Shown one piece after another: positions 1-64,000 of a DNA stretch of 64,000 nucleotides (within the stretch, counting starts at the first letter, position 1; every line of letters starts with the position of its first letter). The notes beneath the pieces were generated by a model. It saw only the letters and a program-made list of their open reading frames with translations, had not been told where the DNA came from and did no database searches. A program made the translations under genes and the position numbers. Where the stretch lies: assembly GCA_964415895.1 (NCBI GenBank), contig CAYQCC010000004.1, forward strand, positions 243 to 64,242, written 5' to 3'. Source of the DNA: an uncultured Candidatus Saccharibacteria bacterium (GTDB lineage Bacteria; Patescibacteriota; Minisyncoccia; Phycocordibacterales; UBA1006).

Positions 1-68
1 ATACTTAATTTAGTTAGATATGGAGACCCGCCCTTTATGGCCACTTACTCGACGTAAGGGCCTTTCTT

Positions 69-677
69 TTACCTATTTTCTATTGAATGGACATGCATTT
101 GAGTATCAACTAAAATGCGTTCGATCAGTTTTTCAACAGATTTCTGGTTTTGAACCACATATTCAAAGGTTTTTCCACCAATCGAAAGTACATCATCTGT
201 CCAATCCGAGTTCCAGTACCCCAAAATCCCAAGTATTCGCAATTGTACTACTAGTGTGAGAATTCGAGCGTTTTCATCACTTGTTTCCCTATTAAGAATG
301 TGGGTCACGTAGGTTTCATAGGCAGAAAAGACTTCTGGGATAGAAATTCCACTTGGAACAAGCTTCTGGATCATCGAAAAGCTTTGTCGGATCAACATTT
401 TACGGTGTTTCGGAAATCCAGATAATAATCCGTAAACAGGTTTCCATTCTGAAATTCCTGTACATCGGTAATAGTGTTTTCCTTCCACGCAATCTATCAT
501 TACAAAACCGAACATTGTAACCATCATGCGGTGCTTATTCTGAATTTTCTTGGCACCTTGAATATGAACATAGATTCGTCCCAAGTCGCGTGTCAAACAT
601 TCCGCGATTACTGACTCCTCGCCTTCGGGAAAGATATTCATAATGATTCCAAGGGTGGAATGGATTTGGTGAGACAT
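69..677 (-). CDS. RecO-like DNA repair/recombination protein (tentative)
   Basis: 202 aa. N-terminal OB-like segment GIIMNIFPEGEESVIAECLTRDLGRIYVHIQGAKK and a helical C-terminus resemble RecO. No clear Zn-finger. Confidence 0.4.
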   Translation of the reverse strand: MSHQIHSTLGIIMNIFPEGEESVIAECLTRDLGRIYVHIQGAKKIQNKHRMMVTMFGFVMIDCVEGKHYYRCTGISEWKPVYGLLSGFPKHRKMLIRQSFSMIQKLVPSGISIPEVFSAYETYVTHILNRETSDENARILTLVVQLRILGILGYWNSDWTDDVLSIGGKTFEYVVQNQKSVEKLIERILVDTQMHVHSIENR

Positions 678-734
678 ACTATAATCAGTATACCATCCGT
701 ATAGGAAATCAAAAAAGCCATGATAGCTTTTTAC

Positions 735-1532
735 TTATAGTAAATTCCTGAATAGCATAACAACCGTAATCGGACCAACGCCGCCTGGAACAGGCGTTAT
801 ATAGGACGCAATTTCGGCACATGAAGGATCGATGTCTCCCGAAAGTTTTCCAGATTGTTCACTGGTTCCTGCGTCGATTAATATAACACCTTGTTTTATC
901 ATGTCTGATTTTATTAAATGAGGAATACCTACTCCTGAAATAATCACGTCTGCATCCTTAATTAATGCGTTTCGCACGTGTTCGTCTGTGCCCTTATTAA
1001 CAACATCAAATGAAATAGCGTCATGGGAAAGCATCATGCCGACAGGTTCACCAACAAGTTTTCCGTTTCCGATCAGTAATACCTTTTTATTATTTAGATC
1101 AATAGACTTGAAAATTTCATCAACAGCAGCGGCAACTGGCGGAGCCTTGTGCGAACTTGAATTCTTGTAATTTAATTTTGCTTGGTCACCCAAAACATCG
1201 ATATCTAATTCTGCAGGAATACTGTTTAAGATAAGTTCAGTATTTATACCAACCGGCAATGGCAATTGAATGATGATTCCGTCATATGATTCGGAAATAA
1301 TCTCTGCAATCTTTTCAAGAGCTATTTCAGTGGAGGTAACATCCTCGTACTGAAATGTTTCTGTATCGATTCCAATACGAGCCGCAACACGTGACTTGAT
1401 TCCAATGAATTGAATACTTGACGCGTCATTTCCAAATAATACAAAAGCAACCCGCTTTTTTGGAAAACTCGATAATTCCTGCGCGAGATCTTGCTCCAAC
1501 ATCTTTGCAATTTGACGTCCGTCAATAATCAT
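735..1532 (-). CDS. folD: Bifunctional 5,10-methylene-tetrahydrofolate dehydrogenase/cyclohydrolase
   Basis: 265 aa. N-terminal ILDGK-like MIIDGRQIA, NAD(P) fold, and C-terminal PGGVGPITVVML motif typical of FolD. Confidence 0.9.
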   Translation of the reverse strand: MIIDGRQIAKMLEQDLAQELSSFPKKRVAFVLFGNDASSIQFIGIKSRVAARIGIDTETFQYEDVTSTEIALEKIAEIISESYDGIIIQLPLPVGINTELILNSIPAELDIDVLGDQAKLNYKNSSSHKAPPVAAAVDEIFKSIDLNNKKVLLIGNGKLVGEPVGMMLSHDAISFDVVNKGTDEHVRNALIKDADVIISGVGIPHLIKSDMIKQGVILIDAGTSEQSGKLSGDIDPSCAEIASYITPVPGGVGPITVVMLFRNLL

Positions 1533-1600
1533 AAGAAGCTGACTATATCAGAAAAACATTTTTTGGGGAACAATCCCTGTTAATTTGATATACTATTGAC

Positions 1601-1918
1601 ATGAAGACATTCAGTGAAAAAATCGTCGAGCTGGCGCTTTCCATTCCAAAGGGCAAAGTCAGTACCTATGGTCATCTGGCGCGTCGTGCTGGCGGCGGTG
1701 GGCAAGCTGCGCGTGCAGTAACAGCAATACTTGGCAAAGCGTACGAACGCGGCGAAAAAGGAATTCCCTTTCATAGAATCGTATACGCGGGCGGGCGTGT
1801 TTGGGCGAATGAAACGTATCGCGGACAACGCATGAAATTATATAAAGAAGAAGGAATTGAAACCGACAACAAAGGATTCATTATTGATTTTGAAGATAAG
1901 TTGTGGAATTTTAAGTAA
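1601..1918 (+). CDS. MGMT-family DNA-binding domain protein lacking the active-site Cys (alkyltransferase-like, ATL)
   Basis: 105 aa. GKVSTYGHLA...GQAARAVTAIL...IPFHRIV matches the O6-methylguanine methyltransferase C-terminal domain, but the PCHR Cys is replaced by Phe. Confidence 0.6.
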   Translation: MKTFSEKIVELALSIPKGKVSTYGHLARRAGGGGQAARAVTAILGKAYERGEKGIPFHRIVYAGGRVWANETYRGQRMKLYKEEGIETDNKGFIIDFEDKLWNFK

Positions 1919-1940
1919 CATAAAAAGCCGTAATGGCTTT

Positions 1941-4900
1941 TTATTGTTTCTCTACTTTATTTTCTGCACTTGCCCAAACAATATTTTCCGCACCAACTGT
2001 TGAAAGTAGTTCGTCTTTCAATTCACTATTAGAAAACCATTGTGGCTCTGGAATTTCAAGGTGAGCAACAACTCGGTCAGATGGCATAAGATCTGCATCT
2101 TTTCGCATATCCTGGATCTGGCGAACCAAATCTCGCATGTCGCCTTCATCACGCAATGTGTCTGTGATTTCTGTGTCAAGTTCTACTGTTCCCTTTTCGA
2201 GTGTTTCCTTTACAACAACTTCTTTTACGTTCAATTCGTCTTTCACAATATCCAAGTAATCACTTGGAAGATCTGATTGTGAAATGAATAATGTTGCCAG
2301 TGGCTGTCGAACTTTTACATTTGATTTTTGTCGCGTTTCAAGTCCGAGCGTTACGATGTCGCGTACTGACTGCATTGGTACAAGCGTATCAGCAACCAAT
2401 GAAAAATCTCTCTTGTTATCAATCCAGTATTCCAAATGAACTGAAATTTCATCACGATCTTCATATCTCACCTTTGCAAATATTTCCTCTGCAATAAACG
2501 GCGTAAATGGCGCCATAGTAATCGCAATATTGCGCAAAATTAACCGCGTCACAACCAGCGCATCAATTCGATCCTGATCATTATCAGACTTGAAACGATC
2601 ACGACTGCGACGGATATACCATGTTGAAAGTTCGTTTATAAATTCACGGATTGCGCGCGCAGGCGTTAAAATATCATATGATTCCAGTCCTGTAGTGACG
2701 ATCTCTGCTAGTTCCTCATATTTTGCCAAGATCCACTTATCGAGAACATTTGTACTGTCATATGCATTGCGCTCGTTAGGACTAGGAAGTTGTGCTGGTT
2801 TATACATTTCATAAAAGCTCACAACATTCATCAGCGGATTAAATACTTTCTTCTTTACTTCATCGAGCGACTTCTCATCAAAGTTCTTTGTTTCACCTGG
2901 TTGGTTCACGCTATAGAACCAGAATCGTGCAACATCCGCTCCGTATTTCTCGAATACTTCCCATGGAGATACAATATTCCCTTTTGACTTTGACATCTTC
3001 GTTCCATCTGCTGCCATCAACAACCCCAAACAAATTACATTTTTATAATTGTTTGTCGGATTGTCATTTAGCAAGTTTGCAATTGCGTGCATGGTATAAA
3101 ACCATCCGCGCGTTTGGTCAACTCCTTCAGAAATGTAATCTGCTGGCAAAGGTTTAAAATCAATTGGCTCACCTAACATATGATTCTGCGCATATGCCAT
3201 TGCACCTGAATCAAACCATACATCCATAATTGCAGACGTACGTGTTAATTTTTCTCCATCAAGCTCGAGTTGAACTTGATCAATATATGGCTTGTGAAAA
3301 TCAAGTTCGTACTGTTCGTTTCTTGGAAGCAATGTGTAATTAATTTCTCGTATTTCTGCATTTTTAAAATTATTGTAGCTTCCTGGAACTTTTATCAAAT
3401 CAGCAAATGTAAATCCTTCCACAATCATTTCGATTGAACGAAGTGAGCTTCCATGTCCAACGATTAAAATATTTTTTCCTTGGTATGTCTTTTCAAATTC
3501 TTCCAACATATGACCAACGCGCGCAATCACCTCTTGGAATGATTCTGCGCCTTCGGATTTGAACGTGTATCGATTTTCCGCAGCATTACGAGCCTGGAAA
3601 AACAATTCTAAATCCTTCCATTGAAATTCTGGTCCGACATTCCATTCCAACATTCGATCGTCAGTTATAATTGCATTTTCATCCATTCCAAGAGTACTGG
3701 CAACGATTTTTGCAGTTTCCTGTGCACGAACGATTGGTGACGCAATGATTAGATCAATCTTTTTACCCTTAAGTGACTCTGCAGATTCAACAACCTGTGT
3801 TTGTCCCAGTTCTGTCAGATGATTATCAGGATTATTTGCAAAATCCCATACACCATATTTAAATCCACCCTCGATATTGCTTTGAGCTTGTCCATGACGC
3901 ATTAGTAAATATTTGTTTCCAGACTTCTTGGAATATTTTTTGATATCTTCAAGTGAGCCGATAACAACGCGCTTTGAAGCATCTGCGGTTTCCCATACAG
4001 GAATCGGAGTTCCCCAGTAACGTTCGCGGGAAATTGCCCAGTCTTTTATTCCATCAAGCCATTCGCCAAAGCGTCCCTCTTTGATATGGTCCGGCTCCCA
4101 GTTGACGTTCTCGTTTGCTGCGAGAAGCTTCTCTCGCAATGAAGACATGCGGAAATACCATGACCCGCGTGCGTAATACAACAAAGGCGTATTACATCGC
4201 CAGCAGTGCGGATAGCTGTGCAAGTAGTTTTCTTTCTTAAACAGTAAATTTCTGTCTGTTAGGTCATTGATGATATCGATCGCAAGTGTCGGCTTTCCAG
4301 ATTCATCACTTTGTTTTACATAGCGACCTGACAATTTTAGTGTATCTGTATCGCATCCGCTGAGATACTTTCCTTCCTCATTAACGACATGGAACTTTGG
4401 CAAATTATATTTCGTTCCGAGTTCAAAATCGTCCGCTCCGTACATGGGCGCAATATGAACGATTCCGGTTCCGTCAGTCGTCGTCACGAAATCTGCAGCA
4501 TACACCTGGAATGCGTTTTCAAGTTTTGATTTTTGATCTGCTGGAAGTAAGTTTGAAAGAAATGGAAAAAGTGGTTCGTATTTCAGACCAACTAAATCTT
4601 TTCCTTTAAAATTAGCTACGCATATTGATTTAAAAATATAATCATCTTCGTTCGAAGTTCCTTTTCTCTGTTCAATTCTCAAACCTATTGGATAATCAGC
4701 ACGTTCTGGAACATTTGGAAAACCGAATACTTTATGTACTAAATTAGAAGCTAAAATATAACGACCTGTTGGGATTGAGTCACTTTTAATAACGTCCCAA
4801 GCAGAATATTCAATCTCGCCCCCAACAGCAAGCGCAACATTTCCTGGAAGCGTCCATGGAGTGGTTGTCCAAGCTAGAATATGAGTACTATCGTCAATTT

Positions 4901-5609
4901 CAAATTCTCCAATTTTCCGTCCTTGTTCTACTTTAAATTTCACATATGCCGTCACATCTTTCACGTCTTGATATGCACCTGGCTGATTCAATTCATGACT
5001 AGATAAAGCTGTTCCGCATCGTGGACACCATGGAAGAATTTTAAAATCTTTAAATATCAAGTCGTTTCCTGCAGTATCTTTTCGTTCAGAAACTTTCTTA
5101 ACAATTCCCCACAAAGCCTCGATATATCCATTTTCATAAGTAATATACGGACGCTCCATATCCAACCAATAACCCATACGGTCAGTTAACGTTTCCCATT
5201 CATGTTTATATTCCCAAACACTTTCTTTACATTTTTTATTATATGCAGCCACACCGTATACTTCAATTTCCTTTTTTGATTTCAATCCCAGTTGTTTTTC
5301 AACTTGAAGTTCCACTGGAAGTCCGTGCGTATCCCAACCGGCTTTTCGTTGCACATTAAATCCACGCATTGTTTTAAAACGCGGAATAATATCTTTGAAC
5401 GAACGAGCGCCGACATGGTGAATTCCTGGTCGACCATTTGCTGTCGGCGGTCCTTCAAAGAACACGAAGTCACCTTGTGTAGATTCCTTTGCAAGAGTCT
5501 TATTGAAAATCTGATTGTCTTTCCAGTACTGCAAAATTGCCTCTTCGCGAAGTGCGGTTTCTGATTTTTCCAGATTTTCTGGAATGAAATTGTTTGGGTT
5601 TGAGTTCAT
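1941..5609 (-). CDS. ileS: Isoleucyl-tRNA synthetase with an in-frame histidine-phosphatase (PGAM-like) insertion
   Basis: HIGH-type motif PGIHHVGARS, KMSKS motif KMSKSKGN, editing-domain motifs. Likely start is at MNSNPNN (5609), not the ORF-track start 5717. About 190 aa (nt ~3342-3917) carry LLMRHGQAQSN and LIVGHGSSLRS histidine-phosphatase motifs, inserted between the WISRERYWGTPIP and DVWFDSG blocks. Confidence 0.95.
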   Translation of the reverse strand: MNSNPNNFIPENLEKSETALREEAILQYWKDNQIFNKTLAKESTQGDFVFFEGPPTANGRPGIHHVGARSFKDIIPRFKTMRGFNVQRKAGWDTHGLPVELQVEKQLGLKSKKEIEVYGVAAYNKKCKESVWEYKHEWETLTDRMGYWLDMERPYITYENGYIEALWGIVKKVSERKDTAGNDLIFKDFKILPWCPRCGTALSSHELNQPGAYQDVKDVTAYVKFKVEQGRKIGEFEIDDSTHILAWTTTPWTLPGNVALAVGGEIEYSAWDVIKSDSIPTGRYILASNLVHKVFGFPNVPERADYPIGLRIEQRKGTSNEDDYIFKSICVANFKGKDLVGLKYEPLFPFLSNLLPADQKSKLENAFQVYAADFVTTTDGTGIVHIAPMYGADDFELGTKYNLPKFHVVNEEGKYLSGCDTDTLKLSGRYVKQSDESGKPTLAIDIINDLTDRNLLFKKENYLHSYPHCWRCNTPLLYYARGSWYFRMSSLREKLLAANENVNWEPDHIKEGRFGEWLDGIKDWAISRERYWGTPIPVWETADASKRVVIGSLEDIKKYSKKSGNKYLLMRHGQAQSNIEGGFKYGVWDFANNPDNHLTELGQTQVVESAESLKGKKIDLIIASPIVRAQETAKIVASTLGMDENAIITDDRMLEWNVGPEFQWKDLELFFQARNAAENRYTFKSEGAESFQEVIARVGHMLEEFEKTYQGKNILIVGHGSSLRSIEMIVEGFTFADLIKVPGSYNNFKNAEIREINYTLLPRNEQYELDFHKPYIDQVQLELDGEKLTRTSAIMDVWFDSGAMAYAQNHMLGEPIDFKPLPADYISEGVDQTRGWFYTMHAIANLLNDNPTNNYKNVICLGLLMAADGTKMSKSKGNIVSPWEVFEKYGADVARFWFYSVNQPGETKNFDEKSLDEVKKKVFNPLMNVVSFYEMYKPAQLPSPNERNAYDSTNVLDKWILAKYEELAEIVTTGLESYDILTPARAIREFINELSTWYIRRSRDRFKSDNDQDRIDALVVTRLILRNIAITMAPFTPFIAEEIFAKVRYEDRDEISVHLEYWIDNKRDFSLVADTLVPMQSVRDIVTLGLETRQKSNVKVRQPLATLFISQSDLPSDYLDIVKDELNVKEVVVKETLEKGTVELDTEITDTLRDEGDMRDLVRQIQDMRKDADLMPSDRVVAHLEIPEPQWFSNSELKDELLSTVGAENIVWASAENKVEKQ

Positions 5610-5611
5610 AA

Positions 5612-5900
5612 TAATAAATTGAAGCTTATAAATTGGGTAACGAAAAAAACTCGTCTCTGCGCGCGGCAAAAGTGCCGTGAGCAAGGACGAGTTTTCTGTA
5701 AGAAATCGTGGTACCACCTTGGTTTGAAGCGGGAAAATTGCGAAGCAATTTTCCCGCTTCCTTATTGCAGCTGTGACAGGCTTACCTGTTGGATTCTACG
5801 TCCGTTCAAAGCGGATTTCTTTCCAAAGCTCCAGAGTGATTAGCTCTTTCATAGCGTCGTGGAATGAGTATAGCACAGATTGGCAAGGATTCAAGACAGT
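5612..5900 (-). promoter_or_regulatory. T-box riboswitch leader (terminator/antiterminator) and promoter upstream of ileS
   Basis: Minus strand contains a T-box-like aaccaaGGTGGTACCacg sequence, then a terminator hairpin ctcgtc...gacgag plus U-run just upstream of the ileS ATG. There is a perfect stem gaagcgggaaaattgc/gcaattttcccgcttc. Candidate sigma70 promoter TTGAAT-16nt-TATACT near 5865-5895. Confidence 0.55.
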
Positions 5901-5919
5901 ATGATATACTTATACCATT

Positions 5920-6105
5920 ATGAATATCATCACAGCCGTATTATTTATATTTATCGTGTGTGTCGTCTTGATTTCTATTGCCTTGATTTGGCACTGGAAA
6001 AAGTTTATGCCAGAATCTGGAAAAGGAGCAGGAATCTTTACGATCTACATGCTTGGACTTGCCGTACTTATTATGGCGCTCTTTACTACTATTAGCGCTT
6101 TGTAA
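5920..6105 (+). CDS. Small two-TM membrane protein, hypothetical
   Basis: 61 aa, two hydrophobic helices. Confidence 0.3.
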   Translation: MNIITAVLFIFIVCVVLISIALIWHWKKFMPESGKGAGIFTIYMLGLAVLIMALFTTISAL

Positions 6106-6120
6106 TTAATAATATATATT

Positions 6121-6648
6121 ATGAAAACTTTTGAACTTGGACAAGACGAACATATCGTCGCAATATTCCGCAAACACCCATTTTATATTTGGATTTCAAT
6201 TGCAAAATATATTTTAATTGCAGTACTACCTGCACTTGCAAGTGCGTTTATTGGAAACATTCTTGGTGATTATTCTGAATATGCATTTGCAGCATATCTG
6301 ATATTTCTAATCATTCTTTGGATCTCCTTTTTTATCGAGTACACAGACTTTATGTTAGACACATGGGTTCTGACTAACGAGCGATTAGTAGATGTCGATC
6401 AGCTTTCGCTATTTTCTCGACGTATTTCAACATTATCTCTTGATCGAATTCAGGATATTACTATTCAGCAAATTGGATTTGTGGATACCATGCTTGGTAT
6501 TGGAACTGTCTTTATCCAAACCGCTGGAGCCGAGGACGAATTTAAAATCCTCGGCATGCGAGATCCAGGCCACGTGAAAGACATTATTATGCAGACGTAT
6601 CAGGCAAGTAAGGATCGTGTATTTGAAAAGATTGCAGAATTGCGCTAG
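6121..6648 (+). CDS. Membrane protein with bacterial PH-like (YdbT/DUF304-type) domain
   Basis: 175 aa. Two N-terminal TM helices followed by a beta-rich domain typical of membrane-anchored bPH proteins. Confidence 0.45.
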   Translation: MKTFELGQDEHIVAIFRKHPFYIWISIAKYILIAVLPALASAFIGNILGDYSEYAFAAYLIFLIILWISFFIEYTDFMLDTWVLTNERLVDVDQLSLFSRRISTLSLDRIQDITIQQIGFVDTMLGIGTVFIQTAGAEDEFKILGMRDPGHVKDIIMQTYQASKDRVFEKIAELR

Positions 6649-6778
6649 GAGTACTACTTTACTTGCATAAAGCACCATTGTGTGCGATACTACGCGTATG
6701 TATTTCTTGTGCCCGGCCGTGTAAACGTCAGTGCTGATTAATACGGTCGAGTTTTTTATATGGATATCTCTCCAAACT

Positions 6779-7123
6779 ATGTCAAATAATTTGTATGTAA
6801 GTTCCCTAGCTTGGGCAACTACTGATGAATCTTTGCGTGATTACTTTGCCACTATCGGTGAAGTAAAAAGCGCTAGTGTAATCAAGGACAAAATGTCAGG
6901 ACGTTCACGTGGATTCGGATTCGTAGAAATGGCAACAGAAGAAGACGCTGCTAAAGCTGTCGAAATGTTGAATGATACAGATCTAGAAGGCCGCACAATT
7001 CGAGTTGCAATCGCGCAACCTCGAGAAGAACGACCTCGACGTGAGTTCAATAACGGTCCTCGAGAAGGTGGATACAATGGTGGAAATCGTGACGAACGAT
7101 CAAACCATTCATCTTCTTACTAA
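6779..7123 (+). CDS. RRM-type RNA-binding protein with Gly/Arg-rich tail
   Basis: RNP2 LYVSSL, RNP1 RGFGFVEM, and a C-terminal RGG/NGG-rich tail. Start taken at MSNNLYV. Confidence 0.8.
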   Translation: MSNNLYVSSLAWATTDESLRDYFATIGEVKSASVIKDKMSGRSRGFGFVEMATEEDAAKAVEMLNDTDLEGRTIRVAIAQPREERPRREFNNGPREGGYNGGNRDERSNHSSSY

Positions 7124-7136
7124 GGCTGAAAACAAT

Positions 7137-7160
7137 TAACTGCTGAAAGGCAGTTTTTTG
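7137..7160 (+). terminator. Putative intrinsic terminator
   Basis: aactgctgaaaggcagtttttt: short GC stem plus T-run after the RRM gene. Confidence 0.4.
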
Positions 7161-7229
7161 TTATCTCCATTTTTGTATATGAAAACAGCTACCGAGATTG
7201 GTAACTGTTTATAAATCTTTTTTAAAACA

Positions 7230-8345
7230 TTAAATTGTAATTTTAATTGCTTCAAGGAGCTTATTGCTCAGACTTTCGGCTGATGACAAGCTAATAGTAG
7301 CACCTGCTGCATTCCCATGCCCGCTTCCACCAAAGCGCTCCGCAAGTCTTAATGCAAATCCGTCAGCAGACCGGTAGGACCTGATGCTTAGCCGATATGT
7401 ACCCTTTGGTTCTGTTAGAAGATGAACACCTATTATAAGTACGTTAATTCCACCATATTCTGATAATGCCTCAATTCCCGTATGCGTATCAACGGATTGT
7501 GGAGCCGACGCTTCATGCCTCATTTCTTTGTCCAATACGAATCTAAGTTCGCCTGCAGCAATCACGTCATCCTGGTTCAATATGCTGATTCCGAAACCAG
7601 TTTGAGCAATATGATAAACGTGCAGATTTTCTAAAATCTTCTTTCTGGTCGACAATTCGTAAAAACTGCCGGACACATTCATCTCATCGATAATGCTCGT
7701 CGATTTGCTGATTTCGTACAGCATGGCAAACAGAGCAAGCGCTTCCGGATTCTTTGACGAATTAGCGAACTTGTCAGTATCGGTCCAGATACCGACCTGT
7801 AGCAACTCGCACACTTGGTGCGTTAGAAGTGCTTGGTTATGCAGGTACAGCATTTTTGCCAAGATGTGGCATGTTGAGGATGCGTCAGTCTCAATGAACT
7901 TATTAGAATCATCAATAAAGAACATATTATTCCTATCATGATGATCAATAGCAATGACTTTCTTTCCCTTTCCAACAAATGACACTATCTCTGCATCCTT
8001 AACACCGATTCGGTCATAACTTGAACAATCAAGGATAACCAAGGTATCAGGCTTGGAATACCGATCGTACATGTATTCGTATATGCTTTTGTCCGTAACA
8101 TTGTGCTTTTGAATGTATTCAGACAAATAGGTAAATTTGCTCTGAGCTCCTGACGGACCCCACAGCATGGTTACCTTTTTCCCAAGCGAAGTTAATACTT
8201 CAGCCAAGGCAAGATTGCTCGCAAGACTATCCGCATCGGGATACTGGTGACATGAAAGCAAGAAATGTGTACCCGAGTCGATCATTCTTTGAAAGAAAGA
8301 TTTGTACTTAGATGTTTCTGCGACTGTGAATGTTAGTTCTACCAT
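7230..8345 (-). CDS. DHH/DHHA1 phosphoesterase (NrnA-like oligoribonuclease/pAp phosphatase)
   Basis: Motifs HQYPDADSLAS, IAIDHHD, and GGGH in the DHHA1 region. Confidence 0.75.
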   Translation of the reverse strand: MVELTFTVAETSKYKSFFQRMIDSGTHFLLSCHQYPDADSLASNLALAEVLTSLGKKVTMLWGPSGAQSKFTYLSEYIQKHNVTDKSIYEYMYDRYSKPDTLVILDCSSYDRIGVKDAEIVSFVGKGKKVIAIDHHDRNNMFFIDDSNKFIETDASSTCHILAKMLYLHNQALLTHQVCELLQVGIWTDTDKFANSSKNPEALALFAMLYEISKSTSIIDEMNVSGSFYELSTRKKILENLHVYHIAQTGFGISILNQDDVIAAGELRFVLDKEMRHEASAPQSVDTHTGIEALSEYGGINVLIIGVHLLTEPKGTYRLSIRSYRSADGFALRLAERFGGSGHGNAAGATISLSSAESLSNKLLEAIKITI

Positions 8346-8435
8346 TGTTGTTGTTTATTTTTAGATTATTTCTGTGCGCACATTACCATATCAATCCATG
8401 AAGTCAAATTAAAAAACCTTCGCAGGCTTTTTAAT

Positions 8436-10265
8436 TTACATTCTGTCTGGTGCCTCAATTGCAAGTAATTGAAGACCATTTTTAATCACAATCTGGGTTG
8501 CTCGAGCTATCGCTAAACGATGTGATGACATTTCTGGATTCTCTGTATCAATAATTTTGTTCGCTCCGTAAAACGAATTGAACGATCGAGCAACTTCCAA
8601 TAAATACGTGACAATATAATTGGGCGCATATTCGGTAATTGCAGATTCGACGACTTCTGGAAATCGGTAGAGTATTTTCTCGATATCAGATATTTCGTTG
8701 CCGTCTTTTATTTCTGCTGCAATATTTTGTTCTAACCCTTTATCAAGCAACGTTTGAATTCGTGCGTGTGTATACTGCAGGTATGGTCCGGAATCACCTT
8801 CAAATGACAAACTTGTTTCTGGGTCAAAATTAATATTCATTCCAGGTTTTGCACGTAAGATTGCAAACTTGATTGCACCAATTGCGATTCTTTCACAGAC
8901 ATAATCAATATTTGCATAATTTGAATCTCGGTGCAGCATTTTTGTTTTAACCTCTAATGCAACATCTTCAATCATTTCTGCTGCTGGTGGTACACCACCC
9001 AGTCGTGACGACATCTTTTGTCCCTTGAATAACATACGCCCATGTGGAACATGCTCGCTTTTTTCTACTGCGCCATAGATTACATCTCCGTGATTCTTTT
9101 TTTCTTTCTCTATATCAGCATACGCTGCTAAAACGATGTTAAAATGAGGAATCTGTTCATGATCTGTTACAAAAATAGAAAGATCGGGACTGAATCGTTC
9201 AAACTTAAGATCTATAAGTCCAAGATCTTTTGCTTCGTATGTTGGATTGCTCTGACTGTTTATAAAAACAGAAGTATTAATATCTTTTCGCAATTCATCA
9301 GGAATATAAACAATCGCTCCTTCGCTTTTTACAAAAACAGAAGGCGTATAATCTTCTACGATTCTTTTTCCCTGAATCCCCGATTCGCTTTCAAAAATAA
9401 AGTGATCGATTTCTGTTTCGAGTTTGTCTTTAAGGAATGAAAATAGATACGTTCTAGACGCATTACTAAATTTCAAATACAAATCTGTCCACAAATATTT
9501 TTCCAGCTCATCTTTCGGATAATCTTTTGAAGTACCTAAATAATTAGAAGTATAGTCATAAAGAACGTCAGCAATTTCTTTCACTTTAGTCTTAACGTCG
9601 TCGGAATCGTCATATAAACGAGTACCTACTACATATGCATCGCCAGCAATTATTGCGTTATCAAAACCTGATTCTTCTGACATACGGCTAATAGTGAGCG
9701 AATCATAATAAAGAGCGTATACCGCCTTTGCAACACCTAAAGAAATGTCTGACGGAAATGACATGGTGGTCACCCTTGCACCACTTGCTCGCATTAAACG
9801 CACTAATGATTCGCCAATTGCATTGTTCATCATGTGCCCAATGTGAAACGGCTTGAACAGGTTTGGACTTGAATGTTCAATTAATATATTTTTACCGGCA
9901 TGTATTTCAAGATTTCCAAAACTATCTTCTGCGGTAATAATTTCTTTCATTGATTGCGTAAAGAATTCTGGAACAAGTTTAAAATTAATGAAACCAGGAC
10001 CTGCAATTTCGATAGATTCAATTTCTGGAACGTTTTGATTGTTTATCTCTGCGACAATCATTTCGGCAACTTCGCGTGGATTTTTACCCAAAGTTTTAGA
10101 TGCAGCCATGGCAACGTTGGTTGCATAATCACCGCGAGATAGATCGGTTGGATGTTCAACAACAAAAGAAACCCCTGAAATATCAAGGTTTTGTAATGCT
10201 TTTTCTATTGCTGCGCGAATACCTGTCGAAATCATAATATCCAGAGTGTAACATAAAAGCCTCAA
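8436..10265 (-). CDS. argS: Arginyl-tRNA synthetase
   Basis: Class I HIGH variant FKPFHIGHMMN and ArgRS-like anticodon-binding C-terminus. Alternative start at 10235 (MISTGIRAA). Confidence 0.9.
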   Translation of the reverse strand: MRLLCYTLDIMISTGIRAAIEKALQNLDISGVSFVVEHPTDLSRGDYATNVAMAASKTLGKNPREVAEMIVAEINNQNVPEIESIEIAGPGFINFKLVPEFFTQSMKEIITAEDSFGNLEIHAGKNILIEHSSPNLFKPFHIGHMMNNAIGESLVRLMRASGARVTTMSFPSDISLGVAKAVYALYYDSLTISRMSEESGFDNAIIAGDAYVVGTRLYDDSDDVKTKVKEIADVLYDYTSNYLGTSKDYPKDELEKYLWTDLYLKFSNASRTYLFSFLKDKLETEIDHFIFESESGIQGKRIVEDYTPSVFVKSEGAIVYIPDELRKDINTSVFINSQSNPTYEAKDLGLIDLKFERFSPDLSIFVTDHEQIPHFNIVLAAYADIEKEKKNHGDVIYGAVEKSEHVPHGRMLFKGQKMSSRLGGVPPAAEMIEDVALEVKTKMLHRDSNYANIDYVCERIAIGAIKFAILRAKPGMNINFDPETSLSFEGDSGPYLQYTHARIQTLLDKGLEQNIAAEIKDGNEISDIEKILYRFPEVVESAITEYAPNYIVTYLLEVARSFNSFYGANKIIDTENPEMSSHRLAIARATQIVIKNGLQLLAIEAPDRM

Positions 10266-10283
10266 AAATGAAGCTTTTATTGA

Positions 10284-11459
10284 TTATTTCACTCGCAGCA
10301 ACTTGTTCATAGTCTGCGCAATTTTTATGAAATCTTTTTCCTTTTTTCCGCGCGTGGTTTCTGCACATGTTCCTAATCGAATTCCTGATGGATCCATAGG
10401 TGACCTAGTTTCCCCTGGTATTGTATTTTTATTTACAATAATTCCAGCGCGCTCTAATATATCACTTGCGTCTGATCCGGAAATTCCTTTTCCACCCATC
10501 CATGTATCTACAAGAACCATATGACTATCGGTTCCGCCAGAAACAATTCGCCAGCCAAGCTTTTTTAGTTCACCCATGAGCGCCTTTGCATTAATGATTA
10601 CCTGTTGTGCATACGTTTTGAATCTCGGACTTGCAGCTTCCTCCATAGCAACCGCGATCGCTGCAATTTGGTTCATATGCGGACCGCCCTGCATTCCAGG
10701 AAATACTGCTTTATCGATCTTTGTCGGTAATTTTCGCTCGTCTATCCTCGAGAAGATCATAGCAGATCGTGGACCGCGTAAACTTTTATGGGTCGTTGTT
10801 GTCACAACATCTGCATAAGGAAACGGCGATGGATATGCCTTTCCTGCAATTAGTCCTGCGATATGTGACATATCTACCATAAGGTACGCGCCGCATGCAT
10901 TTGCGATTTCGCGGAACTTCTTCCAGTCTACACGTCTAGGATATGCAGTGAATCCTGCAACAATAATATTTGGTTGCTCGTTCATTGCTTGTGCCTTCAA
11001 CTTTTTATAATCGATCATTTCAGTCTTTGGATCTACTACGAAGGGAATTTGTGTCCACGCCTTCCCTGTAATTGAAACCTTGTGACCATGTGTCAAATGT
11101 CCACCATTGGTCAAATCCATTCCCATAATTTTTCCACCAATCGGAAGAAGCGCGAGATATACAGCAACGTTTGCAGGCGACCCTGAAAGCGGCTGAACAT
11201 TCACTGACCATTTTTTACTAGATAGACCAAATAATTTCAATGCGCGTGTTTTTGCAAGATCTTCAACTTGGTCCACGATTTCATTTCCACCATAATAACG
11301 CGCGCCAGAATATCCTTCTGCGTATTTATTAGTGAGCTCTGTTCCTAGTGCTTCCAAGACATCGGCCGATACATAATTTTCTGACGCAATTAAATTAATC
11401 ACCGATTTCTGGCGCTTCTGTTCTGCTGCTATTAATTTTTTAACTTGAATATCTTTCAT
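10284..11459 (-). CDS. glyA: Serine hydroxymethyltransferase
   Basis: LIASENYVS, YAEGYSGARYYGG, and PLP-lysine motif TTTTHKSLRGPRS. Start taken at MKDIQVKK (11459). Confidence 0.95.
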   Translation of the reverse strand: MKDIQVKKLIAAEQKRQKSVINLIASENYVSADVLEALGTELTNKYAEGYSGARYYGGNEIVDQVEDLAKTRALKLFGLSSKKWSVNVQPLSGSPANVAVYLALLPIGGKIMGMDLTNGGHLTHGHKVSITGKAWTQIPFVVDPKTEMIDYKKLKAQAMNEQPNIIVAGFTAYPRRVDWKKFREIANACGAYLMVDMSHIAGLIAGKAYPSPFPYADVVTTTTHKSLRGPRSAMIFSRIDERKLPTKIDKAVFPGMQGGPHMNQIAAIAVAMEEAASPRFKTYAQQVIINAKALMGELKKLGWRIVSGGTDSHMVLVDTWMGGKGISGSDASDILERAGIIVNKNTIPGETRSPMDPSGIRLGTCAETTRGKKEKDFIKIAQTMNKLLRVK

Positions 11460-11469
11460 TTTGAAAAAA

Positions 11470-12435
11470 TTATTTACGATCTTTCTCATCAAAACCACCC
11501 GCAACGGTCATTTCGCCCTTCAAGGCAGGATGAGGATCATAACCTTCTAACGTTACATGCTCTGGTCTGAACGCTTCCAAACTTGTTGCATCGTCACTTA
11601 TGGTAAGTATTGGAAACGGTTTTGGTTCTCGAGACAATTGCTCCTTAACTTGCTCAATATGGTTGCTATAAATATGAGCGTCCCCAAATGTATGAACAAA
11701 TTCTCCTGGTTCATACCCGCAAATTTTAGCAATAATACATGTTAGTGCTGCATAACTGGCGATGTTGAACGGCACGCCAAGAAACATATCTGCACTTCGC
11801 TGATACAGCTGGCAAGAAAGTTTATTTCCGGAAACGTTAAAATGAAGCAAGATGTGGCACAATGGAAAACTCAGTGCTTCGCCAGGTAATGCCATTGCAT
11901 ACAAAAATTGCGGATTCCATACGGACATTACAGCGTGCTTTCGTTCAGGGAAATTCTTTAACGTATCAACAACCCATGCAAGCTGGTCGATCTTTCTTCC
12001 ATCAGCCGCAGGCCAAGCACGCCATTGTTCACCGTAGATACGAGGTAATTCACCATATTTTTTTGCGAACTCATCATCACTTGCAATATTAGTGATAAAC
12101 TCTTCTTTTGTAAGCTCGGGCACTTCCCCTTTTTTCACCAACTTCTGATAATCCTTGAAAGGATAGTCATCCCAGATGTGAACATTGTTGTCTACAAGAT
12201 ATTTGATATTTGTATCATCTTTCATAAACCAATTGAGTTCATGTAGAATACCTTTCCAGAATACTTTTTTTGTAGTCAGGAGTGGAAAGCCTTTTGAGAG
12301 GTCGTATCGAGCCTGGCGACCAAATACACTAATAAGACTATTTCCAGTATTATGATCTTTTTTTTCAATTCCGTGGTCAAGAATATCCTGAAGCATATCA
12401 AGATATTGATATTCTGGATGTCGATTTTTTTCCAT
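11470..12435 (-). CDS. thyA: Thymidylate synthase
   Basis: 321 aa. ThyA-like N-terminal YLDMLQDILDHG and other core motifs. Confidence 0.9.
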   Translation of the reverse strand: MEKNRHPEYQYLDMLQDILDHGIEKKDHNTGNSLISVFGRQARYDLSKGFPLLTTKKVFWKGILHELNWFMKDDTNIKYLVDNNVHIWDDYPFKDYQKLVKKGEVPELTKEEFITNIASDDEFAKKYGELPRIYGEQWRAWPAADGRKIDQLAWVVDTLKNFPERKHAVMSVWNPQFLYAMALPGEALSFPLCHILLHFNVSGNKLSCQLYQRSADMFLGVPFNIASYAALTCIIAKICGYEPGEFVHTFGDAHIYSNHIEQVKEQLSREPKPFPILTISDDATSLEAFRPEHVTLEGYDPHPALKGEMTVAGGFDEKDRK

Positions 12436-12463
12436 AGTAGTTTTGAATTAAGCTTGTAAAAAA

Positions 12464-13012
12464 TTAGTCTTCTTTTTTAGGAACAAAGTGTGTTGAATTT
12501 TCCGAATCGTAACGACCAACATCCTCATAATGCTTACTGGTTTCACTTGTTAGTTTTGCAAAGATAAGCTGTGCAACTTCCATACCAGGACGCAAGATAA
12601 TAGGAACGTTATTAGTATTCACCAACTCGAATGTTGGAAAGAATTTATGACCCGGATTAAACAACATGGCTGTGTTATGAACAACAAGACCTGCCCGAGC
12701 TAAACTTGATTTTCCAGACAATAAAATCAAATGCTTGTGGTCGACGCCGATAAATTCACGCTGCTTGCCTAGTACGCTTTCACCAGGATGAAGGATAAAT
12801 TCCCCACCATCTGCAACTGTGACTGTCTGCATATGTGGATAGATTTTGTTTACAGGATCAACAGCTACCGTACTATGACGTTCTGTAACCTCGAACTCAT
12901 TACCAAGCGTGACGTCATAGCTTGCAAGCTGTAATTGTGATTCGTTGAACGGCTCGATGATGATCGATCCATCTGCAATCCCTTTTTTGATATCAATATC
13001 TGAGAGAAACAT
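12464..13012 (-). CDS. dcd: dCTP deaminase
   Basis: 182 aa. MFLSDIDIKKGIADGSIIIEP, the dUTPase-like fold, and the SYDVTLG motif. Confidence 0.8.
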   Translation of the reverse strand: MFLSDIDIKKGIADGSIIIEPFNESQLQLASYDVTLGNEFEVTERHSTVAVDPVNKIYPHMQTVTVADGGEFILHPGESVLGKQREFIGVDHKHLILLSGKSSLARAGLVVHNTAMLFNPGHKFFPTFELVNTNNVPIILRPGMEVAQLIFAKLTSETSKHYEDVGRYDSENSTHFVPKKED

Positions 13013-13017
13013 ATGAT

Positions 13018-13689
13018 TTATTCGATATTAAAGACGTTGTCCGTCCCATAATAATCTTTCCAGTTCTCATTATAATACGAGAACATTCGCTCTAATTTGT
13101 CCTGTGGAAGTTCGCTGACACCACACTTTTGCATATAGTCCTCAAGTATTTTCTTTTTTGATTCGACTTCTGTCTGATCCGTAATAACACTTTCGAATTC
13201 TGCTAAATATCCGTATCCGCCGTTGTTATCAATGCATATATGCATGTCATCAAGCACATACTCCTGGCGTTCTCGCGACCATTTTGATTGGTATTCCAAT
13301 CCTGCATCAATAAGTCTTTTATCAAGCTCGTCTAGTGACATTGGGATTTCAGATTCAAATTCGATTCTTGAGATTCCGTTTGCACTGGAATCAGTTCCTA
13401 GTGAAGCTTTAATAACAAGAATTGCTTTCCCGTCAACACCGCGCGTTCGCACTGATAATTTATTTCCTTCTGTAATAATTTTATCAAATACCTCTTTCTT
13501 GTTAGATGGAATAATTTCAGCAAGTCCAGACGATAAATCATTTTTATGATGCAAAACAAAATAATGATTGAGCTGACTATTTGTATCAACAAGTTTTGCT
13601 CCGTCTGCAATAATCACTTGTTTTAATTTTTCTGCATTTTCTAATGTGCCAAGCAAGCTCTTGATCTCAATTTCATAAGTAGATGACAT
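13018..13689 (-). CDS. CYTH-domain protein (CyaB/thiamine-triphosphatase-like)
   Basis: N-terminal YEIEIK ExExK signature of the CYTH domain. 223 aa. Confidence 0.5.
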   Translation of the reverse strand: MSSTYEIEIKSLLGTLENAEKLKQVIIADGAKLVDTNSQLNHYFVLHHKNDLSSGLAEIIPSNKKEVFDKIITEGNKLSVRTRGVDGKAILVIKASLGTDSSANGISRIEFESEIPMSLDELDKRLIDAGLEYQSKWSRERQEYVLDDMHICIDNNGGYGYLAEFESVITDQTEVESKKKILEDYMQKCGVSELPQDKLERMFSYYNENWKDYYGTDNVFNIE

Positions 13690-13829
13690 ATATATTTGGA
13701 GAGATTATCTAATACCTTCTCATTATACCATTTGCAAATATTGCAAAACCCTAGACACCGTACCGGAAGATTGTCGTAGTGCAGATAAAAAGCCTTTATA
13801 AAATACATTTCCTACCAATTGGAATAAAT

Positions 13830-14393
13830 ATGCAACATGTTATAAACTATGCTTGTATGGAAACGCACTATGGAACAATACAAGCATTGATGTGTCTCCA
13901 ATATCCTGATGGTGGAATTGGATATTTGAACGATCTTATTTGGAAAGGACTGAAAGGTGACATGAAAATTTTCAAGGAGAAAACTGTCGAACACGTCGTT
14001 ATCATGGGACATGGAACATTTAGCAGTCTCGGATTTAAACCACTTCCTAATCGACAAAATATTGTAATAACCAGAGAGCCAAACGAACTCAAGGAATACG
14101 AACATATTCATATCGCAACTAATCCAATCGAGGCACTGCACTTGGCACGCAAGCAGTGGCCAAAAAAAGATATTTGCATTATTGGAGGTGCACAAATCTG
14201 TCGTGAATTACTTCCTTATTGCCAGAAACTATTTATCACAGAAGTGCATGGCAATAAAACTGCCGATACACTCATGCATTTGCCTGAAGGATTAATCGAA
14301 ATATCTCGAGAAAAAGGACCAGACGAGACATATGAATATTTCTTTGTCGAGTACAAAAATCCAAATGCATTAGAAATTCCAGAAGATAAATAA
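13830..14393 (+). CDS. folA: Dihydrofolate reductase
   Basis: GIGYLNDLIWKGLKGDMKIFKEKT...VIMGHGTFSSLG...LPNRQNIVITR...IGGAQI matches the DHFR core. Start uncertain (13779, 13830 or 13854). Confidence 0.7.
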   Translation: MQHVINYACMETHYGTIQALMCLQYPDGGIGYLNDLIWKGLKGDMKIFKEKTVEHVVIMGHGTFSSLGFKPLPNRQNIVITREPNELKEYEHIHIATNPIEALHLARKQWPKKDICIIGGAQICRELLPYCQKLFITEVHGNKTADTLMHLPEGLIEISREKGPDETYEYFFVEYKNPNALEIPEDK

Positions 14394-14422
14394 AAAACAC
14401 CAATTGGTGTTTTTTATTTGAT
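14394..14422. terminator. Bidirectional intrinsic terminator between folA and rplK
   Basis: aaaaaacaccaattggtgtttttta: palindrome flanked by A- and T-runs between convergent genes. Confidence 0.6.
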
Positions 14423-14836
14423 ATCAATACCCATTGATCGAGCTGATCCTGCAACAGTTTTCATTGCAGCCTCAACATCAGAAGTATTTAAATCAGGAAG
14501 CTTTTTCTCTGCAATTTCTCGCAGTTGAGCTTGTGTGATTGAACCAGCTTTTTTCTTTGCGTTTGACCCAGAACCACTTGTGATTCCTGCAGCTTTTTTA
14601 AGCATTGCAGACATCGGAGGTGTCTTGATAACAAACTCGAAAGTTCGATCATCAAAGATAGTCATCGCAACGGAAGTCATTTCTCCCATCTGTTCCTTTG
14701 TAGCAGTGTTGAACTGGTTTACAAAGTCACCGATATTAATACCAGTTTGTCCCAATACTGGTCCAAGTGGTGGAGCTGGTGTAGCTTTTCCTCCAACAAT
14801 CTGGAGCTTAAGCTGTTTCATTATCTTTTTTGCCAT
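14414..14836 (-). CDS. rplK: 50S ribosomal protein L11
   Basis: MAKKIMKQLKLQIVGGKATPAPPLGPVLGQTGINI is the canonical L11 N-terminus. Confidence 0.9.
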   Translation of the reverse strand: MAKKIMKQLKLQIVGGKATPAPPLGPVLGQTGINIGDFVNQFNTATKEQMGEMTSVAMTIFDDRTFEFVIKTPPMSAMLKKAAGITSGSGSNAKKKAGSITQAQLREIAEKKLPDLNTSDVEAAMKTVAGSARSMGIDIK

Positions 14837-14976
14837 AGTAAGTTTAGTTAGTTGCAAACAAGGTTTGAAGCTCCCTGTCTGCGGTTATCAGATTAATCTG
14901 AAAGCGTAACAAAACCTATATTACCGATTTTTTTGGAAATGTAAAGTAAATAAAAACTCCCTTTAAAAGGCAGTTT

Positions 14977-15525
14977 TTAAATCTTCTTCACTTGCACGAA
15001 ATCAAGTTCTACTGATGTTTCTCGTCCGAACATAGAAACCATCACTTTTACTTTTCCTCGGTCGTGGTCAACTTCTGAAACGCGACCTTCAAAATCTTTG
15101 AAAGGTCCGTCATTAATGTTAACAATTTCTCCTGGTGCAACTAATATTGTGTGTTTTGCTTTTTCAGCACCTTCCATTCGTGAGAACAAGAAATTAATCT
15201 CCTCTTCTGAAACGGCAACAGGCGTTGTTCCTGAACCAACGAATCCGGTAACACGTGGAGTGTTTCGAACCACATACCAACTGTCATCGTCTACAATCAT
15301 ATCTACTAATACGTAACCTGGGTAAATACGATCTTCAACTTCGATTTTTTTATTTCCTTTAATCTTTACAACTTTTTCAGTTGGTACAACAACATTGAAA
15401 ATCTTTTCAGTCATTCCTAAAGATTCTGCACGTTGCTTTAAATTACGCATTACTGCGTTTTCATATCCTGCATAAGTATGGATCGCGTACCAATTGCGAC
15501 CCTGTTGCATTTCTTGTCGTGACAT
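14977..15525 (-). CDS. nusG: Transcription termination/antitermination factor NusG
   Basis: WYAIHTYAGYENAV NGN domain and C-terminal KOW. Confidence 0.9.
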   Translation of the reverse strand: MSRQEMQQGRNWYAIHTYAGYENAVMRNLKQRAESLGMTEKIFNVVVPTEKVVKIKGNKKIEVEDRIYPGYVLVDMIVDDDSWYVVRNTPRVTGFVGSGTTPVAVSEEEINFLFSRMEGAEKAKHTILVAPGEIVNINDGPFKDFEGRVSEVDHDRGKVKVMVSMFGRETSVELDFVQVKKI

Positions 15526-15557
15526 ATCAAGGAAAAGATTAAAACGTTAATAAAAGG

Positions 15558-15743
15558 CTATTTAGCAATCAACACTTGGAGTATCTTGTTGAAAATTCCA
15601 TCGAATAATCCCAAGTAAAATCCAACTGCCACTGAAAGAACAATCACAATTGCTGTGTGTCCTAATGCCTCGGTTGGTGACAACCAAGTTGTTTTTTTAG
15701 CTTCGCTACCGACGCCTTTAAAAAAAGTAATCACTGAATTCAT
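15558..15743 (-). CDS. secE: Preprotein translocase subunit SecE
   Basis: About 61 aa from MNSVITFFKGVGSEAKKTTWLSPTEA plus a single TM helix. Sits directly upstream of nusG. Confidence 0.7.
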   Translation of the reverse strand: MNSVITFFKGVGSEAKKTTWLSPTEALGHTAIVIVLSVAVGFYLGLFDGIFNKILQVLIAK

Positions 15744-15824
15744 AATGGTGTGAATATAGCAGAAAATCCAGTAAAAGTCTAGTTTTAGTGATTTATGAGT
15801 GAGTTCAACTAAAAAACTCAAAGC

Positions 15825-15942
15825 AAATATCGAGATTCGAGGACCGAACCCGCAGCACCATAGGTGCGTGAGGGCGCTTGCGTTCCGCAGAATCGAGAGA
15901 TTGCTTTGAGTTTTTTAGTTGAGTGACCTTATTTTGTCTCTG
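15825..15942. repeat. 22-bp perfect inverted repeat flanking a 74-nt core (long hairpin / possible structured RNA or MITE-like element)
   Basis: tcaactaaaaaactcaaagcaa (15825-15846) is the exact reverse complement of 15921-15942. The loop contains an internal hairpin GCACCataGGTGC. Confidence 0.6.
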
Positions 15943-16333
15943 GATTGCAATTCTTACATTTACACCCTTTTGGTTTGATATGTTCGTCAAAAAATTCTTC
16001 GCCGTAATTGTAGGTCAATTCTTCGCCTTCCTTGATATTAGTGAACGCATAAATAAAGATATGGTCACGCACATTCAGCGCATCGCAATTCCCTTGTCCA
16101 CATTGATGATTGATATAACGTGCCTTGTTATAGCGAGGCGATCCGTCGATCGTCCACTTTGAATTAATCTCGAACAAATACTGGCCACCGCGTTTTTGAG
16201 CTTCAGCATCAGTAATTTTCTCACCAATATATTCAATAATTTTTGTATCTTTTGCAATATCCTGTCCTGCGAACAATCCCATTCCTGCATAAGATCTTTT
16301 TACGTGTACCAGTGGTTTTTTCATACGAAACAA
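15929..16333 (-). CDS. SET-domain protein (putative protein-lysine methyltransferase)
   Basis: GMGLFAGQDI, RYINHQCGQGNCDA (NHxC), ELTYNYG and post-SET CKCKNC. Confidence 0.75.
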   Translation of the reverse strand: MFRMKKPLVHVKRSYAGMGLFAGQDIAKDTKIIEYIGEKITDAEAQKRGGQYLFEINSKWTIDGSPRYNKARYINHQCGQGNCDALNVRDHIFIYAFTNIKEGEELTYNYGEEFFDEHIKPKGCKCKNCNPETK

Positions 16334-16416
16334 TCATACCAGATGCACAAAAAAAGTCACCTTATAACAAAATGACTTTTTCTTATGAAATAAAGAATGT
16401 ATATTTATTGATGTAA

Positions 16417-17052
16417 TTAGCGTGTCACAGGAAATTTAACTATTTCCCAGTGCGTCATACCTTTATCATCAATAAAATTGATCTCGCAACGATCGCTGTA
16501 ATAAGCGATTGGAAAATAACTAACATACGTGTAACCAGCATTTAATGGTGCAGAAAAACTTGTAGTTTGCTGCACTCCATTGATCACTAATGTCACACTA
16601 AGCCCTTTTGTCTGAGCAGTAGGCGTTGTTGTGGAAGTAGTTGAGACAATGGTCGTTGCAGGTATCATTACCGAAGTCGTCAGGTACGAGATTGGTTGAT
16701 AGGTAACCGGAGGCGCCGGGTATAGATATGAATACGTATACGTTGGCATTGCCCAACTATTATTCATGGAAAGCCAAGGCTGAAAGCCGTAGCTCACAGG
16801 GCAATAGGGTGCAACCTGATTGTTGCTCCACTTATAATCATTCCATGCGTAATTGTTTCCATACCCGTAATTTGAACTGTTCCACAAATTTGAATTCCGT
16901 GATTGATAGCTTTTTTGAGAACCAAAGCCAAGGTTGAATGACAATCCGTTACGAGGATAAAACGTTTGGTTACACCCATTCCATTTCCAGGATTGAGCGC
17001 TGACACAATGAACAGATACGATCACTGAAAGCCAGAGGACTAAAGTTTTCAT
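16417..17052 (-). CDS. Secreted low-complexity (Asn/Ser/Tyr/Trp-rich, Thr-linker) protein
   Basis: Signal peptide MKTLVLWLSVIVSVHCVSAQ. N/S/Y/W-rich repeats and a TTSTTTPT linker. Confidence 0.5.
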   Translation of the reverse strand: MKTLVLWLSVIVSVHCVSAQSWKWNGCNQTFYPRNGLSFNLGFGSQKSYQSRNSNLWNSSNYGYGNNYAWNDYKWSNNQVAPYCPVSYGFQPWLSMNNSWAMPTYTYSYLYPAPPVTYQPISYLTTSVMIPATTIVSTTSTTTPTAQTKGLSVTLVINGVQQTTSFSAPLNAGYTYVSYFPIAYYSDRCEINFIDDKGMTHWEIVKFPVTR

Positions 17053-17106
17053 TTTTTCTTTTCATTATACCATTTTTCCAACTGGACTAACTACGTTAAG
17101 TGTTTT

Positions 17107-17760
17107 CTAATTTTTCTGTATTTTCTTGGCTTTTTTGCGTCTTTTAAGCCACCAGAAGAATGTTATCAGGAATAATCCGATGACAACTAAGCCAATATTC
17201 TCCAATCGTCCAATATCTGATGAAACAGTATCAATCGTATTTCCAAATAACCATCCAACTATTCCAAGTCCTGTTGCGCGAATAAACACACCGATAAATG
17301 ACAGTATAATATAACGCCACCATGACATCTCAACCATTCCTCCATAAATCGCAAGTGCAACAGATGGAATAACAGGAAACGCACGCATGGCAACAAACGC
17401 AACATCATCCCATGATGTCTTTGCAAGTTTTTCTTCGAGTTCTTTAATATCAGAAACGGATACACCTACCCATTTTCCCCATCGATCAACCATCTTAATT
17501 CCAAATTTACGAGCGAGCCACACATACGGCAATGATCCGATTGTCACACCAAGCGCTGCCGGAATTGAAATTTGAAAAATTAATTTCAAGATTGAAAAAA
17601 TATTCACCGGATCGCCGTTCATAATAAAAATACCAGCACCCATTTGAACCAACGATGATGGAATCAGTGAAATAAGCTCCTCTACAATCGACGCTGCAAA
17701 TACGCCTAATCCGCCAGCAGCCGCAATCCATTGTTGTAATGAGTGAATGAAAAAATCCAT
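17107..17760 (-). CDS. DedA/VTT-domain membrane protein
   Basis: Multiple TM helices with DedA-like conserved Gly/Pro/Arg positions (ARKFG, RAFPVIPS). Confidence 0.7.
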   Translation of the reverse strand: MDFFIHSLQQWIAAAGGLGVFAASIVEELISLIPSSLVQMGAGIFIMNGDPVNIFSILKLIFQISIPAALGVTIGSLPYVWLARKFGIKMVDRWGKWVGVSVSDIKELEEKLAKTSWDDVAFVAMRAFPVIPSVALAIYGGMVEMSWWRYIILSFIGVFIRATGLGIVGWLFGNTIDTVSSDIGRLENIGLVVIGLFLITFFWWLKRRKKAKKIQKN

Positions 17761-17853
17761 AAGATGAAATCAGTATAGCACGGACTTATCATGGAATGAA
17801 AAAACTGCAGGATATCCTGCAGCAATCTAAATCATAACTTGATTCTGTAACCG

Positions 17854-18321
17854 TTAAGTGTTGGCAAGTTTGCCCGAATCTTTGGATTGGAAATAAATCT
17901 TGTATCCAAAACCAAGCAATGCTGGTCCAAATACTGAACCCAGAACTGTCATCGTAGTGAGTAATTCGCTCCAAGATGATACTGTTTTGTTTTCATACAA
18001 AATCCAAAAGTTTCCAAGCCACATAAGCACCAAAAGCCCTATTGCAAATATAAATGGAGCATAGGATTTCATGTTGGAATTTTTGTCATGATCTTCCCAA
18101 AAAGGAATCACGCGCGCAGGATCAATCCCGCAGAAAAACATAAGAAATTGAATACTCATCAAAAAGATCCAGGATGCCCTCTGATCAATAAGAGTAACAA
18201 GTGCACACAGCACTGTGGTCCAAAAAATACTTGTAATTTTTTTCACTTTAATTTGGTTGAGGTTATTAACAAATGTACATGTCGGGAAATAGATTACATT
18301 AATATCGGTATATGTCAACAT
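17854..18321 (-). CDS. Hypothetical membrane protein
   Basis: 155 aa, 4 predicted TM helices. Confidence 0.3.
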   Translation of the reverse strand: MLTYTDINVIYFPTCTFVNNLNQIKVKKITSIFWTTVLCALVTLIDQRASWIFLMSIQFLMFFCGIDPARVIPFWEDHDKNSNMKSYAPFIFAIGLLVLMWLGNFWILYENKTVSSWSELLTTMTVLGSVFGPALLGFGYKIYFQSKDSGKLANT

Positions 18322-18387
18322 GCTTCATTTAAAAAACCATACAGTACTGTAAAGCATTGCATGGTTTTTCGAGGATTTTTTGTTTTA

Positions 18388-18795
18388 CTAACTCGCGCTT
18401 GAAAATGAAATTGTTCTTGTTTTTGCAAAAAACTTTCCAAAATAGTACCCGATTACAAATGGTGCAATCAAGATACATATTGTCATCAGTGCATAAATTA
18501 TTTTTTCATAACTACCTTTTGAAAGGAATTCCCAGATAAAGAAAAAAGCTTTAATGCCGGACACAGCAAAAAGTATCGAGCAGGCAACAAGACACATGAA
18601 CATGAATGGACCCAACGCTCTTTCTGAAGGAGTACTTACAGATCCATCTAATTCTTTTGGTTTGGAAAGCGATTGTGCAAAATGAAACGTGCTTAGCATG
18701 ACACCCGCTGTCATGATGAAATTAAATTCCATCTTGAAAAAAGAAGCAATCCCAGATATGACCGTGATTACTAAAAAAATGATCTGTTTTTTCAT
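18388..18795 (-). CDS. Hypothetical membrane protein
   Basis: 135 aa, 4 predicted TM helices. Confidence 0.3.
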   Translation of the reverse strand: MKKQIIFLVITVISGIASFFKMEFNFIMTAGVMLSTFHFAQSLSKPKELDGSVSTPSERALGPFMFMCLVACSILFAVSGIKAFFFIWEFLSKGSYEKIIYALMTICILIAPFVIGYYFGKFFAKTRTISFSSAS

Positions 18796-18853
18796 CGTTT
18801 TTAAATATTTAGAGTTATTGAATTTGTTTTAGAATTAAAATCATTCTACATAT

Positions 18854-20026
18854 CTATACTATTGTGTCAATGTTTTCCTCTGGATTCCAATACTTCTTCC
18901 CTTTCAGCTTCTCTGGTAACAAATCCTCGTCAGTATATTTCTCATAGCCTTCGCCATAACCAAGATTCTTCATCAATTTTGTTGGTGCGTTGCGAATGTT
19001 TAGTGGGATCGGCAGATTTCCATTTTTCTTTGCATCATCCATCGCGGCAAGATACGCGTAATACACGACCTTTGTTTTTGGAGCAAGAGATAAATAAACA
19101 ACGCCATGCGCTAAATTGATTCCTGCTTCCGGATAGCCAATCGTTTCCACTGCCCGAAACACTGCGTTTGCCAGAACCAGCGCATGCGGATCGAGCATTC
19201 CAATATCTTCACTTGCAAAAATCACCATGCGCCGCGCAATAAACTTTGGATCTTCGCCGGACTCGATCATACGCGCCATGTAATACAGTGCTGCATCAGG
19301 CTGCGATGCGCGCATAGATTTTATAAATGCAGAAATCGTATTGTAATGCTCGTCACCTTTTTTATCATAACGCAGATGTTTTGATTGAAGTGTCTGTTTT
19401 AAATTTTCAATCGTTACATCACCATATAATTGCGCCGTGTTTTCAATCATCGCGATCGCTTGGCGCGCATCGCCACCTGCCATCTCTACTAACCAGTCAG
19501 TTGCCTTAGTGTCCAGTTGTTGATTCGTACGCTTGATAATTTCTCGCATGTCGTCGTCGGTAAGTTCGTTCAGTACGAACACTCGACAACGTGACAGAAG
19601 CGCTGGAATAACTTCGAAGCTTGGATTTTCTGTCGTTGCGCCAATCAACACAAGCGAACCACTTTCAACATATGGTAGTAGGAAATCTTGCTGTGCTTTA
19701 TTAAATCGATGAATCTCGTCAAGAAACAAAATCTTTGGTCCGAACAATGCTCCGCCTTCTACAATTTGGCGGATGTCATCTTTTCCAGCAGAAACAGCCG
19801 ACAATTCGTGATAGTCGGCCTTCAATGCTTTTGCGTAAATCCTTGCTAGTGTGGTTTTTCCAACACCAGGCGGTCCCCATAAAATGAACGAGAACACATG
19901 TTGAGCTTCAATAGCAACACGAAGCGGGCCCGCAGTTTTTTTATCTGTGGCATTTCCTACTAAATGCTGCTGTCCAACATATTCATCCAGATTTTTAGGC
20001 CTTATTTGTGCTGCAAGCGGTTCCAT
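18854..20026 (-). CDS. rarA: Replication-associated recombination protein A (AAA ATPase)
   Basis: Walker [10 protein letters not shown], Walker [10 protein letters not shown], and MgsA/RarA C-terminal helical/tetramerisation regions. Confidence 0.9.
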
Positions 20027-20089
20027 AACCCTATTATACCATCAAACTGACAATGCTTACTTGCGGCAAATAAGTGGTATAATAGAGAT

Positions 20090-21214
20090 ATGAAATATTT
20101 CCTTTCATTTCTAGCTATCACATTACTGATTCCAACGTTAGCCCTTGCGAACGAACTTTCGCCTGCACAAAAATATCAAGCAAAAAAGAAAGTGAGCATA
20201 TTAATCGTTCCTGGTCACGACAACGAATTCTCTGGAACTGTGTTCAATGGAACAAAAGAGGCCGACATTAATCTGAAACTTGCCGAGAAACTTATAAAAG
20301 AACTGAAAGCAGATCCACTCCTTTCTGTAACCATGTCACGAGCAAAGGATGGATATATTCCAGAGCTTTCAAATTATTTTATCAATAACGAACAAGCAGT
20401 AAAAGATTTCATCGCGGAAGGAAAAGCGCAGACACAAGGGTTGGCGTCAAGTGGCATAGTGCAGACTACAGAACAGGTTCCCCATGGCGACGCGCCGTCA
20501 AAGGCGGCATACCAATTGTATGCGACAAACAAATGGGCGGAAGAGAAAGGTTTTGATCTGATCATCCATATCCACTTCAATGATTATGGATCACGTGGAT
20601 CAGTTGCGGGTGAATTCACTGGTTATTCAATCTATGTTCCCGACAATAGCCTGCTAAATAATGAACGATCGTTAACTATCGGAACTGCTATCGGAAAGCG
20701 ATTGCATAGCGTATGGAATACCAGTAATGCACTCTCGGAGCTGAAGAAAATCGACGAGAACGGAGTTATTGAGGATGCAAAACTGATCGCGCTTGGCTCC
20801 AACCGAACACTCAATACTCCAAGTATCTTGATTGAGTATTCTTATATTTATGAACCAACCGTAACGGAACCATTTTTTACAACAACATCAACTGCGTTTG
20901 CACGTGCAACCTTTGTTGGACTACGTGAATATCTTTCTGGAAAGAAATCAACACTTAAACCATTTAAGTATGATTTCGTTTCGAATCTTACCATTTCAAA
21001 TAAATCACAACCTGAAGTTTTAATGTTGCAATATGCACTTTCGAATTTAAAATTGTTTCCATCTACTGGAAAGACACGAAACGATTGTCCATTCAACGGA
21101 GTCTATGACGAATGTACAAAATCTGCCGTGAAAAGTTATCAAAAACTTAACAAGATGACCGCTGATGGAGTTGTTGGAAAGCAGACTAGAGCATTGTTAA
21201 ATAAGACATTCTAA
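20090..21214 (+). CDS. N-acetylmuramoyl-L-alanine amidase (Amidase_3) with C-terminal peptidoglycan-binding domain
   Basis: Signal peptide. VPGHDNEF...LIIHIHFNDYG amidase motifs. C-terminal VYDECTKSAVKSYQ...DGVVG PG_binding_1-like region. Confidence 0.7.
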   Translation: MKYFLSFLAITLLIPTLALANELSPAQKYQAKKKVSILIVPGHDNEFSGTVFNGTKEADINLKLAEKLIKELKADPLLSVTMSRAKDGYIPELSNYFINNEQAVKDFIAEGKAQTQGLASSGIVQTTEQVPHGDAPSKAAYQLYATNKWAEEKGFDLIIHIHFNDYGSRGSVAGEFTGYSIYVPDNSLLNNERSLTIGTAIGKRLHSVWNTSNALSELKKIDENGVIEDAKLIALGSNRTLNTPSILIEYSYIYEPTVTEPFFTTTSTAFARATFVGLREYLSGKKSTLKPFKYDFVSNLTISNKSQPEVLMLQYALSNLKLFPSTGKTRNDCPFNGVYDECTKSAVKSYQKLNKMTADGVVGKQTRALLNKTF

Positions 21215-21289
21215 AGGCTTGCAATATGACTCGAAAAAGGCGTATACTATAGTTGGCCGAGATTATCAGAAATTAATTCAATTAATTAT

Positions 21290-21478
21290 ATGTTACGTTG
21301 GAGCCTTATATTCTTTATTATTGCAATTATTGCAGCAGTATTCGGATTCGGTGGAATCGCAGCAGGAGCTGCATCAATTGCAAAAATATTATTCTTTATC
21401 TTTGTAGTACTATTTATTGTCAGCCTTGTTATGGGATTATCTGTAGCAAAAGCAGTTGGCGATGTAGTCAAGAAATAA
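21290..21478 (+). CDS. UPF0391/DUF1328 small membrane protein
   Basis: [42 protein letters not shown] is the hallmark of the family. Confidence 0.8.
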
Positions 21479-21492
21479 TTCAGAAATAAAAC

Positions 21493-21520
21493 AAAAAAAG
21501 CACCTAGGTGCTTTTTTTGT
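21493..21520 (+). terminator. Intrinsic terminator
   Basis: aaaaaaagcacctaggtgcttttttt. Confidence 0.65.
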
Positions 21521-21792
21521 TTTATTTTTTCTTGTCTTTTTTAGGTTTTTTCACCTCTTTTCGAGAATCTTTTCCTTTTGCCATACGCGGTTTGAAATGA
21601 TTAGGCTTGTAATAGACTTATTATATCATAATTCAAATTATGCAAAAAATTCATAACTAATTTATTAGGCCATGAGACGATTATTGTATCCATTATTAAT
21701 GAATCGCTTAATTTAAATTAATTATGTACATGAGAACAACTCATCCAGCAGGAACCATTATTCACATCGCGTTAATGTCCAAAAGATAGCTT

Positions 21793-22095
21793 ATGTTTCG
21801 CATTATTGCAATTGCTCGAGGGTTCGAGAATGATAACCCTTATACAGCAATGAGCCACCTGCGGTGGCGCGATCCTGAAACAGGACAGACAGGAATTATT
21901 TCTCGTATAGAAGCGTACCAGTACCTGAAAGGGCAACCATGGTCGCTGTATGTCGAGGACACAACGGGTATGAGACATTATCTCATGCCGATAGAAAGCG
22001 ATTGGGGTGTATGCCATGTGCGAACCGTATCGGAGGATTTGGATGCCGACGAGCAGGACATGGATCCACTACTTTCCCTTCCCGAGTTTCTTTAA
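21793..22095 (+). CDS. DUF3892-like protein
   Basis: 100 aa. The central RWRDPETGQTGIISRIEAYQYLKG segment and C-terminal acidic tail resemble DUF3892. Confidence 0.5.
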   Translation: MFRIIAIARGFENDNPYTAMSHLRWRDPETGQTGIISRIEAYQYLKGQPWSLYVEDTTGMRHYLMPIESDWGVCHVRTVSEDLDADEQDMDPLLSLPEFL

Positions 22096-22097
22096 AA

Positions 22098-22124
22098 CAA
22101 AAACTGCTCAAAGGCAGTTTTTGT
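22098..22124. terminator. Bidirectional intrinsic terminator
   Basis: aaactgctcaaaggcagttttt between convergent genes. Confidence 0.55.
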
Positions 22125-22125
22125 T

Positions 22126-23370
22126 TTAAGCAGATTTTCCTGCTACAAATCCAGTCGTCCAGCACAATTGCAATCCGTATCCACCAGATGGTCGGTTAAT
22201 ATCCAAAAGATCGCCTGTAATGTACAGATTCGCAATCTTTTTTGATCGCATTGTTTTTGTATCAACTTCTGACAAATGAATTCCGCCATCAGCAACGACT
22301 GCGCGATCAAATCCCATCAGCCCTGTAATCGTCACAGGAAGTGCTTTCAGTAATCGCGTGATCTGCTTACGTTCATCTTTTGTCACACTGTGGACCTTTT
22401 TTGTGAAATCAATATCTGTAAAATGTGACTCAAGAACGCTTGCGGTTCCAGTCGGAACCAGATCCTTGAACACAGTTCGCAAGTTTTTATTTTTGTTCGC
22501 ATCAAACAACTCAATTGCGCGCGCCTCGAACGCGCTGATATCATTCCACGGACAGATATCAATCAATGCCGTTACGGTTCCTGCATGCAATAAATCCGAT
22601 ACTTTACTCGCGCTGTTTAAAATAGTCGGACCTGACAATCCAAAATGAGTAAACATAATTCTTCCCGTTTTCGAAAATGACTTTTTTCCATCAAGCATGA
22701 ATGTAACCTTTGCATCGTTAATAGAAATGCCAGCAAGCTTATGTATCCATTCGTCGCTTACCGCAAGCGGAACGATCGACGGTGTTGGATCTTTTACCGT
22801 GTGGCCGAGATCTTTTAAAAGTGCAAAGCCATCGCCTGTTGCACCTGTTTCAGGATGTGATAATCCACCTGTTGCCAGTATATATGAATTACCTACCACA
22901 ATTCCTTTTGTTGTTTCAACGCCAGTGATTGAATTCCCATCGCGAAGCAGTTTTTTCACGCTCGTTTGAGTTTGTATAGCAACTCCTAATTTCTCAAGTT
23001 CATTTTTTAACAAATTCGTTACGTCTACTGCTTTTTCAGATTTGGGAAATGCTCGTTTCAATGCCTGCACTACTAATGACATTCCGCGTGACTCGAAGAA
23101 ATCAAACGTATCCTGGACAGAGAATTGCGAAAATGGAGAATATAAAAACGGAGCTGCTTCATTATAGATTGCAAGAAACTTTTTTACATCAGATTCTGCA
23201 TTCGTGATATTACAGCGACCACCACCAGTGATATCCAATTTCCGCCCAAGCGTTTTGTTTTTCTCAAGGATGACAACACGTTTTCCTAATTGCGCCGCAG
23301 AAATAGCAGTCATCATTCCTGATGCCCCCCCGCCTATTACTACTACGTCGAATTGTTCGGATTGAGTCAT
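22126..23370 (-). CDS. HI0933-family NAD(P)/FAD-dependent flavoprotein (aminoacetone-oxidase-like)
   Basis: FDVVVIGGGASGMMTA FAD-binding site, then LDITGGGRCNITN. Confidence 0.8.
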   Translation of the reverse strand: MTQSEQFDVVVIGGGASGMMTAISAAQLGKRVVILEKNKTLGRKLDITGGGRCNITNAESDVKKFLAIYNEAAPFLYSPFSQFSVQDTFDFFESRGMSLVVQALKRAFPKSEKAVDVTNLLKNELEKLGVAIQTQTSVKKLLRDGNSITGVETTKGIVVGNSYILATGGLSHPETGATGDGFALLKDLGHTVKDPTPSIVPLAVSDEWIHKLAGISINDAKVTFMLDGKKSFSKTGRIMFTHFGLSGPTILNSASKVSDLLHAGTVTALIDICPWNDISAFEARAIELFDANKNKNLRTVFKDLVPTGTASVLESHFTDIDFTKKVHSVTKDERKQITRLLKALPVTITGLMGFDRAVVADGGIHLSEVDTKTMRSKKIANLYITGDLLDINRPSGGYGLQLCWTTGFVAGKSA

Positions 23371-23412
23371 AATCGGAGCATAGCACGAAACCAAAAAAGC
23401 CCGAAGGCTTTT

Positions 23413-24123
23413 TTATTTTCCATTGAGAAAATCATCCATTTCCGCACAAGTCTTTTGTGTTAATTGCAATGAGAGACTATTGTTCGTTACAGCCAACTCT
23501 TTTAAGGGATCCCAAGTCCACGCCGTTACATTACAATAGCTTTTTGAATCCTCAGTCTTTTCCTGAAATACCAAATTAACAATTGCGTTATTCTTGGCGT
23601 CTAATTCAAAATTAGCTCCATTGATTCCGTTACCTATAATACAACCTCCAATAGGTGTTTCTACCAACCGATGATCCATTTGACTTATTTGATTTATATA
23701 TTCAGGCTTACTATTCTTTAATGTAATTACCGTATAGCATTCTCCGCCGACAGGCCTATCTAATGTCATTAGAAGTATTTCTGGAATGCCGTCTCCTGTA
23801 ATATCAAGTTGCGAACTTTTTACATTCATTGATTCTATAACTTCGTTCACGCGTTCATCTCGGTTATCTCCATACCCATAATCACCCGCTATCATAGTCT
23901 TGATATAAGGTATATACCTTTTCCAAATTTCTGGAATATTCCCTATGTAAGGATCTTTTCTCGGTTGCACTTCCTTTTCAGGAAGCTTCTGCACTACTTC
24001 CTGGGTCGAAGGAACTACTTCTTGCTTATGGCTTTCAATCTTTGATTTATGAAAAACAATAGCTATTGCTATCCCTAATCCCAGAAGAATTATTATTATC
24101 GGCAGTAAATATTTCTTAGTCAT
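23413..24123 (-). CDS. Hypothetical membrane-anchored protein
   Basis: N-terminal TM LLPIIIILLGLGIAIAIVF followed by a soluble domain. No motif recognised. Confidence 0.35.
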   Translation of the reverse strand: MTKKYLLPIIIILLGLGIAIAIVFHKSKIESHKQEVVPSTQEVVQKLPEKEVQPRKDPYIGNIPEIWKRYIPYIKTMIAGDYGYGDNRDERVNEVIESMNVKSSQLDITGDGIPEILLMTLDRPVGGECYTVITLKNSKPEYINQISQMDHRLVETPIGGCIIGNGINGANFELDAKNNAIVNLVFQEKTEDSKSYCNVTAWTWDPLKELAVTNNSLSLQLTQKTCAEMDDFLNGK

Positions 24124-24197
24124 ATTTTAATAATAGACCAAGCGGAGTAATAGTCAAATAAAAAGCCCGAAGGCTTTTTATTTACCCGCACACCCAG

Positions 24198-25682
24198 CTA
24201 TGGGTGTGCGGGTTTATCCAAATCCAATGTCTCGTCAATACGAATTTGTTCTACAAATTCCGGAACATGGGAAACCAGAATTATCGCTCCCTGATAGTTC
24301 GACAACGCTTTCGCAATAATCGGCAGGTGGCGGAAGTTAATATGGTTTGTTGGCTCATCCAAAATCAGAAGTCCTGGTCGCTGTAATACCAATCGCGCAA
24401 ATGCAACCAATCCTTTCTGACCTTCTGACAGTGCACCAATTCGTGTACGCACGATTTCACCATTAATCAGAAATCCTGATGCAACACTTCGCATGAATTC
24501 CTCATCCAATTTTGCGCCAGTCGAAGTAAGTGCTTCTGCAAGAGATTCATATACGGTATGATCAAAATTAAGTGTCGAAAAATCTTGTCGATAATATCCA
24601 ACGCGAACACCTTCATGAATTGTTACACCTTCCGTTTCACCTTTTGCAAGTGTTTCAAGTAATGTTGATTTTCCAATTCCGTTTGGACCTTTCAACTGCA
24701 AGTGATTGTTTCGTTTTAATACAACGCTCGCTTTTTTAGAAACAATCTTATGATTTTTCATAATCGTAAAATTATTGATCGTAATCACAGGGCCAATCAA
24801 ATCATCCTGAACAGGAATAACAAACGGTCGAATGGTTTTATCTTCTCGGCGCACGTCTACAATTTCTTCTTCCAATTCCTCTGCCTTTTCACGCATCTGT
24901 TTTGCAACCAATCGCATTTGCCCTCCTTTAAATGCAAATTTATTCGCCTTTTCTTTTTTTGCAAGAATTTCTTTTTGGAGCAATGCATTCTTTCGATTTT
25001 CAGCTTCTACTCGTGCTGTAATTTGTTTTACTACGTCATAATAGTTCCCAACATACTGCTCTACTTTTTTTGAAAATACATCCAGATACAGTACGCCGTC
25101 TGTGAACGAGTTCAAAAATTCCGCATCATGAGAAATAACCATCACTGTGTTTTGATACGCTCGAATAAAATCCTTCAAGTGTTCGATTCCTGCATGATCA
25201 AGATTGTTTGTCGGCTCGTCCAGAAGTAGTAGATCTGGATCTTGAATAAGGGCTGAAGCTAAAAGCAATCGCGCCTGCTGACCACCGGAAAATGTTTTCA
25301 TAACTCGATCATGAACTTTCTCGTGTCCAATCAAATGAACCACTTCCAATACCTCATCAATCTTGGGGTCAATATCATATACTGGCTTATCGAAGCATTT
25401 TTGAAAAAACTCCCGGACAGTCAAATCCAACTGATCACGAGGAATAACCTGGCGACTGATAGCCACGCGAACGCCGCGGACGATATTGATCTTTCCGTCT
25501 TCTGGTTGAAGTGTTCCTGTGAGCAATCCAAAGAGCGTTGATTTACCAGCGCCATTCTGGCCCATCAGCGTAATCTTGAGTCCGCGACGAATCGCAAAAC
25601 TCACCTCTTTAAGGATTGGTTTGTTTGCACCAAATTCAAATGATACATCTTCAAAGCGTGCGATAATCTCGTCTTTTGCCAT
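24198..25682 (-). CDS. ABC-F family ATPase (tandem ABC domains, no TMD)
   Basis: Two Walker A sites (GQNGAGKST, GPNGIGKST), two signature/Walker B regions, and an inter-domain charged linker. Confidence 0.85.
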   Translation of the reverse strand: MAKDEIIARFEDVSFEFGANKPILKEVSFAIRRGLKITLMGQNGAGKSTLFGLLTGTLQPEDGKINIVRGVRVAISRQVIPRDQLDLTVREFFQKCFDKPVYDIDPKIDEVLEVVHLIGHEKVHDRVMKTFSGGQQARLLLASALIQDPDLLLLDEPTNNLDHAGIEHLKDFIRAYQNTVMVISHDAEFLNSFTDGVLYLDVFSKKVEQYVGNYYDVVKQITARVEAENRKNALLQKEILAKKEKANKFAFKGGQMRLVAKQMREKAEELEEEIVDVRREDKTIRPFVIPVQDDLIGPVITINNFTIMKNHKIVSKKASVVLKRNNHLQLKGPNGIGKSTLLETLAKGETEGVTIHEGVRVGYYRQDFSTLNFDHTVYESLAEALTSTGAKLDEEFMRSVASGFLINGEIVRTRIGALSEGQKGLVAFARLVLQRPGLLILDEPTNHINFRHLPIIAKALSNYQGAIILVSHVPEFVEQIRIDETLDLDKPAHP

Positions 25683-25723
25683 AATGCGTTGACTGTACCT
25701 TATTTTTGCAGAAAACGAAAGCT

Positions 25724-26179
25724 TTATTTTCCAAGTTCCTCTATGATCTTGAAATGCTTCTCACTTACTGGCTGAATGGAAAGCCTGCTTCCTCGAGCTC
25801 GAACCATCATTCCTGACAGTGAGTCTTGAAACTTTATTTCATCAAGTGTTACAGGTTCTTTGAACTTTCTCACGAATCCAACATCTACACACTGCCATCT
25901 GGCATTCTCACGTGTTGATTTTGGATCATAATACTCACCACCTTTTTCAAACTGTGTTTCATCCGCATACGCATTGGCGGCAACTTTCGCAATTCCATAT
26001 ACACCAATCGGTCTTGAGCTTGAATGATAAAACAACACCATATCACCTTTTCTCATATTGTCGCGCATAAAATTCCGCGCCTGATAATTACGCACGCCGG
26101 ACCATGCTGTAGTTTTATCTCGCCTTAAATCATCAACCGAATAGCAGTCGCCTTCGGATTTCATAAGCCAGTAGTTCAT
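25724..26179 (-). CDS. EVE (PUA-like) domain protein
   Basis: YWLMKSEGDCYSVDDL...WSGVRNYQARNFMRDNMRKGDMVLFYHS. Confidence 0.75.
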   Translation of the reverse strand: MNYWLMKSEGDCYSVDDLRRDKTTAWSGVRNYQARNFMRDNMRKGDMVLFYHSSSRPIGVYGIAKVAANAYADETQFEKGGEYYDPKSTRENARWQCVDVGFVRKFKEPVTLDEIKFQDSLSGMMVRARGSRLSIQPVSEKHFKIIEELGK

Positions 26180-26234
26180 ATAATAATAGTATATCAAAAA
26201 ACCACTCTTTCGAGTGATTTCAAATTACAACCAT

Positions 26235-26482
26235 TTTGCAACTCCACCATGACGCGAACATGTTCCGCGACGATGAGCACTGAAACTGTATGTTTTATCA
26301 CGACATTGCGCAGTGGCGCCTTTTGGTGCAGTCGACCTTACTACTGGTAGATGAATTTTATTGCCTGATGAATTGATATAGTAATCTGTTTTGCAAATGC
26401 GGTAGTTGATACTCCGAAAGTAATAATAAGTCCGAGTAATCCAATTGCAAGCTTTTTCATGAATGTTTTCATAGATAACGAA
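26235..26482 (-). pseudogene. Frameshifted DUF3761-like small secreted protein
   Basis: A signal peptide MKTFMKKLAIGLLGLIITFGVSTTAFA is in one frame. The DUF3761 core TAQCRDKTYSFSAHRRGTCSRHGGVAKWL is in another frame of the same strand. The frames switch near an A-rich tract. Confidence 0.5.
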
Positions 26483-26593
26483 ACTGTAGCTTAAAACAAG
26501 TATAAACGCAATAAGAGATAAAATATTTATGATAATTGGAAATTGATAAAATCTATTGCAGATTTTATTTCATACTTTTATACTATTTTACAT

Positions 26594-27280
26594 ATGCACC
26601 TATTGTTGATTGAAGATGATTCAACAGTTCGAGAAAATCTGTTGTCCTATTTTAAAAAAGAATCAATTTCAATCGACTCAACAACATGTGGTGAACATGG
26701 ATCATTTTTGGGGACAGCAAAAGATTATGATTTAATTATTCTAGAACAAGAATTACCCAAAAAGAAAGGTTCGGATATTTGCAAACATTTACGTGCACAC
26801 GGAAAAACCATCCCTATTGTGATGATAACTGCCCTGTCTTCATTAAACGAAAAGTTAATTGCGTTTAATGCTGGTGTTGATGATTATCTAATAAAACCTT
26901 TCGCTATCGAAGAATTGCATGCAAGAGTCAGAGCATTACTACGTAGACCTCGTGAATTACGCCCTACAATTATTAGTATTGGCGGAGTTAGTATCGATAT
27001 TGATCGACATACAATTACCTGTAAAAGAAAAAGGGTTTATCTTACAAAAAAAGAATTCTGTTTATTAGAATTTATGGCTTTAAACCAAGGATTGGTCGTA
27101 TCTCGAGAGAAACTCCTTGATCATGTTTGGGACGGAGGTAGTCACGTATCCTCAAACACAATCGAGATGCATATTTTAAGCCTAAGGAAAAAGCTTGGAG
27201 CGGAGGGCAGAAAGATAATACAAACTATCCCTGCGTGTGGATATAAACTCGAGTCACCTAGACATCCTGTCATGTATTAG
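26594..27280 (+). CDS. OmpR-family response regulator (orphan; no adjacent histidine kinase)
   Basis: Receiver domain MHLLLIEDD...DYDLIILEQELP...DDYLIKPF and a winged-helix output domain. Confidence 0.85.
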   Translation: MHLLLIEDDSTVRENLLSYFKKESISIDSTTCGEHGSFLGTAKDYDLIILEQELPKKKGSDICKHLRAHGKTIPIVMITALSSLNEKLIAFNAGVDDYLIKPFAIEELHARVRALLRRPRELRPTIISIGGVSIDIDRHTITCKRKRVYLTKKEFCLLEFMALNQGLVVSREKLLDHVWDGGSHVSSNTIEMHILSLRKKLGAEGRKIIQTIPACGYKLESPRHPVMY

Positions 27281-27285
27281 CATGC

Positions 27286-27325
27286 AGATTATAAAACCCA
27301 TCTTTTAAAGATGGGTTTTATAATC
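27286..27325. terminator. Bidirectional intrinsic terminator
   Basis: attataaaacccatcttttaaagatgggttttataat is a perfect 16-bp stem between convergent genes. Confidence 0.75.
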
Positions 27326-28481
27326 TAGGATACAATGTCTTTAATTGAGAATAATGCTGATTAAAATAATTCATATGAAGCGAGGCTAGTCCTTCATAAA
27401 AAGTGTTCTGATCGGTGTTTTTTGGCATTTTGTTGTCTTCCAAATAATTATGTAATATAAAGCTGATAGCGGCTTTCATGTCAGTATTATTATTATTCGC
27501 ATATTGAACTGCTTCGTGCAATCTTGCCTGGATTTCAGTAGGGTGTGTCGCATGATCTTCAAAAATGTACGTTGCCCTGAATGCATCTTTCCACACTTCT
27601 GGCATAACTACAATCTGATGCGCATGCGTATGCTCATGAACCATAATACGCTCCAACTCTTCTAGAGCGCTTTTATAATTAAGAATATTTCCTTTCACTG
27701 TTGCATAAGACGTTCCAGCATCGCCTCCGCCTCCGCCATTCCTGACTACTTTGTCAGCATTATTATCTAAAACAATTTCAAAATTCACCCTTCTTAATGC
27801 CTGCCAGAGCGTATTGGCTTCAATAGGAAACGTGGAATCTTCAAGAATTGTATTATTACTGTAAACAGTTTTTTGTAATGTTTTATAATCAATTTTATTT
27901 ACTGATATTCGTATAATTTCTCCCTTGTTCTCGTTCTGTTGTAAGACAGTTTCTAATGAGCTTTTAATTGTATTAAAAACTGGCTGCACCTCATACCACA
28001 CATCCAAGTAATCATGTGAATAATCATCTCTAGCCTCTATTCGATTCTCATTTACTACATCAAGGGGCTTAGTAAAAGGTTCCTTTCCTCGCAAAGATCT
28101 TACTTTTTCTTTTATAGATGTTATAAGCGAATATCTACCTTCCAAATGTGCTGTAGGATCTACAACTGCTTCGCGTGTTCTTCGCTTTTTGTAAAAATCC
28201 CTCATTACCTCGATTTGACCAGGAAGGAAATCTTCGTGAGACATCCCTTCAAAGATAGCCAATGACTCAGATTCTTCAATGCCAAGTTCTTGTCTTAGCT
28301 CCTTAATCTTTTGTTCGCTTTTCTGTTGATTTGTCTCTTTCAAGGTCACAGGATATTTTTCTTCTTGCTTCGCACCATCTTGATCATAAAAAATCTTACT
28401 TTCTTTGAAATCTATGGCGGCTTTGTTTTTCTCGATAAAGGGTGGCTTTTCCATGAATACAGTATACCAAGTTGCATGCAT
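27318..28481 (-). CDS. Hypothetical protein with HExxH motif (possible Zn-metallopeptidase)
   Basis: MVHEHTHAHQ contains HEHTH. GGGGGDAG linker. No other recognisable domain. Confidence 0.35.
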   Translation of the reverse strand: MHATWYTVFMEKPPFIEKNKAAIDFKESKIFYDQDGAKQEEKYPVTLKETNQQKSEQKIKELRQELGIEESESLAIFEGMSHEDFLPGQIEVMRDFYKKRRTREAVVDPTAHLEGRYSLITSIKEKVRSLRGKEPFTKPLDVVNENRIEARDDYSHDYLDVWYEVQPVFNTIKSSLETVLQQNENKGEIIRISVNKIDYKTLQKTVYSNNTILEDSTFPIEANTLWQALRRVNFEIVLDNNADKVVRNGGGGGDAGTSYATVKGNILNYKSALEELERIMVHEHTHAHQIVVMPEVWKDAFRATYIFEDHATHPTEIQARLHEAVQYANNNNTDMKAAISFILHNYLEDNKMPKNTDQNTFYEGLASLHMNYFNQHYSQLKTLYPRL

Positions 28482-28542
28482 TATACAAAAAAAACGTCGA
28501 GTGGCGCTTTTGTTATATTAAAACCGAGCTTTATGCAGGTTT

Positions 28543-29007
28543 TCATTTATTTTCGTTCCAAGAAATAATTTTTGCGTCGTACCAATTATGAAGCTGCTCT
28601 TCTGTATATTTTAGAGAAAGAGGGCGATTTTCAAATAATCGTTCATGCAAACGAGAATCTCTTTTTCCTCGTGCATCCGAAATACACGTCTCTTTCGAAC
28701 ACCACTCAAGATCATCTGGAAGTTGGGCGTCTATCGAATTATCAATCACAACTCGTTGCAGATTGACATGCAGATCAACCGTTTCTTCTGGTTTAATAAT
28801 GGTATTTAAAATCGTACCAAAATCTGTTATGGCGTTAACATGCTTAGCTCCAAACAATTCAGAAACTAATGATTCAACTCCTTCCCTTGAAGGACCTCCG
28901 GGTAGCTGAAGAATATCTCTCCCTTCATGGAAACTTTTCTTGAGCAAGAGACAACCTCCTTTCATTGCTATAAGCAGCCAAACAGATCTTTCTTTATGCG
29001 TATTCAT
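28543..29007 (-). CDS. Nudix-like hydrolase (degenerate Nudix box)
   Basis: LPGGPSREGVESLVSELFGAK approximates GX5EX7REUXEEXGU. Confidence 0.3.
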   Translation of the reverse strand: MNTHKERSVWLLIAMKGGCLLLKKSFHEGRDILQLPGGPSREGVESLVSELFGAKHVNAITDFGTILNTIIKPEETVDLHVNLQRVVIDNSIDAQLPDDLEWCSKETCISDARGKRDSRLHERLFENRPLSLKYTEEQLHNWYDAKIISWNENK

Positions 29008-29070
29008 GCAATTACTATAACATGCTTCAAAAAGAAAAACCCGACCAGCTTGCGCATATTCGGATTAATC

Positions 29071-29095
29071 TTTTATGGGGGACTATCGGGAATCG
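29071..29095. repeat. Direct repeat of the tRNA-His 3' end (att-like scar)
   Basis: ttttatgggggactatcgggaatcg is identical to 29252-29276, which is the 3' 19 nt of tRNA-His plus 6 nt of flank. Confidence 0.6.
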
Positions 29096-29257
29096 GTCAC
29101 GATCGCATAGTCGCTATTGCTCCTTGCGTCTCGACCCCGACTCGCTGACAAAATTCTCGTACCTCGAATTTCGTAAACCAGCTCCGTCTTTCGATTCCTC
29201 TATTCCATCTCAAAAAATATACTGCAAAAATATTGCATATTTTTTCGTTATTTTTAT

Positions 29258-29331
29258 GGGGGACTATCGGGAATCGAACCCGAATTGCGGGATCCACAAA
29301 CCCGAGTGTTAACCGTTACACCATAGTCCCC
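29258..29331 (-). tRNA. tRNA-His (GTG)
   Basis: Cloverleaf with extra 5' G(-1), D-arm GTGTAACGGTTAACAC, anticodon loop TTGTGGA, T-arm TCGGGTTCGATTCCCGA. Confidence 0.85.
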
Positions 29332-29745
29332 ATATCGTAAACAAAAGCCCCGAAATAATTGAAAATCGAGACTTCAGTTCATGTGTTGATACACAACTTG
29401 TCGATATATCGGATTTTTCTTGGAAACAATCTCCTAAAAATAAATGCAATTGGCATACATTTTTAGAGGATCATTGGGAGGAAATCCTTAACGACATTAA
29501 AAGAATTGCTTCTTTGGACGAAATCTCAATACAAAAGTTATCATACAATAAGGCAGCATAAATTGCAAATATCCCACTTAATATTATTCAAATATTAGTC
29601 TTTGTTAAAATCATCAACTATGGATTGATAGTTTCTAATAATTTCATCTAAATCTTCTTTGAAATCTTTTAAAGCACTTAAAGGTGAAGTAGGATTATAT
29701 TGATGAGGTAATGGAACGAATGATTTTTCATTTAACGTATTCTTA

Positions 29746-30327
29746 TTAAGACCTTGCAAAGTATGTGCTATTCAAGTGAATAAAAGCATCTTCAAAACTT
29801 CTTGCATGGTAAGCATTTTCTTCTTGTTGGTAGCATAAACATAAAGTTGAATCCCCAATTTTAATTGTTCTTTGTTCTACTGTCAAAATCTTAACATCTT
29901 CCCAAGAAATACCTGGCAAAAAATGTAGTAAAGCTGAGTTACTTGTTGCTGTACCATTATTTACAGGACAAGCCTCAATAACAACATTTCCTTTTTTATC
30001 CTTATTACCTATATCGCCTTTAGAATCTATATCTGTAATTACCAAAGATTTAATTCCTAAAAACTCGATAAATTTTTCAAAAATCTGTGAATAAGCTCCG
30101 ACCTCTATAATTGAAATATTTTGTGAAAGTAGCGGTAAAAATGGGTCTTCTGTTCCTACTGCAACATGGATTTTTTCTTCCTCTATATCAATCTTTTTCA
30201 TCACAGTTGGAATGAGAATTCTTTCAGTATCGCCCTCTATCAAAACAGCTTTATCGGCAAAGAAAATTTCGGCTCTACTAATTGTCAAATATTGTGTTAA
30301 GAACTGATACTGTGTTGTGCCTAACAA
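29746..30327 (-). CDS. Toprim-domain protein resembling the C-terminal nuclease module of OLD/Gabija GajA (N-terminally truncated)
   Basis: VLIEGDTERILIP and VITDIDSKGD (DxD) Toprim motifs. No ATPase upstream. Confidence 0.5.
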   Translation of the reverse strand: MLGTTQYQFLTQYLTISRAEIFFADKAVLIEGDTERILIPTVMKKIDIEEEKIHVAVGTEDPFLPLLSQNISIIEVGAYSQIFEKFIEFLGIKSLVITDIDSKGDIGNKDKKGNVVIEACPVNNGTATSNSALLHFLPGISWEDVKILTVEQRTIKIGDSTLCLCYQQEENAYHARSFEDAFIHLNSTYFARS

Positions 30328-30789
30328 AACATATTATTATGTTCGTTAATATGTTATATGGAACAGATAGATACAACCATCACAAATACACATTTATAGG
30401 TATTTGAAATGTAATAATACTTTTATACATTTAATCTTTACAACAAACGAACAAACTAAATTTAAGAAATACAGTTGCACCAAACTATTGGATGTAGAGT
30501 TCTTTAACATATTTAGTTGTTCAGATTTCCAAACTACTTTTTTGAGAATACATTTTTACTACGTCATGTTTTGGCGTTCATCTAATGCATATTTGTATCA
30601 AATAAATAATGTATGAATCTCTACGCAAAAAAACACATTCGGTTAAAAAACAAAAATGACTTCTTAGTTTTTTAACTATTATAAAATTAACGTGGTCTTA
30701 TAAAGTGTTAAGATATTAGTTTTCACACAATATAATAAAACGCGTATCGTTATTAGAAATAAATTGCATCATAAAATAAAAATACATCC

Positions 30790-31170
30790 ATGAAAAATCA
30801 GAAAGCATATTCCGTCATTGTCAGTTTAATTCCTGCGGTGCAAGCAATACTCGACACCTTTAATGCAGCACAGGTAAGTGATGCACTGCGCATGTACATT
30901 GGTGCGCTACTAATCTTGCTTATCATCGTAATGCAAGGCATACAGATATACCTCAATCCAAGCATCAAAAATAATGCTCTTTGGGTAAGTGTGGTAGCAC
31001 TCATTGGATACATTGCAGGTGGCATAATGGACAACCTTAATGTGATACCTATGAGCGAAGAAGTAGCCAGTGTTATTCGGTTAGTATTTTCTTTGTTCGT
31101 AGTCATTGCCAATGCCATTGTGAGAGAATACAACACTGTGGAAGACAAATTAAAAATAAATATAAAGTAA
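30790..31170 (+). CDS. Hypothetical membrane protein (3 TM)
   Basis: 126 aa, hydrophobic helices. Could be holin-like. Confidence 0.3.
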   Translation: MKNQKAYSVIVSLIPAVQAILDTFNAAQVSDALRMYIGALLILLIIVMQGIQIYLNPSIKNNALWVSVVALIGYIAGGIMDNLNVIPMSEEVASVIRLVFSLFVVIANAIVREYNTVEDKLKINIK

Positions 31171-32248
31171 AAATTCCCTTTAAAGTATTCTGTCATTTTG
31201 TTTGTCTTGCTAAATATATAGGAAGATTGTTTCGGTGCTAAATCTTTTGCTACATTCAAATTTTAAATTATTGAAGACTTGAGTTTTTATAAACATTATA
31301 ATTATGTAAGCGTGAATCTTGAAATTTCTCTTGCGAACTAATAAAAATAATTGTAAATTACAAGTACAACCAAGTGAAAAATAAAAATTATTCTTATGAA
31401 ATATTATAACAACAAAACAGCATTAACATCAATAAGTCCACTAAGAAAAATTTATACTAATACGCCAATTATATATGTACAGAAGATTTGATTTAATAAC
31501 AATATTAGTTAGCTATACTTTGTATAGAAAAGTCGTATGCACTCTGTGTACGGCTTTTTTTTATTCTAAAAATTTAAACCAATATAATTTATGGTGAAAT
31601 AAAAGACAAAAAAAACCAGGGTAAACGATAGAGAGTTTAAAACCTGGCTTTATATGATTAATTTTTGCTGCAACATTAAATTAATCTCAACTATAAAGCT
31701 ACCACACTTAAAGATATAACACAAGTCTTATTTATCGACACTGTTTATTTAGTTTATATCTAAAGTTGCCAATCTCTAATATTTACCTTATAATTTGTCT
31801 AATTGATATTGATAGAACTATCGGTTCAACAAACATTTATCAAAATTAAAACTGCAAAAATGGTAAGATTTTACAATTCTTATAATCCAATACTGACTAA
31901 AAAACAGATAGCATCTTGTGTAAATAAACATTGTGTTATTTGTAAAGGAATTATTAATGAATTTTATTGTTGTAATTGTTTTGAAGGACCGAGCATATTG
32001 CAGCTACAAATTAAAAAAAGCCATCAAGATTACTTCTTTATGGATGGTTCAGTTAAGCCAGTAATTATAAAAATCAGAAACTTAGGTTTTGGAATGATAA
32101 ATTTTAATTAAAATTCAATTAATATGGGGCTAAAGATACAGTTGGTATGATTATTTATGTAAATTTGTAATAATAGAAATTAAGTGTTAGGCTTAGTTGT
32201 TTAATGTTTTAATTAGCCTAATTATTTTTTGCTGAATAAAACCACACT

Positions 32249-33205
32249 ATGAAAATATTTAGAATTAAAGTCGAAAATTACAGACTACTTAAAGACTTTT
32301 CTATTGACTTAGAAGAAGATTTATCGTTAGTTATTGGTAAAAACAATACAGGCAAGACATCACTTCTTACCATTTTAGAAAAGTTTTTAAATCATTCTGA
32401 AAAAACTAAATTTTCCATTGATGATTTTAATATTGAATTTAAAAAGAGTCTTGCAGATCTTGTAGTTGATAATATCCAAATTGTTGAAACTGATTTTGTA
32501 CAAATAGGTATAAAACTTAAAATTTTCATTCAATACAGTGATAAGGATGATTTGTCCAACATTAGTAGGGTTATGATGGATCTTGATCCTGATAATAATG
32601 TTGTTGTGTTAGGATTTGAATACATCTTAGATTATGACAACTATTTAAAGATAAGAAGCGAATACTTAGTGTTTGATGACAAAGAATCAGTAAAGGAGCG
32701 TGAGGACACAACTGGCATGTATAAAAAATTAGACGTATATAGTTTTTTAAAACAAGAACATAATAAGTTTTTTATAACAATCAAAAAGTCCATTGCATAT
32801 GATATTGGCGCAGATGACACCCTTGATAAAATATTTATCAATTTAGATAAAGAAAATGTCGGTATCAAAGATATTATAAATTTCAAATACATAAGTGCAA
32901 GACGTGATGTAACCAACAAGGATTTTGATAAGACTTTATCAAAACAAACGTCAATAATTTATAAAAGAACAGAGGAAAATGAAGAAACAAAGGAAGCTAC
33001 GGAAAAATTTAAAGACCAGTTAACCGAAACAGATAGACAGTTAAGTACTATTTATGTTGATTTATTCGAAGAAGTTATTAAAAAGGTTAGAATTTTTGGT
33101 GGAATAAAGCTTAATGAATCTGAAATTGAGATAATCTCAACATTACAACATAGAGAACTTTTATCGAATGCTGTTTTTAATGGTTGCATAGCACTTAATA
33201 TTTAA
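32249..33205 (+). CDS. AAA_15/OLD-type ATPase N-terminal fragment (truncated before Walker B)
   Basis: KIFRIKVENYRLLKDFSIDL...LVIGKNNTGKTSLL Walker A and Lys-rich helical insert. Ends without a DEPE/Walker B region. Confidence 0.55.
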   Translation: MKIFRIKVENYRLLKDFSIDLEEDLSLVIGKNNTGKTSLLTILEKFLNHSEKTKFSIDDFNIEFKKSLADLVVDNIQIVETDFVQIGIKLKIFIQYSDKDDLSNISRVMMDLDPDNNVVVLGFEYILDYDNYLKIRSEYLVFDDKESVKEREDTTGMYKKLDVYSFLKQEHNKFFITIKKSIAYDIGADDTLDKIFINLDKENVGIKDIINFKYISARRDVTNKDFDKTLSKQTSIIYKRTEENEETKEATEKFKDQLTETDRQLSTIYVDLFEEVIKKVRIFGGIKLNESEIEIISTLQHRELLSNAVFNGCIALNI

Positions 33206-33316
33206 GTCTTGACTATGCCAGTGGCCAATGGTATGAGGTACCACCCAATTTGGCAAATAATTTATTTTAGTATATGATACTCTACAAAGGTTGCCACTGG
33301 CTGAAAATTGGTTGGC

Positions 33317-33355
33317 AATCTTGGCCATACAACGGTGAGACGTTGTATGGCTTTT
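33317..33355 (+). terminator. Intrinsic terminator
   Basis: ccatacaacggtgagacgttgtatgg plus ctttttttg. Confidence 0.55.
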
Positions 33356-34013
33356 TTTGTATATGGAAAATACCTTTAAAAACAAGGGTTTTGAGCTAAC
33401 CGCTATGTGTGCGACTGCATAAGCATTGAGTATGCTAAAGGTTTGTTTTGATGATATTTGAGCCATAACTATCATAATCATGGTCAAAAATACAGGCGTA
33501 AAATGACGCATTTAAAATCTATGAGTCATTAAATGACTCATTTTAAATAGCTACTTAGAAGATAGTGCTAAAAGAAACTGCATAAAAAAAATATGAACCT
33601 ATTGCGGAATTAATAAATAAGGTTTACATTGAATTATAAATTCAAGATTATGTCAAGCTTAATGATTAATTCTCCACCATAATAATATAACCATAACTAG
33701 GTAATATTAAAAACAGTTTGCAAAAACTTGACATTTCAAAACACAACTATCATGACATAAACACAAAAATACAAGCATAGAAAATAGATTCAACTACTGT
33801 TAGGATTTCTATGTCCAAATTTTTGCATGATTTATTTTTTGAAATAGCAAGTTTAGCTACTGAACTTGTTATGGTTAAATTAATACATATAAAAAATGCT
33901 TTCTTACAATATTCTTGTGAGAAAGCATTTTTTATATATTCTTTAGAGTATACACAACCTGCATTTAGTACAATTCCGTTTCAAGGTATTCTTAATGCTA
34001 AAATTCAATACTT

Positions 34014-34634
34014 ATGGTAAGTAGAGAATTTAGCATATTAGATTTTGAGCAACAACCATTAAATGTTGCTATAAAGAATGAATTTCACTCTCTGGTTGAA
34101 ACATGCTTTAAAGATGATAGTCTACTTTTTGCCTATTTAGACTTAAAAGAAATCTACCATACAAGCGGATTATCGGAATTGTATTTGTTCACTGACAATA
34201 AAAATATATTACAAGGATTCGATAAAGAATACGCTGTTATGCTTGAGCAAATAGATAAAGAAAATGAACGACTTTACACATATCAAGGATGGTTTAAAAA
34301 ACTAAAAATTCGGAAAGCTAAAGGAACTCAACATCTTTTAGAAAATAAAGAGCAAATAGAATTTACATGGATTGAAACTCGAAAATCAAGAATACAAAGT
34401 GATTTTGCTACTGATATCCATTTCCAAGATGCTAGTTTAGCAAATTATGCAAATGACTATTTTTCTAATATGCAAGACTTAATTCTTAATAAGTTTCCGT
34501 ACTCATTAACTGTAATTCTTCCTATATACATAATTAGAAATTCACACCTAATTCCTTGTGCTGATTTGAGAATAAATTTAGGTACAAATATAGACATCAC
34601 CGTTTTCATAAAAATCTGCTATTTTAAAAATTAA
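34014..34634 (+). CDS. Hypothetical protein
   Basis: 206 aa ORF in the AT-rich island. No motif recognised. Confidence 0.3.
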   Translation: MVSREFSILDFEQQPLNVAIKNEFHSLVETCFKDDSLLFAYLDLKEIYHTSGLSELYLFTDNKNILQGFDKEYAVMLEQIDKENERLYTYQGWFKKLKIRKAKGTQHLLENKEQIEFTWIETRKSRIQSDFATDIHFQDASLANYANDYFSNMQDLILNKFPYSLTVILPIYIIRNSHLIPCADLRINLGTNIDITVFIKICYFKN

Positions 34635-35207
34635 GTCGTTTACTCTAGCGATATCTCTAACTAGGTCTACAGTAAATTTATTTGTGACAGACAACACATC
34701 TGAACGATACAATATATTCTGATTTTGAGTTTCTTCATCGCCAATCCAATCAATTAATAATTCAAGTCCATAAAATTGCGCAAGTCTGCCATTTAAATCT
34801 GCTAACATGGAGATTGTTTTTTCGCTTTTATCACTTGGTTCTTCAAGATTAACGATAGGTCTAGAGGTAATAATAGTAGCCTGACTTGCAGAAATTATTT
34901 TATATATTGACATAAGAGTGTCGGAAAACTTGACACTCACAACAAAATTTCTGTATAATTCTAAATAATATGCATAATAAACTGCAAATCTTTTTGCTTC
35001 AAATTCGATAGGGTGTAAAAAACCATATGATGGATAATTCGCTAATATTTTATTTTGAAATTGCGTAAAATAATTTGTAGAACTTTCTATTCTTACGTTC
35101 AGTAGTTCTTTATCTCTAATGGTTTTTTCAGAATTTTCTGTTTCTAAGAGTTTAAGTAGTTCTTGATAGATTTGTTCTATCGAATCAGATGTAATGTTAT
35201 CATTCAT
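34578..35207 (-). CDS. Hypothetical protein
   Basis: 209 aa ORF, convergent with and overlapping the previous ORF. Confidence 0.3.
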   Translation of the reverse strand: MNDNITSDSIEQIYQELLKLLETENSEKTIRDKELLNVRIESSTNYFTQFQNKILANYPSYGFLHPIEFEAKRFAVYYAYYLELYRNFVVSVKFSDTLMSIYKIISASQATIITSRPIVNLEEPSDKSEKTISMLADLNGRLAQFYGLELLIDWIGDEETQNQNILYRSDVLSVTNKFTVDLVRDIARVNDLIFKIADFYENGDVYICT

Positions 35208-35289
35208 ATTTTATGGTTTCAAATAAAAAAGGAAATAAAGATATTAAAATAATCTTTATTTCCTATAATTTTTTAAATAGTTTATTAAA

Positions 35290-35511
35290 CTATTTGGCGT
35301 TTAGTAAAGTTAAAGGTGCAACAATGTCTGGATGACTGCACAAGCCTATTGATTTAACTTTTAATGAATCAACCTCTTTATTTTTGAATTTAAGCCAATC
35401 CGGTCGGGTGACCGTATGGTTAAACTCAATGGTTACTGGTGATTCGGAGCCGTTTAGAATCCTTAATCTAGTAGGATTAAAAAAATCTAAAATTTTTTGT
35501 GAAGCTGCCAT
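35290..35511 (-). CDS. Hypothetical small protein
   Basis: 73 aa ORF. Confidence 0.2.
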   Translation of the reverse strand: MAASQKILDFFNPTRLRILNGSESPVTIEFNHTVTRPDWLKFKNKEVDSLKVKSIGLCSHPDIVAPLTLLNAK

Positions 35512-36189
35512 TTTTTAATTGTTTTAGTTTTTATAATTTGGTTCTTTTATAGTTTTAATTTTGGTTCAATGGTAACCTACCCCCCCCTTTTTTTTATTAA
35601 ATTTTTATAATTTTGGACTGCAAAGATACGATAAACAATTTTATTTACATAATGTAATTTTTTTTGCACAAATTGTTTATTACTTGCTCTAAATTGGATT
35701 GTAATATAATTATTAATTTAAAGCAAGTCCTTAAATACGCGATTCCATTTCTCTACATTTTCTTCGAATCTTTTGCACATTTTTCGATGCAATTTTACAC
35801 ATCAATTTAAACACTTTTAAACTTTGATTTAAACACCTGTGGACAAGCATTTGATATTCACCAACCTATAACGCCTAAATATCTAAAAAAGTATTTAAAA
35901 TCTGTTAAATTATAAGAACAATATTAAAATTAGCTAGGATTTAAGGGTTTATGTTACACAATTTAATAAATATTTTGCAAAAATAAGACCTGTTTTTCTC
36001 AAAGTCAAAATTTAAAGATGAATATTTAGTGTCCTTGAGATGTAATTATACTCTCTTATTGCTAAAATAATGTCCTATTCTTTTCTTTTTTTGGCACAAA
36101 TTAAACTAAATAACACTACTCACATATATATGCGCCTTATACAGAACAATACATTTTTTAATAAAAACTTGCCCTCTCGGGCAAGTAAA

Positions 36190-37452
36190 CTATTTCTTAG
36201 TTCTCTTTTTAGTTTTGGTATTTGGTTGTTTTGTTTTCTGCATAGCACTCATTACCAAATCCGTAGCATCATCAATCATTTTATTTGGCAATGTGTCAAG
36301 ATAGATTTGCGTGGTCTTAATAGATTCATGCCCTAACATATCGCTAATATCAGCAATGGGAATTTGGATGTGTTTTGCAATAGTAGCGAATGAATGTCTG
36401 GAAACATACGATGTTAAATTCTCTTGTATTCCACACAAGGTTGCAATCTTTTTTAGCTTCTTGTTGTACCTGCTACGTGCCCACTTAACTTGTCGATACT
36501 GTTCCTCTGGAGTTGCTTTGGTAATAATTGGAAAGATGTAGTCATCTTTTTCTTCTGATGGGTACTTGTCTAGTATCTGTTGCACATTTGCGGTTATTCT
36601 AATTGTGTAAGGTTTATCTGTTTTTTGACGCTCATAAATGATACGACCATCAATAAGGTTCGACCATTGTAAATGTGCCATATCTGCAAAAGGCATACCA
36701 CGAGTATAAAAGCAAAACATAAAATAGTTATGCGAGTTGTAGAGCGGATGATTGGTTTCGAACTTCAATTCCTCAATGGCTTTAATCGCTGTTGTACTGA
36801 TAGCGCGTTTGCGTGTTTTTTTTGTCTTAATCTTGTAGTTGGTAAATGGATACAGATCTCGCTCAACAAGCTTCGCTTTGATAGCGTTATTGAATACGGC
36901 TCGGATGGTGCGCATATACACAGCAAGTCCATTTAAGCTGTTGCCTTTGATGATGTGGTGCTGTTCAAGTTTTACAAGAAATGAGTGAGTAATGTCGGTA
37001 AATGTAAGCTCTCTATTATTAGAAAAGGTACGCAGAACACTAATGACGCCTTCGTAAGAACGAGCACTGCTAAATCTTTGTGTCTTTTTCATATCAGCAA
37101 TCATGTTTTCTGTATATTTGAAAAAGGAAAGATTATTTGACTTTTCTATGAGTTCTTTGAGTTGCGTGATGGTGAGCGTTTGAAGTGTTTTCTTTTCGTC
37201 TAATTTAGAAATGATGTCGAGTGCTTCGGCAACTTTCTTGCGATGCTGGTTGTTAAGCCTAGTTACGGATTCTGTACCATTATAAGAAGATTTTATAAGA
37301 TGTTTGGTGTCGTCCCAGTCTTTTAGATGCAGCGATAAGCCGAGCGGAATTTGTGAAGATTTCCTATTATGGACAATGCGCATAATGAGTGGAAATGTGC
37401 CATCGGCTTTTTTTACTCGTGTATCGAGGACAATAAGTGCGTTTGTTTTCAT
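36190..37452 (-). CDS. Tyrosine-type site-specific integrase (phage/CTn integrase family)
   Basis: C-terminal catalytic motifs RHSFATIAK, LGHESIKTTQIYLD. N-terminal arm-binding and SAM-like domains. 420 aa. Confidence 0.85.
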   Translation of the reverse strand: MKTNALIVLDTRVKKADGTFPLIMRIVHNRKSSQIPLGLSLHLKDWDDTKHLIKSSYNGTESVTRLNNQHRKKVAEALDIISKLDEKKTLQTLTITQLKELIEKSNNLSFFKYTENMIADMKKTQRFSSARSYEGVISVLRTFSNNRELTFTDITHSFLVKLEQHHIIKGNSLNGLAVYMRTIRAVFNNAIKAKLVERDLYPFTNYKIKTKKTRKRAISTTAIKAIEELKFETNHPLYNSHNYFMFCFYTRGMPFADMAHLQWSNLIDGRIIYERQKTDKPYTIRITANVQQILDKYPSEEKDDYIFPIITKATPEEQYRQVKWARSRYNKKLKKIATLCGIQENLTSYVSRHSFATIAKHIQIPIADISDMLGHESIKTTQIYLDTLPNKMIDDATDLVMSAMQKTKQPNTKTKKRTKK

Positions 37453-37463
37453 TTGGTTCTGTT

Positions 37464-37868
37464 TTAAAAATGAGGAAATCTATTCACAAGCAGCTCACAA
37501 GCAAAAGTACATTTCAAACAATATCGAATCATATCAAATAACACCAAAGTTAATACTTGCTGTAAACACCCAATTTTCTTATTCACAATATCATTGGCAT
37601 TTAAACATTTCAATTCATCGATGATGTTTGGAATGCGCATCTGCAGGCGTTTGATAAGTAATTTTTTCTGTTCAGGGAAAAAGGAATCGAAAGGGGTTTT
37701 GTAAATAATGTGATAAAGCAACATCAATTCTATTTGCGGATGCATATCGCTTGTTTCGTTGCGTGAAACTTGAATTACATCTTGTGTGCCAAGTAATTCA
37801 GAAATATCTTGTTGGTTAAAAATGGAATGTTTACGATGATTTCGTAAATGATGATTAATAGGTTTCAT
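37464..37868 (-). CDS. Hypothetical protein (upstream of integrase)
   Basis: 134 aa. No motif recognised. Confidence 0.25.
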   Translation of the reverse strand: MKPINHHLRNHRKHSIFNQQDISELLGTQDVIQVSRNETSDMHPQIELMLLYHIIYKTPFDSFFPEQKKLLIKRLQMRIPNIIDELKCLNANDIVNKKIGCLQQVLTLVLFDMIRYCLKCTFACELLVNRFPHF

Positions 37869-38016
37869 AAAATATTTTCATTAGTTGATAATATTCCTAT
37901 GATATTAAAAATGGATAAATACAATATGAGGGCGAAATTGCATATGGCTGTCTTTAAAGTAATAACCGCACGTTGGTTGCGTGGATATTAAAATCCACGC
38001 TTCACAAAACTTGCGG

Positions 38017-38523
38017 TTATTCAAATTGTATTTTCATCTTATCTATCAACGACTGTTGCAAAACTTGCAAGCGTTCAATGTTTTCATCAGATTTCTTTTG
38101 TATTGTTTTTCTTTTTAAAGTATTTCTTTTGTTATGTTCGCAATCACGAACAAGTCTTATTCGTGATTGCGAACAAGTCATGTCGCAAATGCGAACAAGT
38201 CGAGATTCATAAAAAAGAAGTGGATGTCCTCTTCGTTCATGTGCTTGATGCAGTTCAGTCTCCTTTCCATCTGTTACGACAAGTAAACTCTTGTCTATTA
38301 AACTTTGAATTGTTTTTGAGAGTACTGTCCTATACAATCCTGTCTTTTTGAGAATGAAGCTGTAACTTAGTCTGTCCTTTATTTTCCGCTTTCCTGTTTT
38401 GCTGTCTATCCACCCAACAGTTTGGCGAAGCACAATTAATAGCACACGAAGTTCTGCGTGTGTAAGTATTGGAATATGTTCAAAAAGTTCATTAGGTACT
38501 GGCGTAGTGTTCTCAAGTGACAT
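38017..38523 (-). CDS. Putative replication initiator / DnaD-like winged-helix protein
   Basis: LTHAELRVLLIVLRQTVGWIDSKTGKRKIKDRLSYSFILKKTGLYRTVLSKTIQSLIDKSLL is typical of phage/plasmid Rep wHTH. Contains internal iteron-like DNA repeats. Confidence 0.45.
   Translation of the reverse strand: MSLENTTPVPNELFEHIPILTHAELRVLLIVLRQTVGWIDSKTGKRKIKDRLSYSFILKKTGLYRTVLSKTIQSLIDKSLLVVTDGKETELHQAHERRGHPLLFYESRLVRICDMTCSQSRIRLVRDCEHNKRNTLKRKTIQKKSDENIERLQVLQQSLIDKMKIQFE
38140..38212. repeat. Iteron-like direct repeats plus 11-bp inverted repeat inside the Rep-like gene
   Basis: Three copies of cgaacaagtc and the palindrome gcaatcacgaa...ttcgtgattgc. Confidence 0.55.
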
Positions 38524-38592
38524 GAAAACTACAGTACACGAGGAAATTTGAATACAATATGAATGCTTTTTTGCTGATGCAAAAATTGCCTT

Positions 38593-38820
38593 ATGTTGTG
38601 TAACAAAAAATGGAGATATGGTGCAAACATGGAAGAAATTCTCGCAATGGAAAAAGATGTAAAAAAGCTGATTTTAGAAGAAGAAAAAAATCTTCTAAAT
38701 TCAGGCTTTACACAAGAGGATATAACGATACTTTATGAGGCATTGGAATATATAGCATACCCTGTCATTGCAGAGTATTGTGAGCATGGAACGATTACAG
38801 ACATTGACGAAATCGAGTAA
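38593..38820 (+). CDS. Hypothetical small acidic protein
   Basis: 75 aa. Confidence 0.25.
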   Translation: MLCNKKWRYGANMEEILAMEKDVKKLILEEEKNLLNSGFTQEDITILYEALEYIAYPVIAEYCEHGTITDIDEIE

Positions 38821-38873
38821 ATTTTAGACTATGATATACTTTCTTTATTATCAGCGAATAACTCTATTGATCT

Positions 38874-40424
38874 ATGAATATTACTAAACTAGCACTTATT
38901 TATTGTCGTGTCAGTTCCAAGCAACAATTGGATGGTGGCGGTCTTGGTAGCCAAGAACAAAGATGCCAAGAATATGCAAAATTTAACGGATATGAAGTTG
39001 TGGAAATATTCCACGATTCTTTTTCTGGTGGTGGTGACTTTATGAAACGACCTGCTATGCGTCAATTATTGGCGTATGTTGATGAACACTCACAAAATCA
39101 GTATGTAGTTATTTTTGATGACTTAAAACGCTTTGCACGAGATGTAAAATTTCATTGGGAATTGAGGAGTGAATTTGAATCACGAAACCTTATACCTGAA
39201 TGTTTAAACTTTAAATTTGAAGAAACACCAGAGGGAGCTTTTATTGAAACAATCATAGCTGCACAAGGTGAGCTCGAACGTAAACAACAAAAAAGACAGG
39301 TGTTGCAAAAAATGAAAGCACGAATGCAGAGGGGTTTGTCTTGCTTTCCTACTGCACCATACGGATATACCTATGTTGCAAGTTCCTTGCATGGCGGAAA
39401 GATCTTACAGATTGATAAAGAAGCATCAAAGGTTGTAAGGATGGCATTTTCCGAATTTGCAAATGGTAAATTATTTCATCTAAGAGATGTGACTAAGTTT
39501 CTTACAACAAATAGTGTAAGAAAAAAGAAAGTTGCATTTAAAGACGAAACTGTAAAAAGCATGTTGAGTAATGTTATCTACATTGGTTTCTTAGAATATC
39601 CGACATGGAATGTAGAACTTACTAAAGGTGTTCATGATGCAATTATTCCACTCGAATTATTTGAAAGAGTACAAATAAGATTAAAAGGTAAAATACCGCA
39701 AAGAACTCGTGTTGATATGAGAGAGGACTTTCCACTTCGTGGATATGTAAACTGTATTCATTGCAAACGTCAATTAACAGCATCTTGGAGTACAGGCAGA
39801 ATAGGGTCGAAACATCCTTATTATCGTTGCCATACCAAAGGATGTGTCATGGCAGGAAAAAGCATACAGAAAAAAGAACTGCATGATTTTTTTGAAGAGT
39901 ACATAAAACCACTCTCATTTAAGCCACAAATTAAAACAATAGCAAAACTTAAAATTCTTGAAGAGGCATTGAGAAGAAATAAGATAAAATATTTAGAATT
40001 AGAAAAAAAGAAACAGGAAATTATTTTAATAGATCAACAAATAGAAACTTTAGTTGAAAGGCTTTCTGCGCCACTAGATAGAAGTATTGCTGAGATATAC
40101 GAAAGCCAAATTGCTAATCTGAATAAAAAAAGAATTTTATTAAATGAGATCTCTATAAAAGATGATACTAACCCTAAATTGTTGGAACCTATAGTAGATA
40201 TTGCCTTTAAAAAGAGTGAAAACCCTTATGCTACATGGAAAAAAGACAAATACGAACTACAAAAACAGGTGTTGAATATGCTGTTTTATACCAATTTAGA
40301 ATATGGTAAAAAAGAGAAGTTTGGAAACACGAACGAGGCTTATTTATTAAGGCTTTTTAAGAGAATTGAGATTGAAAACAACCAAAATTTACAGCATGTC
40401 GAGATGCAGGGATTCGAACCCTGA
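38874..40424 (+). CDS. Large serine recombinase
   Basis: Resolvase domain with catalytic Ser in YCRVSSKQQ. Recombinase domain and Zn-ribbon CIHCKRQL...YYRCHTKGC. The 3' end overlaps tRNA-Pro by 26 nt. Confidence 0.85.
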   Translation: MNITKLALIYCRVSSKQQLDGGGLGSQEQRCQEYAKFNGYEVVEIFHDSFSGGGDFMKRPAMRQLLAYVDEHSQNQYVVIFDDLKRFARDVKFHWELRSEFESRNLIPECLNFKFEETPEGAFIETIIAAQGELERKQQKRQVLQKMKARMQRGLSCFPTAPYGYTYVASSLHGGKILQIDKEASKVVRMAFSEFANGKLFHLRDVTKFLTTNSVRKKKVAFKDETVKSMLSNVIYIGFLEYPTWNVELTKGVHDAIIPLELFERVQIRLKGKIPQRTRVDMREDFPLRGYVNCIHCKRQLTASWSTGRIGSKHPYYRCHTKGCVMAGKSIQKKELHDFFEEYIKPLSFKPQIKTIAKLKILEEALRRNKIKYLELEKKKQEIILIDQQIETLVERLSAPLDRSIAEIYESQIANLNKKRILLNEISIKDDTNPKLLEPIVDIAFKKSENPYATWKKDKYELQKQVLNMLFYTNLEYGKKEKFGNTNEAYLLRLFKRIEIENNQNLQHVEMQGFEP

Positions 40425-40471
40425 GTCACCTGCTCCCAAAGCAGGCATGTTAGCCGTTACACCACATCTCG
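40399..40471 (-). tRNA. tRNA-Pro (TGG)
   Basis: Acceptor CGAGATG/CATCTCG, anticodon arm CCTGC-TTTGGGA-GCAGG, T-arm CAGGGTTCGAATCCCTG. Confidence 0.8.
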
Positions 40472-40539
40472 AAAACAAAAAGACTTTACCACAGTCTGGG
40501 AAAATAATCCAGGGTACGAGTCAAAGTCTTTTTTAAAAA

Positions 40540-41529
40540 TTATATTTTGTGTCGTCCAAGTTTATGCTCGAATATTTGACTGCCTACAACTGCGCACAGA
40601 ACAAGGAAGAGATATATTCCTAGAATTCCCATAACCGATATCGGCAACGATCGCAACGAGCCAAGTATGAATGTACAAATCCATGACACCATCGATACAG
40701 CACCAAATGCGAATGCAAATTTACGTAAATGATGTAATTCGTGCGGATAATCCTGAGGTTCTTCGCCGAATGAAATCTTTACTAACTTTGGTGCAATCAA
40801 TAAGTTCAACAATACTCCGTTTACAAGAACAACGCCAAGAATCACAATCTTTGCCACAAACTTTGTTTTTATAAGATATTCGGCCGACGTTGGAAGGAAG
40901 AGTCCGACACCTGTCAGAATCAACATTCCAAGCGCAAACCACACAACTTGTGAAAGCGTATCCAAAATATCAGCTTCGCTTGCAGAAATCTTGTAATCTT
41001 TCAAAAACTTCATGAAAAACACGTCTGTCACAATCACTGTTCCGACACCAAGTGACGCAGCCAGCGCATGCATCACCACGATAACTGTTTTATATTCAAG
41101 CAAAAACGCGTGCAGGTTCGGACCCAAAGCTGCTCCCGAGAAAACTAATAGCACAATTGATGTGACTGCTGATAGTACACACCAGAAACACCATTCTCGA
41201 ATAACTAACGATTGCACAATCATCAAATAAACTGAAAAGACAACCGCCCCGACTGATAACAAGAATCCAATAACGTACAAATAGTCTGGCAGACTTCCTG
41301 CAAAGATCAAAAAGAATCCGTACAATGCTGCGATAAATCCGTAATATGCCATTCCTAGATTAGTAACATCTATTCCAAAAAACTTACTGTAGGTAGAATA
41401 AACAACAGATTCGCAATCAAATCCGATCGGACATACCAATGGCTGACCTACGTTTTTCTTGTGTCGGATCATCGACGCAATGACAAAGCCGATTAAGGCC
41501 ATAATTAACGTTAAAATATAAAAAATCAT
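40540..41529 (-). CDS. Vitamin K epoxide reductase (VKOR) family membrane protein
   Basis: Loop Cys pair CPIGFDC and active-site CFWC within a multi-TM core. Extra C-terminal TM domain. Confidence 0.65.
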   Translation of the reverse strand: MIFYILTLIMALIGFVIASMIRHKKNVGQPLVCPIGFDCESVVYSTYSKFFGIDVTNLGMAYYGFIAALYGFFLIFAGSLPDYLYVIGFLLSVGAVVFSVYLMIVQSLVIREWCFWCVLSAVTSIVLLVFSGAALGPNLHAFLLEYKTVIVVMHALAASLGVGTVIVTDVFFMKFLKDYKISASEADILDTLSQVVWFALGMLILTGVGLFLPTSAEYLIKTKFVAKIVILGVVLVNGVLLNLLIAPKLVKISFGEEPQDYPHELHHLRKFAFAFGAVSMVSWICTFILGSLRSLPISVMGILGIYLFLVLCAVVGSQIFEHKLGRHKI

Positions 41530-41594
41530 ATGGTTTGATTATATCATCAAGTTACAGGTTTTGCGAAATCAAAAAACCGCCTATTAAAAGCGAC

Positions 41595-41936
41595 TTATTG
41601 AATCTCGTTTATTTTTGCCGCGACAATAAAGTCGTTTTCAGATAACCCGCCAATGGAATGCGTCCACATATCCAAACCGATTCGGTTATACCAAATACTA
41701 ATATCTGGATGATGTCCTGCTTCTTCTGCAATATCCGCAACCTGATTCACCCATTTCATAGCAGTTACAAAGTCTGGGAATAACTTTTCCATCGTAATAT
41801 GCGTACATGCATCGTTTACATTCCATCCAACAAGACTTTCTGCATATTCGCTAAATAATTCTGCAGATTGTTCGCATGACAATGGTTCGATCGAACTGTC
41901 TTCACAGGGTACGCACTTTTTTTCAGAGAGTTTCAT
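41595..41936 (-). CDS. Pterin-4a-carbinolamine dehydratase
   Basis: EEAGHHPDISIWYNRIGLDMWTHSIGGLSENDFIVAAKI. Confidence 0.8.
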   Translation of the reverse strand: MKLSEKKCVPCEDSSIEPLSCEQSAELFSEYAESLVGWNVNDACTHITMEKLFPDFVTAMKWVNQVADIAEEAGHHPDISIWYNRIGLDMWTHSIGGLSENDFIVAAKINEIQ

Positions 41937-42133
41937 GGATTGATTATATCATATGAAAACGAAAAGCGGCCATTACAGCCGCTTAAATTTTGCATTATGT
42001 TTCAGGTAATCCCTATGATTATTTGCCTTATTATTACTTCCTTGCCTGCATGATCGTATAGATAGCCAGACCTTTTAGTGCGCGCAGATAATCATAGACT
42101 TCTAACCTAGATCTATTCCTTTTCAGAAAAATG

Positions 42134-42676
42134 TCAATCTTTCCATTGGATCTTCTTCTGTTCTCGAACATCACATGTTTGAGCAACAAACGATACACGA
42201 CCAGAACCTGCTGCATAGGCACCATAACGAACTGGATTTTTATCTGCATAATCTTGATGATAATCTTCTGCATTATAAAATGTTGGAAGTGGCAATACAT
42301 CAACCGCGATTTTTGAATCAAACAATCCGCTTTCATCAAGTTCTTGTATCAAAGATGCTGCAATTGCCTGCTCTGTTTCATCTGCATAGTACATCGCAGT
42401 TTTATATGCTTCGCCTCGATCATGAAACTGTCCGCCTGCATCGGTTGGATCAATATGATCAAGAAAAAATTGGCAGAGTTTTTTATAGGATGTCTGCTCA
42501 GTGTCATATGTTACAAGTACTGCTTCACGGTAACCTTTGTGATTTTCATAACTTGGTGGAGTTTCCGATTCAGGACCACAATATCCAGATACAGCAGAAA
42601 TAACGCCAGGAATAGCTTTTAAATCATGCTCTACGCACCAGAAACATCCGCCTGCAAATACTGCTGTTTTGTTCAT
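42134..42676 (-). CDS. msrA: Peptide methionine sulfoxide reductase A
   Basis: N-terminal AVFAGGCFWCVE active site. Confidence 0.9.
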   Translation of the reverse strand: MNKTAVFAGGCFWCVEHDLKAIPGVISAVSGYCGPESETPPSYENHKGYREAVLVTYDTEQTSYKKLCQFFLDHIDPTDAGGQFHDRGEAYKTAMYYADETEQAIAASLIQELDESGLFDSKIAVDVLPLPTFYNAEDYHQDYADKNPVRYGAYAAGSGRVSFVAQTCDVREQKKIQWKD

Positions 42677-42765
42677 ATATCCAGTATACCAGAACAGAAT
42701 TGATTGCGATAATAACCAATTAACCCTATACTTATCATATTATTTAATAACTTTCATTTATCTCT

Positions 42766-43863
42766 ATGGAACAACGTGAGCAGAAAACAATCACTTTCTC
42801 AATTAAAACATTATTGAAATGGATTCTTGGTTTAATCATACTTATCGTAGTAGTACTTTTTATTATCCGATCACTTAGTCATTCTCGGATGTTAGGTGTA
42901 TCAGTTGGAGATTCTGTTTCAAGCAATGAAATTACATCTGTTGATTTTCAAGGCAGTGAAACAAGACTCGCAAACCCTATGAGCAGTGGCGCTTTTTACG
43001 GAGGAATGCAGATTCCGCCGATCTTCGGCCGCGATAACAATTCTGTTTCAGATACACGTGAATTCATGAAAGTTAATTATTCAGGAAGCATTAAAACACG
43101 TGATGTAAAAAATACAGCACGCGATGTGCGAGGAATTGTTCGTGATATGGATGGACGTATTGATAGTGAGACTGTAAACGAGAAATATGGATATGTGAGT
43201 TTTGTAATTCCAAAATCAAAATTGGACGATTTCCGAGACGAGATCGAAGCAATAACTCACAAGAAACTTTACACAGAAAATACATCATCACAGAACTTGT
43301 TAAATCAGAAGCAGAATATCGAGCAGAACATGGATCTGACAAACAAATCATTGTCAGACCTGCAGTCGGAAAAAACAAAAGCTGAAGCTGCTCACAACAA
43401 ATCTCTTGCTTCATTACAGGCTCAACTGAAAAGTCTGACAACATCAGCAGAAACCATGCGCGCCAAGCTCGACGCCATGCCTGCAGCAGAAGAAGGCTCA
43501 CCAGAACAAGCGCAGGCAAGAATGACACAAGAAAGCTACATTAATTTTTCAAACCAAGTAGTCGAGCTAAAGAATAAGATCGCTCAAGAAAATAGAGCGT
43601 TTACTGAAAACAAGAAAAGTTTTGATTCTGCGATTGGACAGTTCAATAATCAACTTGGCGAAATTAAAAAAGATGACAAAGCATTTGCTGAAAATATTGA
43701 AACAGTAAACGGATCAGTTTCAATGCAATGGGTCAACCTATGGCAATTAGCAAAAGTATTTTCACCAATTCATCCGATCATTATTATCCTATTACTCGCA
43801 ATCATCCTTTGGTACATCTTAAAAAGATTAAGAATTGTTCCGTTGGTAGTTGTTAAGTGGTAA
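42766..43863 (+). CDS. DUF4349-like membrane-anchored coiled-coil protein
   Basis: N-terminal TM, GSIKTRDV...GIVRDMDGRI core, long coiled coil, C-terminal TM. Confidence 0.45.
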   Translation: MEQREQKTITFSIKTLLKWILGLIILIVVVLFIIRSLSHSRMLGVSVGDSVSSNEITSVDFQGSETRLANPMSSGAFYGGMQIPPIFGRDNNSVSDTREFMKVNYSGSIKTRDVKNTARDVRGIVRDMDGRIDSETVNEKYGYVSFVIPKSKLDDFRDEIEAITHKKLYTENTSSQNLLNQKQNIEQNMDLTNKSLSDLQSEKTKAEAAHNKSLASLQAQLKSLTTSAETMRAKLDAMPAAEEGSPEQAQARMTQESYINFSNQVVELKNKIAQENRAFTENKKSFDSAIGQFNNQLGEIKKDDKAFAENIETVNGSVSMQWVNLWQLAKVFSPIHPIIIILLLAIILWYILKRLRIVPLVVVKW

Positions 43864-43870
43864 ACAAAAA

Positions 43871-43896
43871 ACCAGACTATGTGTCTGGTTTTTTCT
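43871..43896 (+). terminator. Intrinsic terminator
   Basis: aaaaaaccagactatgtgtctggtttttt. Confidence 0.65.
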
Positions 43897-43900
43897 ATAG

Positions 43901-43984
43901 TGCGCGAGGGGAGACTTGAACTCCCACGGCCGTGAAGCCACTACCACCTCAAGGTAGCTTGTCTACCAGTTTCAACACCCGCGC
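43901..43984 (-). tRNA. tRNA-Leu (GAG), type II
   Basis: Anticodon arm CTACC-TTGAGGT-GGTAG, long variable arm, T-arm GGGAGTTCAAGTCTCCC. Confidence 0.8.
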
Positions 43985-44184
43985 AATAGTTTCGAGTATA
44001 CGGATTTACGAGTTTTATTCAAGGTGTGTATTTTCTTACAAATACTCCTCACCGCTTCGCGGAGCTCTTCTAAAAGAGGAGCCATAGTGCCGACGCTTGT
44101 AACATGCTCCTCCTTTAGAGGAGCTGTCCGAAGGACTGAGGAGTACTTGAAATACAAAATAAAAAAACACCTTTCGGCGATTGA

Positions 44185-44685
44185 TTATTCTGCGTCTTTT
44201 GACTCAGTTGTTTCTGATGTCTCGACAGCTTCTGGAGCTGCTTCAACGATCTCAGTTGGAACCTCTACGATTTCCTCTTCCATCATTTCTTCTGGCTGTG
44301 CCAAGTTAGATGATGATACGAAGAAGTCTGTAAAGTTTCGCATTTTACGCCTGATTGCTTTGGTTACCTTGTCTCGGATAAAGTAAAGTTTTGATCGGCG
44401 AACTTTTGCTCGTCGGATCACTTCAATCTTATCGATACTTGGAGAGTAGAGTGGAAAGATTCGCTCTACACCTACACCGTGAGAAATTTTGCGAACGGTG
44501 AATGTCGCACCTGCTTCTGTTCCGTGTTTGCGAGCAATCACGAGACCTTCGAACATCTGGATTCGGGTTTTACCCTTTTCCTCGATCTTCACATGGATAC
44601 GAACGGTATCACCGGTCCGTAGGTCCATCTCCTTGCGTACTGCAAGGGCTGCAGGAATGAATTGTGTATTGGTTATTTGTGCCAT
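44185..44685 (-). CDS. rplS: 50S ribosomal protein L19 with acidic C-terminal extension
   Basis: [31 protein letters not shown]...RRAKLYFIRD core, then about 50 Glu-rich residues. Confidence 0.85.
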
Positions 44686-44738
44686 ACGTTTGTAATTAAA
44701 TAGTAACCCAAGGACATTAGCACGAAACTCCGGATTAA

Positions 44739-45491
44739 TCAAGAGACGGAAACTAAACTGAATTCTTTTGGCATAGGTGCTTCGAAAGAATATTCCTTTC
44801 CATCAAGATCAGAAAACGTGAGCTTTTTTGCATGAAGCGCTACTCGATTAAAGCCAAGTAAACCAACGCTTTTTGGCGCATACAGACCATCACCAATAAT
44901 AGGATGTTGAATTGATTTCATATGAACGCGCAATTGGTGTGTTCGTCCCGTTTCTGGAAACATTGATACTAATGAATAACGATTCCCTTTTGTATCTGCA
45001 AACTTCTTTTGTGTGACATAGCGAGTTACTGCAGGACGTAGCATTCCACGGGCACCACGACTGGTCGTCCATACACGAATATCGGTCGGATGACGTCCGA
45101 TCGCTGTACTGACGGTTCCACGATCATCTGCCCAGTCCAGTACGATTGCTGTGTATTCCTTTTGAATAGTGTGATCTTGGAATTGTTTTTTTAGTGATTC
45201 ATACGACTCTTTGGTTTTTGCAATAACCATGACACCGGATGTTTCGCGATCCAATCGATGAACGATTCCTGGTCGATCCAACGTCAGCTTCTCGCCTTTA
45301 TGGTCAATAACAAGAGGTTCACCTACTCCTTTAATATCAGGATGTGTTTCTAAAATCCAGTCGATCAACGTTTTACCTTCCCGACGTCCATCAGGATGTA
45401 CAACAAGACCAGATGGTTTGTTTATAACCAACACGTTTTCATTTTCAAATAATATTGTTGGTGTTAATGAGTTCATAACCACAGTATGCAC
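44739..45491 (-). CDS. RluA-family pseudouridine synthase
   Basis: Catalytic [12 protein letters not shown] motif. No S4 domain. Confidence 0.8.
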
Positions 45492-45539
45492 AAACCAGCC
45501 CCAATGTAAAAGAAAAACCTATAAGACCTTAATCGAAGA

Positions 45540-46052
45540 TCAAGTACTTATAGGTTCAAACTTAGTAATTTGTTTTGTTGCAATTCCAAGAGTTATCAGT
45601 CTCTTTGCAGTAATTCGCTGACCGTCCAGTGCATGTACTTGTGGTTTTGTCAGACTTGTCTTGCTAGAAATAAAACCAGCCATTTGATCACGTAAGTCCG
45701 ATAATCTTTTGTGGTCTATAGCAGGAATTATAATATAATTCGAGACAAAGACTGGCAAATGGATAATTCCAACGGACTCTAGAACAATAATACGCTCGTC
45801 ACCTAATAAAAATATTTTCAGGAAAGAAGAGACAAAGAGTTTTCCTATAGTTGAAACTTTTGTTCCGGATTTTTGAAGTTCCAGAATGCATGATTCAATT
45901 TCCTTATAGAATCCTATCTTTCCTCCGCTCTGAGCATTTATATAAATGATGATTTCGGCCGCAGATCGATTGTTAGTGCAAAAAGCCTTGAACTGTGCAA
46001 CATTTCCTTCTGAAAGTTCTTCAGAAAAGAAAAATGATGGTGTGTCCTTCAT
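45540..46052 (-). CDS. ClpP/S14-like protease-fold protein
   Basis: IIIYINAQSGGKIGF...IIHLP resembles the ClpP core. Only 170 aa, with atypical Ser context. Confidence 0.45.
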   Translation of the reverse strand: MKDTPSFFFSEELSEGNVAQFKAFCTNNRSAAEIIIYINAQSGGKIGFYKEIESCILELQKSGTKVSTIGKLFVSSFLKIFLLGDERIIVLESVGIIHLPVFVSNYIIIPAIDHKRLSDLRDQMAGFISSKTSLTKPQVHALDGQRITAKRLITLGIATKQITKFEPIST

Positions 46053-46320
46053 TTGACTTTTGTTTTTGTTTGATATATAATAGCATTGTTTATTAATTTA
46101 GTCAAGTACCCTCTGGGTACCACAATATATGTCAATGGAATCATTCTCTCAAAATGTGAAATCTGAACCAATCGAAGAAGTTACCGAAGCCGACATTAAT
46201 GTCGACGAAAGCGGAAACATGCGACGCCGACAAGAATTGCAAGATGGATCTGTAGGATTTTGGAGTGACGAAGAGGTTACTGAAGCAAATCGAAACTATC
46301 GAGAAAATCTTCACTAATCA

Positions 46321-46346
46321 TAAAAAACAGGTACTGCCTGTTTTTT
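46321..46346 (+). terminator. Intrinsic terminator
   Basis: aaaaaacaggtactgcctgttttttg. Confidence 0.6.
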
Positions 46347-46382
46347 GTTAAATTTTCAATTTTCTGGTAAGGTGATTTTACT

Positions 46383-46454
46383 GCCCTTGTAGTTCAATGG
46401 ATAGAACAGGAGACTTCTAAGCTCTTAATCGAGGTTCGATTCCTCGCGAGGGCA
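46383..46454 (+). tRNA. tRNA-Arg (TCT)
   Basis: Anticodon loop CTTCTAA, D-arm GTTC-AATGGATA-GAAC, T-arm CGAGGTTCGATTCCTCG. Confidence 0.8.
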
Positions 46455-46560
46455 CATTCAAGGCCGACGCGGAGGCCTCAAAAACCTTAGCAAATCTTTA
46501 TCTTTTCATTATGTATATTTCGTAATTATTTTATGGTAAGGTTCCATAATATATCCGTAT

Positions 46561-48492
46561 ATGCCTGATGAAAACAAAGAGACAACTCAAGAAAAACCAA
46601 AGAATCCCCTCGAAGGGTTTTTTGGCATCAAGGATACGACTAATCTCTATAACTATGTTTTAGTATTGCTTCGGCCAAAAGGAGTGGCCTACGAAATTGA
46701 TCCACTTTGGACAGCATATCAAAACATTATATCTGGCCAAGATGTAGAGATTACAGAAAATTTGATCATGGAATCATTAGAATTGATATTCAACCTAATT
46801 GAGCATGCACAAGGTAATTCCTGCAATCCTTCACCCTTTGTTACATACTGTGACGATATGGGTTTTTGGTTAAAGCCACGTTTGAAAGAAATTGTTGCAT
46901 ATGTGTCCAAAGTCGCACAAAAATATGATTATATAGAATTATCTGATCAGATAAAAAATATACTCACAGATACGGTTATTGACTCGGTCACTAACGGTAA
47001 TGACCAGGACTTATCTCTTGTTAAGGAGTTCATAAAAGAATTCGTTGTTTTGTATTTTCAAGCTCGATTGGAATTTAACAAAGTACCAGGTCGACTTTTA
47101 TATAAATTTCCAAGGTTCGAGGTTTTTGAAATTCTGAAAAATGAAGAGTATGGTCTTTATGGTCTTAATATGCACTTTTCAAATGGATCAAGCGCAAATT
47201 ATGAGCGTGTTGGCGAAAAAAGAACAGGGATGAATATTATGTGTGATCATCCAATAGGTTTTTTTGTTGGGATGAATGATGATTTAAAAAGGGAGTGGCG
47301 TATCGGCGATAAGCATCTTTACGAAATAGGACTTCCTGGAAGATATAATAATTGGGGCGAGTGGAGACCTCTCGTTCATCCGGGCGATTACACACAATTT
47401 GAGACGGAAAGTGTACGCATTGCTGAAGGCGATCTTGAAATAGCGAGCATCTTATTTTTTGTCATGTGTACTGGGCATAGAATAATTGAATTCGTAGCGA
47501 AAACACCAATAGAAATGCCGCATAGTGACTTTTCTCTGGGTGGCCACCTGTATTTGCATAAATGCGACAAGCCTGAGGAAAGTTCCCATCGGGCAAACGA
47601 TTTTGTTTTATATGATGGTCATTTTACTCTTGATGAACTCACCCCACTTGCGATAAGGTCAGCTATTGCTTCTATAAGTGTAGGCTTGAATCGCATGGCA
47701 TTTGCCTATGGATCAAACATTGAATGGGTGCCTAAATATTCAATGGTTCAGCACAACCCCCACGGCAAACCAACTCCTACTGAGGAGGATTTAAAAGTAC
47801 TTGAATCAATGCTGGTTGATTTTCCAAATAATGAAGACGCTATCGTTCTTGATATCTGCATAGACTGGTTTCACCGTGGGGAACTTGCGAGAAAGAAAAA
47901 TGTATTCCTTGCATTCCTTTGTTACTATATTGCACTAGAGAGTGTCGTTATCGCTATCACGGAAGGAGATGCTGATCTTGGATTTAATTATGAAAAAGAA
48001 ACCCGTACGGAAAGAAAAGATCGAGTGAATCAAGGAATCCGCAGTCTACACGAAGAACTATACGAGACCGATCCTGAAAAATTTATCAAGGAAGCCTATT
48101 TCAATCATGTTATTGGACTTAAACAAAGGACGAAACAAATCTGTGAACGAGTATTTGGAGAGGGTCACGAATATATGAAATCTTTGTTTGAAAAAAATGA
48201 GGACGGGTTTTCCCTTTCTGACTTGAGAAGCGAATTAGCACATGGAGGGGCAACCCTTCTAAGCACAGAACATAGAAAAATGATTCGCGAACGATTACCA
48301 GAACTAGCTGAAATTGTCACCAGTTTTGTTAAAAAAATTATTCTTAAACCAGAGCAGGAGTTTCCTAAATGGTCCCGTTCTCATAGTTTTTCTGTGTATC
48401 CAAGCGATCCAAGAGATACTATGATTATGACCGATGAAAGGGTGACGGGCAATGTGGGTGGCTGGAAAATAAAACCAGAGTGGATGGACTAG
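46561..48492 (+). CDS. Large hypothetical protein with C-terminal HEPN-like Rx4H motif (candidate abortive-infection/RNase)
   Basis: 643 aa. C-terminal LSDLRSELAHGG (R-x4-H) in a helical domain. No other recognised domain. Adjacent to a serine recombinase. Confidence 0.35.
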   Translation: MPDENKETTQEKPKNPLEGFFGIKDTTNLYNYVLVLLRPKGVAYEIDPLWTAYQNIISGQDVEITENLIMESLELIFNLIEHAQGNSCNPSPFVTYCDDMGFWLKPRLKEIVAYVSKVAQKYDYIELSDQIKNILTDTVIDSVTNGNDQDLSLVKEFIKEFVVLYFQARLEFNKVPGRLLYKFPRFEVFEILKNEEYGLYGLNMHFSNGSSANYERVGEKRTGMNIMCDHPIGFFVGMNDDLKREWRIGDKHLYEIGLPGRYNNWGEWRPLVHPGDYTQFETESVRIAEGDLEIASILFFVMCTGHRIIEFVAKTPIEMPHSDFSLGGHLYLHKCDKPEESSHRANDFVLYDGHFTLDELTPLAIRSAIASISVGLNRMAFAYGSNIEWVPKYSMVQHNPHGKPTPTEEDLKVLESMLVDFPNNEDAIVLDICIDWFHRGELARKKNVFLAFLCYYIALESVVIAITEGDADLGFNYEKETRTERKDRVNQGIRSLHEELYETDPEKFIKEAYFNHVIGLKQRTKQICERVFGEGHEYMKSLFEKNEDGFSLSDLRSELAHGGATLLSTEHRKMIRERLPELAEIVTSFVKKIILKPEQEFPKWSRSHSFSVYPSDPRDTMIMTDERVTGNVGGWKIKPEWMD

Positions 48493-48494
48493 AC

Positions 48495-49799
48495 CTACTC
48501 CATCATCAATTTCTTATCTTTCAATAAGATCTTACTCTTAATACAACTCAGCACCTCTCGTTTCTCGAGCATCGTGCCGTGCTGTAACATGTACTTTGCG
48601 AAGGTTTTAATGTTTATATCATTACGTTTTTTGGATTGTTGCAAATCCTGTTTCAATACCCCTGTCTGGAATAGTGCGTACCGTGCGACTTCTTTTTCAA
48701 GCTTTTGCTTCAATTCAGTCCTGTCGAGGTTCATCTTTTCAATAATCAACAGCATCTCATCGATGAGCAGTGCTTCTTTTACCGATTCATTTGGACAGTC
48801 CCTGTCTTTCACTTTGGTGCATCGGTAGTACACATGCGCATTGGATCCTCCGTCTTTGAGTACCTTGATCTTTTCCTCGGCAGTAATCCCTGAAGCACAA
48901 TAGGCGCAGTGAAGCATGCTCGTGAATGCAAACTCGCGACCGTACGTTTTCTTTTTTTCAACTTTTATTTTCTCTTGCGCGGCTTCAAATAATTCTCGGG
49001 TAATGATGGGTGTATGCTTGCCCGTATACCATTCCCCACTCTTTTCTGGATATTCAAATACTCCATAAAAGAATGTCATGCGAAGCAACCTGTAAATATT
49101 TCCAAGTGTCAACAATTTTCCGCTCTTGGTTTTGAATCCAGTTTCTTTGAGCCATTTGTATATCTTCCTGCCTGAGTAATTTTCATTGGCGACTTTTTCA
49201 AACATTTCTTTGATAATCGGTGCCCTTTTCGGATCCACGAATACCTGGCATTTCTCGTCCTTGTTCTTGCTATTCAGATATCCAGTCGGTGCCATGGATG
49301 GCCTCAATCCCATCGATGCGCGCGTTCGCAATCCTCGCTTCACATTGATCACCTTGTTGTCGTTCTCGAGCTTTGCCTGCGAACCAAGAATCATGAGAAG
49401 GAATTTTTCATTCGGATTGTTCGTGAACCTCTGCCCACCGAACGTTCGTATCTCAGTCAAAAGTCCCTGATCCATCAGATCCACAATTCTTCCGAGATCG
49501 CCTGCATTACGGCTGATACGGTCGGGTGCCCATGTCAGGATTCCATCGAATTTCTTTTGCTTTATTTCCTCGACAATCTCGTTGAATACTGGCCGTTGCC
49601 CTGCCTCCTTTGCGGAATGAGACTCCTGTTTTATGAGCACGATTTCCAAGTTCTCAGCTTCTGCCATTTTCTGCATTTCCTTGATCTGACTGTCTATGGA
49701 AAGTATCTGCTTGTCCTCCTGTTCCGTACTTTTTCGAGCATACAGGCAGTATTTCACCCTTACAGGTATTGACGGTTTCGCCATTACCCCTGTCGCCAT
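48495..49799 (-). CDS. Large serine recombinase
   Basis: YARKSTEQED catalytic Ser region plus recombinase and Zn-ribbon domains. Start taken at MATGVMAKP (49799). The longer ORF to 49955 reads into the IS. Confidence 0.8.
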   Translation of the reverse strand: MATGVMAKPSIPVRVKYCLYARKSTEQEDKQILSIDSQIKEMQKMAEAENLEIVLIKQESHSAKEAGQRPVFNEIVEEIKQKKFDGILTWAPDRISRNAGDLGRIVDLMDQGLLTEIRTFGGQRFTNNPNEKFLLMILGSQAKLENDNKVINVKRGLRTRASMGLRPSMAPTGYLNSKNKDEKCQVFVDPKRAPIIKEMFEKVANENYSGRKIYKWLKETGFKTKSGKLLTLGNIYRLLRMTFFYGVFEYPEKSGEWYTGKHTPIITRELFEAAQEKIKVEKKKTYGREFAFTSMLHCAYCASGITAEEKIKVLKDGGSNAHVYYRCTKVKDRDCPNESVKEALLIDEMLLIIEKMNLDRTELKQKLEKEVARYALFQTGVLKQDLQQSKKRNDINIKTFAKYMLQHGTMLEKREVLSCIKSKILLKDKKLMME

Positions 49800-49928
49800 T
49801 TGTTGCGTTATATTCATACACACCATCAATGACGCAATCCCTCCGAGGAGTCCAGGACGGGTCTGTTGATAACTAATTCCTCTGAAAGTCCCAGATTTCG
49901 TTTTTCCAATGAAGGAATATAATCCGCA

Positions 49929-51197
49929 ATATGCGGTGTTTTTGTTTGGTCGCAAAATTCTAAAAAATATATGAATAAAATATTATCGTACGATGAATAC
50001 CAGAAGAAAATTAAGAGTCTTACTACTCCTGAAGAAATAGCCGCATTCGCTCAGGAACTTATCACCCCCATGCTGAACAATGTCGCAAAGGATGAGCCGA
50101 ATATTGTCGAGGAAAAAATAGAGAAGAAACTGCCTGCTGATGAAAAGCCAGCAAGCCTACCTACTATCAAGCCTAAGTATAACCGCAGGAATCCTTATCA
50201 GCTGGAAACGATGAGTCCTTGGTATGACGTGGTTGGAAACGACACCGAAGCCATGGTTATCGATCTCTATGCTAAAGGCCTGACTACTCGAGACATCGTA
50301 AACCATCTGAAGCGAAGCCATAACATCGACATTTCCCAGCCCAACGTATCCACGATCACCGACAAGGTATTTCCGCTGGTTAAAGAATGGCAATCCCGCG
50401 CATTGTCATCATGTTATCCGATTCTGTATCTCGACGGCATGCACTTCAAGGTTCGGGATGCTGGGAAGATTTCCTCAAAGGTCGCGTATATCGCTCTTGG
50501 TATCAATCAGTATGGACACAAGGAAATTCTCGGCATCTGGATCAGTGAAACTGAAGGGGCGAAATTCTGGATGCATGTCTTGAACGATCTGAAGAATCGT
50601 GGAGTCGATGACATTCTCATCGCGTGCGTTGACGGATTGAAAGGTTTTCCCGAAGCCATCAAGGCCATGTATCCGCATACCGATGTTCAAGTCTGCGTAG
50701 TTCATCAGATCAGACACACTGTTATGTTCATTGCATCGAAAGATAAGGAAAAGTTTTCCGATGAGTTAAAAACTATCTACACTGCACCATCTGAAGATGC
50801 AGGGTTGGAGGCTCTGAAGAACATGCAGGAACGATGGCCGATTTACCAAGCGTATCTGAAAGGTTGGGAGACGCGCTGGGCAGATCTCGCGCCATTCTTC
50901 AGCTATCCGCAAGCCGTGCGAAAGACCGTTTACACGACAAATGCGATTGAAAATCTCAATCGCCAATTCAGAAAGGTAACCAAGACGACACAACTATTCC
51001 CCCATGACGATGCGCTCTTGAAATTGCTCTGGCTTGCGCAAGCAGACATCACGCAAAATTGGCAAATGGCCATCCGCAATTGGGGCGAGGTCATGGCACA
51101 GCTTAGCATCATGTTTCCTGATCGGGTGCAGTTCTAATAACCAAACTATTAACACTTACTAATTAGCGCGACGCAAACAGATGTTTACACCGCATAT
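49929..51197 (+). mobile_element. IS256-family insertion sequence
   Basis: Transposase gene flanked by imperfect inverted ends atatgcggtgt... (left) and ...acaccgcatat (right). Confidence 0.6.
49971..51137 (+). CDS. IS256-family (Mutator-type) transposase
   Basis: 388 aa. ALGINQYGHKEILGIWI...CVDGLKGFPEAI...VQVCVVHQIRH conserved DDE region. Confidence 0.85.
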   Translation: MNKILSYDEYQKKIKSLTTPEEIAAFAQELITPMLNNVAKDEPNIVEEKIEKKLPADEKPASLPTIKPKYNRRNPYQLETMSPWYDVVGNDTEAMVIDLYAKGLTTRDIVNHLKRSHNIDISQPNVSTITDKVFPLVKEWQSRALSSCYPILYLDGMHFKVRDAGKISSKVAYIALGINQYGHKEILGIWISETEGAKFWMHVLNDLKNRGVDDILIACVDGLKGFPEAIKAMYPHTDVQVCVVHQIRHTVMFIASKDKEKFSDELKTIYTAPSEDAGLEALKNMQERWPIYQAYLKGWETRWADLAPFFSYPQAVRKTVYTTNAIENLNRQFRKVTKTTQLFPHDDALLKLLWLAQADITQNWQMAIRNWGEVMAQLSIMFPDRVQF

Positions 51198-51202
51198 AAA
51201 AA

Positions 51203-51228
51203 ACCAAGATCATATCCTGGTTTTTTAT
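51203..51228 (-). terminator. Intrinsic terminator downstream of tRNA-Arg
   Basis: aaaaaaccaggatatgatcttggtttttt on the minus strand. Confidence 0.55.
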
Positions 51229-51233
51229 CTAAG

Positions 51234-51306
51234 TGCCCTCGGCAGGACTCGAACCCGCATCTTCCTCAGTAGAACAGAGGCACCCTATCCATTGGACCAC
51301 GAGGGC
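51234..51306 (-). tRNA. tRNA-Arg (probable TCT anticodon), second divergent copy
   Basis: Acceptor GCCCTCG/CGAGGGC, T-arm GCGGGTTCGAGTCCTGC, anticodon arm CCTCT-GTTCTAC-TGAGG with a T-T closing mismatch. Only about 70% identical to the tRNA-Arg at 46383 (aligned by eye) and higher GC. Confidence 0.6.
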
Positions 51307-51422
51307 AAAAGACTTCTACTATGAATACTCGCCGTAAATGCGATTATATAGTAGTTATTCTCTTGCTCTCAGTTTTTTCATTGCTAATATGGACAGTATC
51401 ATCGTATGGCGACAAGTGCAAC

Positions 51423-52421
51423 TTACTTTTTTATTTGCATCGATTCTACTCTCTGTATCAGTTTCCATCCGTTTCCATGCGACAGCAGTCCGCGGTACGA
51501 ATTAACCACTGCCTCATCCCCTGCATAGATCCCTGGATTGCTGAGCATTCTACGCTTCGTTGCAGTACGCAGTGTCCGATGATGTGGAAAATGAACCCAC
51601 CCGAGAAAATCTATCCCCGAGGCAAGCGTCTTGATAAATAATTTATTCGGATGCAACGATAATTTTAATTTGGTTTCGAGAAACTCGGAAATCTGCGGAA
51701 CGAGGTTTTCTAAGTAATCCTTGTCCTCATGCAGAATGGCGAAATCGTCCGCATAACGAATATAGTGTTTTATTTTGAGCGTTCGCTTCATGAAGTGGTC
51801 AAATTCATTCATATATACGTTCACCAGAAGTTGTGATGTTAGGTTTCCCAACGGCAAGCCGACATCGACTCTGCCTTCGGTCGAAAAACTATCGATGAGC
51901 CGATCGAATAACTGAAGAAGCTTCTTGTCCTGAATATGCTCCGACAGAATCCTTTTTAGGATTACATGGTCAATGTTCGCAAAGAATTTCCTGATGTCGC
52001 ATTTCAAAATCCAGCACGCCCGCGTATTGTTTTTGGAAACGATGCGCGAGAAATCTGTGAAGCGATTCATCGCCTTATGAGTCCCCTTGTTGATGCGACA
52101 GGAATACGAATCATAGATAAATTTTTTATCAAAATATGGGTACAGTTCATCATGCAAGAGATGGTGCAGTAATCGATCTCGCACCGTCGCCTTATGGATA
52201 TTCCTCGGCTTCGGGTCACTAATTTTAAATGCATCATATCCGCTATGGTGATACTTTTTATATTTCAAATCGTGATGCACATTTAATATGTGTTCCATTA
52301 AATTTCTTTCGAACTCTAGCACGTCGCGTTTTTGTTTTTTGCCGCGGCGAAACTCACGCCATGCGTGTAATAAATTTTCAACCGATATGATATCATCATA
52401 GTTATGATCAAAAAACTTCAT
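51423..52421 (-). CDS. Diversity-generating retroelement reverse transcriptase
   Basis: RT motifs: ISDPKPRNIHKATVRDRLLHH (motif 1/2), LGNLTSQ (the DGR-specific IGxxxSQ replacing QGxxxSP), YADDFAIL (YxDD). Start taken at MKFFDHNYDDIISVENLLHAW. The ORF-track start 52607 reads through a poly-C tract. Confidence 0.85.
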   Translation of the reverse strand: MKFFDHNYDDIISVENLLHAWREFRRGKKQKRDVLEFERNLMEHILNVHHDLKYKKYHHSGYDAFKISDPKPRNIHKATVRDRLLHHLLHDELYPYFDKKFIYDSYSCRINKGTHKAMNRFTDFSRIVSKNNTRACWILKCDIRKFFANIDHVILKRILSEHIQDKKLLQLFDRLIDSFSTEGRVDVGLPLGNLTSQLLVNVYMNEFDHFMKRTLKIKHYIRYADDFAILHEDKDYLENLVPQISEFLETKLKLSLHPNKLFIKTLASGIDFLGWVHFPHHRTLRTATKRRMLSNPGIYAGDEAVVNSYRGLLSHGNGWKLIQRVESMQIKK

Positions 52422-52839
52422 TCCAATAATATTACCCCCCCCCCCGACGATTTTACCAGTGCTGAGTAAGGTAAAAACTGTGTACATCTCATGGTTCGAT
52501 GTGTATAAAAAATTAGAAAAAGTACATAAATACACGCTCGGACAAAAGATTGATAATTTGTTTGTTGAGATTATAGAATCGATATCGCTCGCGACGTTTT
52601 TGGACAAAACAGAAAAACAGCCGTGGATCAGATTTGCGATCAGGAAATTGGATACGGTGAAAATACTGCTATTGATATTATGGGAAACACGCTCGATTGA
52701 TGATACGGTCTACATTACCCTGTCAGAACCAATCCACGAGATTGGTAAAATGCTGGGTGGTTGGAACGGGCAGCTGACAAAACTGTCCGAGAATGCAAAA
52801 TAAAACTCATCCAGATTTTGGATGAGAAACGAAATAATA

Positions 52840-52968
52840 TGCTGGAACGGAACACGAAACGGTTGTTCCCATTCCACCTGTTGTCCATGTGGCCATTGTT
52901 GTTGTTCAACCACGGTTCGGAATCGTTCCGATTCACGTTGAACAGTTTCGGGTCACCGTCTGCGTCAG
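52840..52968 (-). repeat. DGR template repeat (TR)
   Basis: About 129 nt, near-identical to 53317-53448. Every mismatch corresponds to an adenine in this copy on the minus strand. AAC-rich when translated (NNNNGHMDNRWNGNN). Confidence 0.85.
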
Positions 52969-53221
52969 TATTATATGTGATGCCATCCGTGCCACCATCC
53001 ATCGATTCACCCTGTGAGAATTTCTGAATTGAATTTGATTTGATATCTAAAATACCCTAGCACCACATACCAAGTAACTTCATTTTTTGAAGTGTCTACA
53101 TGAATTGCGCTCTACAAGACCGTGATGTTGCAGACTCTGAATTCATGGATACTGATTTCGGTCGTGGCCATCGTAATGAGCCACAGATTAACCTACTCTC
53201 ATCTTAAATATACCATATGAA

Positions 53222-53252
53222 AAAAAATCCTGCCGATGGTGGCAGGATTTTT
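53222..53252. terminator. Intrinsic terminator after the DGR target gene
   Basis: aaaaaaaatcctgccgatggtggcaggatttttt. Confidence 0.65.
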
Positions 53253-53308
53253 TAAGTTCTAAATGCATAGTTTCAAAGTGCCAGTGCACAATATCACAGT
53301 TCACAGGA

Positions 53309-55237
53309 CTAAGACTTGCTGGAACGGAACACGAAACGGTAGAGCCCATGCCACCCGCTGTCCACGCGGCCATAGCAGTAGTAGTCCAACCACGGTACGG
53401 AAGCGTACCGAGACACGCGGAACAGTACCGGGCCACCGCCTGCGCCAGCAATCGGTTCCATTGCAATTCGTAGATATTCGTCATTTGGCTGATCGGTGTA
53501 CGACAATCGCAATTCTGGTCCCACCTGTGGCGGACACAGTTCCAATCCCATGGATCGTGCCTTGTCATAAATTTCCTGCAACGTCGCGCCGTTTGGAAAC
53601 CCAAGCTGTTCAACGGAAAATGAAACGAGCTTGATCTGCTCAGGAGATTTCAATGGCTCAATCTTGTTTAAGATTTGCTGCGCGTAGGTATATACCTGAT
53701 TACCCTTATCAATGAGCTCTTTTGTGTACTGTTCTGGCGTCTTGGTAGACAATTCCAAAGATTGCTTGAAGATTTTTGTCTCTGGGAATGATTCGTACAG
53801 ATACTGTACTGTGTCAGGCATTTTTTGATATATGTCGACATTCCACGGTCCGATATAAGCGACGGTATGTTCATTTACCTGATCAACATTATTTGCAATT
53901 TGGTCTGGCGTGCAGTCAAAAATTACAGGCGCGTCATCCATTGCATTTCTGGTTGAGAGAATTTCTGCAATACGCGGATCTTTCTGGTAACCGAACCCTT
54001 CAATGGAACCATCCATTTCGTACAAGAACCGAAGGTCGGCCGATGACAGCGCTAACCCTGCGCGATTCTTTTCAGTAATCGCAGTGAGATGTTTCATGTC
54101 GGCGGATCGTTTAAGATATTTCTCCCCCTCTGCGCCAAACTCTGACAATTTTTCATCGATCACTGGCTGGATGAACTGGTCGACATTCTGGTCTTTTTCG
54201 ATTCCGCGAATTTCGGAAATACTATCCCCAGTCATTCGGATCGCGATGCGAGGAATCACGGAAATTCCCTGCTCGTCCTGGGAATAGTACACATGGAAAT
54301 CGCCACCTTGTAATTGTGTTCGTGCCGTTTCAATGTTCGTGGCAGTGCACCATTCCAGCGGATATCCCTGAAGCGATTCGTAGAGCTCGTTCGGTTCTGA
54401 ATTTTCTGGATATGTCTTCCATTTTCCTGCAATATTCTCGAGATGTTTCCATGACATTCCTGAGAATTGCTCCAATGCGTGGGTGTACAGTTTTGAAAAG
54501 TTTTCGGTAGACACCAGTTCGCGATACGTGCCGTCATGATTCAGCGAATACATCAACTCCTTTTCTTTCTTTTGGCGATCCAGCATGTTGACCTCGTCTT
54601 TCGGAATTCCCGAAAGGGCGACCTGCTTTTGGATCACGTCAATGGTCTTTGCGAGGCAGGCAATGTTGAGCGTCGGGAACGGCTGCGATGTCGTTTTGGT
54701 TCTCCTGCCGTATCGGGCTTCCTTTTTGTTGTATCCACCCATTTCTGTCATGCTGCGGAATGCCCAGTATTTTGCCCAGTCCGGGTACAGCGCATCTGGT
54801 GATGAAAGGTAGTCAATCCATGCATCGAGTGACCGTCGCTGTCCGTCTTGAATTTCCTTGATCTTTTTCTCTTCCCAATCTGGTGTTGGTTCGGGTCTCC
54901 CGTGTCCCTGCTGTTCTGCGATTCGCTGTTCCTGGTCAAGGAAGTAATCCAACGGGATGTTTTCTGGGCTGATGATCAGTTGTTTGTGAAGCACTCGCTT
55001 CATTGCCTCGATCCCCATGGCGCGCTTTTCTGGATCTTGGCGATCTAAAATTTCCTTGAACCTATTCAGGTAGTTTTCAATGCGATCTTCTGGCTTCTCG
55101 GAAACCTTTTCACCCTTGCGATATTCGGTCCGTTCGGCAGATTTCACCACTTCTGGTGAGGTATGCAGGTTTGCGTATTTCTTCTTGAGAAAATTAATCG
55201 GGTTTTCCATATGCATAACTTTACCACATATTGTCAA
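53309..55237 (-). CDS. DGR target protein with C-terminal variable region
   Basis: 642 aa, no signal peptide. The last ~45 aa (…GGGPVLFRVSRYASVPWLDYYCYGRVDSGWHGLYRFVFRSS) are encoded by the VR. The N-terminal 600 aa are uncharacterised. Confidence 0.75.
   Translation of the reverse strand: MTICGKVMHMENPINFLKKKYANLHTSPEVVKSAERTEYRKGEKVSEKPEDRIENYLNRFKEILDRQDPEKRAMGIEAMKRVLHKQLIISPENIPLDYFLDQEQRIAEQQGHGRPEPTPDWEEKKIKEIQDGQRRSLDAWIDYLSSPDALYPDWAKYWAFRSMTEMGGYNKKEARYGRRTKTTSQPFPTLNIACLAKTIDVIQKQVALSGIPKDEVNMLDRQKKEKELMYSLNHDGTYRELVSTENFSKLYTHALEQFSGMSWKHLENIAGKWKTYPENSEPNELYESLQGYPLEWCTATNIETARTQLQGGDFHVYYSQDEQGISVIPRIAIRMTGDSISEIRGIEKDQNVDQFIQPVIDEKLSEFGAEGEKYLKRSADMKHLTAITEKNRAGLALSSADLRFLYEMDGSIEGFGYQKDPRIAEILSTRNAMDDAPVIFDCTPDQIANNVDQVNEHTVAYIGPWNVDIYQKMPDTVQYLYESFPETKIFKQSLELSTKTPEQYTKELIDKGNQVYTYAQQILNKIEPLKSPEQIKLVSFSVEQLGFPNGATLQEIYDKARSMGLELCPPQVGPELRLSYTDQPNDEYLRIAMEPIAGAGGGPVLFRVSRYASVPWLDYYCYGRVDSGWHGLYRFVFRSSKS
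53317..53448 (-). repeat. DGR variable repeat (VR)
   Basis: Matches TR except at TR-adenine positions (about 25 substitutions) and one 3-nt indel in a triplet run. The identical 3' segment gctggaacggaacacgaaacgg is IMH-like. Confidence 0.85.
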
Positions 55238-55348
55238 AATGTCTTTAATTTAAGGGCTTATTGAATCGTTTTAATACCGTTTGAAACATTTTATTTAAGG
55301 AGTCAAGATATAATCCACCTGTTGGTAACTTTCTTAAAAAAGGCTTTA

Positions 55349-55520
55349 TTTAAAGGGGTTTTATGCTATAATCAGTTCGTTGCCACAATCATATATGCTA
55401 TGAGCTTTTTTGGCTTTGCCGTTACTCGTGCCCAGCAGGGGGTCCACCTCGATGCACATGAGTAACGGCTTAGGCTTATACGATTGTGGCAACCATCGCA
55501 GGTGGCCCCTCTTTTGAGTT
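55349..55520 (+). promoter_or_regulatory. Promoter plus structured leader with nested inverted repeats and terminator-like hairpin upstream of mod
   Basis: TTTATT-16nt-TGcTATAAT promoter (55349-55372). Nested IRs gttgccacaatc/gattgtggcaac and gccgttactc/gagtaacggc. cagggggtccacctcgatg can pair with catcgcaggtggcccct, which is followed by cttttg. Confidence 0.5.
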
Positions 55521-55541
55521 GTAATACCACGCTACGACATA

Positions 55542-57260
55542 GTGTTGCCTATGTCTTATACAGAAAAAGAGCTTATTGCTCAAATTTCAGAATTACAATC
55601 TGAAATCAAAAAATTAAAGGCTCGAAAAAAATACGGACTCGTCTGGGAAGACAAACCAGAAGATGTGGTTTTGCAGTGCGAAACTAACGTCCCTATTCTA
55701 AAAGAAGTTAAGGCCAGAAAGCTGGTATCCGATAATTCGCTCCCAACGAATCTTTTGATCGAGGGAGACAATTATCACTCACTTTCTGTTTTGAACTACA
55801 CACATAAAGGAAAAATAGATCTGATTTATGCAGATCCTCCTTACAACACTGGCAATAAAAGCTGGAGATACAACAATGACTACGTAGAAAAAGAAGATTC
55901 ATTCCGTCACAGTAAATGGATTTCGTTTTTTGAAAAAAGACTGCGCTTAAGTCGTAACCTTTTAAACGACAAGGGTATTATTGTTGTAACGATTGACGAT
56001 TATGAGATCGGTACTGTGCGATTACTAATGGATGAAGTTTTTGGAGAAGAAAACCGTCTGGGGCTGGTGACGATAATGCACAACCCACGAGGAAGAAGTG
56101 ATGATAAATTTTTTGCCACCTCACATGAATACGCACTTTTTTATTCAAAAAATATAGACAGTGCTATTACCCATAAAATCGACCTGACCCAAGAGCAAGC
56201 AGATCTATTTAATCTTTTTGATTCGATCTCTAACTATAGACTTCTTCCCCTTAAAAGAACGGGATCGAATTCAACCCCAAAAGAACGACCCAAATTATTT
56301 TTTCCAATTTTTGTAAACAAAAAAACACTTGAAATTTCAACAAAAAAACAAGGTACTGGGTGGATAGAAGTACTACCTAAAGACGGAACAGGATCTGATC
56401 GTGTATGGCGTTGGGGTAAGGAAAAAATTGAGAAAGAATGGAAGACAGAACTTGTTGCAAAAATAAAGAACGATAAATGCTCACTATTCACAAAAGATAG
56501 AATAAAATCTGGTCGCAAACCAAAAACAATTTGGATCGAACCAAGCTACGATGCCTCATCGCATGGAACCGTACTGTTGGAAAACATTCTTAATAAGAGA
56601 AAGGTTTTTGACTACCCAAAATCACTCTATGCCGTCATCGATACCCTTAAAATAGTTTCAAAAGAAAATAAAGATGCTATCATTCTCGACTTCTTTGCAG
56701 GCTCTGGTACGACGGGCCACGCTGTTCTCGAGCTCAATAAACAAGACGGCGGGAATCGAAAGTTCATACTCTGCACTAACAATGAGAACAAGATTGCCGA
56801 GGAAGTAACCCACGAGCGCCTCAAGCGAATAATAAAAGGATACAAAAACAAAAAAGGAGAGAATGTTGAAGGTCTCGGCGGTAATTTGTCGTACTTCAAA
56901 ACTGATCTCGTTAGTATTGATAAGCTCCGCCGTATTTCAGATGATGCAAAAATAAAAGTTACCTATCGAGCAGGTGAAATGATCGCCCTGCGTGAAAACA
57001 CGTTGAACGAAATTGAGAAAAACGATTGGTGGCAGATATTCGAAGGCAATGGAAAATTAACAGCAATATATTTCACAGAGAGCAAATCAAAACTCATAGA
57101 CCTTCTGGATTTGCTTGAGAAGAAAAATATGCCGACCAATTTGTATATTTTTGGCTGGGGAAAAAATGAGTACAAAAACGATTATTCCACGAAGATTATC
57201 CGAGTCGAGGATATTCCAGAACCGATCCTTGAGGTCTACAAGGAAATTAACCGCATCTAA
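55542..57260 (+). CDS. mod: Type III restriction-modification methyltransferase (Mod, N6-adenine)
   Basis: IYADPPYNTGN (DPPY) followed later by FFAGSGTTGHAV (FxGxG). 572 aa. Confidence 0.85.
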   Translation: MLPMSYTEKELIAQISELQSEIKKLKARKKYGLVWEDKPEDVVLQCETNVPILKEVKARKLVSDNSLPTNLLIEGDNYHSLSVLNYTHKGKIDLIYADPPYNTGNKSWRYNNDYVEKEDSFRHSKWISFFEKRLRLSRNLLNDKGIIVVTIDDYEIGTVRLLMDEVFGEENRLGLVTIMHNPRGRSDDKFFATSHEYALFYSKNIDSAITHKIDLTQEQADLFNLFDSISNYRLLPLKRTGSNSTPKERPKLFFPIFVNKKTLEISTKKQGTGWIEVLPKDGTGSDRVWRWGKEKIEKEWKTELVAKIKNDKCSLFTKDRIKSGRKPKTIWIEPSYDASSHGTVLLENILNKRKVFDYPKSLYAVIDTLKIVSKENKDAIILDFFAGSGTTGHAVLELNKQDGGNRKFILCTNNENKIAEEVTHERLKRIIKGYKNKKGENVEGLGGNLSYFKTDLVSIDKLRRISDDAKIKVTYRAGEMIALRENTLNEIEKNDWWQIFEGNGKLTAIYFTESKSKLIDLLDLLEKKNMPTNLYIFGWGKNEYKNDYSTKIIRVEDIPEPILEVYKEINRI

Positions 57261-57264
57261 TTAT

Positions 57265-59556
57265 ATGTTTGCACTCAAACCATTCCAAGAAAATGCCATC
57301 GGTCACCTCAAGGAGAAGTTTCTGACGCTGTGGAAACTCGGCGATCGCAATTTGAGCCTCACACTCAAATCCCCAACAGGATCTGGGAAGACGGTCATGA
57401 TGGCGCAATTCCTGCGAGACATCGTATCGGATCCGCGATTCCAAAATGCCGATGTCGGATTCTTGTGGATCACTAATTCGGATTCATTGGCTATGCAGTC
57501 AAAAGAAAAGCTGTTTTCGTATTATGGAGGAGCAAGTGAGAACACGTTGCTCGATCTGAATGATCTACGTGACGGCTATATTCCCAAGAACGGAGTATTC
57601 TTCATCAACTGGCAGAAATTGGTATCGCGAGCGCAGACCAACAGAAAACTTCGTGCGGAAGGCGAACTCAATACCACTTTTGACGAATATTTGGATGCCA
57701 CCCATGCACAAGGACGAGAGGTCGTCCTGATTATAGACGAGGAGCATATCGCCTCATCTACCGTTCTTGCAAATGACCTGATTCAAAACGTTATCAAGCC
57801 ACGAATCATCATCGGAGTTTCCGCTACCCCACAAACGGTCGGAGTCACCGTCGATGTTGATCGTGCCGATGTCGTTCGCGAAGGTCTCATCAAAGAGAAA
57901 ACTATCTTCCAAACCGAGGAAGATTTGGCACATCCCGAATTCAAGGGAATGGATCAGGACGATATTCTGCTTACCCTTGCATACAACAAGCGAGCCGAGC
58001 TTGCCAGTTACTATGCTGATCTTGGTATCGATATAAATCCCTTAGTGCTTATCCAGCTTCCAAATGACGACAAGTCTTCAGAGGGATCGAAGCAGGATCT
58101 GATTATCAACTTCCTCAAGTCAAAGGGAGTATTCGAGCACGAAATCGCAGTCTGGCTCTCAGAAGATAAAATAAATCTCGATGCAATCGAGAAAAATAAT
58201 TCGCCTGTTTCATTTTTGCTTTTCAAGCAAGCGGCGGCTACTGGTTGGGATTGTCCTCGCGCAAGTGTCCTGGTTATGTTCCGCGAAATTAAGAATCCGA
58301 CATTTGCAATCCAAACGGTAGGACGCATTCTGCGCATGCCACTTGGAACACATTTTCCAAAACCTGAATTGAATCTCGGTTATCTCTACACCAATTACAA
58401 GCGAAATGAAGTGATTATGGGATACTCAAAATCTACCGACCAGAACCGCCCTGCCATCTACGGGAGTTACCGCAAGCAGTCCATCGAACCGATCATGCTT
58501 GAATCCGTATTCATGAGCCGAACCGATTACAACGACCTTGGTGACAGTTTTCAAGACGAGTTCAAAAAGATTGCCGATGAGTATTTCTTGCTCAAGGGAA
58601 ACATTACCGCAAAAACCGTACGCAAGAATTTCTCTGACAAAGGACTTGATCCTGATACTGTCGTTACGAACGGACTCATCATAGGAGTGGAAATTGACGA
58701 TTACGACAACTTCAAACAGGAACTCCTTTCAGAAGGCAGTAGCCATGAGCAGGAAATGTCCCAGCACGATCTCGAGCGACTCTATAACCTCTTTTGCTTC
58801 AATCTGCTCGCAAAACAAACCGACGAGAATAAGAAGTTTGCGCCAGAGCGTTCATGGGGTAAACTCAAGACAGCCTTGAACGTTTGGCTACTGGGACATT
58901 TCGAAGAACCTCGACAAAAAATCTATTCGATTATTGTCGGAGACCTCTTAAAAACAAATAGCGTCCTCGCACCTCTTATCGGAAAATCTCTTGAATCATA
59001 TCGATCTATACGCGAACATGAGGTCAATCGAAAATCGGAACGCGCGAAGCGGACTGAAAAAATCGAAATCCCTCGGCAAAGCATTTTCTATACTGATCAA
59101 TATGAAGAGATGGATGTTAGGAAATCAGCTATGACTCCGTTTTATATTGAAAAGGATTACAAGGGTGACGATAACGAAAAGGAATTTATAAAGTTCCTTG
59201 AAGAAAGCAAGAACGTCACATGGTGGTACAAGAACGGCGATGCTGGTAGTGAATTCTTTTCGATATCCTATTTCAACCCAGACGAGAACAAGGAGAAGCT
59301 TTTCTATCCCGACTGGATATTCAAGGTAAAGGATACAGTTTGGATCGTTGATACAAAGAAAGGCTTTACGGCTGAATCTGCTGACACTAAATACAAATCC
59401 GAGGCACTCCAACAATGGCTCAAAGGTAAGAAAGAATTCACGGGCGGAATAGCAGTGCAAGATGGTCCGAACGGATGGAAGTTTAACCGCAATACTATCT
59501 ATTCTTACACGCCATCATTTACCAAATGGGATGATTTGAAGGATTTATTCGCATAA
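57265..59556 (+). CDS. res: Type III restriction enzyme Res subunit (SF2 helicase-nuclease)
   Basis: Walker A KSPTGSGKTV, DEEH box LIIDEEHIAS, helicase motif VI QTVGRILRMP. Starts 5 nt after mod. Confidence 0.85.
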   Translation: MFALKPFQENAIGHLKEKFLTLWKLGDRNLSLTLKSPTGSGKTVMMAQFLRDIVSDPRFQNADVGFLWITNSDSLAMQSKEKLFSYYGGASENTLLDLNDLRDGYIPKNGVFFINWQKLVSRAQTNRKLRAEGELNTTFDEYLDATHAQGREVVLIIDEEHIASSTVLANDLIQNVIKPRIIIGVSATPQTVGVTVDVDRADVVREGLIKEKTIFQTEEDLAHPEFKGMDQDDILLTLAYNKRAELASYYADLGIDINPLVLIQLPNDDKSSEGSKQDLIINFLKSKGVFEHEIAVWLSEDKINLDAIEKNNSPVSFLLFKQAAATGWDCPRASVLVMFREIKNPTFAIQTVGRILRMPLGTHFPKPELNLGYLYTNYKRNEVIMGYSKSTDQNRPAIYGSYRKQSIEPIMLESVFMSRTDYNDLGDSFQDEFKKIADEYFLLKGNITAKTVRKNFSDKGLDPDTVVTNGLIIGVEIDDYDNFKQELLSEGSSHEQEMSQHDLERLYNLFCFNLLAKQTDENKKFAPERSWGKLKTALNVWLLGHFEEPRQKIYSIIVGDLLKTNSVLAPLIGKSLESYRSIREHEVNRKSERAKRTEKIEIPRQSIFYTDQYEEMDVRKSAMTPFYIEKDYKGDDNEKEFIKFLEESKNVTWWYKNGDAGSEFFSISYFNPDENKEKLFYPDWIFKVKDTVWIVDTKKGFTAESADTKYKSEALQQWLKGKKEFTGGIAVQDGPNGWKFNRNTIYSYTPSFTKWDDLKDLFA

Positions 59557-59562
59557 AAAAAT

Positions 59563-61101
59563 ATGAGCACATTGATATCAAAAACAACTTTTATAGATTC
59601 ACGCAATTGTATTAAAAATACATGGCTCAAGCTCCACAAGGCAGAACTTTTGGTGAATTTTGAGCTATCTGAATTTGAAAAGCAGCTTATCGAGCAAGGA
59701 AACGAGGTGGAAGAATGCGCTCGCAAGCTTTTCCCTCTCGGCGTTGAGGTTACGAGCACGGGAGAGAATGCCTGCATTGAAACAATGCGATACATGGAGT
59801 CCAAAGTTCCTGCCATTTTTCAGGCAACATTTATTGCTGACGGATTCATTGCTCGAAACGACGTGCTGGTATATGACAAGAATAATGATTGCTGGGATTT
59901 GTACGAGATCAAGGGAACGAACTCTCTCAAGGAAGGGTCGGGCGACAGAAGCCATGTCGAGGATGTCGCTTTTCAAGCCGTTGTGCTCCGTCGCGCCAAC
60001 ATGAATCTCGGACGCTCGTTCTTGGTTCACCTGAATAAAGACTATGTGAGAGTTGGTGATCTCGATATCGAACAGTTGTTCATTATTGAAGATCTCACTG
60101 AAACAGTCGCGGAGAGGTTCGACGAGATAAGTATCCTGATGGACGGAGCAAGGGAGTTTCTTTCGCAGGAGAACGAACCTCCGTCTGGTTGCGATTGCCA
60201 CTATCTCGGCAGAAGCAGGCACTGCGCAACCTTCCCATATTCCCATCCTAAAATTCCTGAATATTCCGTTCATGACCTTTCGCGAATCGGCAGCAGCAAG
60301 AAAAAGCTTGAATTCTTTGCCGAAAATGAAATCTATCGTCTGGAGGATATTCCATATGATTTTGAATTATCGCCAATCCAGACAAACCAGCTTGAAGCTT
60401 ATCTCACGCAAAAGATAACGATCGATTACGAAGAGATTCATCAGCAGTTGAAAAACCTCAGGTTCCCTCTCTACTTTTTCGACTATGAAACATATGCGCC
60501 CGCCATACCGTCTTTCGCAAATTACAGCCCGTACAAGCGCATTCCGTTTCAATTCTCGCTTCACATTTTGAGAGATCCTATGGGAGAACTCGACCATGTC
60601 GAATTTCTCCATCCTACGCGCACCGATCCGTCTGAACTGGTTGCTAAATTACTCAACGAATACATCAAGCCCGAGGGAACGATCATCGCGTGGAACAAGT
60701 CGTTTGAAATCGGAGTCAACAATGAGATTGCACAACGGCTTCCAGAATATCGGGAGCTGCTCGAGAGAGTCAACGGTCAATTTTACGATCTCATGGAAGT
60801 TTTCTCAAAACAGCACTACATCCATCCCGATTTCCGCGGAAGCGCATCGATCAAGAAAGTGCTTCCTGTATTGGTGCCAGAACTTCAGTATAAGGATCTT
60901 GCCATTCACGAGGGAGGTCAGGCATCCGAGCAGTGGTGGTTCATGGTATCGCCGACGACTTCGGAGGAAAATTACGCCGAAGTTTCAAGAAACTTGAAGG
61001 AATACTGCAAGCTGGATACCTACGCCATGTATGCGATTTGGAAGCACTTGTATCAGATAACGGAATACTTATCTAAAATCAGCGAGGGAAATATTGGATG
61101 A
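59563..61101 (+). CDS. Dual-nuclease protein: Cas4-like PD-(D/E)xK domain (with Cys cluster) fused to a DEDD/RNase-H-like exonuclease domain (DUF2779-like)
   Basis: N-terminal ARNDVLVY...WDLYEIKG...QAVVL (D, ExK, Q motifs) with Cys16 and CDCHYLGRSRHC. C-terminal FFDYETYAP (DxE), IIAWNKSFEIG, and HxxxxD/Y motif DTYAMYAIWKH. Starts 7 nt after res. Confidence 0.5.
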   Translation: MSTLISKTTFIDSRNCIKNTWLKLHKAELLVNFELSEFEKQLIEQGNEVEECARKLFPLGVEVTSTGENACIETMRYMESKVPAIFQATFIADGFIARNDVLVYDKNNDCWDLYEIKGTNSLKEGSGDRSHVEDVAFQAVVLRRANMNLGRSFLVHLNKDYVRVGDLDIEQLFIIEDLTETVAERFDEISILMDGAREFLSQENEPPSGCDCHYLGRSRHCATFPYSHPKIPEYSVHDLSRIGSSKKKLEFFAENEIYRLEDIPYDFELSPIQTNQLEAYLTQKITIDYEEIHQQLKNLRFPLYFFDYETYAPAIPSFANYSPYKRIPFQFSLHILRDPMGELDHVEFLHPTRTDPSELVAKLLNEYIKPEGTIIAWNKSFEIGVNNEIAQRLPEYRELLERVNGQFYDLMEVFSKQHYIHPDFRGSASIKKVLPVLVPELQYKDLAIHEGGQASEQWWFMVSPTTSEENYAEVSRNLKEYCKLDTYAMYAIWKHLYQITEYLSKISEGNIG

Positions 61102-61127
61102 AATGCCTCTATGTAAACCAGATTCAC

Positions 61128-62975
61128 TTAGTTAAAATCTTTCTTTAACACCTCCTCGAACTTTTCTACATATTTTTCTATTGCTTCCCTGTCTGGCTCA
61201 ATGCTTTCCTTGTCGATAAAATATTTCTGGTCGATTTTCAGGTCGGATTTACGCTTGCGCAACATGCCAGTGTTATTGTCTGGCACCTGACCCGTTAGTT
61301 TTCCTAGATGGTCATTATGCTCGTCAATATACGAAGCTATTACCCACAGCCATTTGTGCACCTTGTAGGAAAGATCTATCTCGTACACCGTGGACAGTTT
61401 TATGAACAATTCTTCAAATGCCTTTAGCTCCGCATATCCTTTTGCCAGACCAGCGCATTCTCTCAAAAAGATCTGCTCCATGAATTTGCTTTTGAAGATT
61501 AGGACCCTCTCGCCATTCTCCTCAGCTTCAGTGAAAAATACGGAGCTCTCCACGAGACGGCCCAACATTCGGGTGGCCATTCCAAACATGCTGAAGATAT
61601 TAAAATCACCAGCAGTGTTTTTGTCCGCAATAATTAACTCCTGATCCAAATGATCGCCTGCATGATCTGGATCGTCATCGGCGTATACGAGTCCAAGATT
61701 TGCATGATAGGTCTCTACGTTAGTCTTGAAATCGTCTATGAATTTCCAATCGCTCTTAAGAAGGTACAGGCTCTCGCCAGTAATCACCTTATCGCTGAAC
61801 GTTGCAAAAACAACTTTTTCTTCGGATTCGATTTTCTCTAATGATTGCGGATTAAATTCCATTCCCATAGTTTCAAGCGCAAGCTGTCCCTTTTTGAACT
61901 CGCTATCATACAGACGTTTGCTGTAAAGCAGGTCGTCCCTTGATTCGTCTGATGATCGGCCCCGTAGTTTCAATTCACCCTTATCTATCAAATCTTTAAG
62001 CATGGCCATTGCCGTGCTTTTTGAATTAATCCATCGTTCAAAGAGCTCCTTGCTTGTGCTGAAAACAAGAGGTGTATATTGCTCGAACAGATCCTCGTCA
62101 ATCCATTGTAGGCAAGATCCTTTCAATAATTCGCGTATCTCGGCATTGTGTTCCTTTGCGTAACCTTCCATCGCTTTCTGAATCTCATCGTGAGTAGTCT
62201 CATCTTCATTATCAGAGTCCTGATTCTGCGCCAATGATTTCCCTTCAATTGATATGCCGTGGCGAACCAGAAAACGGCGCGCCACTTCTGCCACGGGAAT
62301 GCAGGCAAAATAATGATAGAGCTGATACGATTTCGCAAATTCGTTATAGCTTCGGTCGGCAACCATCTCAGCCAGTGCTTCCTTTGCCTTCTGACTCAGT
62401 TCCCCTTTGCTATCGAGCAGATTTGCGATGACTTCTTCCTGATCCAAATACTGATGATCTAAATCTACTTCGCAATATAGTTCGCGAAGCTGTTCCTTGT
62501 CCTTCTCGCTTAAAAGTTCAAACGCCAACTGGTACACGGCATAATCGAAATCCAGTCCGTTTTTCAATTTAACGGCTTTTTGTTTTTCCGTGATCTGCAC
62601 AGCAGTTCCTATGTCCACCGATTTCGTTTCTTTCAGTCGCTTGATCAGCGTCCGCATTTCATTAAATTCTGGATATGAAAACAAATTGCACATGATGGGA
62701 TGTTTCCTGAGATGCGCGTTTTGCGTATTCAGAAATAGGGTTTGCATGTCGAGTGCTGCATACCCAACTATGTTCCATCCCTCCAAGAAGCGGTTATACT
62801 CCTTAACCTCATGATTATCTTTTGGTCTCCACTTCTCATGGATCGCGTTACGATCTGCATCGGTCAAGATGCCTTCACCCTTTTGTTCCTTTGCCACATC
62901 ATCATGCACCATAAACAAGACCCGTTCCTTGGGCGTTAGTTCATTGGTATTAAAAACTGAATTAAGATGTTTCAT
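61128..62975 (-). CDS. Large hypothetical protein (615 aa)
   Basis: Acidic, helical. No recognised motif. Last gene of a four-gene minus-strand operon. Confidence 0.35.
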   Translation of the reverse strand: MKHLNSVFNTNELTPKERVLFMVHDDVAKEQKGEGILTDADRNAIHEKWRPKDNHEVKEYNRFLEGWNIVGYAALDMQTLFLNTQNAHLRKHPIMCNLFSYPEFNEMRTLIKRLKETKSVDIGTAVQITEKQKAVKLKNGLDFDYAVYQLAFELLSEKDKEQLRELYCEVDLDHQYLDQEEVIANLLDSKGELSQKAKEALAEMVADRSYNEFAKSYQLYHYFACIPVAEVARRFLVRHGISIEGKSLAQNQDSDNEDETTHDEIQKAMEGYAKEHNAEIRELLKGSCLQWIDEDLFEQYTPLVFSTSKELFERWINSKSTAMAMLKDLIDKGELKLRGRSSDESRDDLLYSKRLYDSEFKKGQLALETMGMEFNPQSLEKIESEEKVVFATFSDKVITGESLYLLKSDWKFIDDFKTNVETYHANLGLVYADDDPDHAGDHLDQELIIADKNTAGDFNIFSMFGMATRMLGRLVESSVFFTEAEENGERVLIFKSKFMEQIFLRECAGLAKGYAELKAFEELFIKLSTVYEIDLSYKVHKWLWVIASYIDEHNDHLGKLTGQVPDNNTGMLRKRKSDLKIDQKYFIDKESIEPDREAIEKYVEKFEEVLKKDFN

Positions 62976-63205
62976 TTTATTTTTCTTTGCTTCAATACTT
63001 GTTCGATAAATTCGACCCGTTTCTTAAGCTCGACCGTTTCGATCGTTCTGGACATGGCCACTGCGAGACGAGAGACGACAAGTGCGTATCGGAGCGTAAC
63101 TCTCTTTGCTTCAACATCTCTGAATGTCTGGGAAAGAATGAGCGCAACTTCCTCGGGGCTCATATGGCTCTGTATAGGCAAGTTTTTTGAATCTAGGTAT
63201 TCCAT
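62972..63205 (-). CDS. Hypothetical small protein (77 aa)
   Basis: Overlaps the downstream gene by 4 nt. Confidence 0.3.
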   Translation of the reverse strand: MEYLDSKNLPIQSHMSPEEVALILSQTFRDVEAKRVTLRYALVVSRLAVAMSRTIETVELKKRVEFIEQVLKQRKIK

Positions 63206-63216
63206 ACGATTATTGG

Positions 63217-63591
63217 TTACATGCCTTCCACTAATTCAAGCCATGCTTTCACTTCTGCCGCCTTTCCATTTTTGCTTGCGGTGCGATACAGGGCAAAGAT
63301 AACATTCGGGGTAAGCTTGCGCGCCCATTCATGAATGCGAGAAAGTGTTCCCTCCTTTTCCAGTCGCTTGTTCCAGTCCGTGAGAGTGGCAGGGTCCTTG
63401 ATATCGAACCGTTCCGCAAATTGACGCTGGGTCTTTATCTCAAGCAGGCTGAGCGCTATGTCCTCGTCGACGCCGAATTTCTCGAGAACCTGCCGTGGCT
63501 GTCCGCGCAGAAAAGACGGCAATGCTTTCCACATCGCGTATGATTCGAATTCTTGAGTCTTGTAGACGCTTTGTTTTTTAGAGTCGTTCAT
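63217..63591 (-). CDS. Hypothetical HTH-containing protein (124 aa)
   Basis: IKTQRQFAERFDIKDPATLTDWNKR resembles an HTH. Could be terminase-small-subunit-like or a regulator. Confidence 0.3.
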   Translation of the reverse strand: MNDSKKQSVYKTQEFESYAMWKALPSFLRGQPRQVLEKFGVDEDIALSLLEIKTQRQFAERFDIKDPATLTDWNKRLEKEGTLSRIHEWARKLTPNVIFALYRTASKNGKAAEVKAWLELVEGM

Positions 63592-64000
63592 AATATTTTT
63601 TCAGCTTTCTTTCTGGTAAGTTTTTCGAGACGCGCGATCGCAGTTGCGACGTATTCCGGATCAAGCTCAATACCTATACACCGTCGACCGAGGTGCTCAC
63701 AGGCGATTGCCGTGCTTCCACTTCCAAGGAACGGGTCATAGACATATTCGTTGACCTTGGTTGAATTGGGAATTATTTTTCTCAGCAGTCCGACTGGCTT
63801 TTGGGTCGGATGGAGTTTCGATGACGAAGGCTTCGGGTGGATGATCACGCTTTTTGCCTTGGATCGTTCCATCTTGTGTTTTCCGAACCAACCGTAAGCT
63901 ATGAGCTCAAACATCATCAAGTAATCCTTCCGATTCATCACCACCTGGTTCTTGAACCAGATGATCATCTGGCTGTAATAGAAGCCTGCCTCTTTCATGC
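63588..64000 (-). CDS. DNA methyltransferase (N6/N4 family), C-terminal part; gene continues beyond window
   Basis: SSSKLHPTQKPVGLLRKII...VYDPFLGSGSTAIACEHLGRRCIGIELDPEY. The N-terminus lies outside the window. Confidence 0.75.
   Translation of the reverse strand, partial: MKEAGFYYSQMIIWFKNQVVMNRKDYLMMFELIAYGWFGKHKMERSKAKSVIIHPKPSSSKLHPTQKPVGLLRKIIPNSTKVNEYVYDPFLGSGSTAIACEHLGRRCIGIELDPEYVATAIARLEKLTRKKAEKIL

Follow-up and report, generated by a model that had tools for sequence, protein, structure and literature searches.

One reference system for the locus described here is the diversity-generating retroelement (DGR) of Bordetella phage BPP-1 (mtd, avd, TR, brt), in which the spacer between the TR and the reverse transcriptase (RT) gene is 140 nt. 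The DGRs of CPR bacteria (Patescibacteria) have been described as architecture 'B3', for which the order TR-(avd)-RT is standard (Wu et al., 2018; PMC5758913), and as DGR clade 2 (Roux et al., 2021; PMC8144416). Their targets typically have no signal peptide or recognisable domain, and whether these proteins are truly non-membrane was left as an open question (Roux et al., 2021; PMC8144416).

We analysed a 64,000-nt stretch of a contig from an uncultured Candidatus Saccharibacteria bacterium (the window), which very probably carries an intact DGR of this CPR type. The order of its elements is target gene with VR, TR, avd and RT, all on the minus strand except avd, which lies on the reverse strand between the TR and the RT as in B3. 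The gene order is therefore that of the described CPR DGRs, and as in those elements the VR is at the C-terminus of a target that has no signal peptide, membrane segment or known domain (PMC5758913, PMC8144416). No fundamental difference from them was found; a 3-nt difference in length between VR and TR is particular to the window copy, and a simple-repeat tract between avd and RT is common to the clade and the window. The locus thus seems to be a further example within a known clade, with its apparent novelty limited to the repeat tract, and what it adds is a well-resolved case in which the comparative evidence for independent homing is unusually clean. Its status as a DGR is supported by every sequence criterion that could be tested, namely an adenine-only pattern of TR/VR differences, an RT of the DGR clade, a VR located 3′ in the target ORF and a TR rich in AAY codons. 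A sequence-only reading of the region had described a complete DGR consisting of RT, TR and VR; these elements were all recovered, but the Avd-like gene had been overlooked. The features are as follows.

51423 to 52421, minus strand: DGR reverse transcriptase, 332 aa, ATG at 52421 (Pfam RVT_1, E 1.6e-22)
52435 to 52445, minus strand: G11 tract (C11 on plus), 13 nt away from the start codons of both RT (ATG) and avd (GTG)
52459 to 52803, plus strand: Avd-like accessory gene, 114 aa, GTG start, on the opposite strand to TR, VR and RT
52796 to 52826, minus strand: 8-bp hairpin with U-rich tail, 14 nt after the TR, between the TR and the avd stop codon
52840 to 52968, minus strand: TR, 129 nt, 38 adenines
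53221 to 53253, minus strand: strong hairpin followed by a T-run, about 65 nt 3′ of the VR (DNA fold z-score −3.28)
53309 to 55210, minus strand: target (variable-protein) gene, 633 aa, ATG at 55210, stop at 53309-53311
53312 to 53674, minus strand: C-terminal domain of ~120 residues containing the VR, predicted compact C-type-lectin (CLec) fold
53317 to 53340, minus strand: 3′ segment of the VR identical to the TR, in the IMH position, 24 nt from the alignment
53317 to 53448, minus strand: VR, 132 nt, encoding GAGGGPVLFRVSRYASVPWLDYYCYGRVDSGWHGLYRFVFRSS, 24 substitutions relative to the TR
53372 to 53386, minus strand: five VR codons (GAC TAC TAC TGC TAT) against four TR codons (AAC AAC AAC AAT), an in-frame 3-nt insertion

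The neighbouring IS256-family transposase (Pfam Transposase_mut) and tRNA-Arg (anticodon TCT) named in the earlier reading are both present, and an Rfam search over 50.5–56 kb gave nothing above threshold except the tRNA. That reading had also pointed to a higher GC content and suggested horizontal acquisition. GC was indeed higher at the DGR region (0.42–0.47, compared with about 0.36–0.41 across the first 46 kb), but the difference is modest and the raised values extend to the end of the window; GC supports the idea weakly. Acquisition of the cassette by horizontal transfer is nevertheless plausible, the better evidence being that a DGR cassette of the same type occupies different genomic contexts in relatives. 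A 643-aa ORF at 46561–48492, considered as a possible paralogue of the target, showed no similarity to it by BLASTP.

TR and VR in the window and in sister strains

When aligned on the minus strand, with a single 3-nt gap placed within the (AAC)3AAT run, the two repeats formed two gapless blocks with offsets of 480 and 477 nt. There were 24 mismatches (25 under other gap placements), and at all 24 the TR had an adenine and the VR another base (10 A>G, 9 A>T and 5 A>C), with none at a non-adenine position; for 38 adenines in 129 nt the hypergeometric probability of this outcome is 1.3e-16. The sequence-only reading had given the same repeat coordinates, had counted about 25 differences, all of them A in the TR and non-A in the VR, and had called the TR AAC-rich, and each of these statements held on tabulation. 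The TR translates as DADGDPKLFNVNRNDSEPWLNNNNGHMDNRWNGNNRFVFRSS, and 35 of its 38 adenines fall at codon positions 1 or 2. The VR forms the final 43 codons ahead of SKS-stop, and a search of the window for VRs matching the TR found only this one.

The mismatch table refutes the idea that ordinary duplication or gene conversion, followed by normal divergence, produced the repeats, with an unrelated retron or group-II-like RT lying nearby. One result could be read in favour of that idea, namely that the top NCBIfam model for the RT was a group II intron RT/maturase, at 147 bits far under its cut-off of 300, with no DGR RT model among the NCBIfam matches. However, three relatives show the adenine-only pattern independently, the locus includes an Avd-like gene and the closest solved relative of the RT leads the next RT class by a very wide margin (see below), and we regard ordinary duplication as next to inconceivable.

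The three relatives are sister strains (L008, L009 and L010) whose TRs are 96.9–97.7% identical to the window TR. Their VRs differ from the cognate TRs at 17–21 positions, all of them TR adenines except for one TR point change, and the substitutions are unrelated to those of the window. The non-adenine differences between the TRs are mirrored in each cognate VR, and the related proteins P0004–P0007 differ mainly in the VR. Information flows from TR to VR with adenine-specific change, and the outcome differs among sister strains. The combination of near-identical TRs and unrelated VRs in three sister strains points to independent homing events, and conservation of the TR at 97–98% while the VRs were all independently rewritten implies recent activity in the lineage. 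Homing is not so frequent that every sample differs, as a protein identical to that of the window, VR included, was present in a second sample (SRR26856460) and an identical P0005 protein was found on 17 contigs.

The shared VR in two samples would also fit a locus that is a DGR by descent and is now inactive in this genome, in which the VR would be a frozen record of a cycle stopped by the extra codon or by regulatory decay. Consistent with this, the VR is 3 nt longer than the TR, the G-tract ahead of the RT could be at an 'off' length, and some family members, among them P0034 in a 1.29-Mb genome, lack an RT or avd next to them. Against it, the ORFs for RT, Avd and target are intact with the catalytic motifs present, the VR has acquired neither stop codons nor non-adenine drift, and the TR has been conserved among strains in which VRs were rewritten. 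We therefore consider inactivity unlikely and favour an intact element.

The 3-nt VR/TR indel that the earlier reading had called atypical is real and amounts to one extra VR codon, so that N-N-N-N in the TR corresponds to D-Y-Y-C-Y in the VR. The VRs of the three sisters are gapless, at 129 nt, and almost all members of the target family have one residue fewer at the insertion point. The extra codon would most likely have arisen by slippage of the RT on the (AAC)3AAT run in a single homing event. The difference in length could lower the efficiency of future homing.

At the 3′ end the repeats share the identical stretch described previously, in the IMH position, although the alignment gives it 24 nt instead of 22. 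It includes two unchanged adenines, and TR and VR diverge directly after it. With the BPP-1 IMH as a model, this segment can be viewed as a putative IMH-like element, but unlike in BPP-1 no GC-rich hairpin directly follows it. The hairpin at 53221–53253, for which a terminator-like site was detected on the opposite strand of the palindrome, is likely to be the terminator of the target gene. The hairpin 14 nt after the TR possibly marks the end of the TR RNA or forms part of a spacer structure; it is restricted to a close subgroup (the window and L008–L010) and is missing in more distant relatives. A conserved RNA structure spanning the TR and downstream sequence was rejected, as the fold was no stabler than shuffled sequence (z −1.05) and the hairpin occurs in close relatives only. 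Long-range pairing of the purine tract with a pyrimidine-rich motif at the TR end was also rejected, repeat type and motif showing no co-variation when compared by eye.

Reverse transcriptase, Avd and the proposed cycle

The RT start codon is 418 nt beyond the downstream end of the TR and the ORF contains the motifs LPLGNLTSQ and YADD, which agrees with the RT previously reported about 400 nt downstream with LGNLTSQ and YADD. Motif 4 ([ILV]GxxxSQ), YxDD and the best solved relative all place the enzyme in the DGR clade. That relative is 8ub7_A, a 328-aa RT chain that we take to be Bordetella bRT (E 9e-39, with IGSLTSQ aligned to LGNLTSQ); the next RT class, at E 9e-20, is 19 orders of magnitude behind. 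The best 80 of its 514 relatives in metagenomes of groundwater, sediment and sludge are 59–67% identical to the window RT.

The Avd-like ORF matched NCBIfam DivGenRetAVD (E 5.6e-13, 49 bits, profile positions 5–102 of 104) and Pfam bAvd (E 3.1e-9, 37.7 bits, full profile length), both below the curated cut-offs, and had no match among PDB sequences. Homologues with 61% identity have a precomputed bAvd match, and a reverse-strand Avd was detected in nearly all related loci; we take the ORF, with its sub-threshold profile scores, as the accessory protein of the DGR.

The locus shares with the BPP-1 DGR the adenine-specific pattern of TR-to-VR mutagenesis, an RT of the same clade (IGSLTSQ there and LGNLTSQ here, with YxDD), an Avd-type accessory protein, a C-terminal CLec-fold VR (predicted here) and an invariant 3′ repeat segment. 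It differs in the placement of avd, which lies between TR and RT on the other strand and makes the TR–RT region about 420 nt long and antisense to avd, and in that the host is cellular rather than a phage and the target is not a tail fibre.

By analogy with BPP-1, RNA containing the TR would be transcribed from the minus strand and copied into cDNA by the RT together with the divergently encoded Avd, non-adenines being copied faithfully and any base being placed opposite a template adenine. The cDNA would then replace the VR, with the invariant 24-nt 3′ segment acting as a guide. Up to about 20 codons would be rewritten within the last 43 residues of the 633-aa target, and the altered residues would form the ligand-binding face of the small predicted CLec-fold domain, with the N-terminal ~500 residues serving as a constant, CPR-wide module.

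The diversified target

A target of 642 aa had been claimed, and the ORF is open upstream to a TTG at 55237, but we took the gene product as 633 aa from the ATG; this product is identical to the public-collection protein P0121. It had no match in Pfam, NCBIfam or PDB sequences. There are at least 1,250 homologues, and every match with an organism name is from CPR/Patescibacteria. The protein belongs to a very large unannotated family (7,935 cluster representatives), many members of which match only profile positions 1 to about 430. The earlier reading had suggested that the diversified scaffold may belong to an undescribed family; the diversified C-terminus is predicted to have the usual CLec fold. 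This prediction, for the last ~120 residues with the VR as the C-terminal part of the fold, is of high confidence; a Foldseek search with the full-length model against the PDB returned nothing below E 0.4. Compared with TvpA (2y3c) and Mtd (1yu0), the domain is much smaller, nearer in size to a Link module or minimal CTLD, and has no sequence similarity to them, and the N-terminal part of the protein is unrelated. A Pfam match to FGE-sulfatase or DUF1566 is also missing, and neither family is among those listed for 77 homologues.

Some CPR targets have been reported with a PcfJ-like domain upstream of the VR (category g; Wu et al., 2018; PMC5758913). The central conserved region of the window target (GWCTAG...YVYYS) was considered as such a domain, but it had no Pfam PcfJ match even at E up to 10, and aligning the family profile to pCF10 PcfJ with hhalign yielded a probability of 0.9%. 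Domain fusions were no more informative about the N-terminal module, as Pfam searches of 19 long or atypical family members showed. In other family members this module bears other C-terminal domains, which suggests that the target may be read as an effector or anchor module combined with a variable binding head. That a DGR invests in diversifying the tip of the target marks the family as a binding protein worth characterising.

The signal peptide reported as absent is indeed absent, and there is no membrane segment either (maximum Kyte–Doolittle value over 19 residues, 0.98); the target is probably soluble and not exported by Sec. Attachment to a host bacterium is the way of life of CPR bacteria such as Saccharibacteria, and the protein might instead be a cell-surface adhesin rather than intracellular, leaving the cell by a non-classical route and helping the epibiont to attach to changing host surfaces. 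Such a role would suit a predicted CLec head, which is a binding module, and surface or binding proteins make up most of the cellular DGR targets (PMC8144416). Besides the missing export signals, the hydrophilic, highly conserved N-terminus and the lack of secretion-related neighbours conserved across the loci speak against an adhesin, and the literature leaves the location of CPR DGR targets open (PMC8144416), a question on which this target bears directly. We consider the adhesin possible, though less likely than not, and prefer a soluble protein, whose ligand, as a guess, might come from the host bacterium or from a phage. In multicellular bacteria, DGRs diversify antigen sensors that are reportedly intracellular, at least putatively. 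These putative sensors provide a precedent for targets that belong to putative conflict systems and not to surface display (PMC10907252); the window target differs from them in that no NTPase, protease or other conflict-system domain was detectable in it.

A simple-repeat tract ahead of the RT

The G11 tract in the short gap between avd and RT is adjoined at its 3′ end, on the RT strand, by a TAATAT hexamer resembling a −10 element. About 95% of related CPR loci have poly-G, (GA)n, (GT)n or (CTGG)n upstream of the RT (74 of 78 where the upstream sequence extended for at least 130 nt, and shorter contigs too), compared with only 1 of 80 other DGR-like RT loci. G11 has the slippable length and the regulatory or coding position of a contingency locus. 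In four loci with 100% identical flanks (L001, L005, L006 and L007) the tracts read G11, G10, G11 and G10, respectively, in assembly consensus sequences in which homopolymer error is possible. Under the same reservation, tract length also differs between the window (G11) and L009 (G12), and L021 and L031 show (CTGG)9 versus (CTGG)11.

Two further constraints were considered and rejected. Each of the three possible relative frames of avd and RT was represented (24/14/9 among poly-G loci, 9/8/5 among (GA)n loci), so the tract is not constrained to one reading frame. Nor is a fixed −35 element upstream of it supported, since the spacing from a TGGCAA-like motif to the −10-like hexamer, counted by hand, ranged from 12 to 18 nt.

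Phase variation through simple repeats occurs at the (TA)n of Haemophilus influenzae hifA/hifB and in the poly-G/C promoter tracts of Neisseria. In common with the hifA/hifB type, a putatively hypermutable repeat lies in a very short gap between divergent genes, with a −10-like hexamer adjoining it in the window and apparent length differences between otherwise identical alleles (in assembly consensus). From these sequence features we propose, tentatively and leaning slightly against it ourselves, that CPR-type DGRs may carry a hypermutable switch in which tract slippage would tune or silence the mutagenesis machinery, making targeted hypermutation phase-variable within a population. That the position of the tract is conserved in the clade while its repeat unit changes is as expected under selection for mutability and not for sequence. 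No description of the tract was found in the searchable literature, the founding paper (Paul et al., 2017) excepted from that search. If the proposal is true, the tract would be a mechanism controlling when a DGR mutates its target, and would be relevant to the question of how cells contain the cost of mutating themselves continuously.

The CPR tract differs from the hifA/hifB type in the orientation of its repeat, the G-rich strand being the RT-sense strand at every listed RT-upstream site. This constant orientation hints at a role at the level of RNA or translation over one of pure promoter spacing. Where relatives have (GA)n, the repeat may fall within the reading frame of the RT.

Template and variable repeats of a CPR-type DGR

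The two repeats that the sequence-only reading had placed at 52840-52968 and 53317-53448 were both recovered, and aligned with a single 3-nt gap inside an (AAC)3AAT run, leaving 24 mismatches. Tabulation against the base in TR bore out the proposal that the differences were confined to adenines: all 24 mismatches fell on TR adenines (10 to G, 9 to T and 5 to C), and the other bases were unchanged, a result with a chance probability of 1.3e-16 given 38 A in 129 nt. TR translates as DADGDPKLFNVNRNDSEPWLNNNNGHMDNRWNGNNRFVFRSS, and 35 of its 38 adenines lie at codon position 1 or 2. The identical 3' segment reported earlier was also present in both copies, with a length of 24 nt rather than 22 and divergence immediately beyond it. 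No second VR for this TR was found in the 64-kb window. The parts of the element, in order from the target to the RT, are as follows.

ATG at 55210, minus strand: target gene, 633-aa product
53448-53317, minus strand: VR, 132 nt
52968-52840, minus strand: TR, 129 nt, 38 adenines
52459-52803, plus (opposite) strand: avd-like ORF between TR and RT, 114 aa, with profile matches
52435-52445, minus (RT) strand: G11 tract, the longest G/C run in the window
ATG at 52421 to 51423, minus strand: RT, 332 aa, Pfam RVT_1 match

The RT ORF contained the DGR-specific motif LPLGNLTSQ as well as YADD, as had been noticed from the sequence. Its closest solved structure was 8ub7_A (a 328-aa RT chain, which we take to be Bordetella bRT; E 9e-39), with IGSLTSQ opposite LGNLTSQ, and the next RT class followed at E 9e-20. 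The RT, TR, VR and target originally listed were thus all present, and an Avd-like gene had been overlooked: the reversed ORF between TR and RT aligned over the full profile length with two Avd models, that of NCBIfam at E 5.6e-13 and Pfam bAvd at E 3.1e-9, both matches scoring below the curated cut-offs. An arrangement of target/VR, TR, reversed avd and RT corresponds to architecture B3 (Wu et al. 2018, PMC5758913), and the layout is therefore standard for the CPR DGR clade. Both the adenine-confined mismatches and the RT carrying LPLGNLTSQ and YADD support the DGR interpretation; the element is real and is a further representative of a DGR class already known from CPR bacteria, with the standard layout. 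A terminator-like hairpin followed by a U-tract was seen at 52796-52826 on the minus strand, 14 nt past TR, and occurred only in the window's closest relatives; if used, TR RNA would stop before running antisense into avd.

A simple repeat between avd and the RT gene

The avd start codon (GTG, 52459) and that of the RT (ATG, 52421) are separated by 37 nt, the middle 11 of which form a G-run on the RT strand, and G10-G12 was found at the equivalent site in eight relatives. We surveyed this position in the close loci and in the best 80 of 514 metagenomic RT relatives, which share 59-67% identity with the window's RT; 78 of all these loci had at least 130 nt upstream of the RT. Poly-G of 7-12 nt was present in 46 of the 78 and (GA)n of 10-34 nt in 24, with (GT)n and (CTGG)n in two loci each; three had no repeat upstream of the RT, and in one (L022) a G7 was present and was outscored by a nearby T-run. 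The tract accordingly occurs in ~95% of related CPR-type DGR loci, and shorter contigs also carry it. By comparison, it was found in only one of 80 control loci (DGR-like RTs on viral contigs, 29-60% identity), and that locus was the second-closest of them (55% identity). The 522 kb of locus DNA contained 89 such repeats, ~80 of them immediately upstream of an RT; among the others were second segments of a tract already counted and a small number of unrelated runs. In most loci the reversed avd started ~10-30 nt upstream of the tract.

The length of the tract also appeared to vary, although homopolymer error in the assemblies may contribute. Four loci with 100% identical flanks (L001, L005, L006 and L007) carried G11, G10, G11 and G10, respectively, in the assembly consensus, and (CTGG)9 in L021 compares with (CTGG)11 in L031, again as assembly consensus. 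Judged on sequence, the combination of a conserved site, a changing motif and an apparently variable length looks like a contingency switch. The main alternative is that the tract is a G-rich element acting at the RNA or translation level, for example an extended ribosome-binding element, and this is favoured by the constant strand bias, as the G-rich strand was the RT-sense strand at all ~80 RT-upstream repeats. Public short-read contigs tended to break at or beside the poly-G tract: L010 ended inside it (4789-4799), L092 (5752) ended 13 nt short of it, and in L008 it lay at 2921-2931 of a 2951-nt contig. Such breaks fit either a mixture of tract lengths within the population or difficulty in sequencing across the repeat.

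Of 50 poly-G loci, 16 (the window among them) had a TAnnnT hexamer abutting the tract, against 1.3 expected by chance; the order in the window is G11-TAATAT-7 nt-ATG. Most (GA)n loci had no canonical start codon from the tract to the conserved RT N-terminus; read in the RT frame, the tract gives (Arg-Glu)n. In nine loci of this type (L013, L020, L028, L046, L055, L066, L079, L080 and L082) the RT frame was open upstream of the repeat, with a recurring peptide, KYPSLI..KIEAL, antisense to the Avd N-terminus and a TTG ~30 nt ahead of the repeat; in these loci the start of the RT may lie upstream of the repeat. The frame of avd relative to that of the RT was not fixed across loci. No simple repeats linked to DGRs were found in the searchable literature, whose reach did not extend to Paul et al. 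2017, and the tract appears to be unreported. It is clade-wide and directly testable, and is the most interesting element in this DGR.

Repeat transfer and the target family

Evidence of past homing was found in three sister loci (L008, L009 and L010), whose TRs are 96.9-97.7% identical to that of the window. Their VRs, of 129 nt and gapless against their own TRs, showed 17-21 differences, all at TR adenines except for one site of changed TR, and these substitutions were unrelated to those of the window VR. The few non-adenine differences among the TRs were mirrored in the cognate VRs, and the target homologues P0004-P0007 differed from one another mainly in the VR. On these comparisons, the pattern in the sister loci reads as the signature of repeated, independent transfer from TR to VR in sister lineages. 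Homing is episodic and not constant, since the window's target protein was found unchanged in a second sample (SRR26856460) and the homologue P0005 unaltered on 17 contigs.

At the 3-nt gap, the VR reads D-Y-Y-C-Y opposite N-N-N-N in TR. The sister VRs and almost all members of the target family have the shorter form at that point, so that the codon was gained by the window VR. We infer that it arose when the RT slipped while copying the AAC repeat into cDNA; alternatively, a later replication slippage could have duplicated TAC.

The VR lies at the 3' end of the target gene, as first described, and the product, given then as a 642-aa ORF, is 633 aa when counted from the ATG at 55210. It matched a public protein (P0121) exactly. 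It had no Pfam or NCBIfam match and no sequence relative in PDB, its N-terminus is hydrophilic, and it contained no hydrophobic segment (Kyte-Doolittle maximum 0.98). One search gave at least 1,250 homologues, those with a named organism all being from Patescibacteria lineages, and an exhaustive profile search recovered 7,935 cluster representatives with E of 1e-3 or lower, of which 1,965 had E of 1e-30 or lower. Many members matched only profile positions 1 to ~430 and had different C-termini; the N-terminal part of the target therefore behaves as a constant module. Pfam scans of 19 long or atypical members provided no functional clue from fused domains. The VR scaffold is a predicted CLec fold, standard for DGRs. 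A lack of membrane or known domains is typical of CPR DGR targets according to Roux et al. 2021 (PMC8144416), who raise the question of whether these are non-membrane proteins. The family is uncharacterised, yet already typical of the CPR DGR class. A member with a VR-like C-terminus (P0034) was seen at 8001-10546 of the 1.29-Mb contig Ga0377233_000001 (L002), where recA-side genes lie on one side of it and ftsK on the other. Neither an RT nor avd is adjacent, and a 650-nt non-coding gap follows; the gene may be an orphan target or depend on a DGR acting in trans.

Genomic surroundings

Downstream of the RT lie, in order, a tRNA-Arg(TCT), an IS256-family transposase, a large serine recombinase, a 643-aa ORF and a second tRNA-Arg(TCT).

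51233-51306, minus strand: tRNA-Arg(TCT), first gene past the RT
46383-46455, plus strand: second tRNA-Arg(TCT), inverted relative to the first and only ~70% identical to it

The two tRNA genes thus flank a 4.7-kb block of the three protein-coding genes, whose products are 91-97% identical to those of the block beside the DGR in a Candidatus Saccharibacteria MAG (L001), whereas the DGR parts of that locus are only ~56-80% identical to those of the window. No tRNA was found at the corresponding position in L001. The block resembles a mobile module, one that either moves together with such DGRs or has inserted beside them more than once. Horizontal acquisition of the DGR had been proposed from its GC content and from the adjacent IS256 and tRNA-Arg, both confirmed here. 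GC was only modestly raised, but the same DGR type occurred in a different, housekeeping context in the sister locus L009, and mobility of the cassette is plausible. The DNA directly upstream of the target encodes a type III restriction-modification pair, made up of an N6_N4_Mtase and a ResIII helicase, together with a DUF2779 protein (55542-59556 and 59563-61101, both plus strand), and the same neighbours were present in L092. No phage genes came up when the large ORFs nearby were scanned against Pfam.

Elsewhere in the window, a low-GC island was seen at 30000-36000 (0.27-0.30 vs ~0.39). Just past it is a second large serine recombinase (38874-40424), the 3' end of which overlaps a tRNA-Pro (40398-40471), suggesting another element integrated at a tRNA gene. 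Finally, a 1,258-aa isoleucyl-tRNA-synthetase-like protein (1941-5717, minus strand) has a histidine-phosphatase domain (His_Phos_1) inserted at residues 604-779, which is an unusual fusion.

Follow-up and report, generated by a model that had tools for sequence, protein, structure and literature searches.

What does a run of 11 identical bases do in the narrow gap between the reverse transcriptase gene of a DGR and the gene that faces it? The question is raised by the window, the whole 64-kb stretch of Candidatus Saccharibacteria DNA analyzed here. A preliminary description of this DNA had proposed that slippage in the run could toggle the expression of the reverse transcriptase (RT) or fuse an extension to its N terminus. 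It had also pointed to an open reading frame (ORF) on the opposite strand and had offered a structured DGR RNA as another explanation of the region. The best-supported reading, which we consider likely from the sequence comparisons below, is that the run is a frameshift-type contingency switch on the accessory protein Avd.

The DGR locus and its reversed avd

The coding strand of the DGR is the minus strand of the window. The order of its parts is target gene with variable repeat, template repeat, reversed avd, and RT gene. The RT gene (positions 51423 to 52421, minus strand) starts with an ATG at 52421 and encodes 332 amino acids that match RVT_1 (E = 1.6e-22). Its product is 60 to 80% identical to the RTs of 160 CPR DGR loci. 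All of these relatives come from CPR/Patescibacteria MAGs, including Parcubacteria, Saccharibacteria, and Nomurabacteria. The template repeat (TR; 52840 to 52968, minus strand) is 129 nt long and is paired with the variable repeat (VR; 53317 to 53448, minus strand). The VR forms the 3′ end of the target gene (53309 to 55237, minus strand), which encodes 642 amino acids. The TR and VR are 79 to 82% identical. All substitutions between them fall at TR adenines on the minus strand, and the VR has one 3-nt insertion. An RT of the DGR clade that adjoins a TR/VR pair with TR mismatches only at adenines identifies the locus as a DGR. As first described, the interval from 52422 to 52839 is the spacer from the 3′ end of the TR (52840) to the RT ATG.

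An exact-sequence look-up of the window RT and Avd in other assemblies gave no match. The genome and metagenome scans contained no relative with an RT closer than 80%. The closest relatives of the window (P0001 to P0004) were retrieved with an Avd protein search.

The spacer contains the body of avd (52459 to 52803, plus strand), which is divergent from RT and encodes a four-helix-bundle accessory variability determinant. This is the 114-amino-acid ORF of the preliminary description; it exists as described there, and its listed start is GTG. It matches Pfam bAvd (PF22296; E = 3.1e-9, 37.7 bits, cutoff 40) and NCBIfam DivGenRetAVD (NF033474; E = 5.6e-13, 49.1 bits, cutoff 80). Both matches cover nearly the full length and fall just under the curated cutoffs. 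PF22296 is carried by 120 of 120 homologues among the matches listed (735 were found), which are 57 to 95% identical. A profile search with the window Avd against PDB sequences gave no match. The AF2 model, built from 33 sequences, has a pLDDT of 92.7 and helices at residues 2 to 18, 21 to 45, 50 to 76, and 82 to 112. The best Foldseek match to this model was the Bordetella Avd 4DWL (TM 0.83 to 0.88, root mean square deviation 1.5 Å). The top matches also included the Avd chains of the DGR RNP structures 8UB7 and 8UBB, and TM ranged from 0.77 to 0.88 overall. By its AF2 fold, its PF22296-bearing homologues, and its position beside RT, the ORF is Avd.

The ORF had been regarded as Avd sized but on the wrong strand. 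The reversed orientation is the published layout of architecture B3, which is TR-(avd)-RT with avd reversed and makes up 90% of the CPR DGR set (Wu et al., 2018; PMC5758913). The window falls under this definition, since its avd lies reversed between TR and RT. The parts and their order are the same in the B3 DGRs of the CPR clade (PMC5758913; clade 2 of Roux et al., 2021, PMC8144416). The architecture of those DGRs is no different from that of the window, but a variable simple repeat at the junction and a head-to-head overlap of the two ORFs are absent from the descriptions in the surveys covered.

The DGR of Bordetella BPP-1 resembles that of the window in its Avd fold, in its RT family, and in its A-specific transfer from TR to VR. 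It differs in that its avd is on the same strand and upstream of the TR, and its cassette contains no simple repeat. It also has the Sp RNA between the TR and brt, where the window has an antisense avd. Handa and colleagues reportedly found in 2018 that the BPP-1 RNA between the TR and brt is needed for priming. The spacer and G-run of the window could likewise form a structured, cis-acting part of the DGR RNA that corresponds to Sp in Bordetella and is required for cDNA priming. A short stable hairpin past the TR (52826 to 52806; z = −2.97) fits such a role. We nevertheless regard it as very improbable. The 418-nt RNA from the TR to RT folds no better than its shuffles (z = −0.39), and the structured spacer that had been suggested was set aside on this result. 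Most of the spacer is antisense to a protein-coding gene. The run is about 400 nt from the TR, past a terminator-like site. Among the relatives described below, the unit of the repeat (G, GA, GT, CTGG, or a heptamer) and its length change, which is incompatible with a fixed pairing partner.

The terminator-like site is a hairpin with a T-run (52797 to 52826, minus strand). It lies just 3′ of the TR and overlaps the avd stop codon. A terminator after the TR was rejected as a feature of the whole clade; a strict search retrieved it from only 13 of 117 relatives.

A simple repeat at the avd/RT junction

The simple sequence repeat in the window is C11 (52435 to 52445, plus strand; G11 on the RT strand). 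It lies at the 5′ end of the avd frame and is the proposed frameshift switch. The homopolymer noticed in the preliminary description is real; its length and start were wrong, since it had been given as C10 from 52436 to 52445. C11 is the longest homopolymer in the window, and the next longest is 8 nt. By arithmetic, a C or G run of at least 11 nt is expected about 0.002 times per window at 20% C, so C11 is not due to chance. Measured from the RT ATG, whose A is at 52421 on the minus strand, the run lies 14 to 24 nt upstream. It lies within the 37 nt that separate the listed avd GTG (52459) from the RT ATG. Complementarity between the flank of the run and the 3′ region of avd (18 nt, 78%) was rejected as chance; it was 1 of 11 similar pairs in 5 kb.

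We gathered 160 related loci with RTs 60 to 80% identical to that of the window; species-representative genomes and metagenomes supplied 80 each. Sixteen were left out because they were cut off too near the RT start, and two were left out that had enough flank but no detectable avd. The remaining 142 loci and the window made up the junction set of 143. In 143 of these 143 loci with a detectable avd, avd adjoins RT, immediately upstream and divergent. A simple repeat other than A/T was present at the avd/RT junction in 135 of 143 loci, which share a phylogeny, so that counts across loci are not fully independent. This agrees with the first proposal of a slippage-prone switch candidate tied to the DGR, in that a variable repeat occupies the same position throughout.

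On the RT strand, the junction repeat was G7 to G12 in about 87 loci and (GA)5 to (GA)17 in about 40. Rarer forms were (GT)11 to (GT)15 in three loci, (TC)8 in one, and (CTGG)9 and (CTGG)11 in two. One locus had the heptamer TTGCTGA three times. The units were of 1, 2, 4, or 7 nt only and never a multiple of 3, while 9 of 40 background repeats in the same loci were trinucleotide. The density of non-A/T repeats was 12 per kb in the junction windows; elsewhere in these loci, over 841 kb, it was 0.048 per kb. The junction is enriched about 250-fold over the rest of the 853 kb. A scan of viral contigs gave two more such loci, with C8 (L165) and (GA)19 (L166) on the avd strand. The G, GA, and GT repeats were almost always on the RT strand, with L079 and L166 as exceptions. 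A pure frameshift switch gives no explanation of this strand bias. Five annotated phage DGR cassettes with avd, TR, and RT on the same strand, including BPP-1, had no repeat in or near avd or the start of RT.

The length of the tract varied between close relatives. L031 and L104, from different assemblies, had no mismatches over 5,963 nt, but one had (GA)12 and the other (GA)9, a difference of 6 nt. L098 and L100 differed only in G9 versus G10 over their first 1,943 nt, which cover avd and the whole RT. Further pairs were G8 and G11 (L068 and L117), (CTGG)9 and (CTGG)11 (L106 and L137), and (GT)15 and (GT)13 (L015 and L016). The closest relatives of the window (L161 to L164; Avd 86 to 95% identical) had C10, C8, C11, and C11 between nearly identical flanks. 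A fixed tract length across strains, which would have spoken for an ordinary spacer, was not what we found. In a single species, the OFF length C9 was common to all four independent contigs (L071, L136, L139, and L140).

Long G/C homopolymers are error prone, so single-base differences between assemblies could be errors. On this ground the run might be a product of chance, or of assembly or sequencing, in an ordinary spacer without function. We find this scarcely credible, and the comparative data already contradict it. The feature was present in nearly all loci, from many studies and platforms, and it was enriched at one position. The 6-nt (GA)n and 8-nt (CTGG)n differences are not homopolymer errors. 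The codon-bias signals described below lie on both flanks and are independent of tract length. A unit that is not a multiple of 3 in the 5′ part of an ORF and a length polymorphism between nearly identical genomes, the sequence marks of a contingency locus, were both found.

Reading frames across the repeat

In the window, the start regions of avd and RT overlap head to head by 18 nt (52404 to 52421; ATGATCAAAAAACTTCAT, reverse complement ATGAAGTTTTTTGATCAT). Each of the two ATGs is antisense of the sixth codon of the other gene, which is CAT (His). The proposed avd start is the ATG at 52404 to 52406. It opens a leader ORF (52404 to 52469, plus strand) that reads MIKKLHSNNITPPPDDFTSAE and, through the C11 run, MIKKLHSNNITPPP. 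In the present phase it ends at a TAA at 52467 to 52469. C11 puts the leader out of frame with avd. A tract of C10 or C13 would fuse the leader to Avd. The predicted fused product begins with MIKKLHSNNITPPPTILPVLSKVK... and continues into Avd as TILPVLSKVKTVY.... Judged from its frame, the assembled allele of the window is of an OFF length, one slip from ON.

The coding signal of avd was followed to the repeat in the related loci. Conserved Avd residues (AAPS, DNAS, and ILP) extend to its edge. Codon-position periodicity and synonymous switches among six-fold codons are present from residue 1 onwards. The avd frame is open across the repeat in 133 of 136 loci, and the repeat units on the avd strand encode a stop codon in no frame. 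The codon at "residue 1" is GTG in 14 of 120 nonidentical loci; the others have ATT, GTT, GCG, GTA, or further codons. Half of the loci (60 of 120) contain no ATG, GTG, or TTG between the repeat and avd residue 8.

Start codons are present on the far side. An ATG that is open into the repeat lies at most 70 nt upstream on the avd strand in 122 of 122 nonidentical loci, and in 121 it lies within 45 nt. The rates at random positions are 51% (70 nt) and 41% (45 nt). This far-side ATG is antisense of RT codon 6 (His) in most loci. The codon for RT His6 is CAT in 87 of 87 loci, compared with 65% (1177 of 1818) at other RT His positions.

Fused forms also occur in the databases. Public protein sets contain many Avd homologues of 125 to 140 amino acids with exactly the predicted leader. 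P0003, which is 88% identical to the window Avd, is a fused form of 132 amino acids (MIKKIHSSNSTPPPTILPVLSK... / MIKKIHSSNSTPPPTILPVLSKVKTVY...). The leader of L161, which has C10, is in frame with avd, and the C10 relative encodes MIKKIHSSNSTPPPTILPVLSK.... All five repeat-free relatives (L077, L114, L138, L148, and L157) are in frame from the far-side ATG. L021, with C6 only, is in frame, and two loci with degenerate repeats (L091 and L124) are out of frame. From these comparisons, the repeat probably lies within the frame of avd and works as a frameshift switch.

The mechanism that we propose is as follows. Translation of avd would start at ATG 52404, antisense within RT codon 6, pass the run as Pro codons, and enter the conserved Avd body. 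Replication slippage by repeat units that are no multiple of three would shift the Avd body relative to its only conserved start codon, into frame or out of it. In Bordetella, Avd is an obligatory partner of the DGR reverse transcriptase, and loss of the frame should therefore stop mutagenic retrohoming. Recovery of the frame would turn it on again. The outcome would be a heritable, reversible, and stochastic switch on a targeted-hypermutation device. We infer that slippage within populations would be frequent enough to be of use, and that out-of-frame alleles would lack Avd and hence DGR activity. By analogy, the DGRs of CPR bacteria would need Avd as that of Bordetella does.

A start that is independent of the repeat could be used in the subfamily of the window. 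GTG occupies "residue 1" (52459) in the window and its subfamily, and a second GTG at 52480 has the Shine-Dalgarno-like TAAGGT upstream. Because of these features, either GTG could serve as such a start there.

The RT frame was treated in two classes. The window belongs to the G-run class. Here RT starts at an ATG of its own that lies on the near side of the run, and in relatives stop codons are often found between this ATG and the run. The avd genes of this class do not avoid antisense stops; 33% of their Leu/Ser codons are TTA, CTA, or TCA. The preliminary description noted that the RT ORF extends upstream in frame (...GKIVGGGGNIIGMKFF...); this extension exists, as an ORF from 51423 to 52607 with a TTG start. 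A functional N-terminal extension of RT through the G-run of the window was rejected on the stops in relatives and the lack of antisense-stop avoidance. Given these two features and the near-side ATG of RT, the in-frame extension in the window is, on the sequence, incidental. Slippage had been proposed to toggle RT or its N-terminal fusion; in this class the tract frames avd instead.

The (GA)n class is different. In many of its loci, a start codon is missing from the stretch that joins the repeat to the conserved N terminus of RT. A class-specific His18 of avd is CAT in 34 of 34 loci. From avd codon −4 to codon 17, 0 of 132 Leu/Ser codons are antisense-stop codons, compared with 21% in the remaining avd. 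When the phase is codon aligned, the antisense ATG opens an ORF (MRNNINPNQISLFDS...) that passes through (Glu-Arg)n and enters RT. The RT extension is kept open and in frame in the repeat-free L148 and L157. In this sister class the RT ORF would begin beyond the repeat, at the ATG antisense to avd His18. A single repeat within both overlapping ORFs would gate both genes and switch avd and RT together.

The ON frame is present in 32 of 120 repeat-bearing loci (27%), which does not exceed the one-third that a randomly phased tract would give. Either most alleles are normally OFF, or expression is not strictly tied to the DNA phase. The second case leads to recoding. Ribosomal frameshifting on the Pro codons of C CCC CCC, aided by the adjacent hairpin, or slippage of RNA polymerase could produce a little Avd constitutively, whatever the DNA phase, and the repeat would be an expression attenuator. 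The random phase among the loci agrees with this, as do the four independent contigs of one species that all have the out-of-frame C9. A C-run of at least 9 nt is a perfect slippery site for shifts in either direction, and the context CCC-C is known to be +1 prone.

A stem-loop or palindrome directly past the repeat also points in this direction. In the window (52451 to 52476, plus strand), TTTTACC at 52451 to 52457 pairs with GGTAAAA at 52470 to 52476, across avd codons −3 to 6. The 32 nt past the repeat have a mean folding energy of −4.96 kcal/mol in 114 loci, against −2.61 kcal/mol in control windows (p = 4e-12). The value for the window is −4.9 kcal/mol. The stem arms are specific to subfamilies (e.g., GAGCAC/GTGCTC, GAGTAC/GTACTC, AGCGC/GCGCT, and AACTTTTGCCA/TGGCAAAAGTT). 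Because stem-loops are so much more common after the repeat than in controls, ribosomal or transcriptional slippage may contribute. As the whole explanation, recoding is unlikely. The repeats (TC)n, (AC)n, (CCAG)n, and the heptamer are found at the same position and are not known as ribosomal slippery sites. The length of the tract varies between otherwise identical genomes, which is the behavior of a contingency locus at the DNA level. The repeat-free relatives are plainly in frame. The spacing between run and hairpin is 0 to 3 nt, shorter than usual for frameshift stimulators.

The repeat could also act on transcription. Divergent promoters of avd and RT would then overlap, with the repeat as their spacer or an upstream element, and the length of the tract would set the promoter strength of one gene or of both, as with the (TA)n of Haemophilus hifA/hifB or the poly-G of Neisseria porA. 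The hifA/hifB bidirectional promoter of Haemophilus influenzae is said to carry (TA)n repeats, in work attributed to van Ham and colleagues in 1993. As at that locus, one repeat lies between two divergent genes and could control both, and the listed start codons in the window are only 37 nt apart. On the RT strand of the window, the G-run is directly followed by TAATAT and, 7 nt later, by the RT ATG, which fits a −10 box and a leaderless mRNA. TATAAT is found at the same place in L093, L098, and L100.

Transcriptional phase variation of this kind could coexist with the frameshift switch, and as a replacement for it we think it doubtful. A consensus scan retrieved no sigma-70-like promoter that spans the run on either strand. 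The hifA/hifB repeat is the spacer between −35 and −10, while the CPR tracts of 7 to 44 nt, for example (GA)5 to (GA)17 and (CTGG)11, are far outside a workable −35/−10 spacer, for which the spacing is near 17 nt, and, with the codon evidence, point to control of the frame. No −10 box is kept from class to class in the sequence directly past the run (e.g., TCCCAGAAAT). Control of transcription would also leave unexplained the CAT codons in 87 of 87 and 34 of 34 loci, the avoidance of antisense stops, the missing downstream starts, and the in-frame repeat-free relatives.

For the CPR DGR clade as a whole, the sequence data on balance favor one repeat in the avd/RT overlap that would frame Avd and, in the (GA)n class, also RT. 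Hypermutation would then be phase variable, and the unit of the repeat would have been replaced while its position and function were kept.

Known contingency loci and significance for CPR bacteria

Frameshift contingency loci include the poly-G of hmbR (PMC3786947) and the G/C tracts of Campylobacter (PMC8355987). In Campylobacter, Neisseria, and Haemophilus, such loci are G/C homopolymers or tetranucleotide repeats at the 5′ end of ORFs. They are like the window in that a unit that is not a multiple of 3 lies just past a start codon. They share with the CPR junctions tracts of mutable length (G/C of at least 7 nt) and a mixture of ON and OFF phases. Length as the sole difference between otherwise identical sequences is a further likeness. 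Classic contingency loci gate surface or restriction-modification genes, whereas the CPR repeat would gate the cofactor of targeted hypermutation, in an uncultured host. Unlike them, the CPR repeat is common to two antisense-overlapping ORFs, and its unit has been repeatedly replaced with its position kept.

In the literature covered, which left Paul et al. (2017) outside its scope, DGRs are not paired with homopolymers, simple repeats, contingency loci, or phase variation. PMC5758913, PMC8144416, and PMC11661182 make no mention of homopolymer, frameshift, or simple sequence. DGRs, Avd, the B3 layout, and repeat-mediated frameshift phase variation are all known. Their combination appears to be undescribed.

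The arrangement is an unusual one. Two antisense-overlapping ORFs share one repeat, and the CAT (His) of each templates the ATG of the other. It is also a warning for annotation, as avd and sometimes RT would often be called with wrong starts or as frameshifted.

A DGR changes its target at as many as all of the template adenines. In natural populations, many DGR loci seem inactive. The CPR clade holds a large share of known DGRs. If the frameshift switch is true, it would be a simple, clade-wide CPR answer to how DGR activity is restrained. The mutator would be off in most cells and on in a small, constantly renewed minority. Contingency loci are known mostly from host-adapted pathogens, and the switch, if true, would extend them to ultra-small uncultured bacteria.

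Template, variable repeat and target gene

The VR of the DGR lies at 53317-53448 and the TR at 52840-52968. The VR is longer than the TR by 3 nt. The difference is one extra codon, and it falls within the run templated by the (AAC)n stretch of the TR. The TR reads ...CAACAACAA-CAATGG... around the indel, and the VR reads ...CTACTACTGCTATGG... at the same place. This indel is of the same kind as the in-frame indels opposite AAC described by Wu et al. (PMC5758913). The VR forms part of the C-terminus of a 642-aa target protein (53309-55237, minus strand), which had no match in Pfam or NCBIfam at an E value of ≤0.1.

A terminator-like hairpin with a T-run is located directly 3' of the TR (52797-52826, minus strand) and overlaps the avd stop codon. 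Given this hairpin, the TR RNA of this genome would be a separate short transcript. By a strict search, a T-run after the TR was present in 13 of 117 relatives and absent from most. L058 and L129 are related RT loci whose upstream flanks are long enough to include avd, but tblastn (E ≤ 1e-3) found none there; their architecture may differ, or their avd may be highly divergent.

Neighborhood of the DGR

The window contains two tRNA-Arg(TCT) genes that are 78% identical. One is on the plus strand (46383-46455), and the second is on the minus strand (51233-51306), 117 nt past the RT stop. The pair brackets three ORFs (46383-51306): one of 643 aa, one that is serine-recombinase-like (48495-49955, minus strand) and one of 388 aa (49971-51137, plus strand) that appears transposase-like by eye. 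The bracketed stretch is possibly a mobile element that inserted beside the DGR.

Elsewhere in the window, C8 is followed directly by T8 at 35580-35595. The surrounding 600 nt or so (35300-35900) are AT-rich and contain no ORF of ≥80 aa.

Repeats at the avd/RT junction

A stem-loop or palindrome (52451-52476) adjoins the junction repeat, the simple repeat at the avd/RT junction, on the avd side. Such a structure abuts the repeat on that side in many loci (32 nt after the repeat, L001-L160). Its arms vary by subfamily and include GAGCAC/GTGCTC, GAGTAC/GTACTC, AGCGC/GCGCT, AACTTTTGCCA/TGGCAAAAGTT and GAGAATTACC/GGTAATTCTC. It could stimulate frameshifting or slippage, serve as an operator, or fold at the 5' end of the mRNA.

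At three junctions (L043, L122 and L126), two unlike repeats adjoin, with (GA)9-11 followed directly by G9-11. This arrangement suggests that one repeat type is in the course of replacing another. The leader of P0107, an Avd homologue, contains ...HQPSAISHQPS..., a translated heptanucleotide repeat. It resembles the TCAGCAA x3 of the related locus L072, so a 7-nt unit recurs in independent sequences.

Strand bias was strong among the junction repeats of L001-L166. All 87 G-runs were on the RT strand, and so were the (GA)n tracts of about 40 loci and the three (GT)n tracts. (GA)n on the avd strand was confined to L079 and L166, the latter from the viral-contig scan. A frameshift switch by itself does not account for this bias.

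What the first reader, a model, noticed from the sequence alone, without database searches (positions are those of the whole stretch)
55349..61101. Type III R-M (mod-res) in a tight operon with a Cas4-like/DEDD dual-nuclease gene and a structured attenuator-like leader
mod, res, and a 512-aa gene are separated by only 5 and 7 nt. The third protein combines an N-terminal PD-(D/E)xK nuclease with a Cas4-like Cys cluster and a C-terminal DnaQ/RNase-H-like exonuclease (DxE…N..FE…H/Y..D). This composition suggests an accessory DNA-end-processing module coupled to Type III restriction, for example degrading restriction products or spacer-acquisition-like processing. The mod leader (55377-55520) has nested inverted repeats and an alternative pairing that ends in a U-run, which looks like transcription attenuation.
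Basis: partly seen in the sequence, partly recalled or inferred. Interest (0 to 1): 0.65.

Follow-up and report, generated by a model that had tools for sequence, protein, structure and literature searches.

The report
Restriction operon with switch-like RNA leader
A Type III restriction-modification operon on a mobile island of a Patescibacteria genome has an unannotated, conserved folded RNA leader that probably switches it on and off, while the double-nuclease gene behind it belongs to a known family and is a neighbour rather than a dedicated partner.

Summary
The gaps are 4 and 6 nt, not 5 and 7. The third protein is PF11074/DUF2779, a Cas4-like PD-(D/E)xK domain plus a DEDDy exonuclease; this architecture was published in 2014 and 2026.

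Coupling to Type III R-M is not conserved. Only 2 of 80 species-level DUF2779 loci have mod-res nearby, and only 1 of 80 mod-res loci has DUF2779 nearby. Syntenic sister islands (L177, L180) lack it at exactly this position. DUF2779 does often sit in defence islands, next to varied helicase-nucleases.

The leader is real and is the interesting part (z = -4.9). Its layout recurs with different sequences in 17 related loci:
- A 5' box A1 pairs with A'.
- An enclosed box B pairs with B', which is followed by a U-run.
- A copy of A1 (A2) ends 1-4 nt before the start codon.

In some relatives, including one syntenic island, the leader at this position is Rfam LOOT RNA (RF03000), an orphan "sRNA". 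The window's version does not score as LOOT. The best reading is a cis-acting switch combining termination and translation control; its trigger is unknown.

The parts
55364..55372 (+). Predicted extended -10 promoter (TGcTATAAT). It would start transcription at about 55379, the first base of box A1.
   Evidence: Read from the sequence. The 46 nt just upstream (55317-55362) are 91% identical in sister locus L178. The consensus scan did not list it because the -35 is poor. The promoter is inferred, not shown.
55379..55555 (+). Structured 5' leader of mod ('type 2', LOOT-like). Elements:
- A1: 55379-55390.
- Hairpin: 55402-55416.
- P3: 55418-55430 with 55457-55469.
- B: 55438-55449, in the P3 loop.
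- A': 55482-55493.
- B': 55500-55509, followed by the U-run 55510-55515.
- AUG hairpin: 55536-55542 with 55549-55555, with A2 (55544-55549) in its loop.
   Evidence: Fold z = -4.9. Duplex energies: A1:A' -18.6, B:B' -21.0, A':A2 -9 kcal/mol. The same layout with other sequences occurs in 9 further type-2 leaders and 7 or more LOOT leaders. No Rfam family matches it.
55551..57260 (+). mod: Type III beta-class N6-adenine DNA methyltransferase, 569 aa.
   Evidence: PF01555 at 3e-29. PADLOC MTase_III at 9e-91. DPPY at aa 95-98 lies before FAGSGTT at aa 382-388. The middle part (window 55928-56491) is unalignable with the otherwise 92% identical sister L178, which indicates a swap of the target-recognition domain (TRD).
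57265..59556 (+). res: Type III restriction subunit, 763 aa, an SF2 helicase-like ATPase with a C-terminal PD-(D/E)xK nuclease.
   Evidence: PF04851 ResIII at 5e-16. PADLOC REase_III at 4e-17. Motifs: TGSGKT 38-43, DEEH 158-161, SAT 186-188, QTVGRILR 350-357, and PD...D-T-K at 682-698.
59563..61101 (+). DUF2779 (PF11074) dual nuclease, 512 aa. The N-terminal domain is a Cas4/MGME1-like PD-(D/E)xK nuclease with four Cys. The C-terminal domain is a DEDDy 3'-5' exonuclease.
   Evidence: PF11074 at 2.7e-39 over aa 304-429. NCBIfam UU173 family at 2.7e-16, below its cut-off. Invariant catalytic residues and Cys across 30 homologues. AlphaFold model with pLDDT 88.7. Foldseek hits to MGME1 and Cas4 (probability 1.0, E about 1e-2) and to RNase T and ERI1-type exonucleases. 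Literature: PMC3985635, PMC13621843.
48495..55237 (-). Left part of the island that carries the operon:
- Large serine recombinase: 48495-49955.
- tRNA: 51234-51306.
- Diversity-generating retroelement (DGR): RT 51423-52607, bAvd 52459-52803 on the + strand, TR 52840-52968, and the target gene 53309-55237 with VR 53317-53448.
   Evidence: tblastn gives 62% identity to the recombinase of L003. Pfam RVT_1 and bAvd. TR/VR repeat with substitutions at T on the + strand, which is A on the coding strand. The same DGR-then-mod-res synteny occurs in L176-L180.
61128..64000 (-). Right part of the island: a convergent operon of a 615-aa, a 77-aa and a 124-aa protein, a 252-aa MTase (cut by the window end), then a ParB-MTase and a 507-aa protein beyond the window.
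   Evidence: Gene calls on the full contig L001. Only the two MTases have PHROG or PADLOC hits. The same operon follows res directly, with no DUF2779, in L177 and L180.

Best explanation
WHAT IT IS. The region is cargo of an integrative island in a Patescibacteria (Paceibacterota-like) genome. In order, the island carries a serine recombinase, a tRNA, a diversity-generating retroelement (DGR), this operon, and a methyltransferase-containing operon. The operon consists of three things.

(1) A complete Type III restriction-modification (R-M) system (mod, res).

(2) A 5' leader RNA, transcribed with mod, that is a structural variant of the LOOT-type leaders found before orthologous mod genes.

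(3) A downstream DUF2779 gene encoding a Cas4-like/DEDDy double exonuclease. Here it is almost certainly co-transcribed (6-nt gap). It is nevertheless an independently distributed gene that often lies in defence islands, not a component of the R-M system.

PROPOSED LEADER MECHANISM (inferred).
- The 5' box A1 pairs with A' and closes a folded core.
- B lies inside the core. When it pairs with B' just ahead of a U-run, it forms a terminator-like helix.
- A2, a copy of A1 ending 1-4 nt before the AUG, can capture A' when the core is not closed, and so bury the translation start.
- Whether the core is folded therefore sets both read-through and translation of mod-res.
- In LOOT leaders the two states are nearly iso-energetic. 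In the window the closed-core state is favoured by about 13 kcal/mol, and the AUG additionally sits in a small hairpin.

SHOWN: the helices, their compensatory conservation, their position and orientation relative to start codons, and the gene distributions.

INFERRED: transcription from 55379, termination at the U-run, the ON/OFF logic, and the trigger (protein, ligand or co-transcriptional kinetics), which is unknown.
For: GENE IDENTITIES..

ISLAND CONTEXT..

DUF2779 IS NOT TIED TO TYPE III R-M.
- 80 species-level DUF2779 loci: mod-res is nearby only in L022 and L047.
- The immediate upstream genes fall into 73 different Pfam families.
- 80 metagenome mod-res loci: only L116 has a DUF2779 gene, on the opposite strand at 34% identity.
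- Closest islands: L176, L177, L179, L180 and L181 lack it; only the sister L178 has it.
- The closest DUF2779 orthologues (L003, L007; 75-77%) follow a PDC-S37/Hhe-type helicase-nuclease.

DEFENCE-ISLAND RESIDENCE. The upstream and downstream neighbours include Res, SNF2, AAA_13, HerA, Type IIG, SIR2, DRT and AbiE proteins.

LEADER.
- Fold z = -4.9.
- The A1/A'/A2 triple occurs in 17 loci with different sequences; 0-9 of 1000 dinucleotide shuffles reach the observed value in each locus.
- B:B' is 8-17 bp in 12 of the 14 leaders scanned ungapped and is followed by a U-run in most. The ungapped scan missed the helix in the window and L137, which was read by hand: 10 bp with a 1-nt bulge in the window.
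- In the 10 type-2 leaders, 90% of cells are paired against 38-61% in slid controls, and 4 of 7 B:B' pairs show compensatory changes.
- G-U pairs and GNRA loops fit only the sense strand.
- LOOT hits of 58-78 bits lie immediately 5' of orthologous mod genes.
- LOOT and type-2 leaders replace each other in syntenic islands: L177 against L176, L179 and L180.
Against: - There are no expression data. The promoter, the termination at the U-run and the regulatory outcome are all predictions.
- In the window and L093 the A':A2 state is 11-13 kcal/mol worse than the closed-core state, and A2 is only 6 nt in the window. A simple thermodynamic two-state switch therefore does not fit the window as well as it fits the LOOT leaders.
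- B:B' is a pseudoknot relative to P1/P3 in the window, and its energetics could not be modelled.
- Most mod relatives (about 69 of 80 metagenome loci) have no leader of either type by nhmmer, so the leader is not essential to this R-M family.
- For DUF2779: the tight junction is retained in L006 and L178. About one fifth of species have a large NTPase or nuclease gene tightly upstream. Functional cooperation is therefore not excluded.
Confidence: 0.65

Rival explanations
1. The DUF2779 dual nuclease is a dedicated accessory of the Type III system. It would degrade or process the DNA ends made by Res: the Cas4-like domain working 5'-3', the DEDDy domain 3'-5'.
For: - The gap is 6 nt and the genes are co-directional.
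- The mod-res-DUF2779 order is kept in L006 (proteins 64-71% identical) and L178, and more loosely in L022 and L047.
- In about 13-15 of 74 species the gene directly upstream is a large helicase, ATPase or nuclease defence-type protein.
Against: - 78 of 80 DUF2779 loci lack mod-res nearby, and 79 of 80 mod-res loci lack DUF2779.
- Syntenic islands L177 and L180 go from res straight to the same convergent operon.
- Most upstream neighbours are unrelated or housekeeping-type genes such as sigma-70, thioredoxin/DsbA and Dus.
- The family is 55-65% identical across Patescibacteria.
- A homologue is quasi-essential in a minimal Mycoplasma (PMC13621843).
Confidence: 0.15
2. The leader region encodes an independent small RNA, as Rfam classes LOOT. 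It would end at the U-run (about 55379-55516) and act in trans. mod would simply be read through or be separately transcribed.
For: - Rfam lists LOOT as 'Gene; sRNA'.
- A predicted promoter sits right at A1, and a conserved helix plus U-run follows about 135 nt later.
- LOOT copies also occur before non-mod genes.
Against: - In all 17 cases the element is co-oriented with a gene and immediately 5' of it (B' to AUG is 21-57 nt).
- A copy of A1 ends 1-4 nt before that gene's start codon, a constraint a trans-acting sRNA would not impose.
- No plausible promoter lies between the U-run and the AUG in the window.
- The two readings are not exclusive. A terminated leader could also accumulate.
Confidence: 0.15
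3. The repeats act at the DNA level. A1, A' and A2 would be recombination or inversion sites giving phase variation of mod. Alternatively they would be footprints of a small inserted element.
For: - The layout is direct (A1, A2) and inverted (A') copies of one 6-13 nt sequence.
- A serine recombinase is encoded on the island.
- The leader and the mod target-recognition domain (TRD) are the two segments replaced between the window and L178.
Against: - The box sequences differ between loci, whereas recombinase sites are normally conserved.
- G-U wobble pairs in B:B' and GNRA tetraloops are strand-specific RNA features.
- The LOOT core has independent covariation support in Rfam.
- A' would not co-vary with a target-site duplication.
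- L176 has the window's TRD (Mod 89% identical) but a different leader, so the boxes do not track Mod specificity.
Confidence: 0.04

Closest known systems
LOOT RNA (Rfam RF03000; Weinberg et al. 2017, described only in the supplement of PMC5737381)
   Same: - It occupies the same position, immediately 5' of orthologous Type III mod genes, including in a syntenic island (L177).
- It has the same logic: a closing helix A1:A' around a hairpin that carries B.
- Outside the Rfam model it has the same 3' extension: B' plus a U-run, and an A1 copy at the start codon.
   Different: - The window's leader lacks the LOOT 5' hairpin (GCCUAA...GGCAUGGC).
- It lacks the two GNRA-capped hairpins between A' and B'.
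- Its core is different and larger.
- It gets no LOOT hit even at E <= 10.
- Rfam treats LOOT as an sRNA of unknown function. I could not read the original supplement, so I cannot say whether a link to methyltransferase genes was noted there.
Type III restriction-modification systems (EcoP1I/EcoP15I type)
   Same: - mod precedes res in one operon.
- Mod is a beta-class N6-adenine MTase.
- Res combines SF2 ATPase motifs with a C-terminal PD-(D/E)xK nuclease.
   Different: - Res is divergent: PADLOC models cover only part of it.
- From my own knowledge, no structured RNA leader has been described for Type III systems. I ran no literature search for one.
PF11074/DUF2779 proteins (RNase H-like family F.17 of Majorek et al. 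2014; MMSYN1_0389 of JCVI-syn3.0; NCBIfam UU173 family)
   Same: It has the same two-domain architecture, with the PD-(D/E)xK D-E-K triad and the DEDD(y) residues conserved.
   Different: - The Patescibacteria proteins keep all four Fe-S-type cysteines, whereas MMSYN1_0389 has only two according to PMC13621843.
- They are shorter, about 500 aa.
- Neither paper, in the passages I read, discusses residence in defence islands.
CRISPR-associated Cas4, and the DEDDh trimming exonucleases fused to Cas2
   Same: It has the fold and the Cys cluster of Cas4 (Foldseek 4r5q) together with a DnaQ-like exonuclease. Together these are the two activities used in prespacer trimming.
   Different: - No cas1, cas2 or other cas gene appears among the called neighbours. 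I did not scan for CRISPR arrays.
- PADLOC returned no match of any kind for the protein.
Riboswitch and attenuator expression platforms; kinetic leader switches such as those of MS2 maturation and hok
   Same: One strand of a closing helix can pair in two mutually exclusive ways. One alternative partner is at a terminator and one is at the ribosome-binding region.
   Different: - No ligand pocket, leader peptide or trans factor has been identified.
- The core sequence is not conserved between leader types.

Membership tests
Type III restriction-modification system | Mod is an N6-adenine MTase with motif IV (DPPY) before motif I (FxGxG), and it matches Type III Mod models. | tested here: met
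   PF01555 at 3e-29. PADLOC MTase_III at 9e-91. DPPY at aa 95-98 and FAGSGTT at aa 382-388.
Type III restriction-modification system | Res has SF2 helicase-like ATPase motifs and a C-terminal PD-(D/E)xK nuclease, and is encoded directly after mod. | tested here: met
   PF04851 at 5e-16. PADLOC REase_III at 4e-17, with partial coverage. Motifs are located. The gap to mod is 4 nt.
Type III restriction-modification system | ATP-dependent cleavage that requires two inversely oriented unmethylated sites. | not testable with these tools
   This needs biochemistry.
PF11074 / DUF2779 dual nuclease family | A Pfam PF11074 match above the gathering score. | tested here: met
   134.7 bits against a cut-off of 23.3; E = 2.7e-39.
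PF11074 / DUF2779 dual nuclease family | An N-terminal Cas4-like PD-(D/E)xK domain with a catalytic D...E-x-K and a Cys cluster. | tested here: met
   D100, E115, K117, Q138, C16, C210, C212 and C221 are invariant in 30 homologues. Foldseek finds MGME1 and Cas4 4r5q with probability 1.0 but weak E-values of about 1e-2. Pfam and PDB sequence searches found no match for this half.
PF11074 / DUF2779 dual nuclease family | C-terminal DEDD(h/y) exonuclease residues. | tested here: met
   D307, E309, E382 and D485 are invariant, and Y481 lies 4 residues before D485. Foldseek matches to RNase T, ERI1, Orn and PolB exonuclease domains are weak.
CRISPR-associated Cas4 | Encoded with cas1/cas2 or beside a CRISPR array. 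| tested here: not met
   No cas genes appear among the called neighbours in the window contig or in related loci. PADLOC returned no match of any kind for the protein. CRISPR arrays were not scanned for.
LOOT RNA (RF03000) | A covariance-model score at or above the gathering score of 46.4 bits. | tested here: not met
   There is no LOOT hit in window 55200-55650 at E <= 10, nor in type-2 loci L093, L137, L176, L178, L179 and L181. Leaders of orthologous mod genes in L092, L094, L099, L114, L154 and L163 score 58-78 bits.
LOOT RNA (RF03000) | A 5' hairpin GCCUAA...GGCAUGGC, and two GNRA-capped hairpins 3' of the closing helix. | tested here: not met
   These are absent from the window leader.
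LOOT-type leader architecture (defined here) | An A1:A' closing helix; an enclosed B pairing with a downstream B' followed by a U-run; and an A1 copy ending 1-4 nt before the start codon. | tested here: met
   In the window: A1:A' is 12 bp, B:B' is 10 bp followed by CUCUUUUG, and A2 (GTTGCC) ends 1 nt before the AUG. 7 of 1000 shuffles reach the observed triple.
Intrinsic-terminator attenuator | A G+C-rich helix immediately followed by a U-tract, with an alternative structure that prevents it, and shown to terminate transcription. | tested here: inconclusive
   The helix plus U-run is conserved. In the window it is long-range, a pseudoknot relative to P1/P3. Only a weak 5-bp local hairpin is called by the scan. 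There are no transcript data.
Riboswitch | A conserved ligand-binding core, and binding of a small molecule. | not testable with these tools
   The core sequence differs between leader types. No Rfam riboswitch matches.

The most novel reading that the evidence does not exclude
LOOT RNAs and the LOOT-like variant in this window would be one class of cis-acting 5' leader switches. They would gate potentially self-toxic cargo genes of Patescibacteria mobile islands, such as Type III R-M operons and secreted or SNase-type nucleases. A single folded core would simultaneously control a pseudoknot-type terminator (B:B' plus a U-run) and occlusion of the start codon (A':A2), in response to a still unknown protein or small-molecule signal. 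This would give the orphan Rfam family a function. To my knowledge it would also be the first structured RNA regulator described for a Type III restriction-modification system.
Probability: 0.35. Interest if true: 0.75.

Novelty: new variant of a known kind. Interest (0 to 1): 0.55.

Why it matters
Restriction systems must be expressed carefully: methylation has to come before cutting, and neither activity should be in excess. For Type III systems, and for the reduced genomes of Patescibacteria, how this is achieved is essentially unknown.

The work here has three consequences.

1. **Context for an orphan RNA family.** LOOT gains a concrete genomic setting: it sits 5' of mod and nuclease genes on mobile islands.
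2. **A defined expression platform and a new variant.** A conserved 3' platform lying outside the Rfam model is now defined, and a second, unannotated structural variant occupies the same position. This yields a directly testable regulatory model through mutations and compensatory mutations of A1, A', A2, B and B'.
3. **A corrected inference about DUF2779.** Its Cas4-like/DEDDy architecture looks like a restriction accessory, but the gene is distributed independently. Its recurrent defence-island residence next to varied helicase-nucleases is a lead in its own right.

Tried and rejected
- **Phage origin of the locus.** blastn against phage records gave only two trivial hits. A scan of viral contigs with Mod gave 9 distant loci, none with a leader of either type.
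- **Repeat family.** The leader is not repeated elsewhere in the window or in the first 86 loci.
- **Boxes as the Mod recognition sequence.** I asked whether the A and B boxes encode the Mod recognition sequence, because the leader and the mod target-recognition domain (TRD) are both replaced between the window and L178. I rejected this because L176 has the window's TRD (Mod 89% identical) but a different leader.
- **A' as a Shine-Dalgarno mimic.** This was considered and rejected because its sequence is not conserved between loci.
- **Terminase identity for the 615-aa and 507-aa proteins of the convergent operon.** There was no similarity to the terminase-like protein of L181 and no PHROG hit.
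- **Covariance model for type-2 leaders.** None was built, because the core domains differ too much for MAFFT to align. I used nhmmer profiles and per-locus helix tables instead.
- **RNAalifold on mixed alignments.** It picks B:B' rather than P1. This fits the idea of competing structures but is not a test of it.
- **Literature on LOOT.** The only usable literature mention found is one sentence in PMC7657543. The original description is in a supplement that is not held in the library.

Full report
**What is in the window.**
Three co-directional genes lie at 55551-57260, 57265-59556 and 59563-61101.

- **Gene 1 (mod).** This is a Type III Mod: PF01555 at 3e-29 and PADLOC MTase_III at 9e-91. DPPY (aa 95-98) precedes FAGSGTT (aa 382-388).
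- **Gene 2 (res).** This is a Type III Res: PF04851 at 5e-16 and PADLOC REase_III at 4e-17. It has the SF2 motifs TGSGKT, DEEH, SAT and QTVGRILR, and a C-terminal PD...D-T-K.
- **Gene 3 (DUF2779).** It matches PF11074/DUF2779 at 2.7e-39 over aa 304-429.

**The third protein.**
An alignment of 30 homologues (55-85% identical) has these positions invariant or nearly invariant:
- C16, D100, E115, K117, Q138, C210, C212 and C221. These are a PD-(D/E)xK triad with a Cas4-type four-Cys cluster.
- D307, E309, E382, Y481 and D485. These are the DEDDy residues.

An AlphaFold model (pLDDT 88.7) finds MGME1 and Cas4 (4r5q) for the N-terminal half, with probability 1.0 but E only about 1e-2. For the C-terminal half it finds RNase T, ERI1, Orn and polymerase-B exonuclease domains. 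Sequence searches of Pfam and PDB do not detect the N-terminal domain.

The architecture is not new. Majorek et al. 2014 list DUF2779 as RNase H-like family F.17 joined to a PD-(D/E)xK domain (PMC3985635). A 2026 paper describes the Mycoplasma homologue MMSYN1_0389, a quasi-essential gene, as a Cas4-like plus DEDDh/y dual nuclease (PMC13621843).

**Is DUF2779 coupled to Type III restriction?**
I tested this from both sides.

*Starting from DUF2779.* I collected 80 loci from species-representative genomes, at 45-77% identity and nearly all Patescibacteria.
- Only L022 and L047 have mod and res upstream, each with another gene in between.
- The gene directly upstream belongs to 73 different Pfam families in 74 loci.
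- The commonest upstream neighbour is a Upf1-like helicase with an MTES_1575 nuclease domain (5-6 loci; PADLOC PDC-S37/Hhe).
- The next commonest are thioredoxin/DsbA (4), ResIII (3), SNF2 (2) and sigma-70 (2).

*Starting from Mod.* I collected 80 metagenome loci at 39-75% identity. Almost all have res next to mod. Only one (L116) has a DUF2779 gene, on the opposite strand and 34% identical.

*The six closest Mod homologues on long contigs (68-89%).*
- Five have no DUF2779.
- L177 and L180 go from res straight into the same convergent operon that follows DUF2779 in the window.
- Only L178, a near-identical sister (Res 94%, DUF2779 97.7%), has the gene.
- The closest DUF2779 orthologues outside that sister (L003, L007; 75-77%) sit 14 nt behind a 1633-aa helicase-nuclease, with the same right-hand operon in L007.

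So mod-res and DUF2779 are separate modules that share a slot.

What remains is a looser pattern. Roughly a quarter to a third of species (my estimate from family counts) have a defence-type gene immediately beside DUF2779, on either side. Examples are Res, SNF2, AAA_13/PDC-S06, HerA, Type IIG, SIR2, DRT and AbiE. The gene is therefore a frequent defence-island resident with no fixed partner.

**The island.**
- The window carries a large serine recombinase (48495-49955, 62% identical to the one beside L003's locus) and a tRNA (51234-51306).
- It carries a DGR with RT, bAvd, TR 52840-52968 and VR 53317-53448 at the 3' end of the target gene 53309-55237.
- The operon follows, and then a convergent operon with two phage-type methyltransferases.
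- Host-type genes resume beyond it on the full contig.
- The order recombinase, DGR, leader-mod-res recurs in L176-L180.

The operon is therefore cargo of an integrative element.

**The leader.**
The region 55360-55550 folds at -69.5 kcal/mol with z = -4.9. An extended -10 (TGcTATAAT, 55364-55372) would start the RNA at A1. This promoter is read from the sequence and is inferred.

The elements are:
- A1 (55379-55390) pairs with A' (55482-55493): 12 bp, -18.6 kcal/mol.
- Inside lie a small hairpin and P3 (13 bp).
- The P3 loop holds B (55438-55449). B pairs with B' (55500-55509): 10 bp, one bulge, -21 kcal/mol. CUCUUUUG follows B'.
- A2 (GTTGCC, 55544-55549) repeats the start of A1. It sits in the loop of a 7-bp hairpin whose 3' arm contains the AUG.

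No Rfam family matches, and the element is not a repeat.

**Conservation of the leader.**
Upstream regions of Mod relatives show the same three-box layout with different sequences. They fall into two types.

*Type 1.* Found in L092/L095, L094, L099/L177, L114, L154 and L163.
- These are hit by Rfam LOOT RNA (RF03000) at 58-78 bits against a gathering score of 46.4.
- The Rfam model ends after two GNRA hairpins. The leaders continue with B' plus (C)UUUU(U)G, and with an exact 9-11-nt copy of A1 (pairing with A' over 10-13 bp) that ends 1-4 nt before the start codon.

*Type 2.* Found complete in the window, L093, L137, L176, L178, L179, L180 and L181, and in part in L006 and L089.
- These lack the LOOT 5' hairpin and the GNRA hairpins.
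- They get no LOOT hit even at E <= 10.
- They keep A1:A', B:B' plus the U-run, A2, and additionally the AUG hairpin.

*Statistics.*
- In each of 17 loci the A1/A'/A2 triple is reached by only 0-9 of 1000 dinucleotide shuffles.
- On the type-2 alignment, 90% of cells in B:B' and the AUG hairpin are paired, against 38-61% when partners are slid. Four of seven B:B' pairs show compensatory changes.
- G-U pairs in B:B' and GAAA/GNRA loops are sense-strand features.

*Further observations.*
- LOOT and type-2 leaders replace each other in syntenic islands: L177 against L176, L179 and L180.
- LOOT copies with the same extension also precede an SNase-type nuclease gene (L003) and a 153-aa gene (L007), just downstream of DUF2779.
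- A LOOT copy in L022 has instead an A'-like copy overlapping the Shine-Dalgarno sequence.

**How the leader most likely works (inference).**
- A' can pair with A1, which closes the core, or with A2, which buries positions -14 to -2.
- B can stay in the core or pair with B' next to a U-run. In LOOT leaders and in the L176 group, B overlaps a core stem.
- One folding decision could therefore set both termination before mod and initiation at its AUG.
- In LOOT leaders the closed-core and A':A2 states differ by only 0.2-4.5 kcal/mol, so they are bistable.
- In the window and L093 the closed-core state wins by 11-13 kcal/mol and A2 is short. The window variant may thus rely more on the B:B' and U-run element and on the AUG hairpin.
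- I cannot name the trigger.
- The box sequences do not follow Mod specificity. L176 shares the window's target-recognition domain (TRD) but not its leader.
- The leader and the TRD are the two segments that cannot be aligned between the window and its 92% identical sister L178. Both therefore behave as exchangeable modules.

**Comparison with what is known, and novelty.**
- The R-M genes are ordinary.
- The dual nuclease is a member of a described family.
- The leader works like a LOOT RNA with its (undescribed) expression platform, but it fails the LOOT membership test.
- LOOT itself is listed by Rfam as an sRNA without function. The only text I could find on it is a remark about unusual cross-covariation (PMC7657543). 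The original supplement was not readable, so earlier notice of a methyltransferase association cannot be excluded.
- I rate the finding a new variant of a known kind and of moderate interest. The value lies in the leader, not in the proposed nuclease coupling.

**Limits.**
- All regulatory statements rest on sequence comparison.
- The loci were collected through Mod or DUF2779, so the list of genes that LOOT-type leaders precede is biased.
- Pseudoknot energetics were not modelled.
- Gene calls in the surveyed loci come from a crude longest-ORF caller.

Noticed in passing
window 51423-55237: A complete diversity-generating retroelement (DGR) lies here. It comprises the RT (ORF 51423-52607, minus strand), bAvd (52459-52803, plus strand), TR 52840-52968 and VR 53317-53448 at the 3' end of a 642-aa target gene (53309-55237, minus strand). 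TR and VR differ at plus-strand T positions, which are adenines on the coding strand. The same DGR sits divergently upstream of mod in L176-L180, and L176 has a second DGR after res.
   Followed up: partly
window 48495-49955 (minus strand), tRNA 51234-51306, and L001 13336-15000: A large serine recombinase is 62% identical to the ones flanking related loci (L003, L007, L022, L176-L178, L181). With the tRNA on one side and host-type genes resuming after the 507-aa gene on the other, this suggests an integrative island of roughly 19 kb. Its ends were not determined.
   Followed up: partly
window 55363-55547 and 55928-56491, compared with L178: The window and L178 are 92% identical in DNA from 56492 to 63773. 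They are 83-91% identical in the promoter region and the first 126 mod codons. The leader and the central part of mod, presumably the target-recognition domain (TRD), cannot be aligned. Mod is 73% identical while Res is 94% identical. This is a module swap that presumably changes specificity.
   Followed up: partly
L003 10952-11058, L007 7233-7339, L022 12996-13111 (minus strand), L011 11623-11707, L102 3470-3577: LOOT RNA copies lie on the same kind of island just downstream of DUF2779. They sit directly 5' of other genes: an SNase-type nuclease, a 153-aa protein and a putative secreted protein. In L022 the third box near the start codon is an A'-like copy overlapping a GGAGG Shine-Dalgarno sequence, not an A1 copy.
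   Followed up: partly
window 61128-64000 and L001 8670-14859: A convergent six-gene operon is conserved with the island in L006, L007, L177, L178 and L180. It encodes 615-aa, 77-aa and 124-aa proteins, an MTase, a ParB-MTase and a 507-aa protein. Only the two methyltransferases have any family match. Related islands carry terminase-like genes at comparable positions (L176, L181), but no similarity to them was found.
   Followed up: partly
L003 4434-9338, L007 722-5620, L027, L044, L051: Helicase-nuclease proteins of 1174-1635 aa sit 0-14 nt upstream of, or slightly overlapping, DUF2779 in several species. Their domains are AAA_11/AAA_12 plus MTES_1575, with an added N-terminal DUF4011 in L003 and L007. 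They match PADLOC PDC-S37 and Hhe at E down to 1e-288. SNF2, AAA_13 (PDC-S06) and HerA-like proteins occupy the same position in other species.
   Followed up: partly
window 30000-36000: G+C drops to 0.28 in this segment, against about 0.40 in the flanking sequence. This may be another horizontally acquired segment. It was not examined.
   Followed up: no
L181 10536-10997: In a related island a PycTM-domain gene (a Pycsar-type effector domain) overlaps the end of res, at the position where DUF2779 sits in the window.
   Followed up: no
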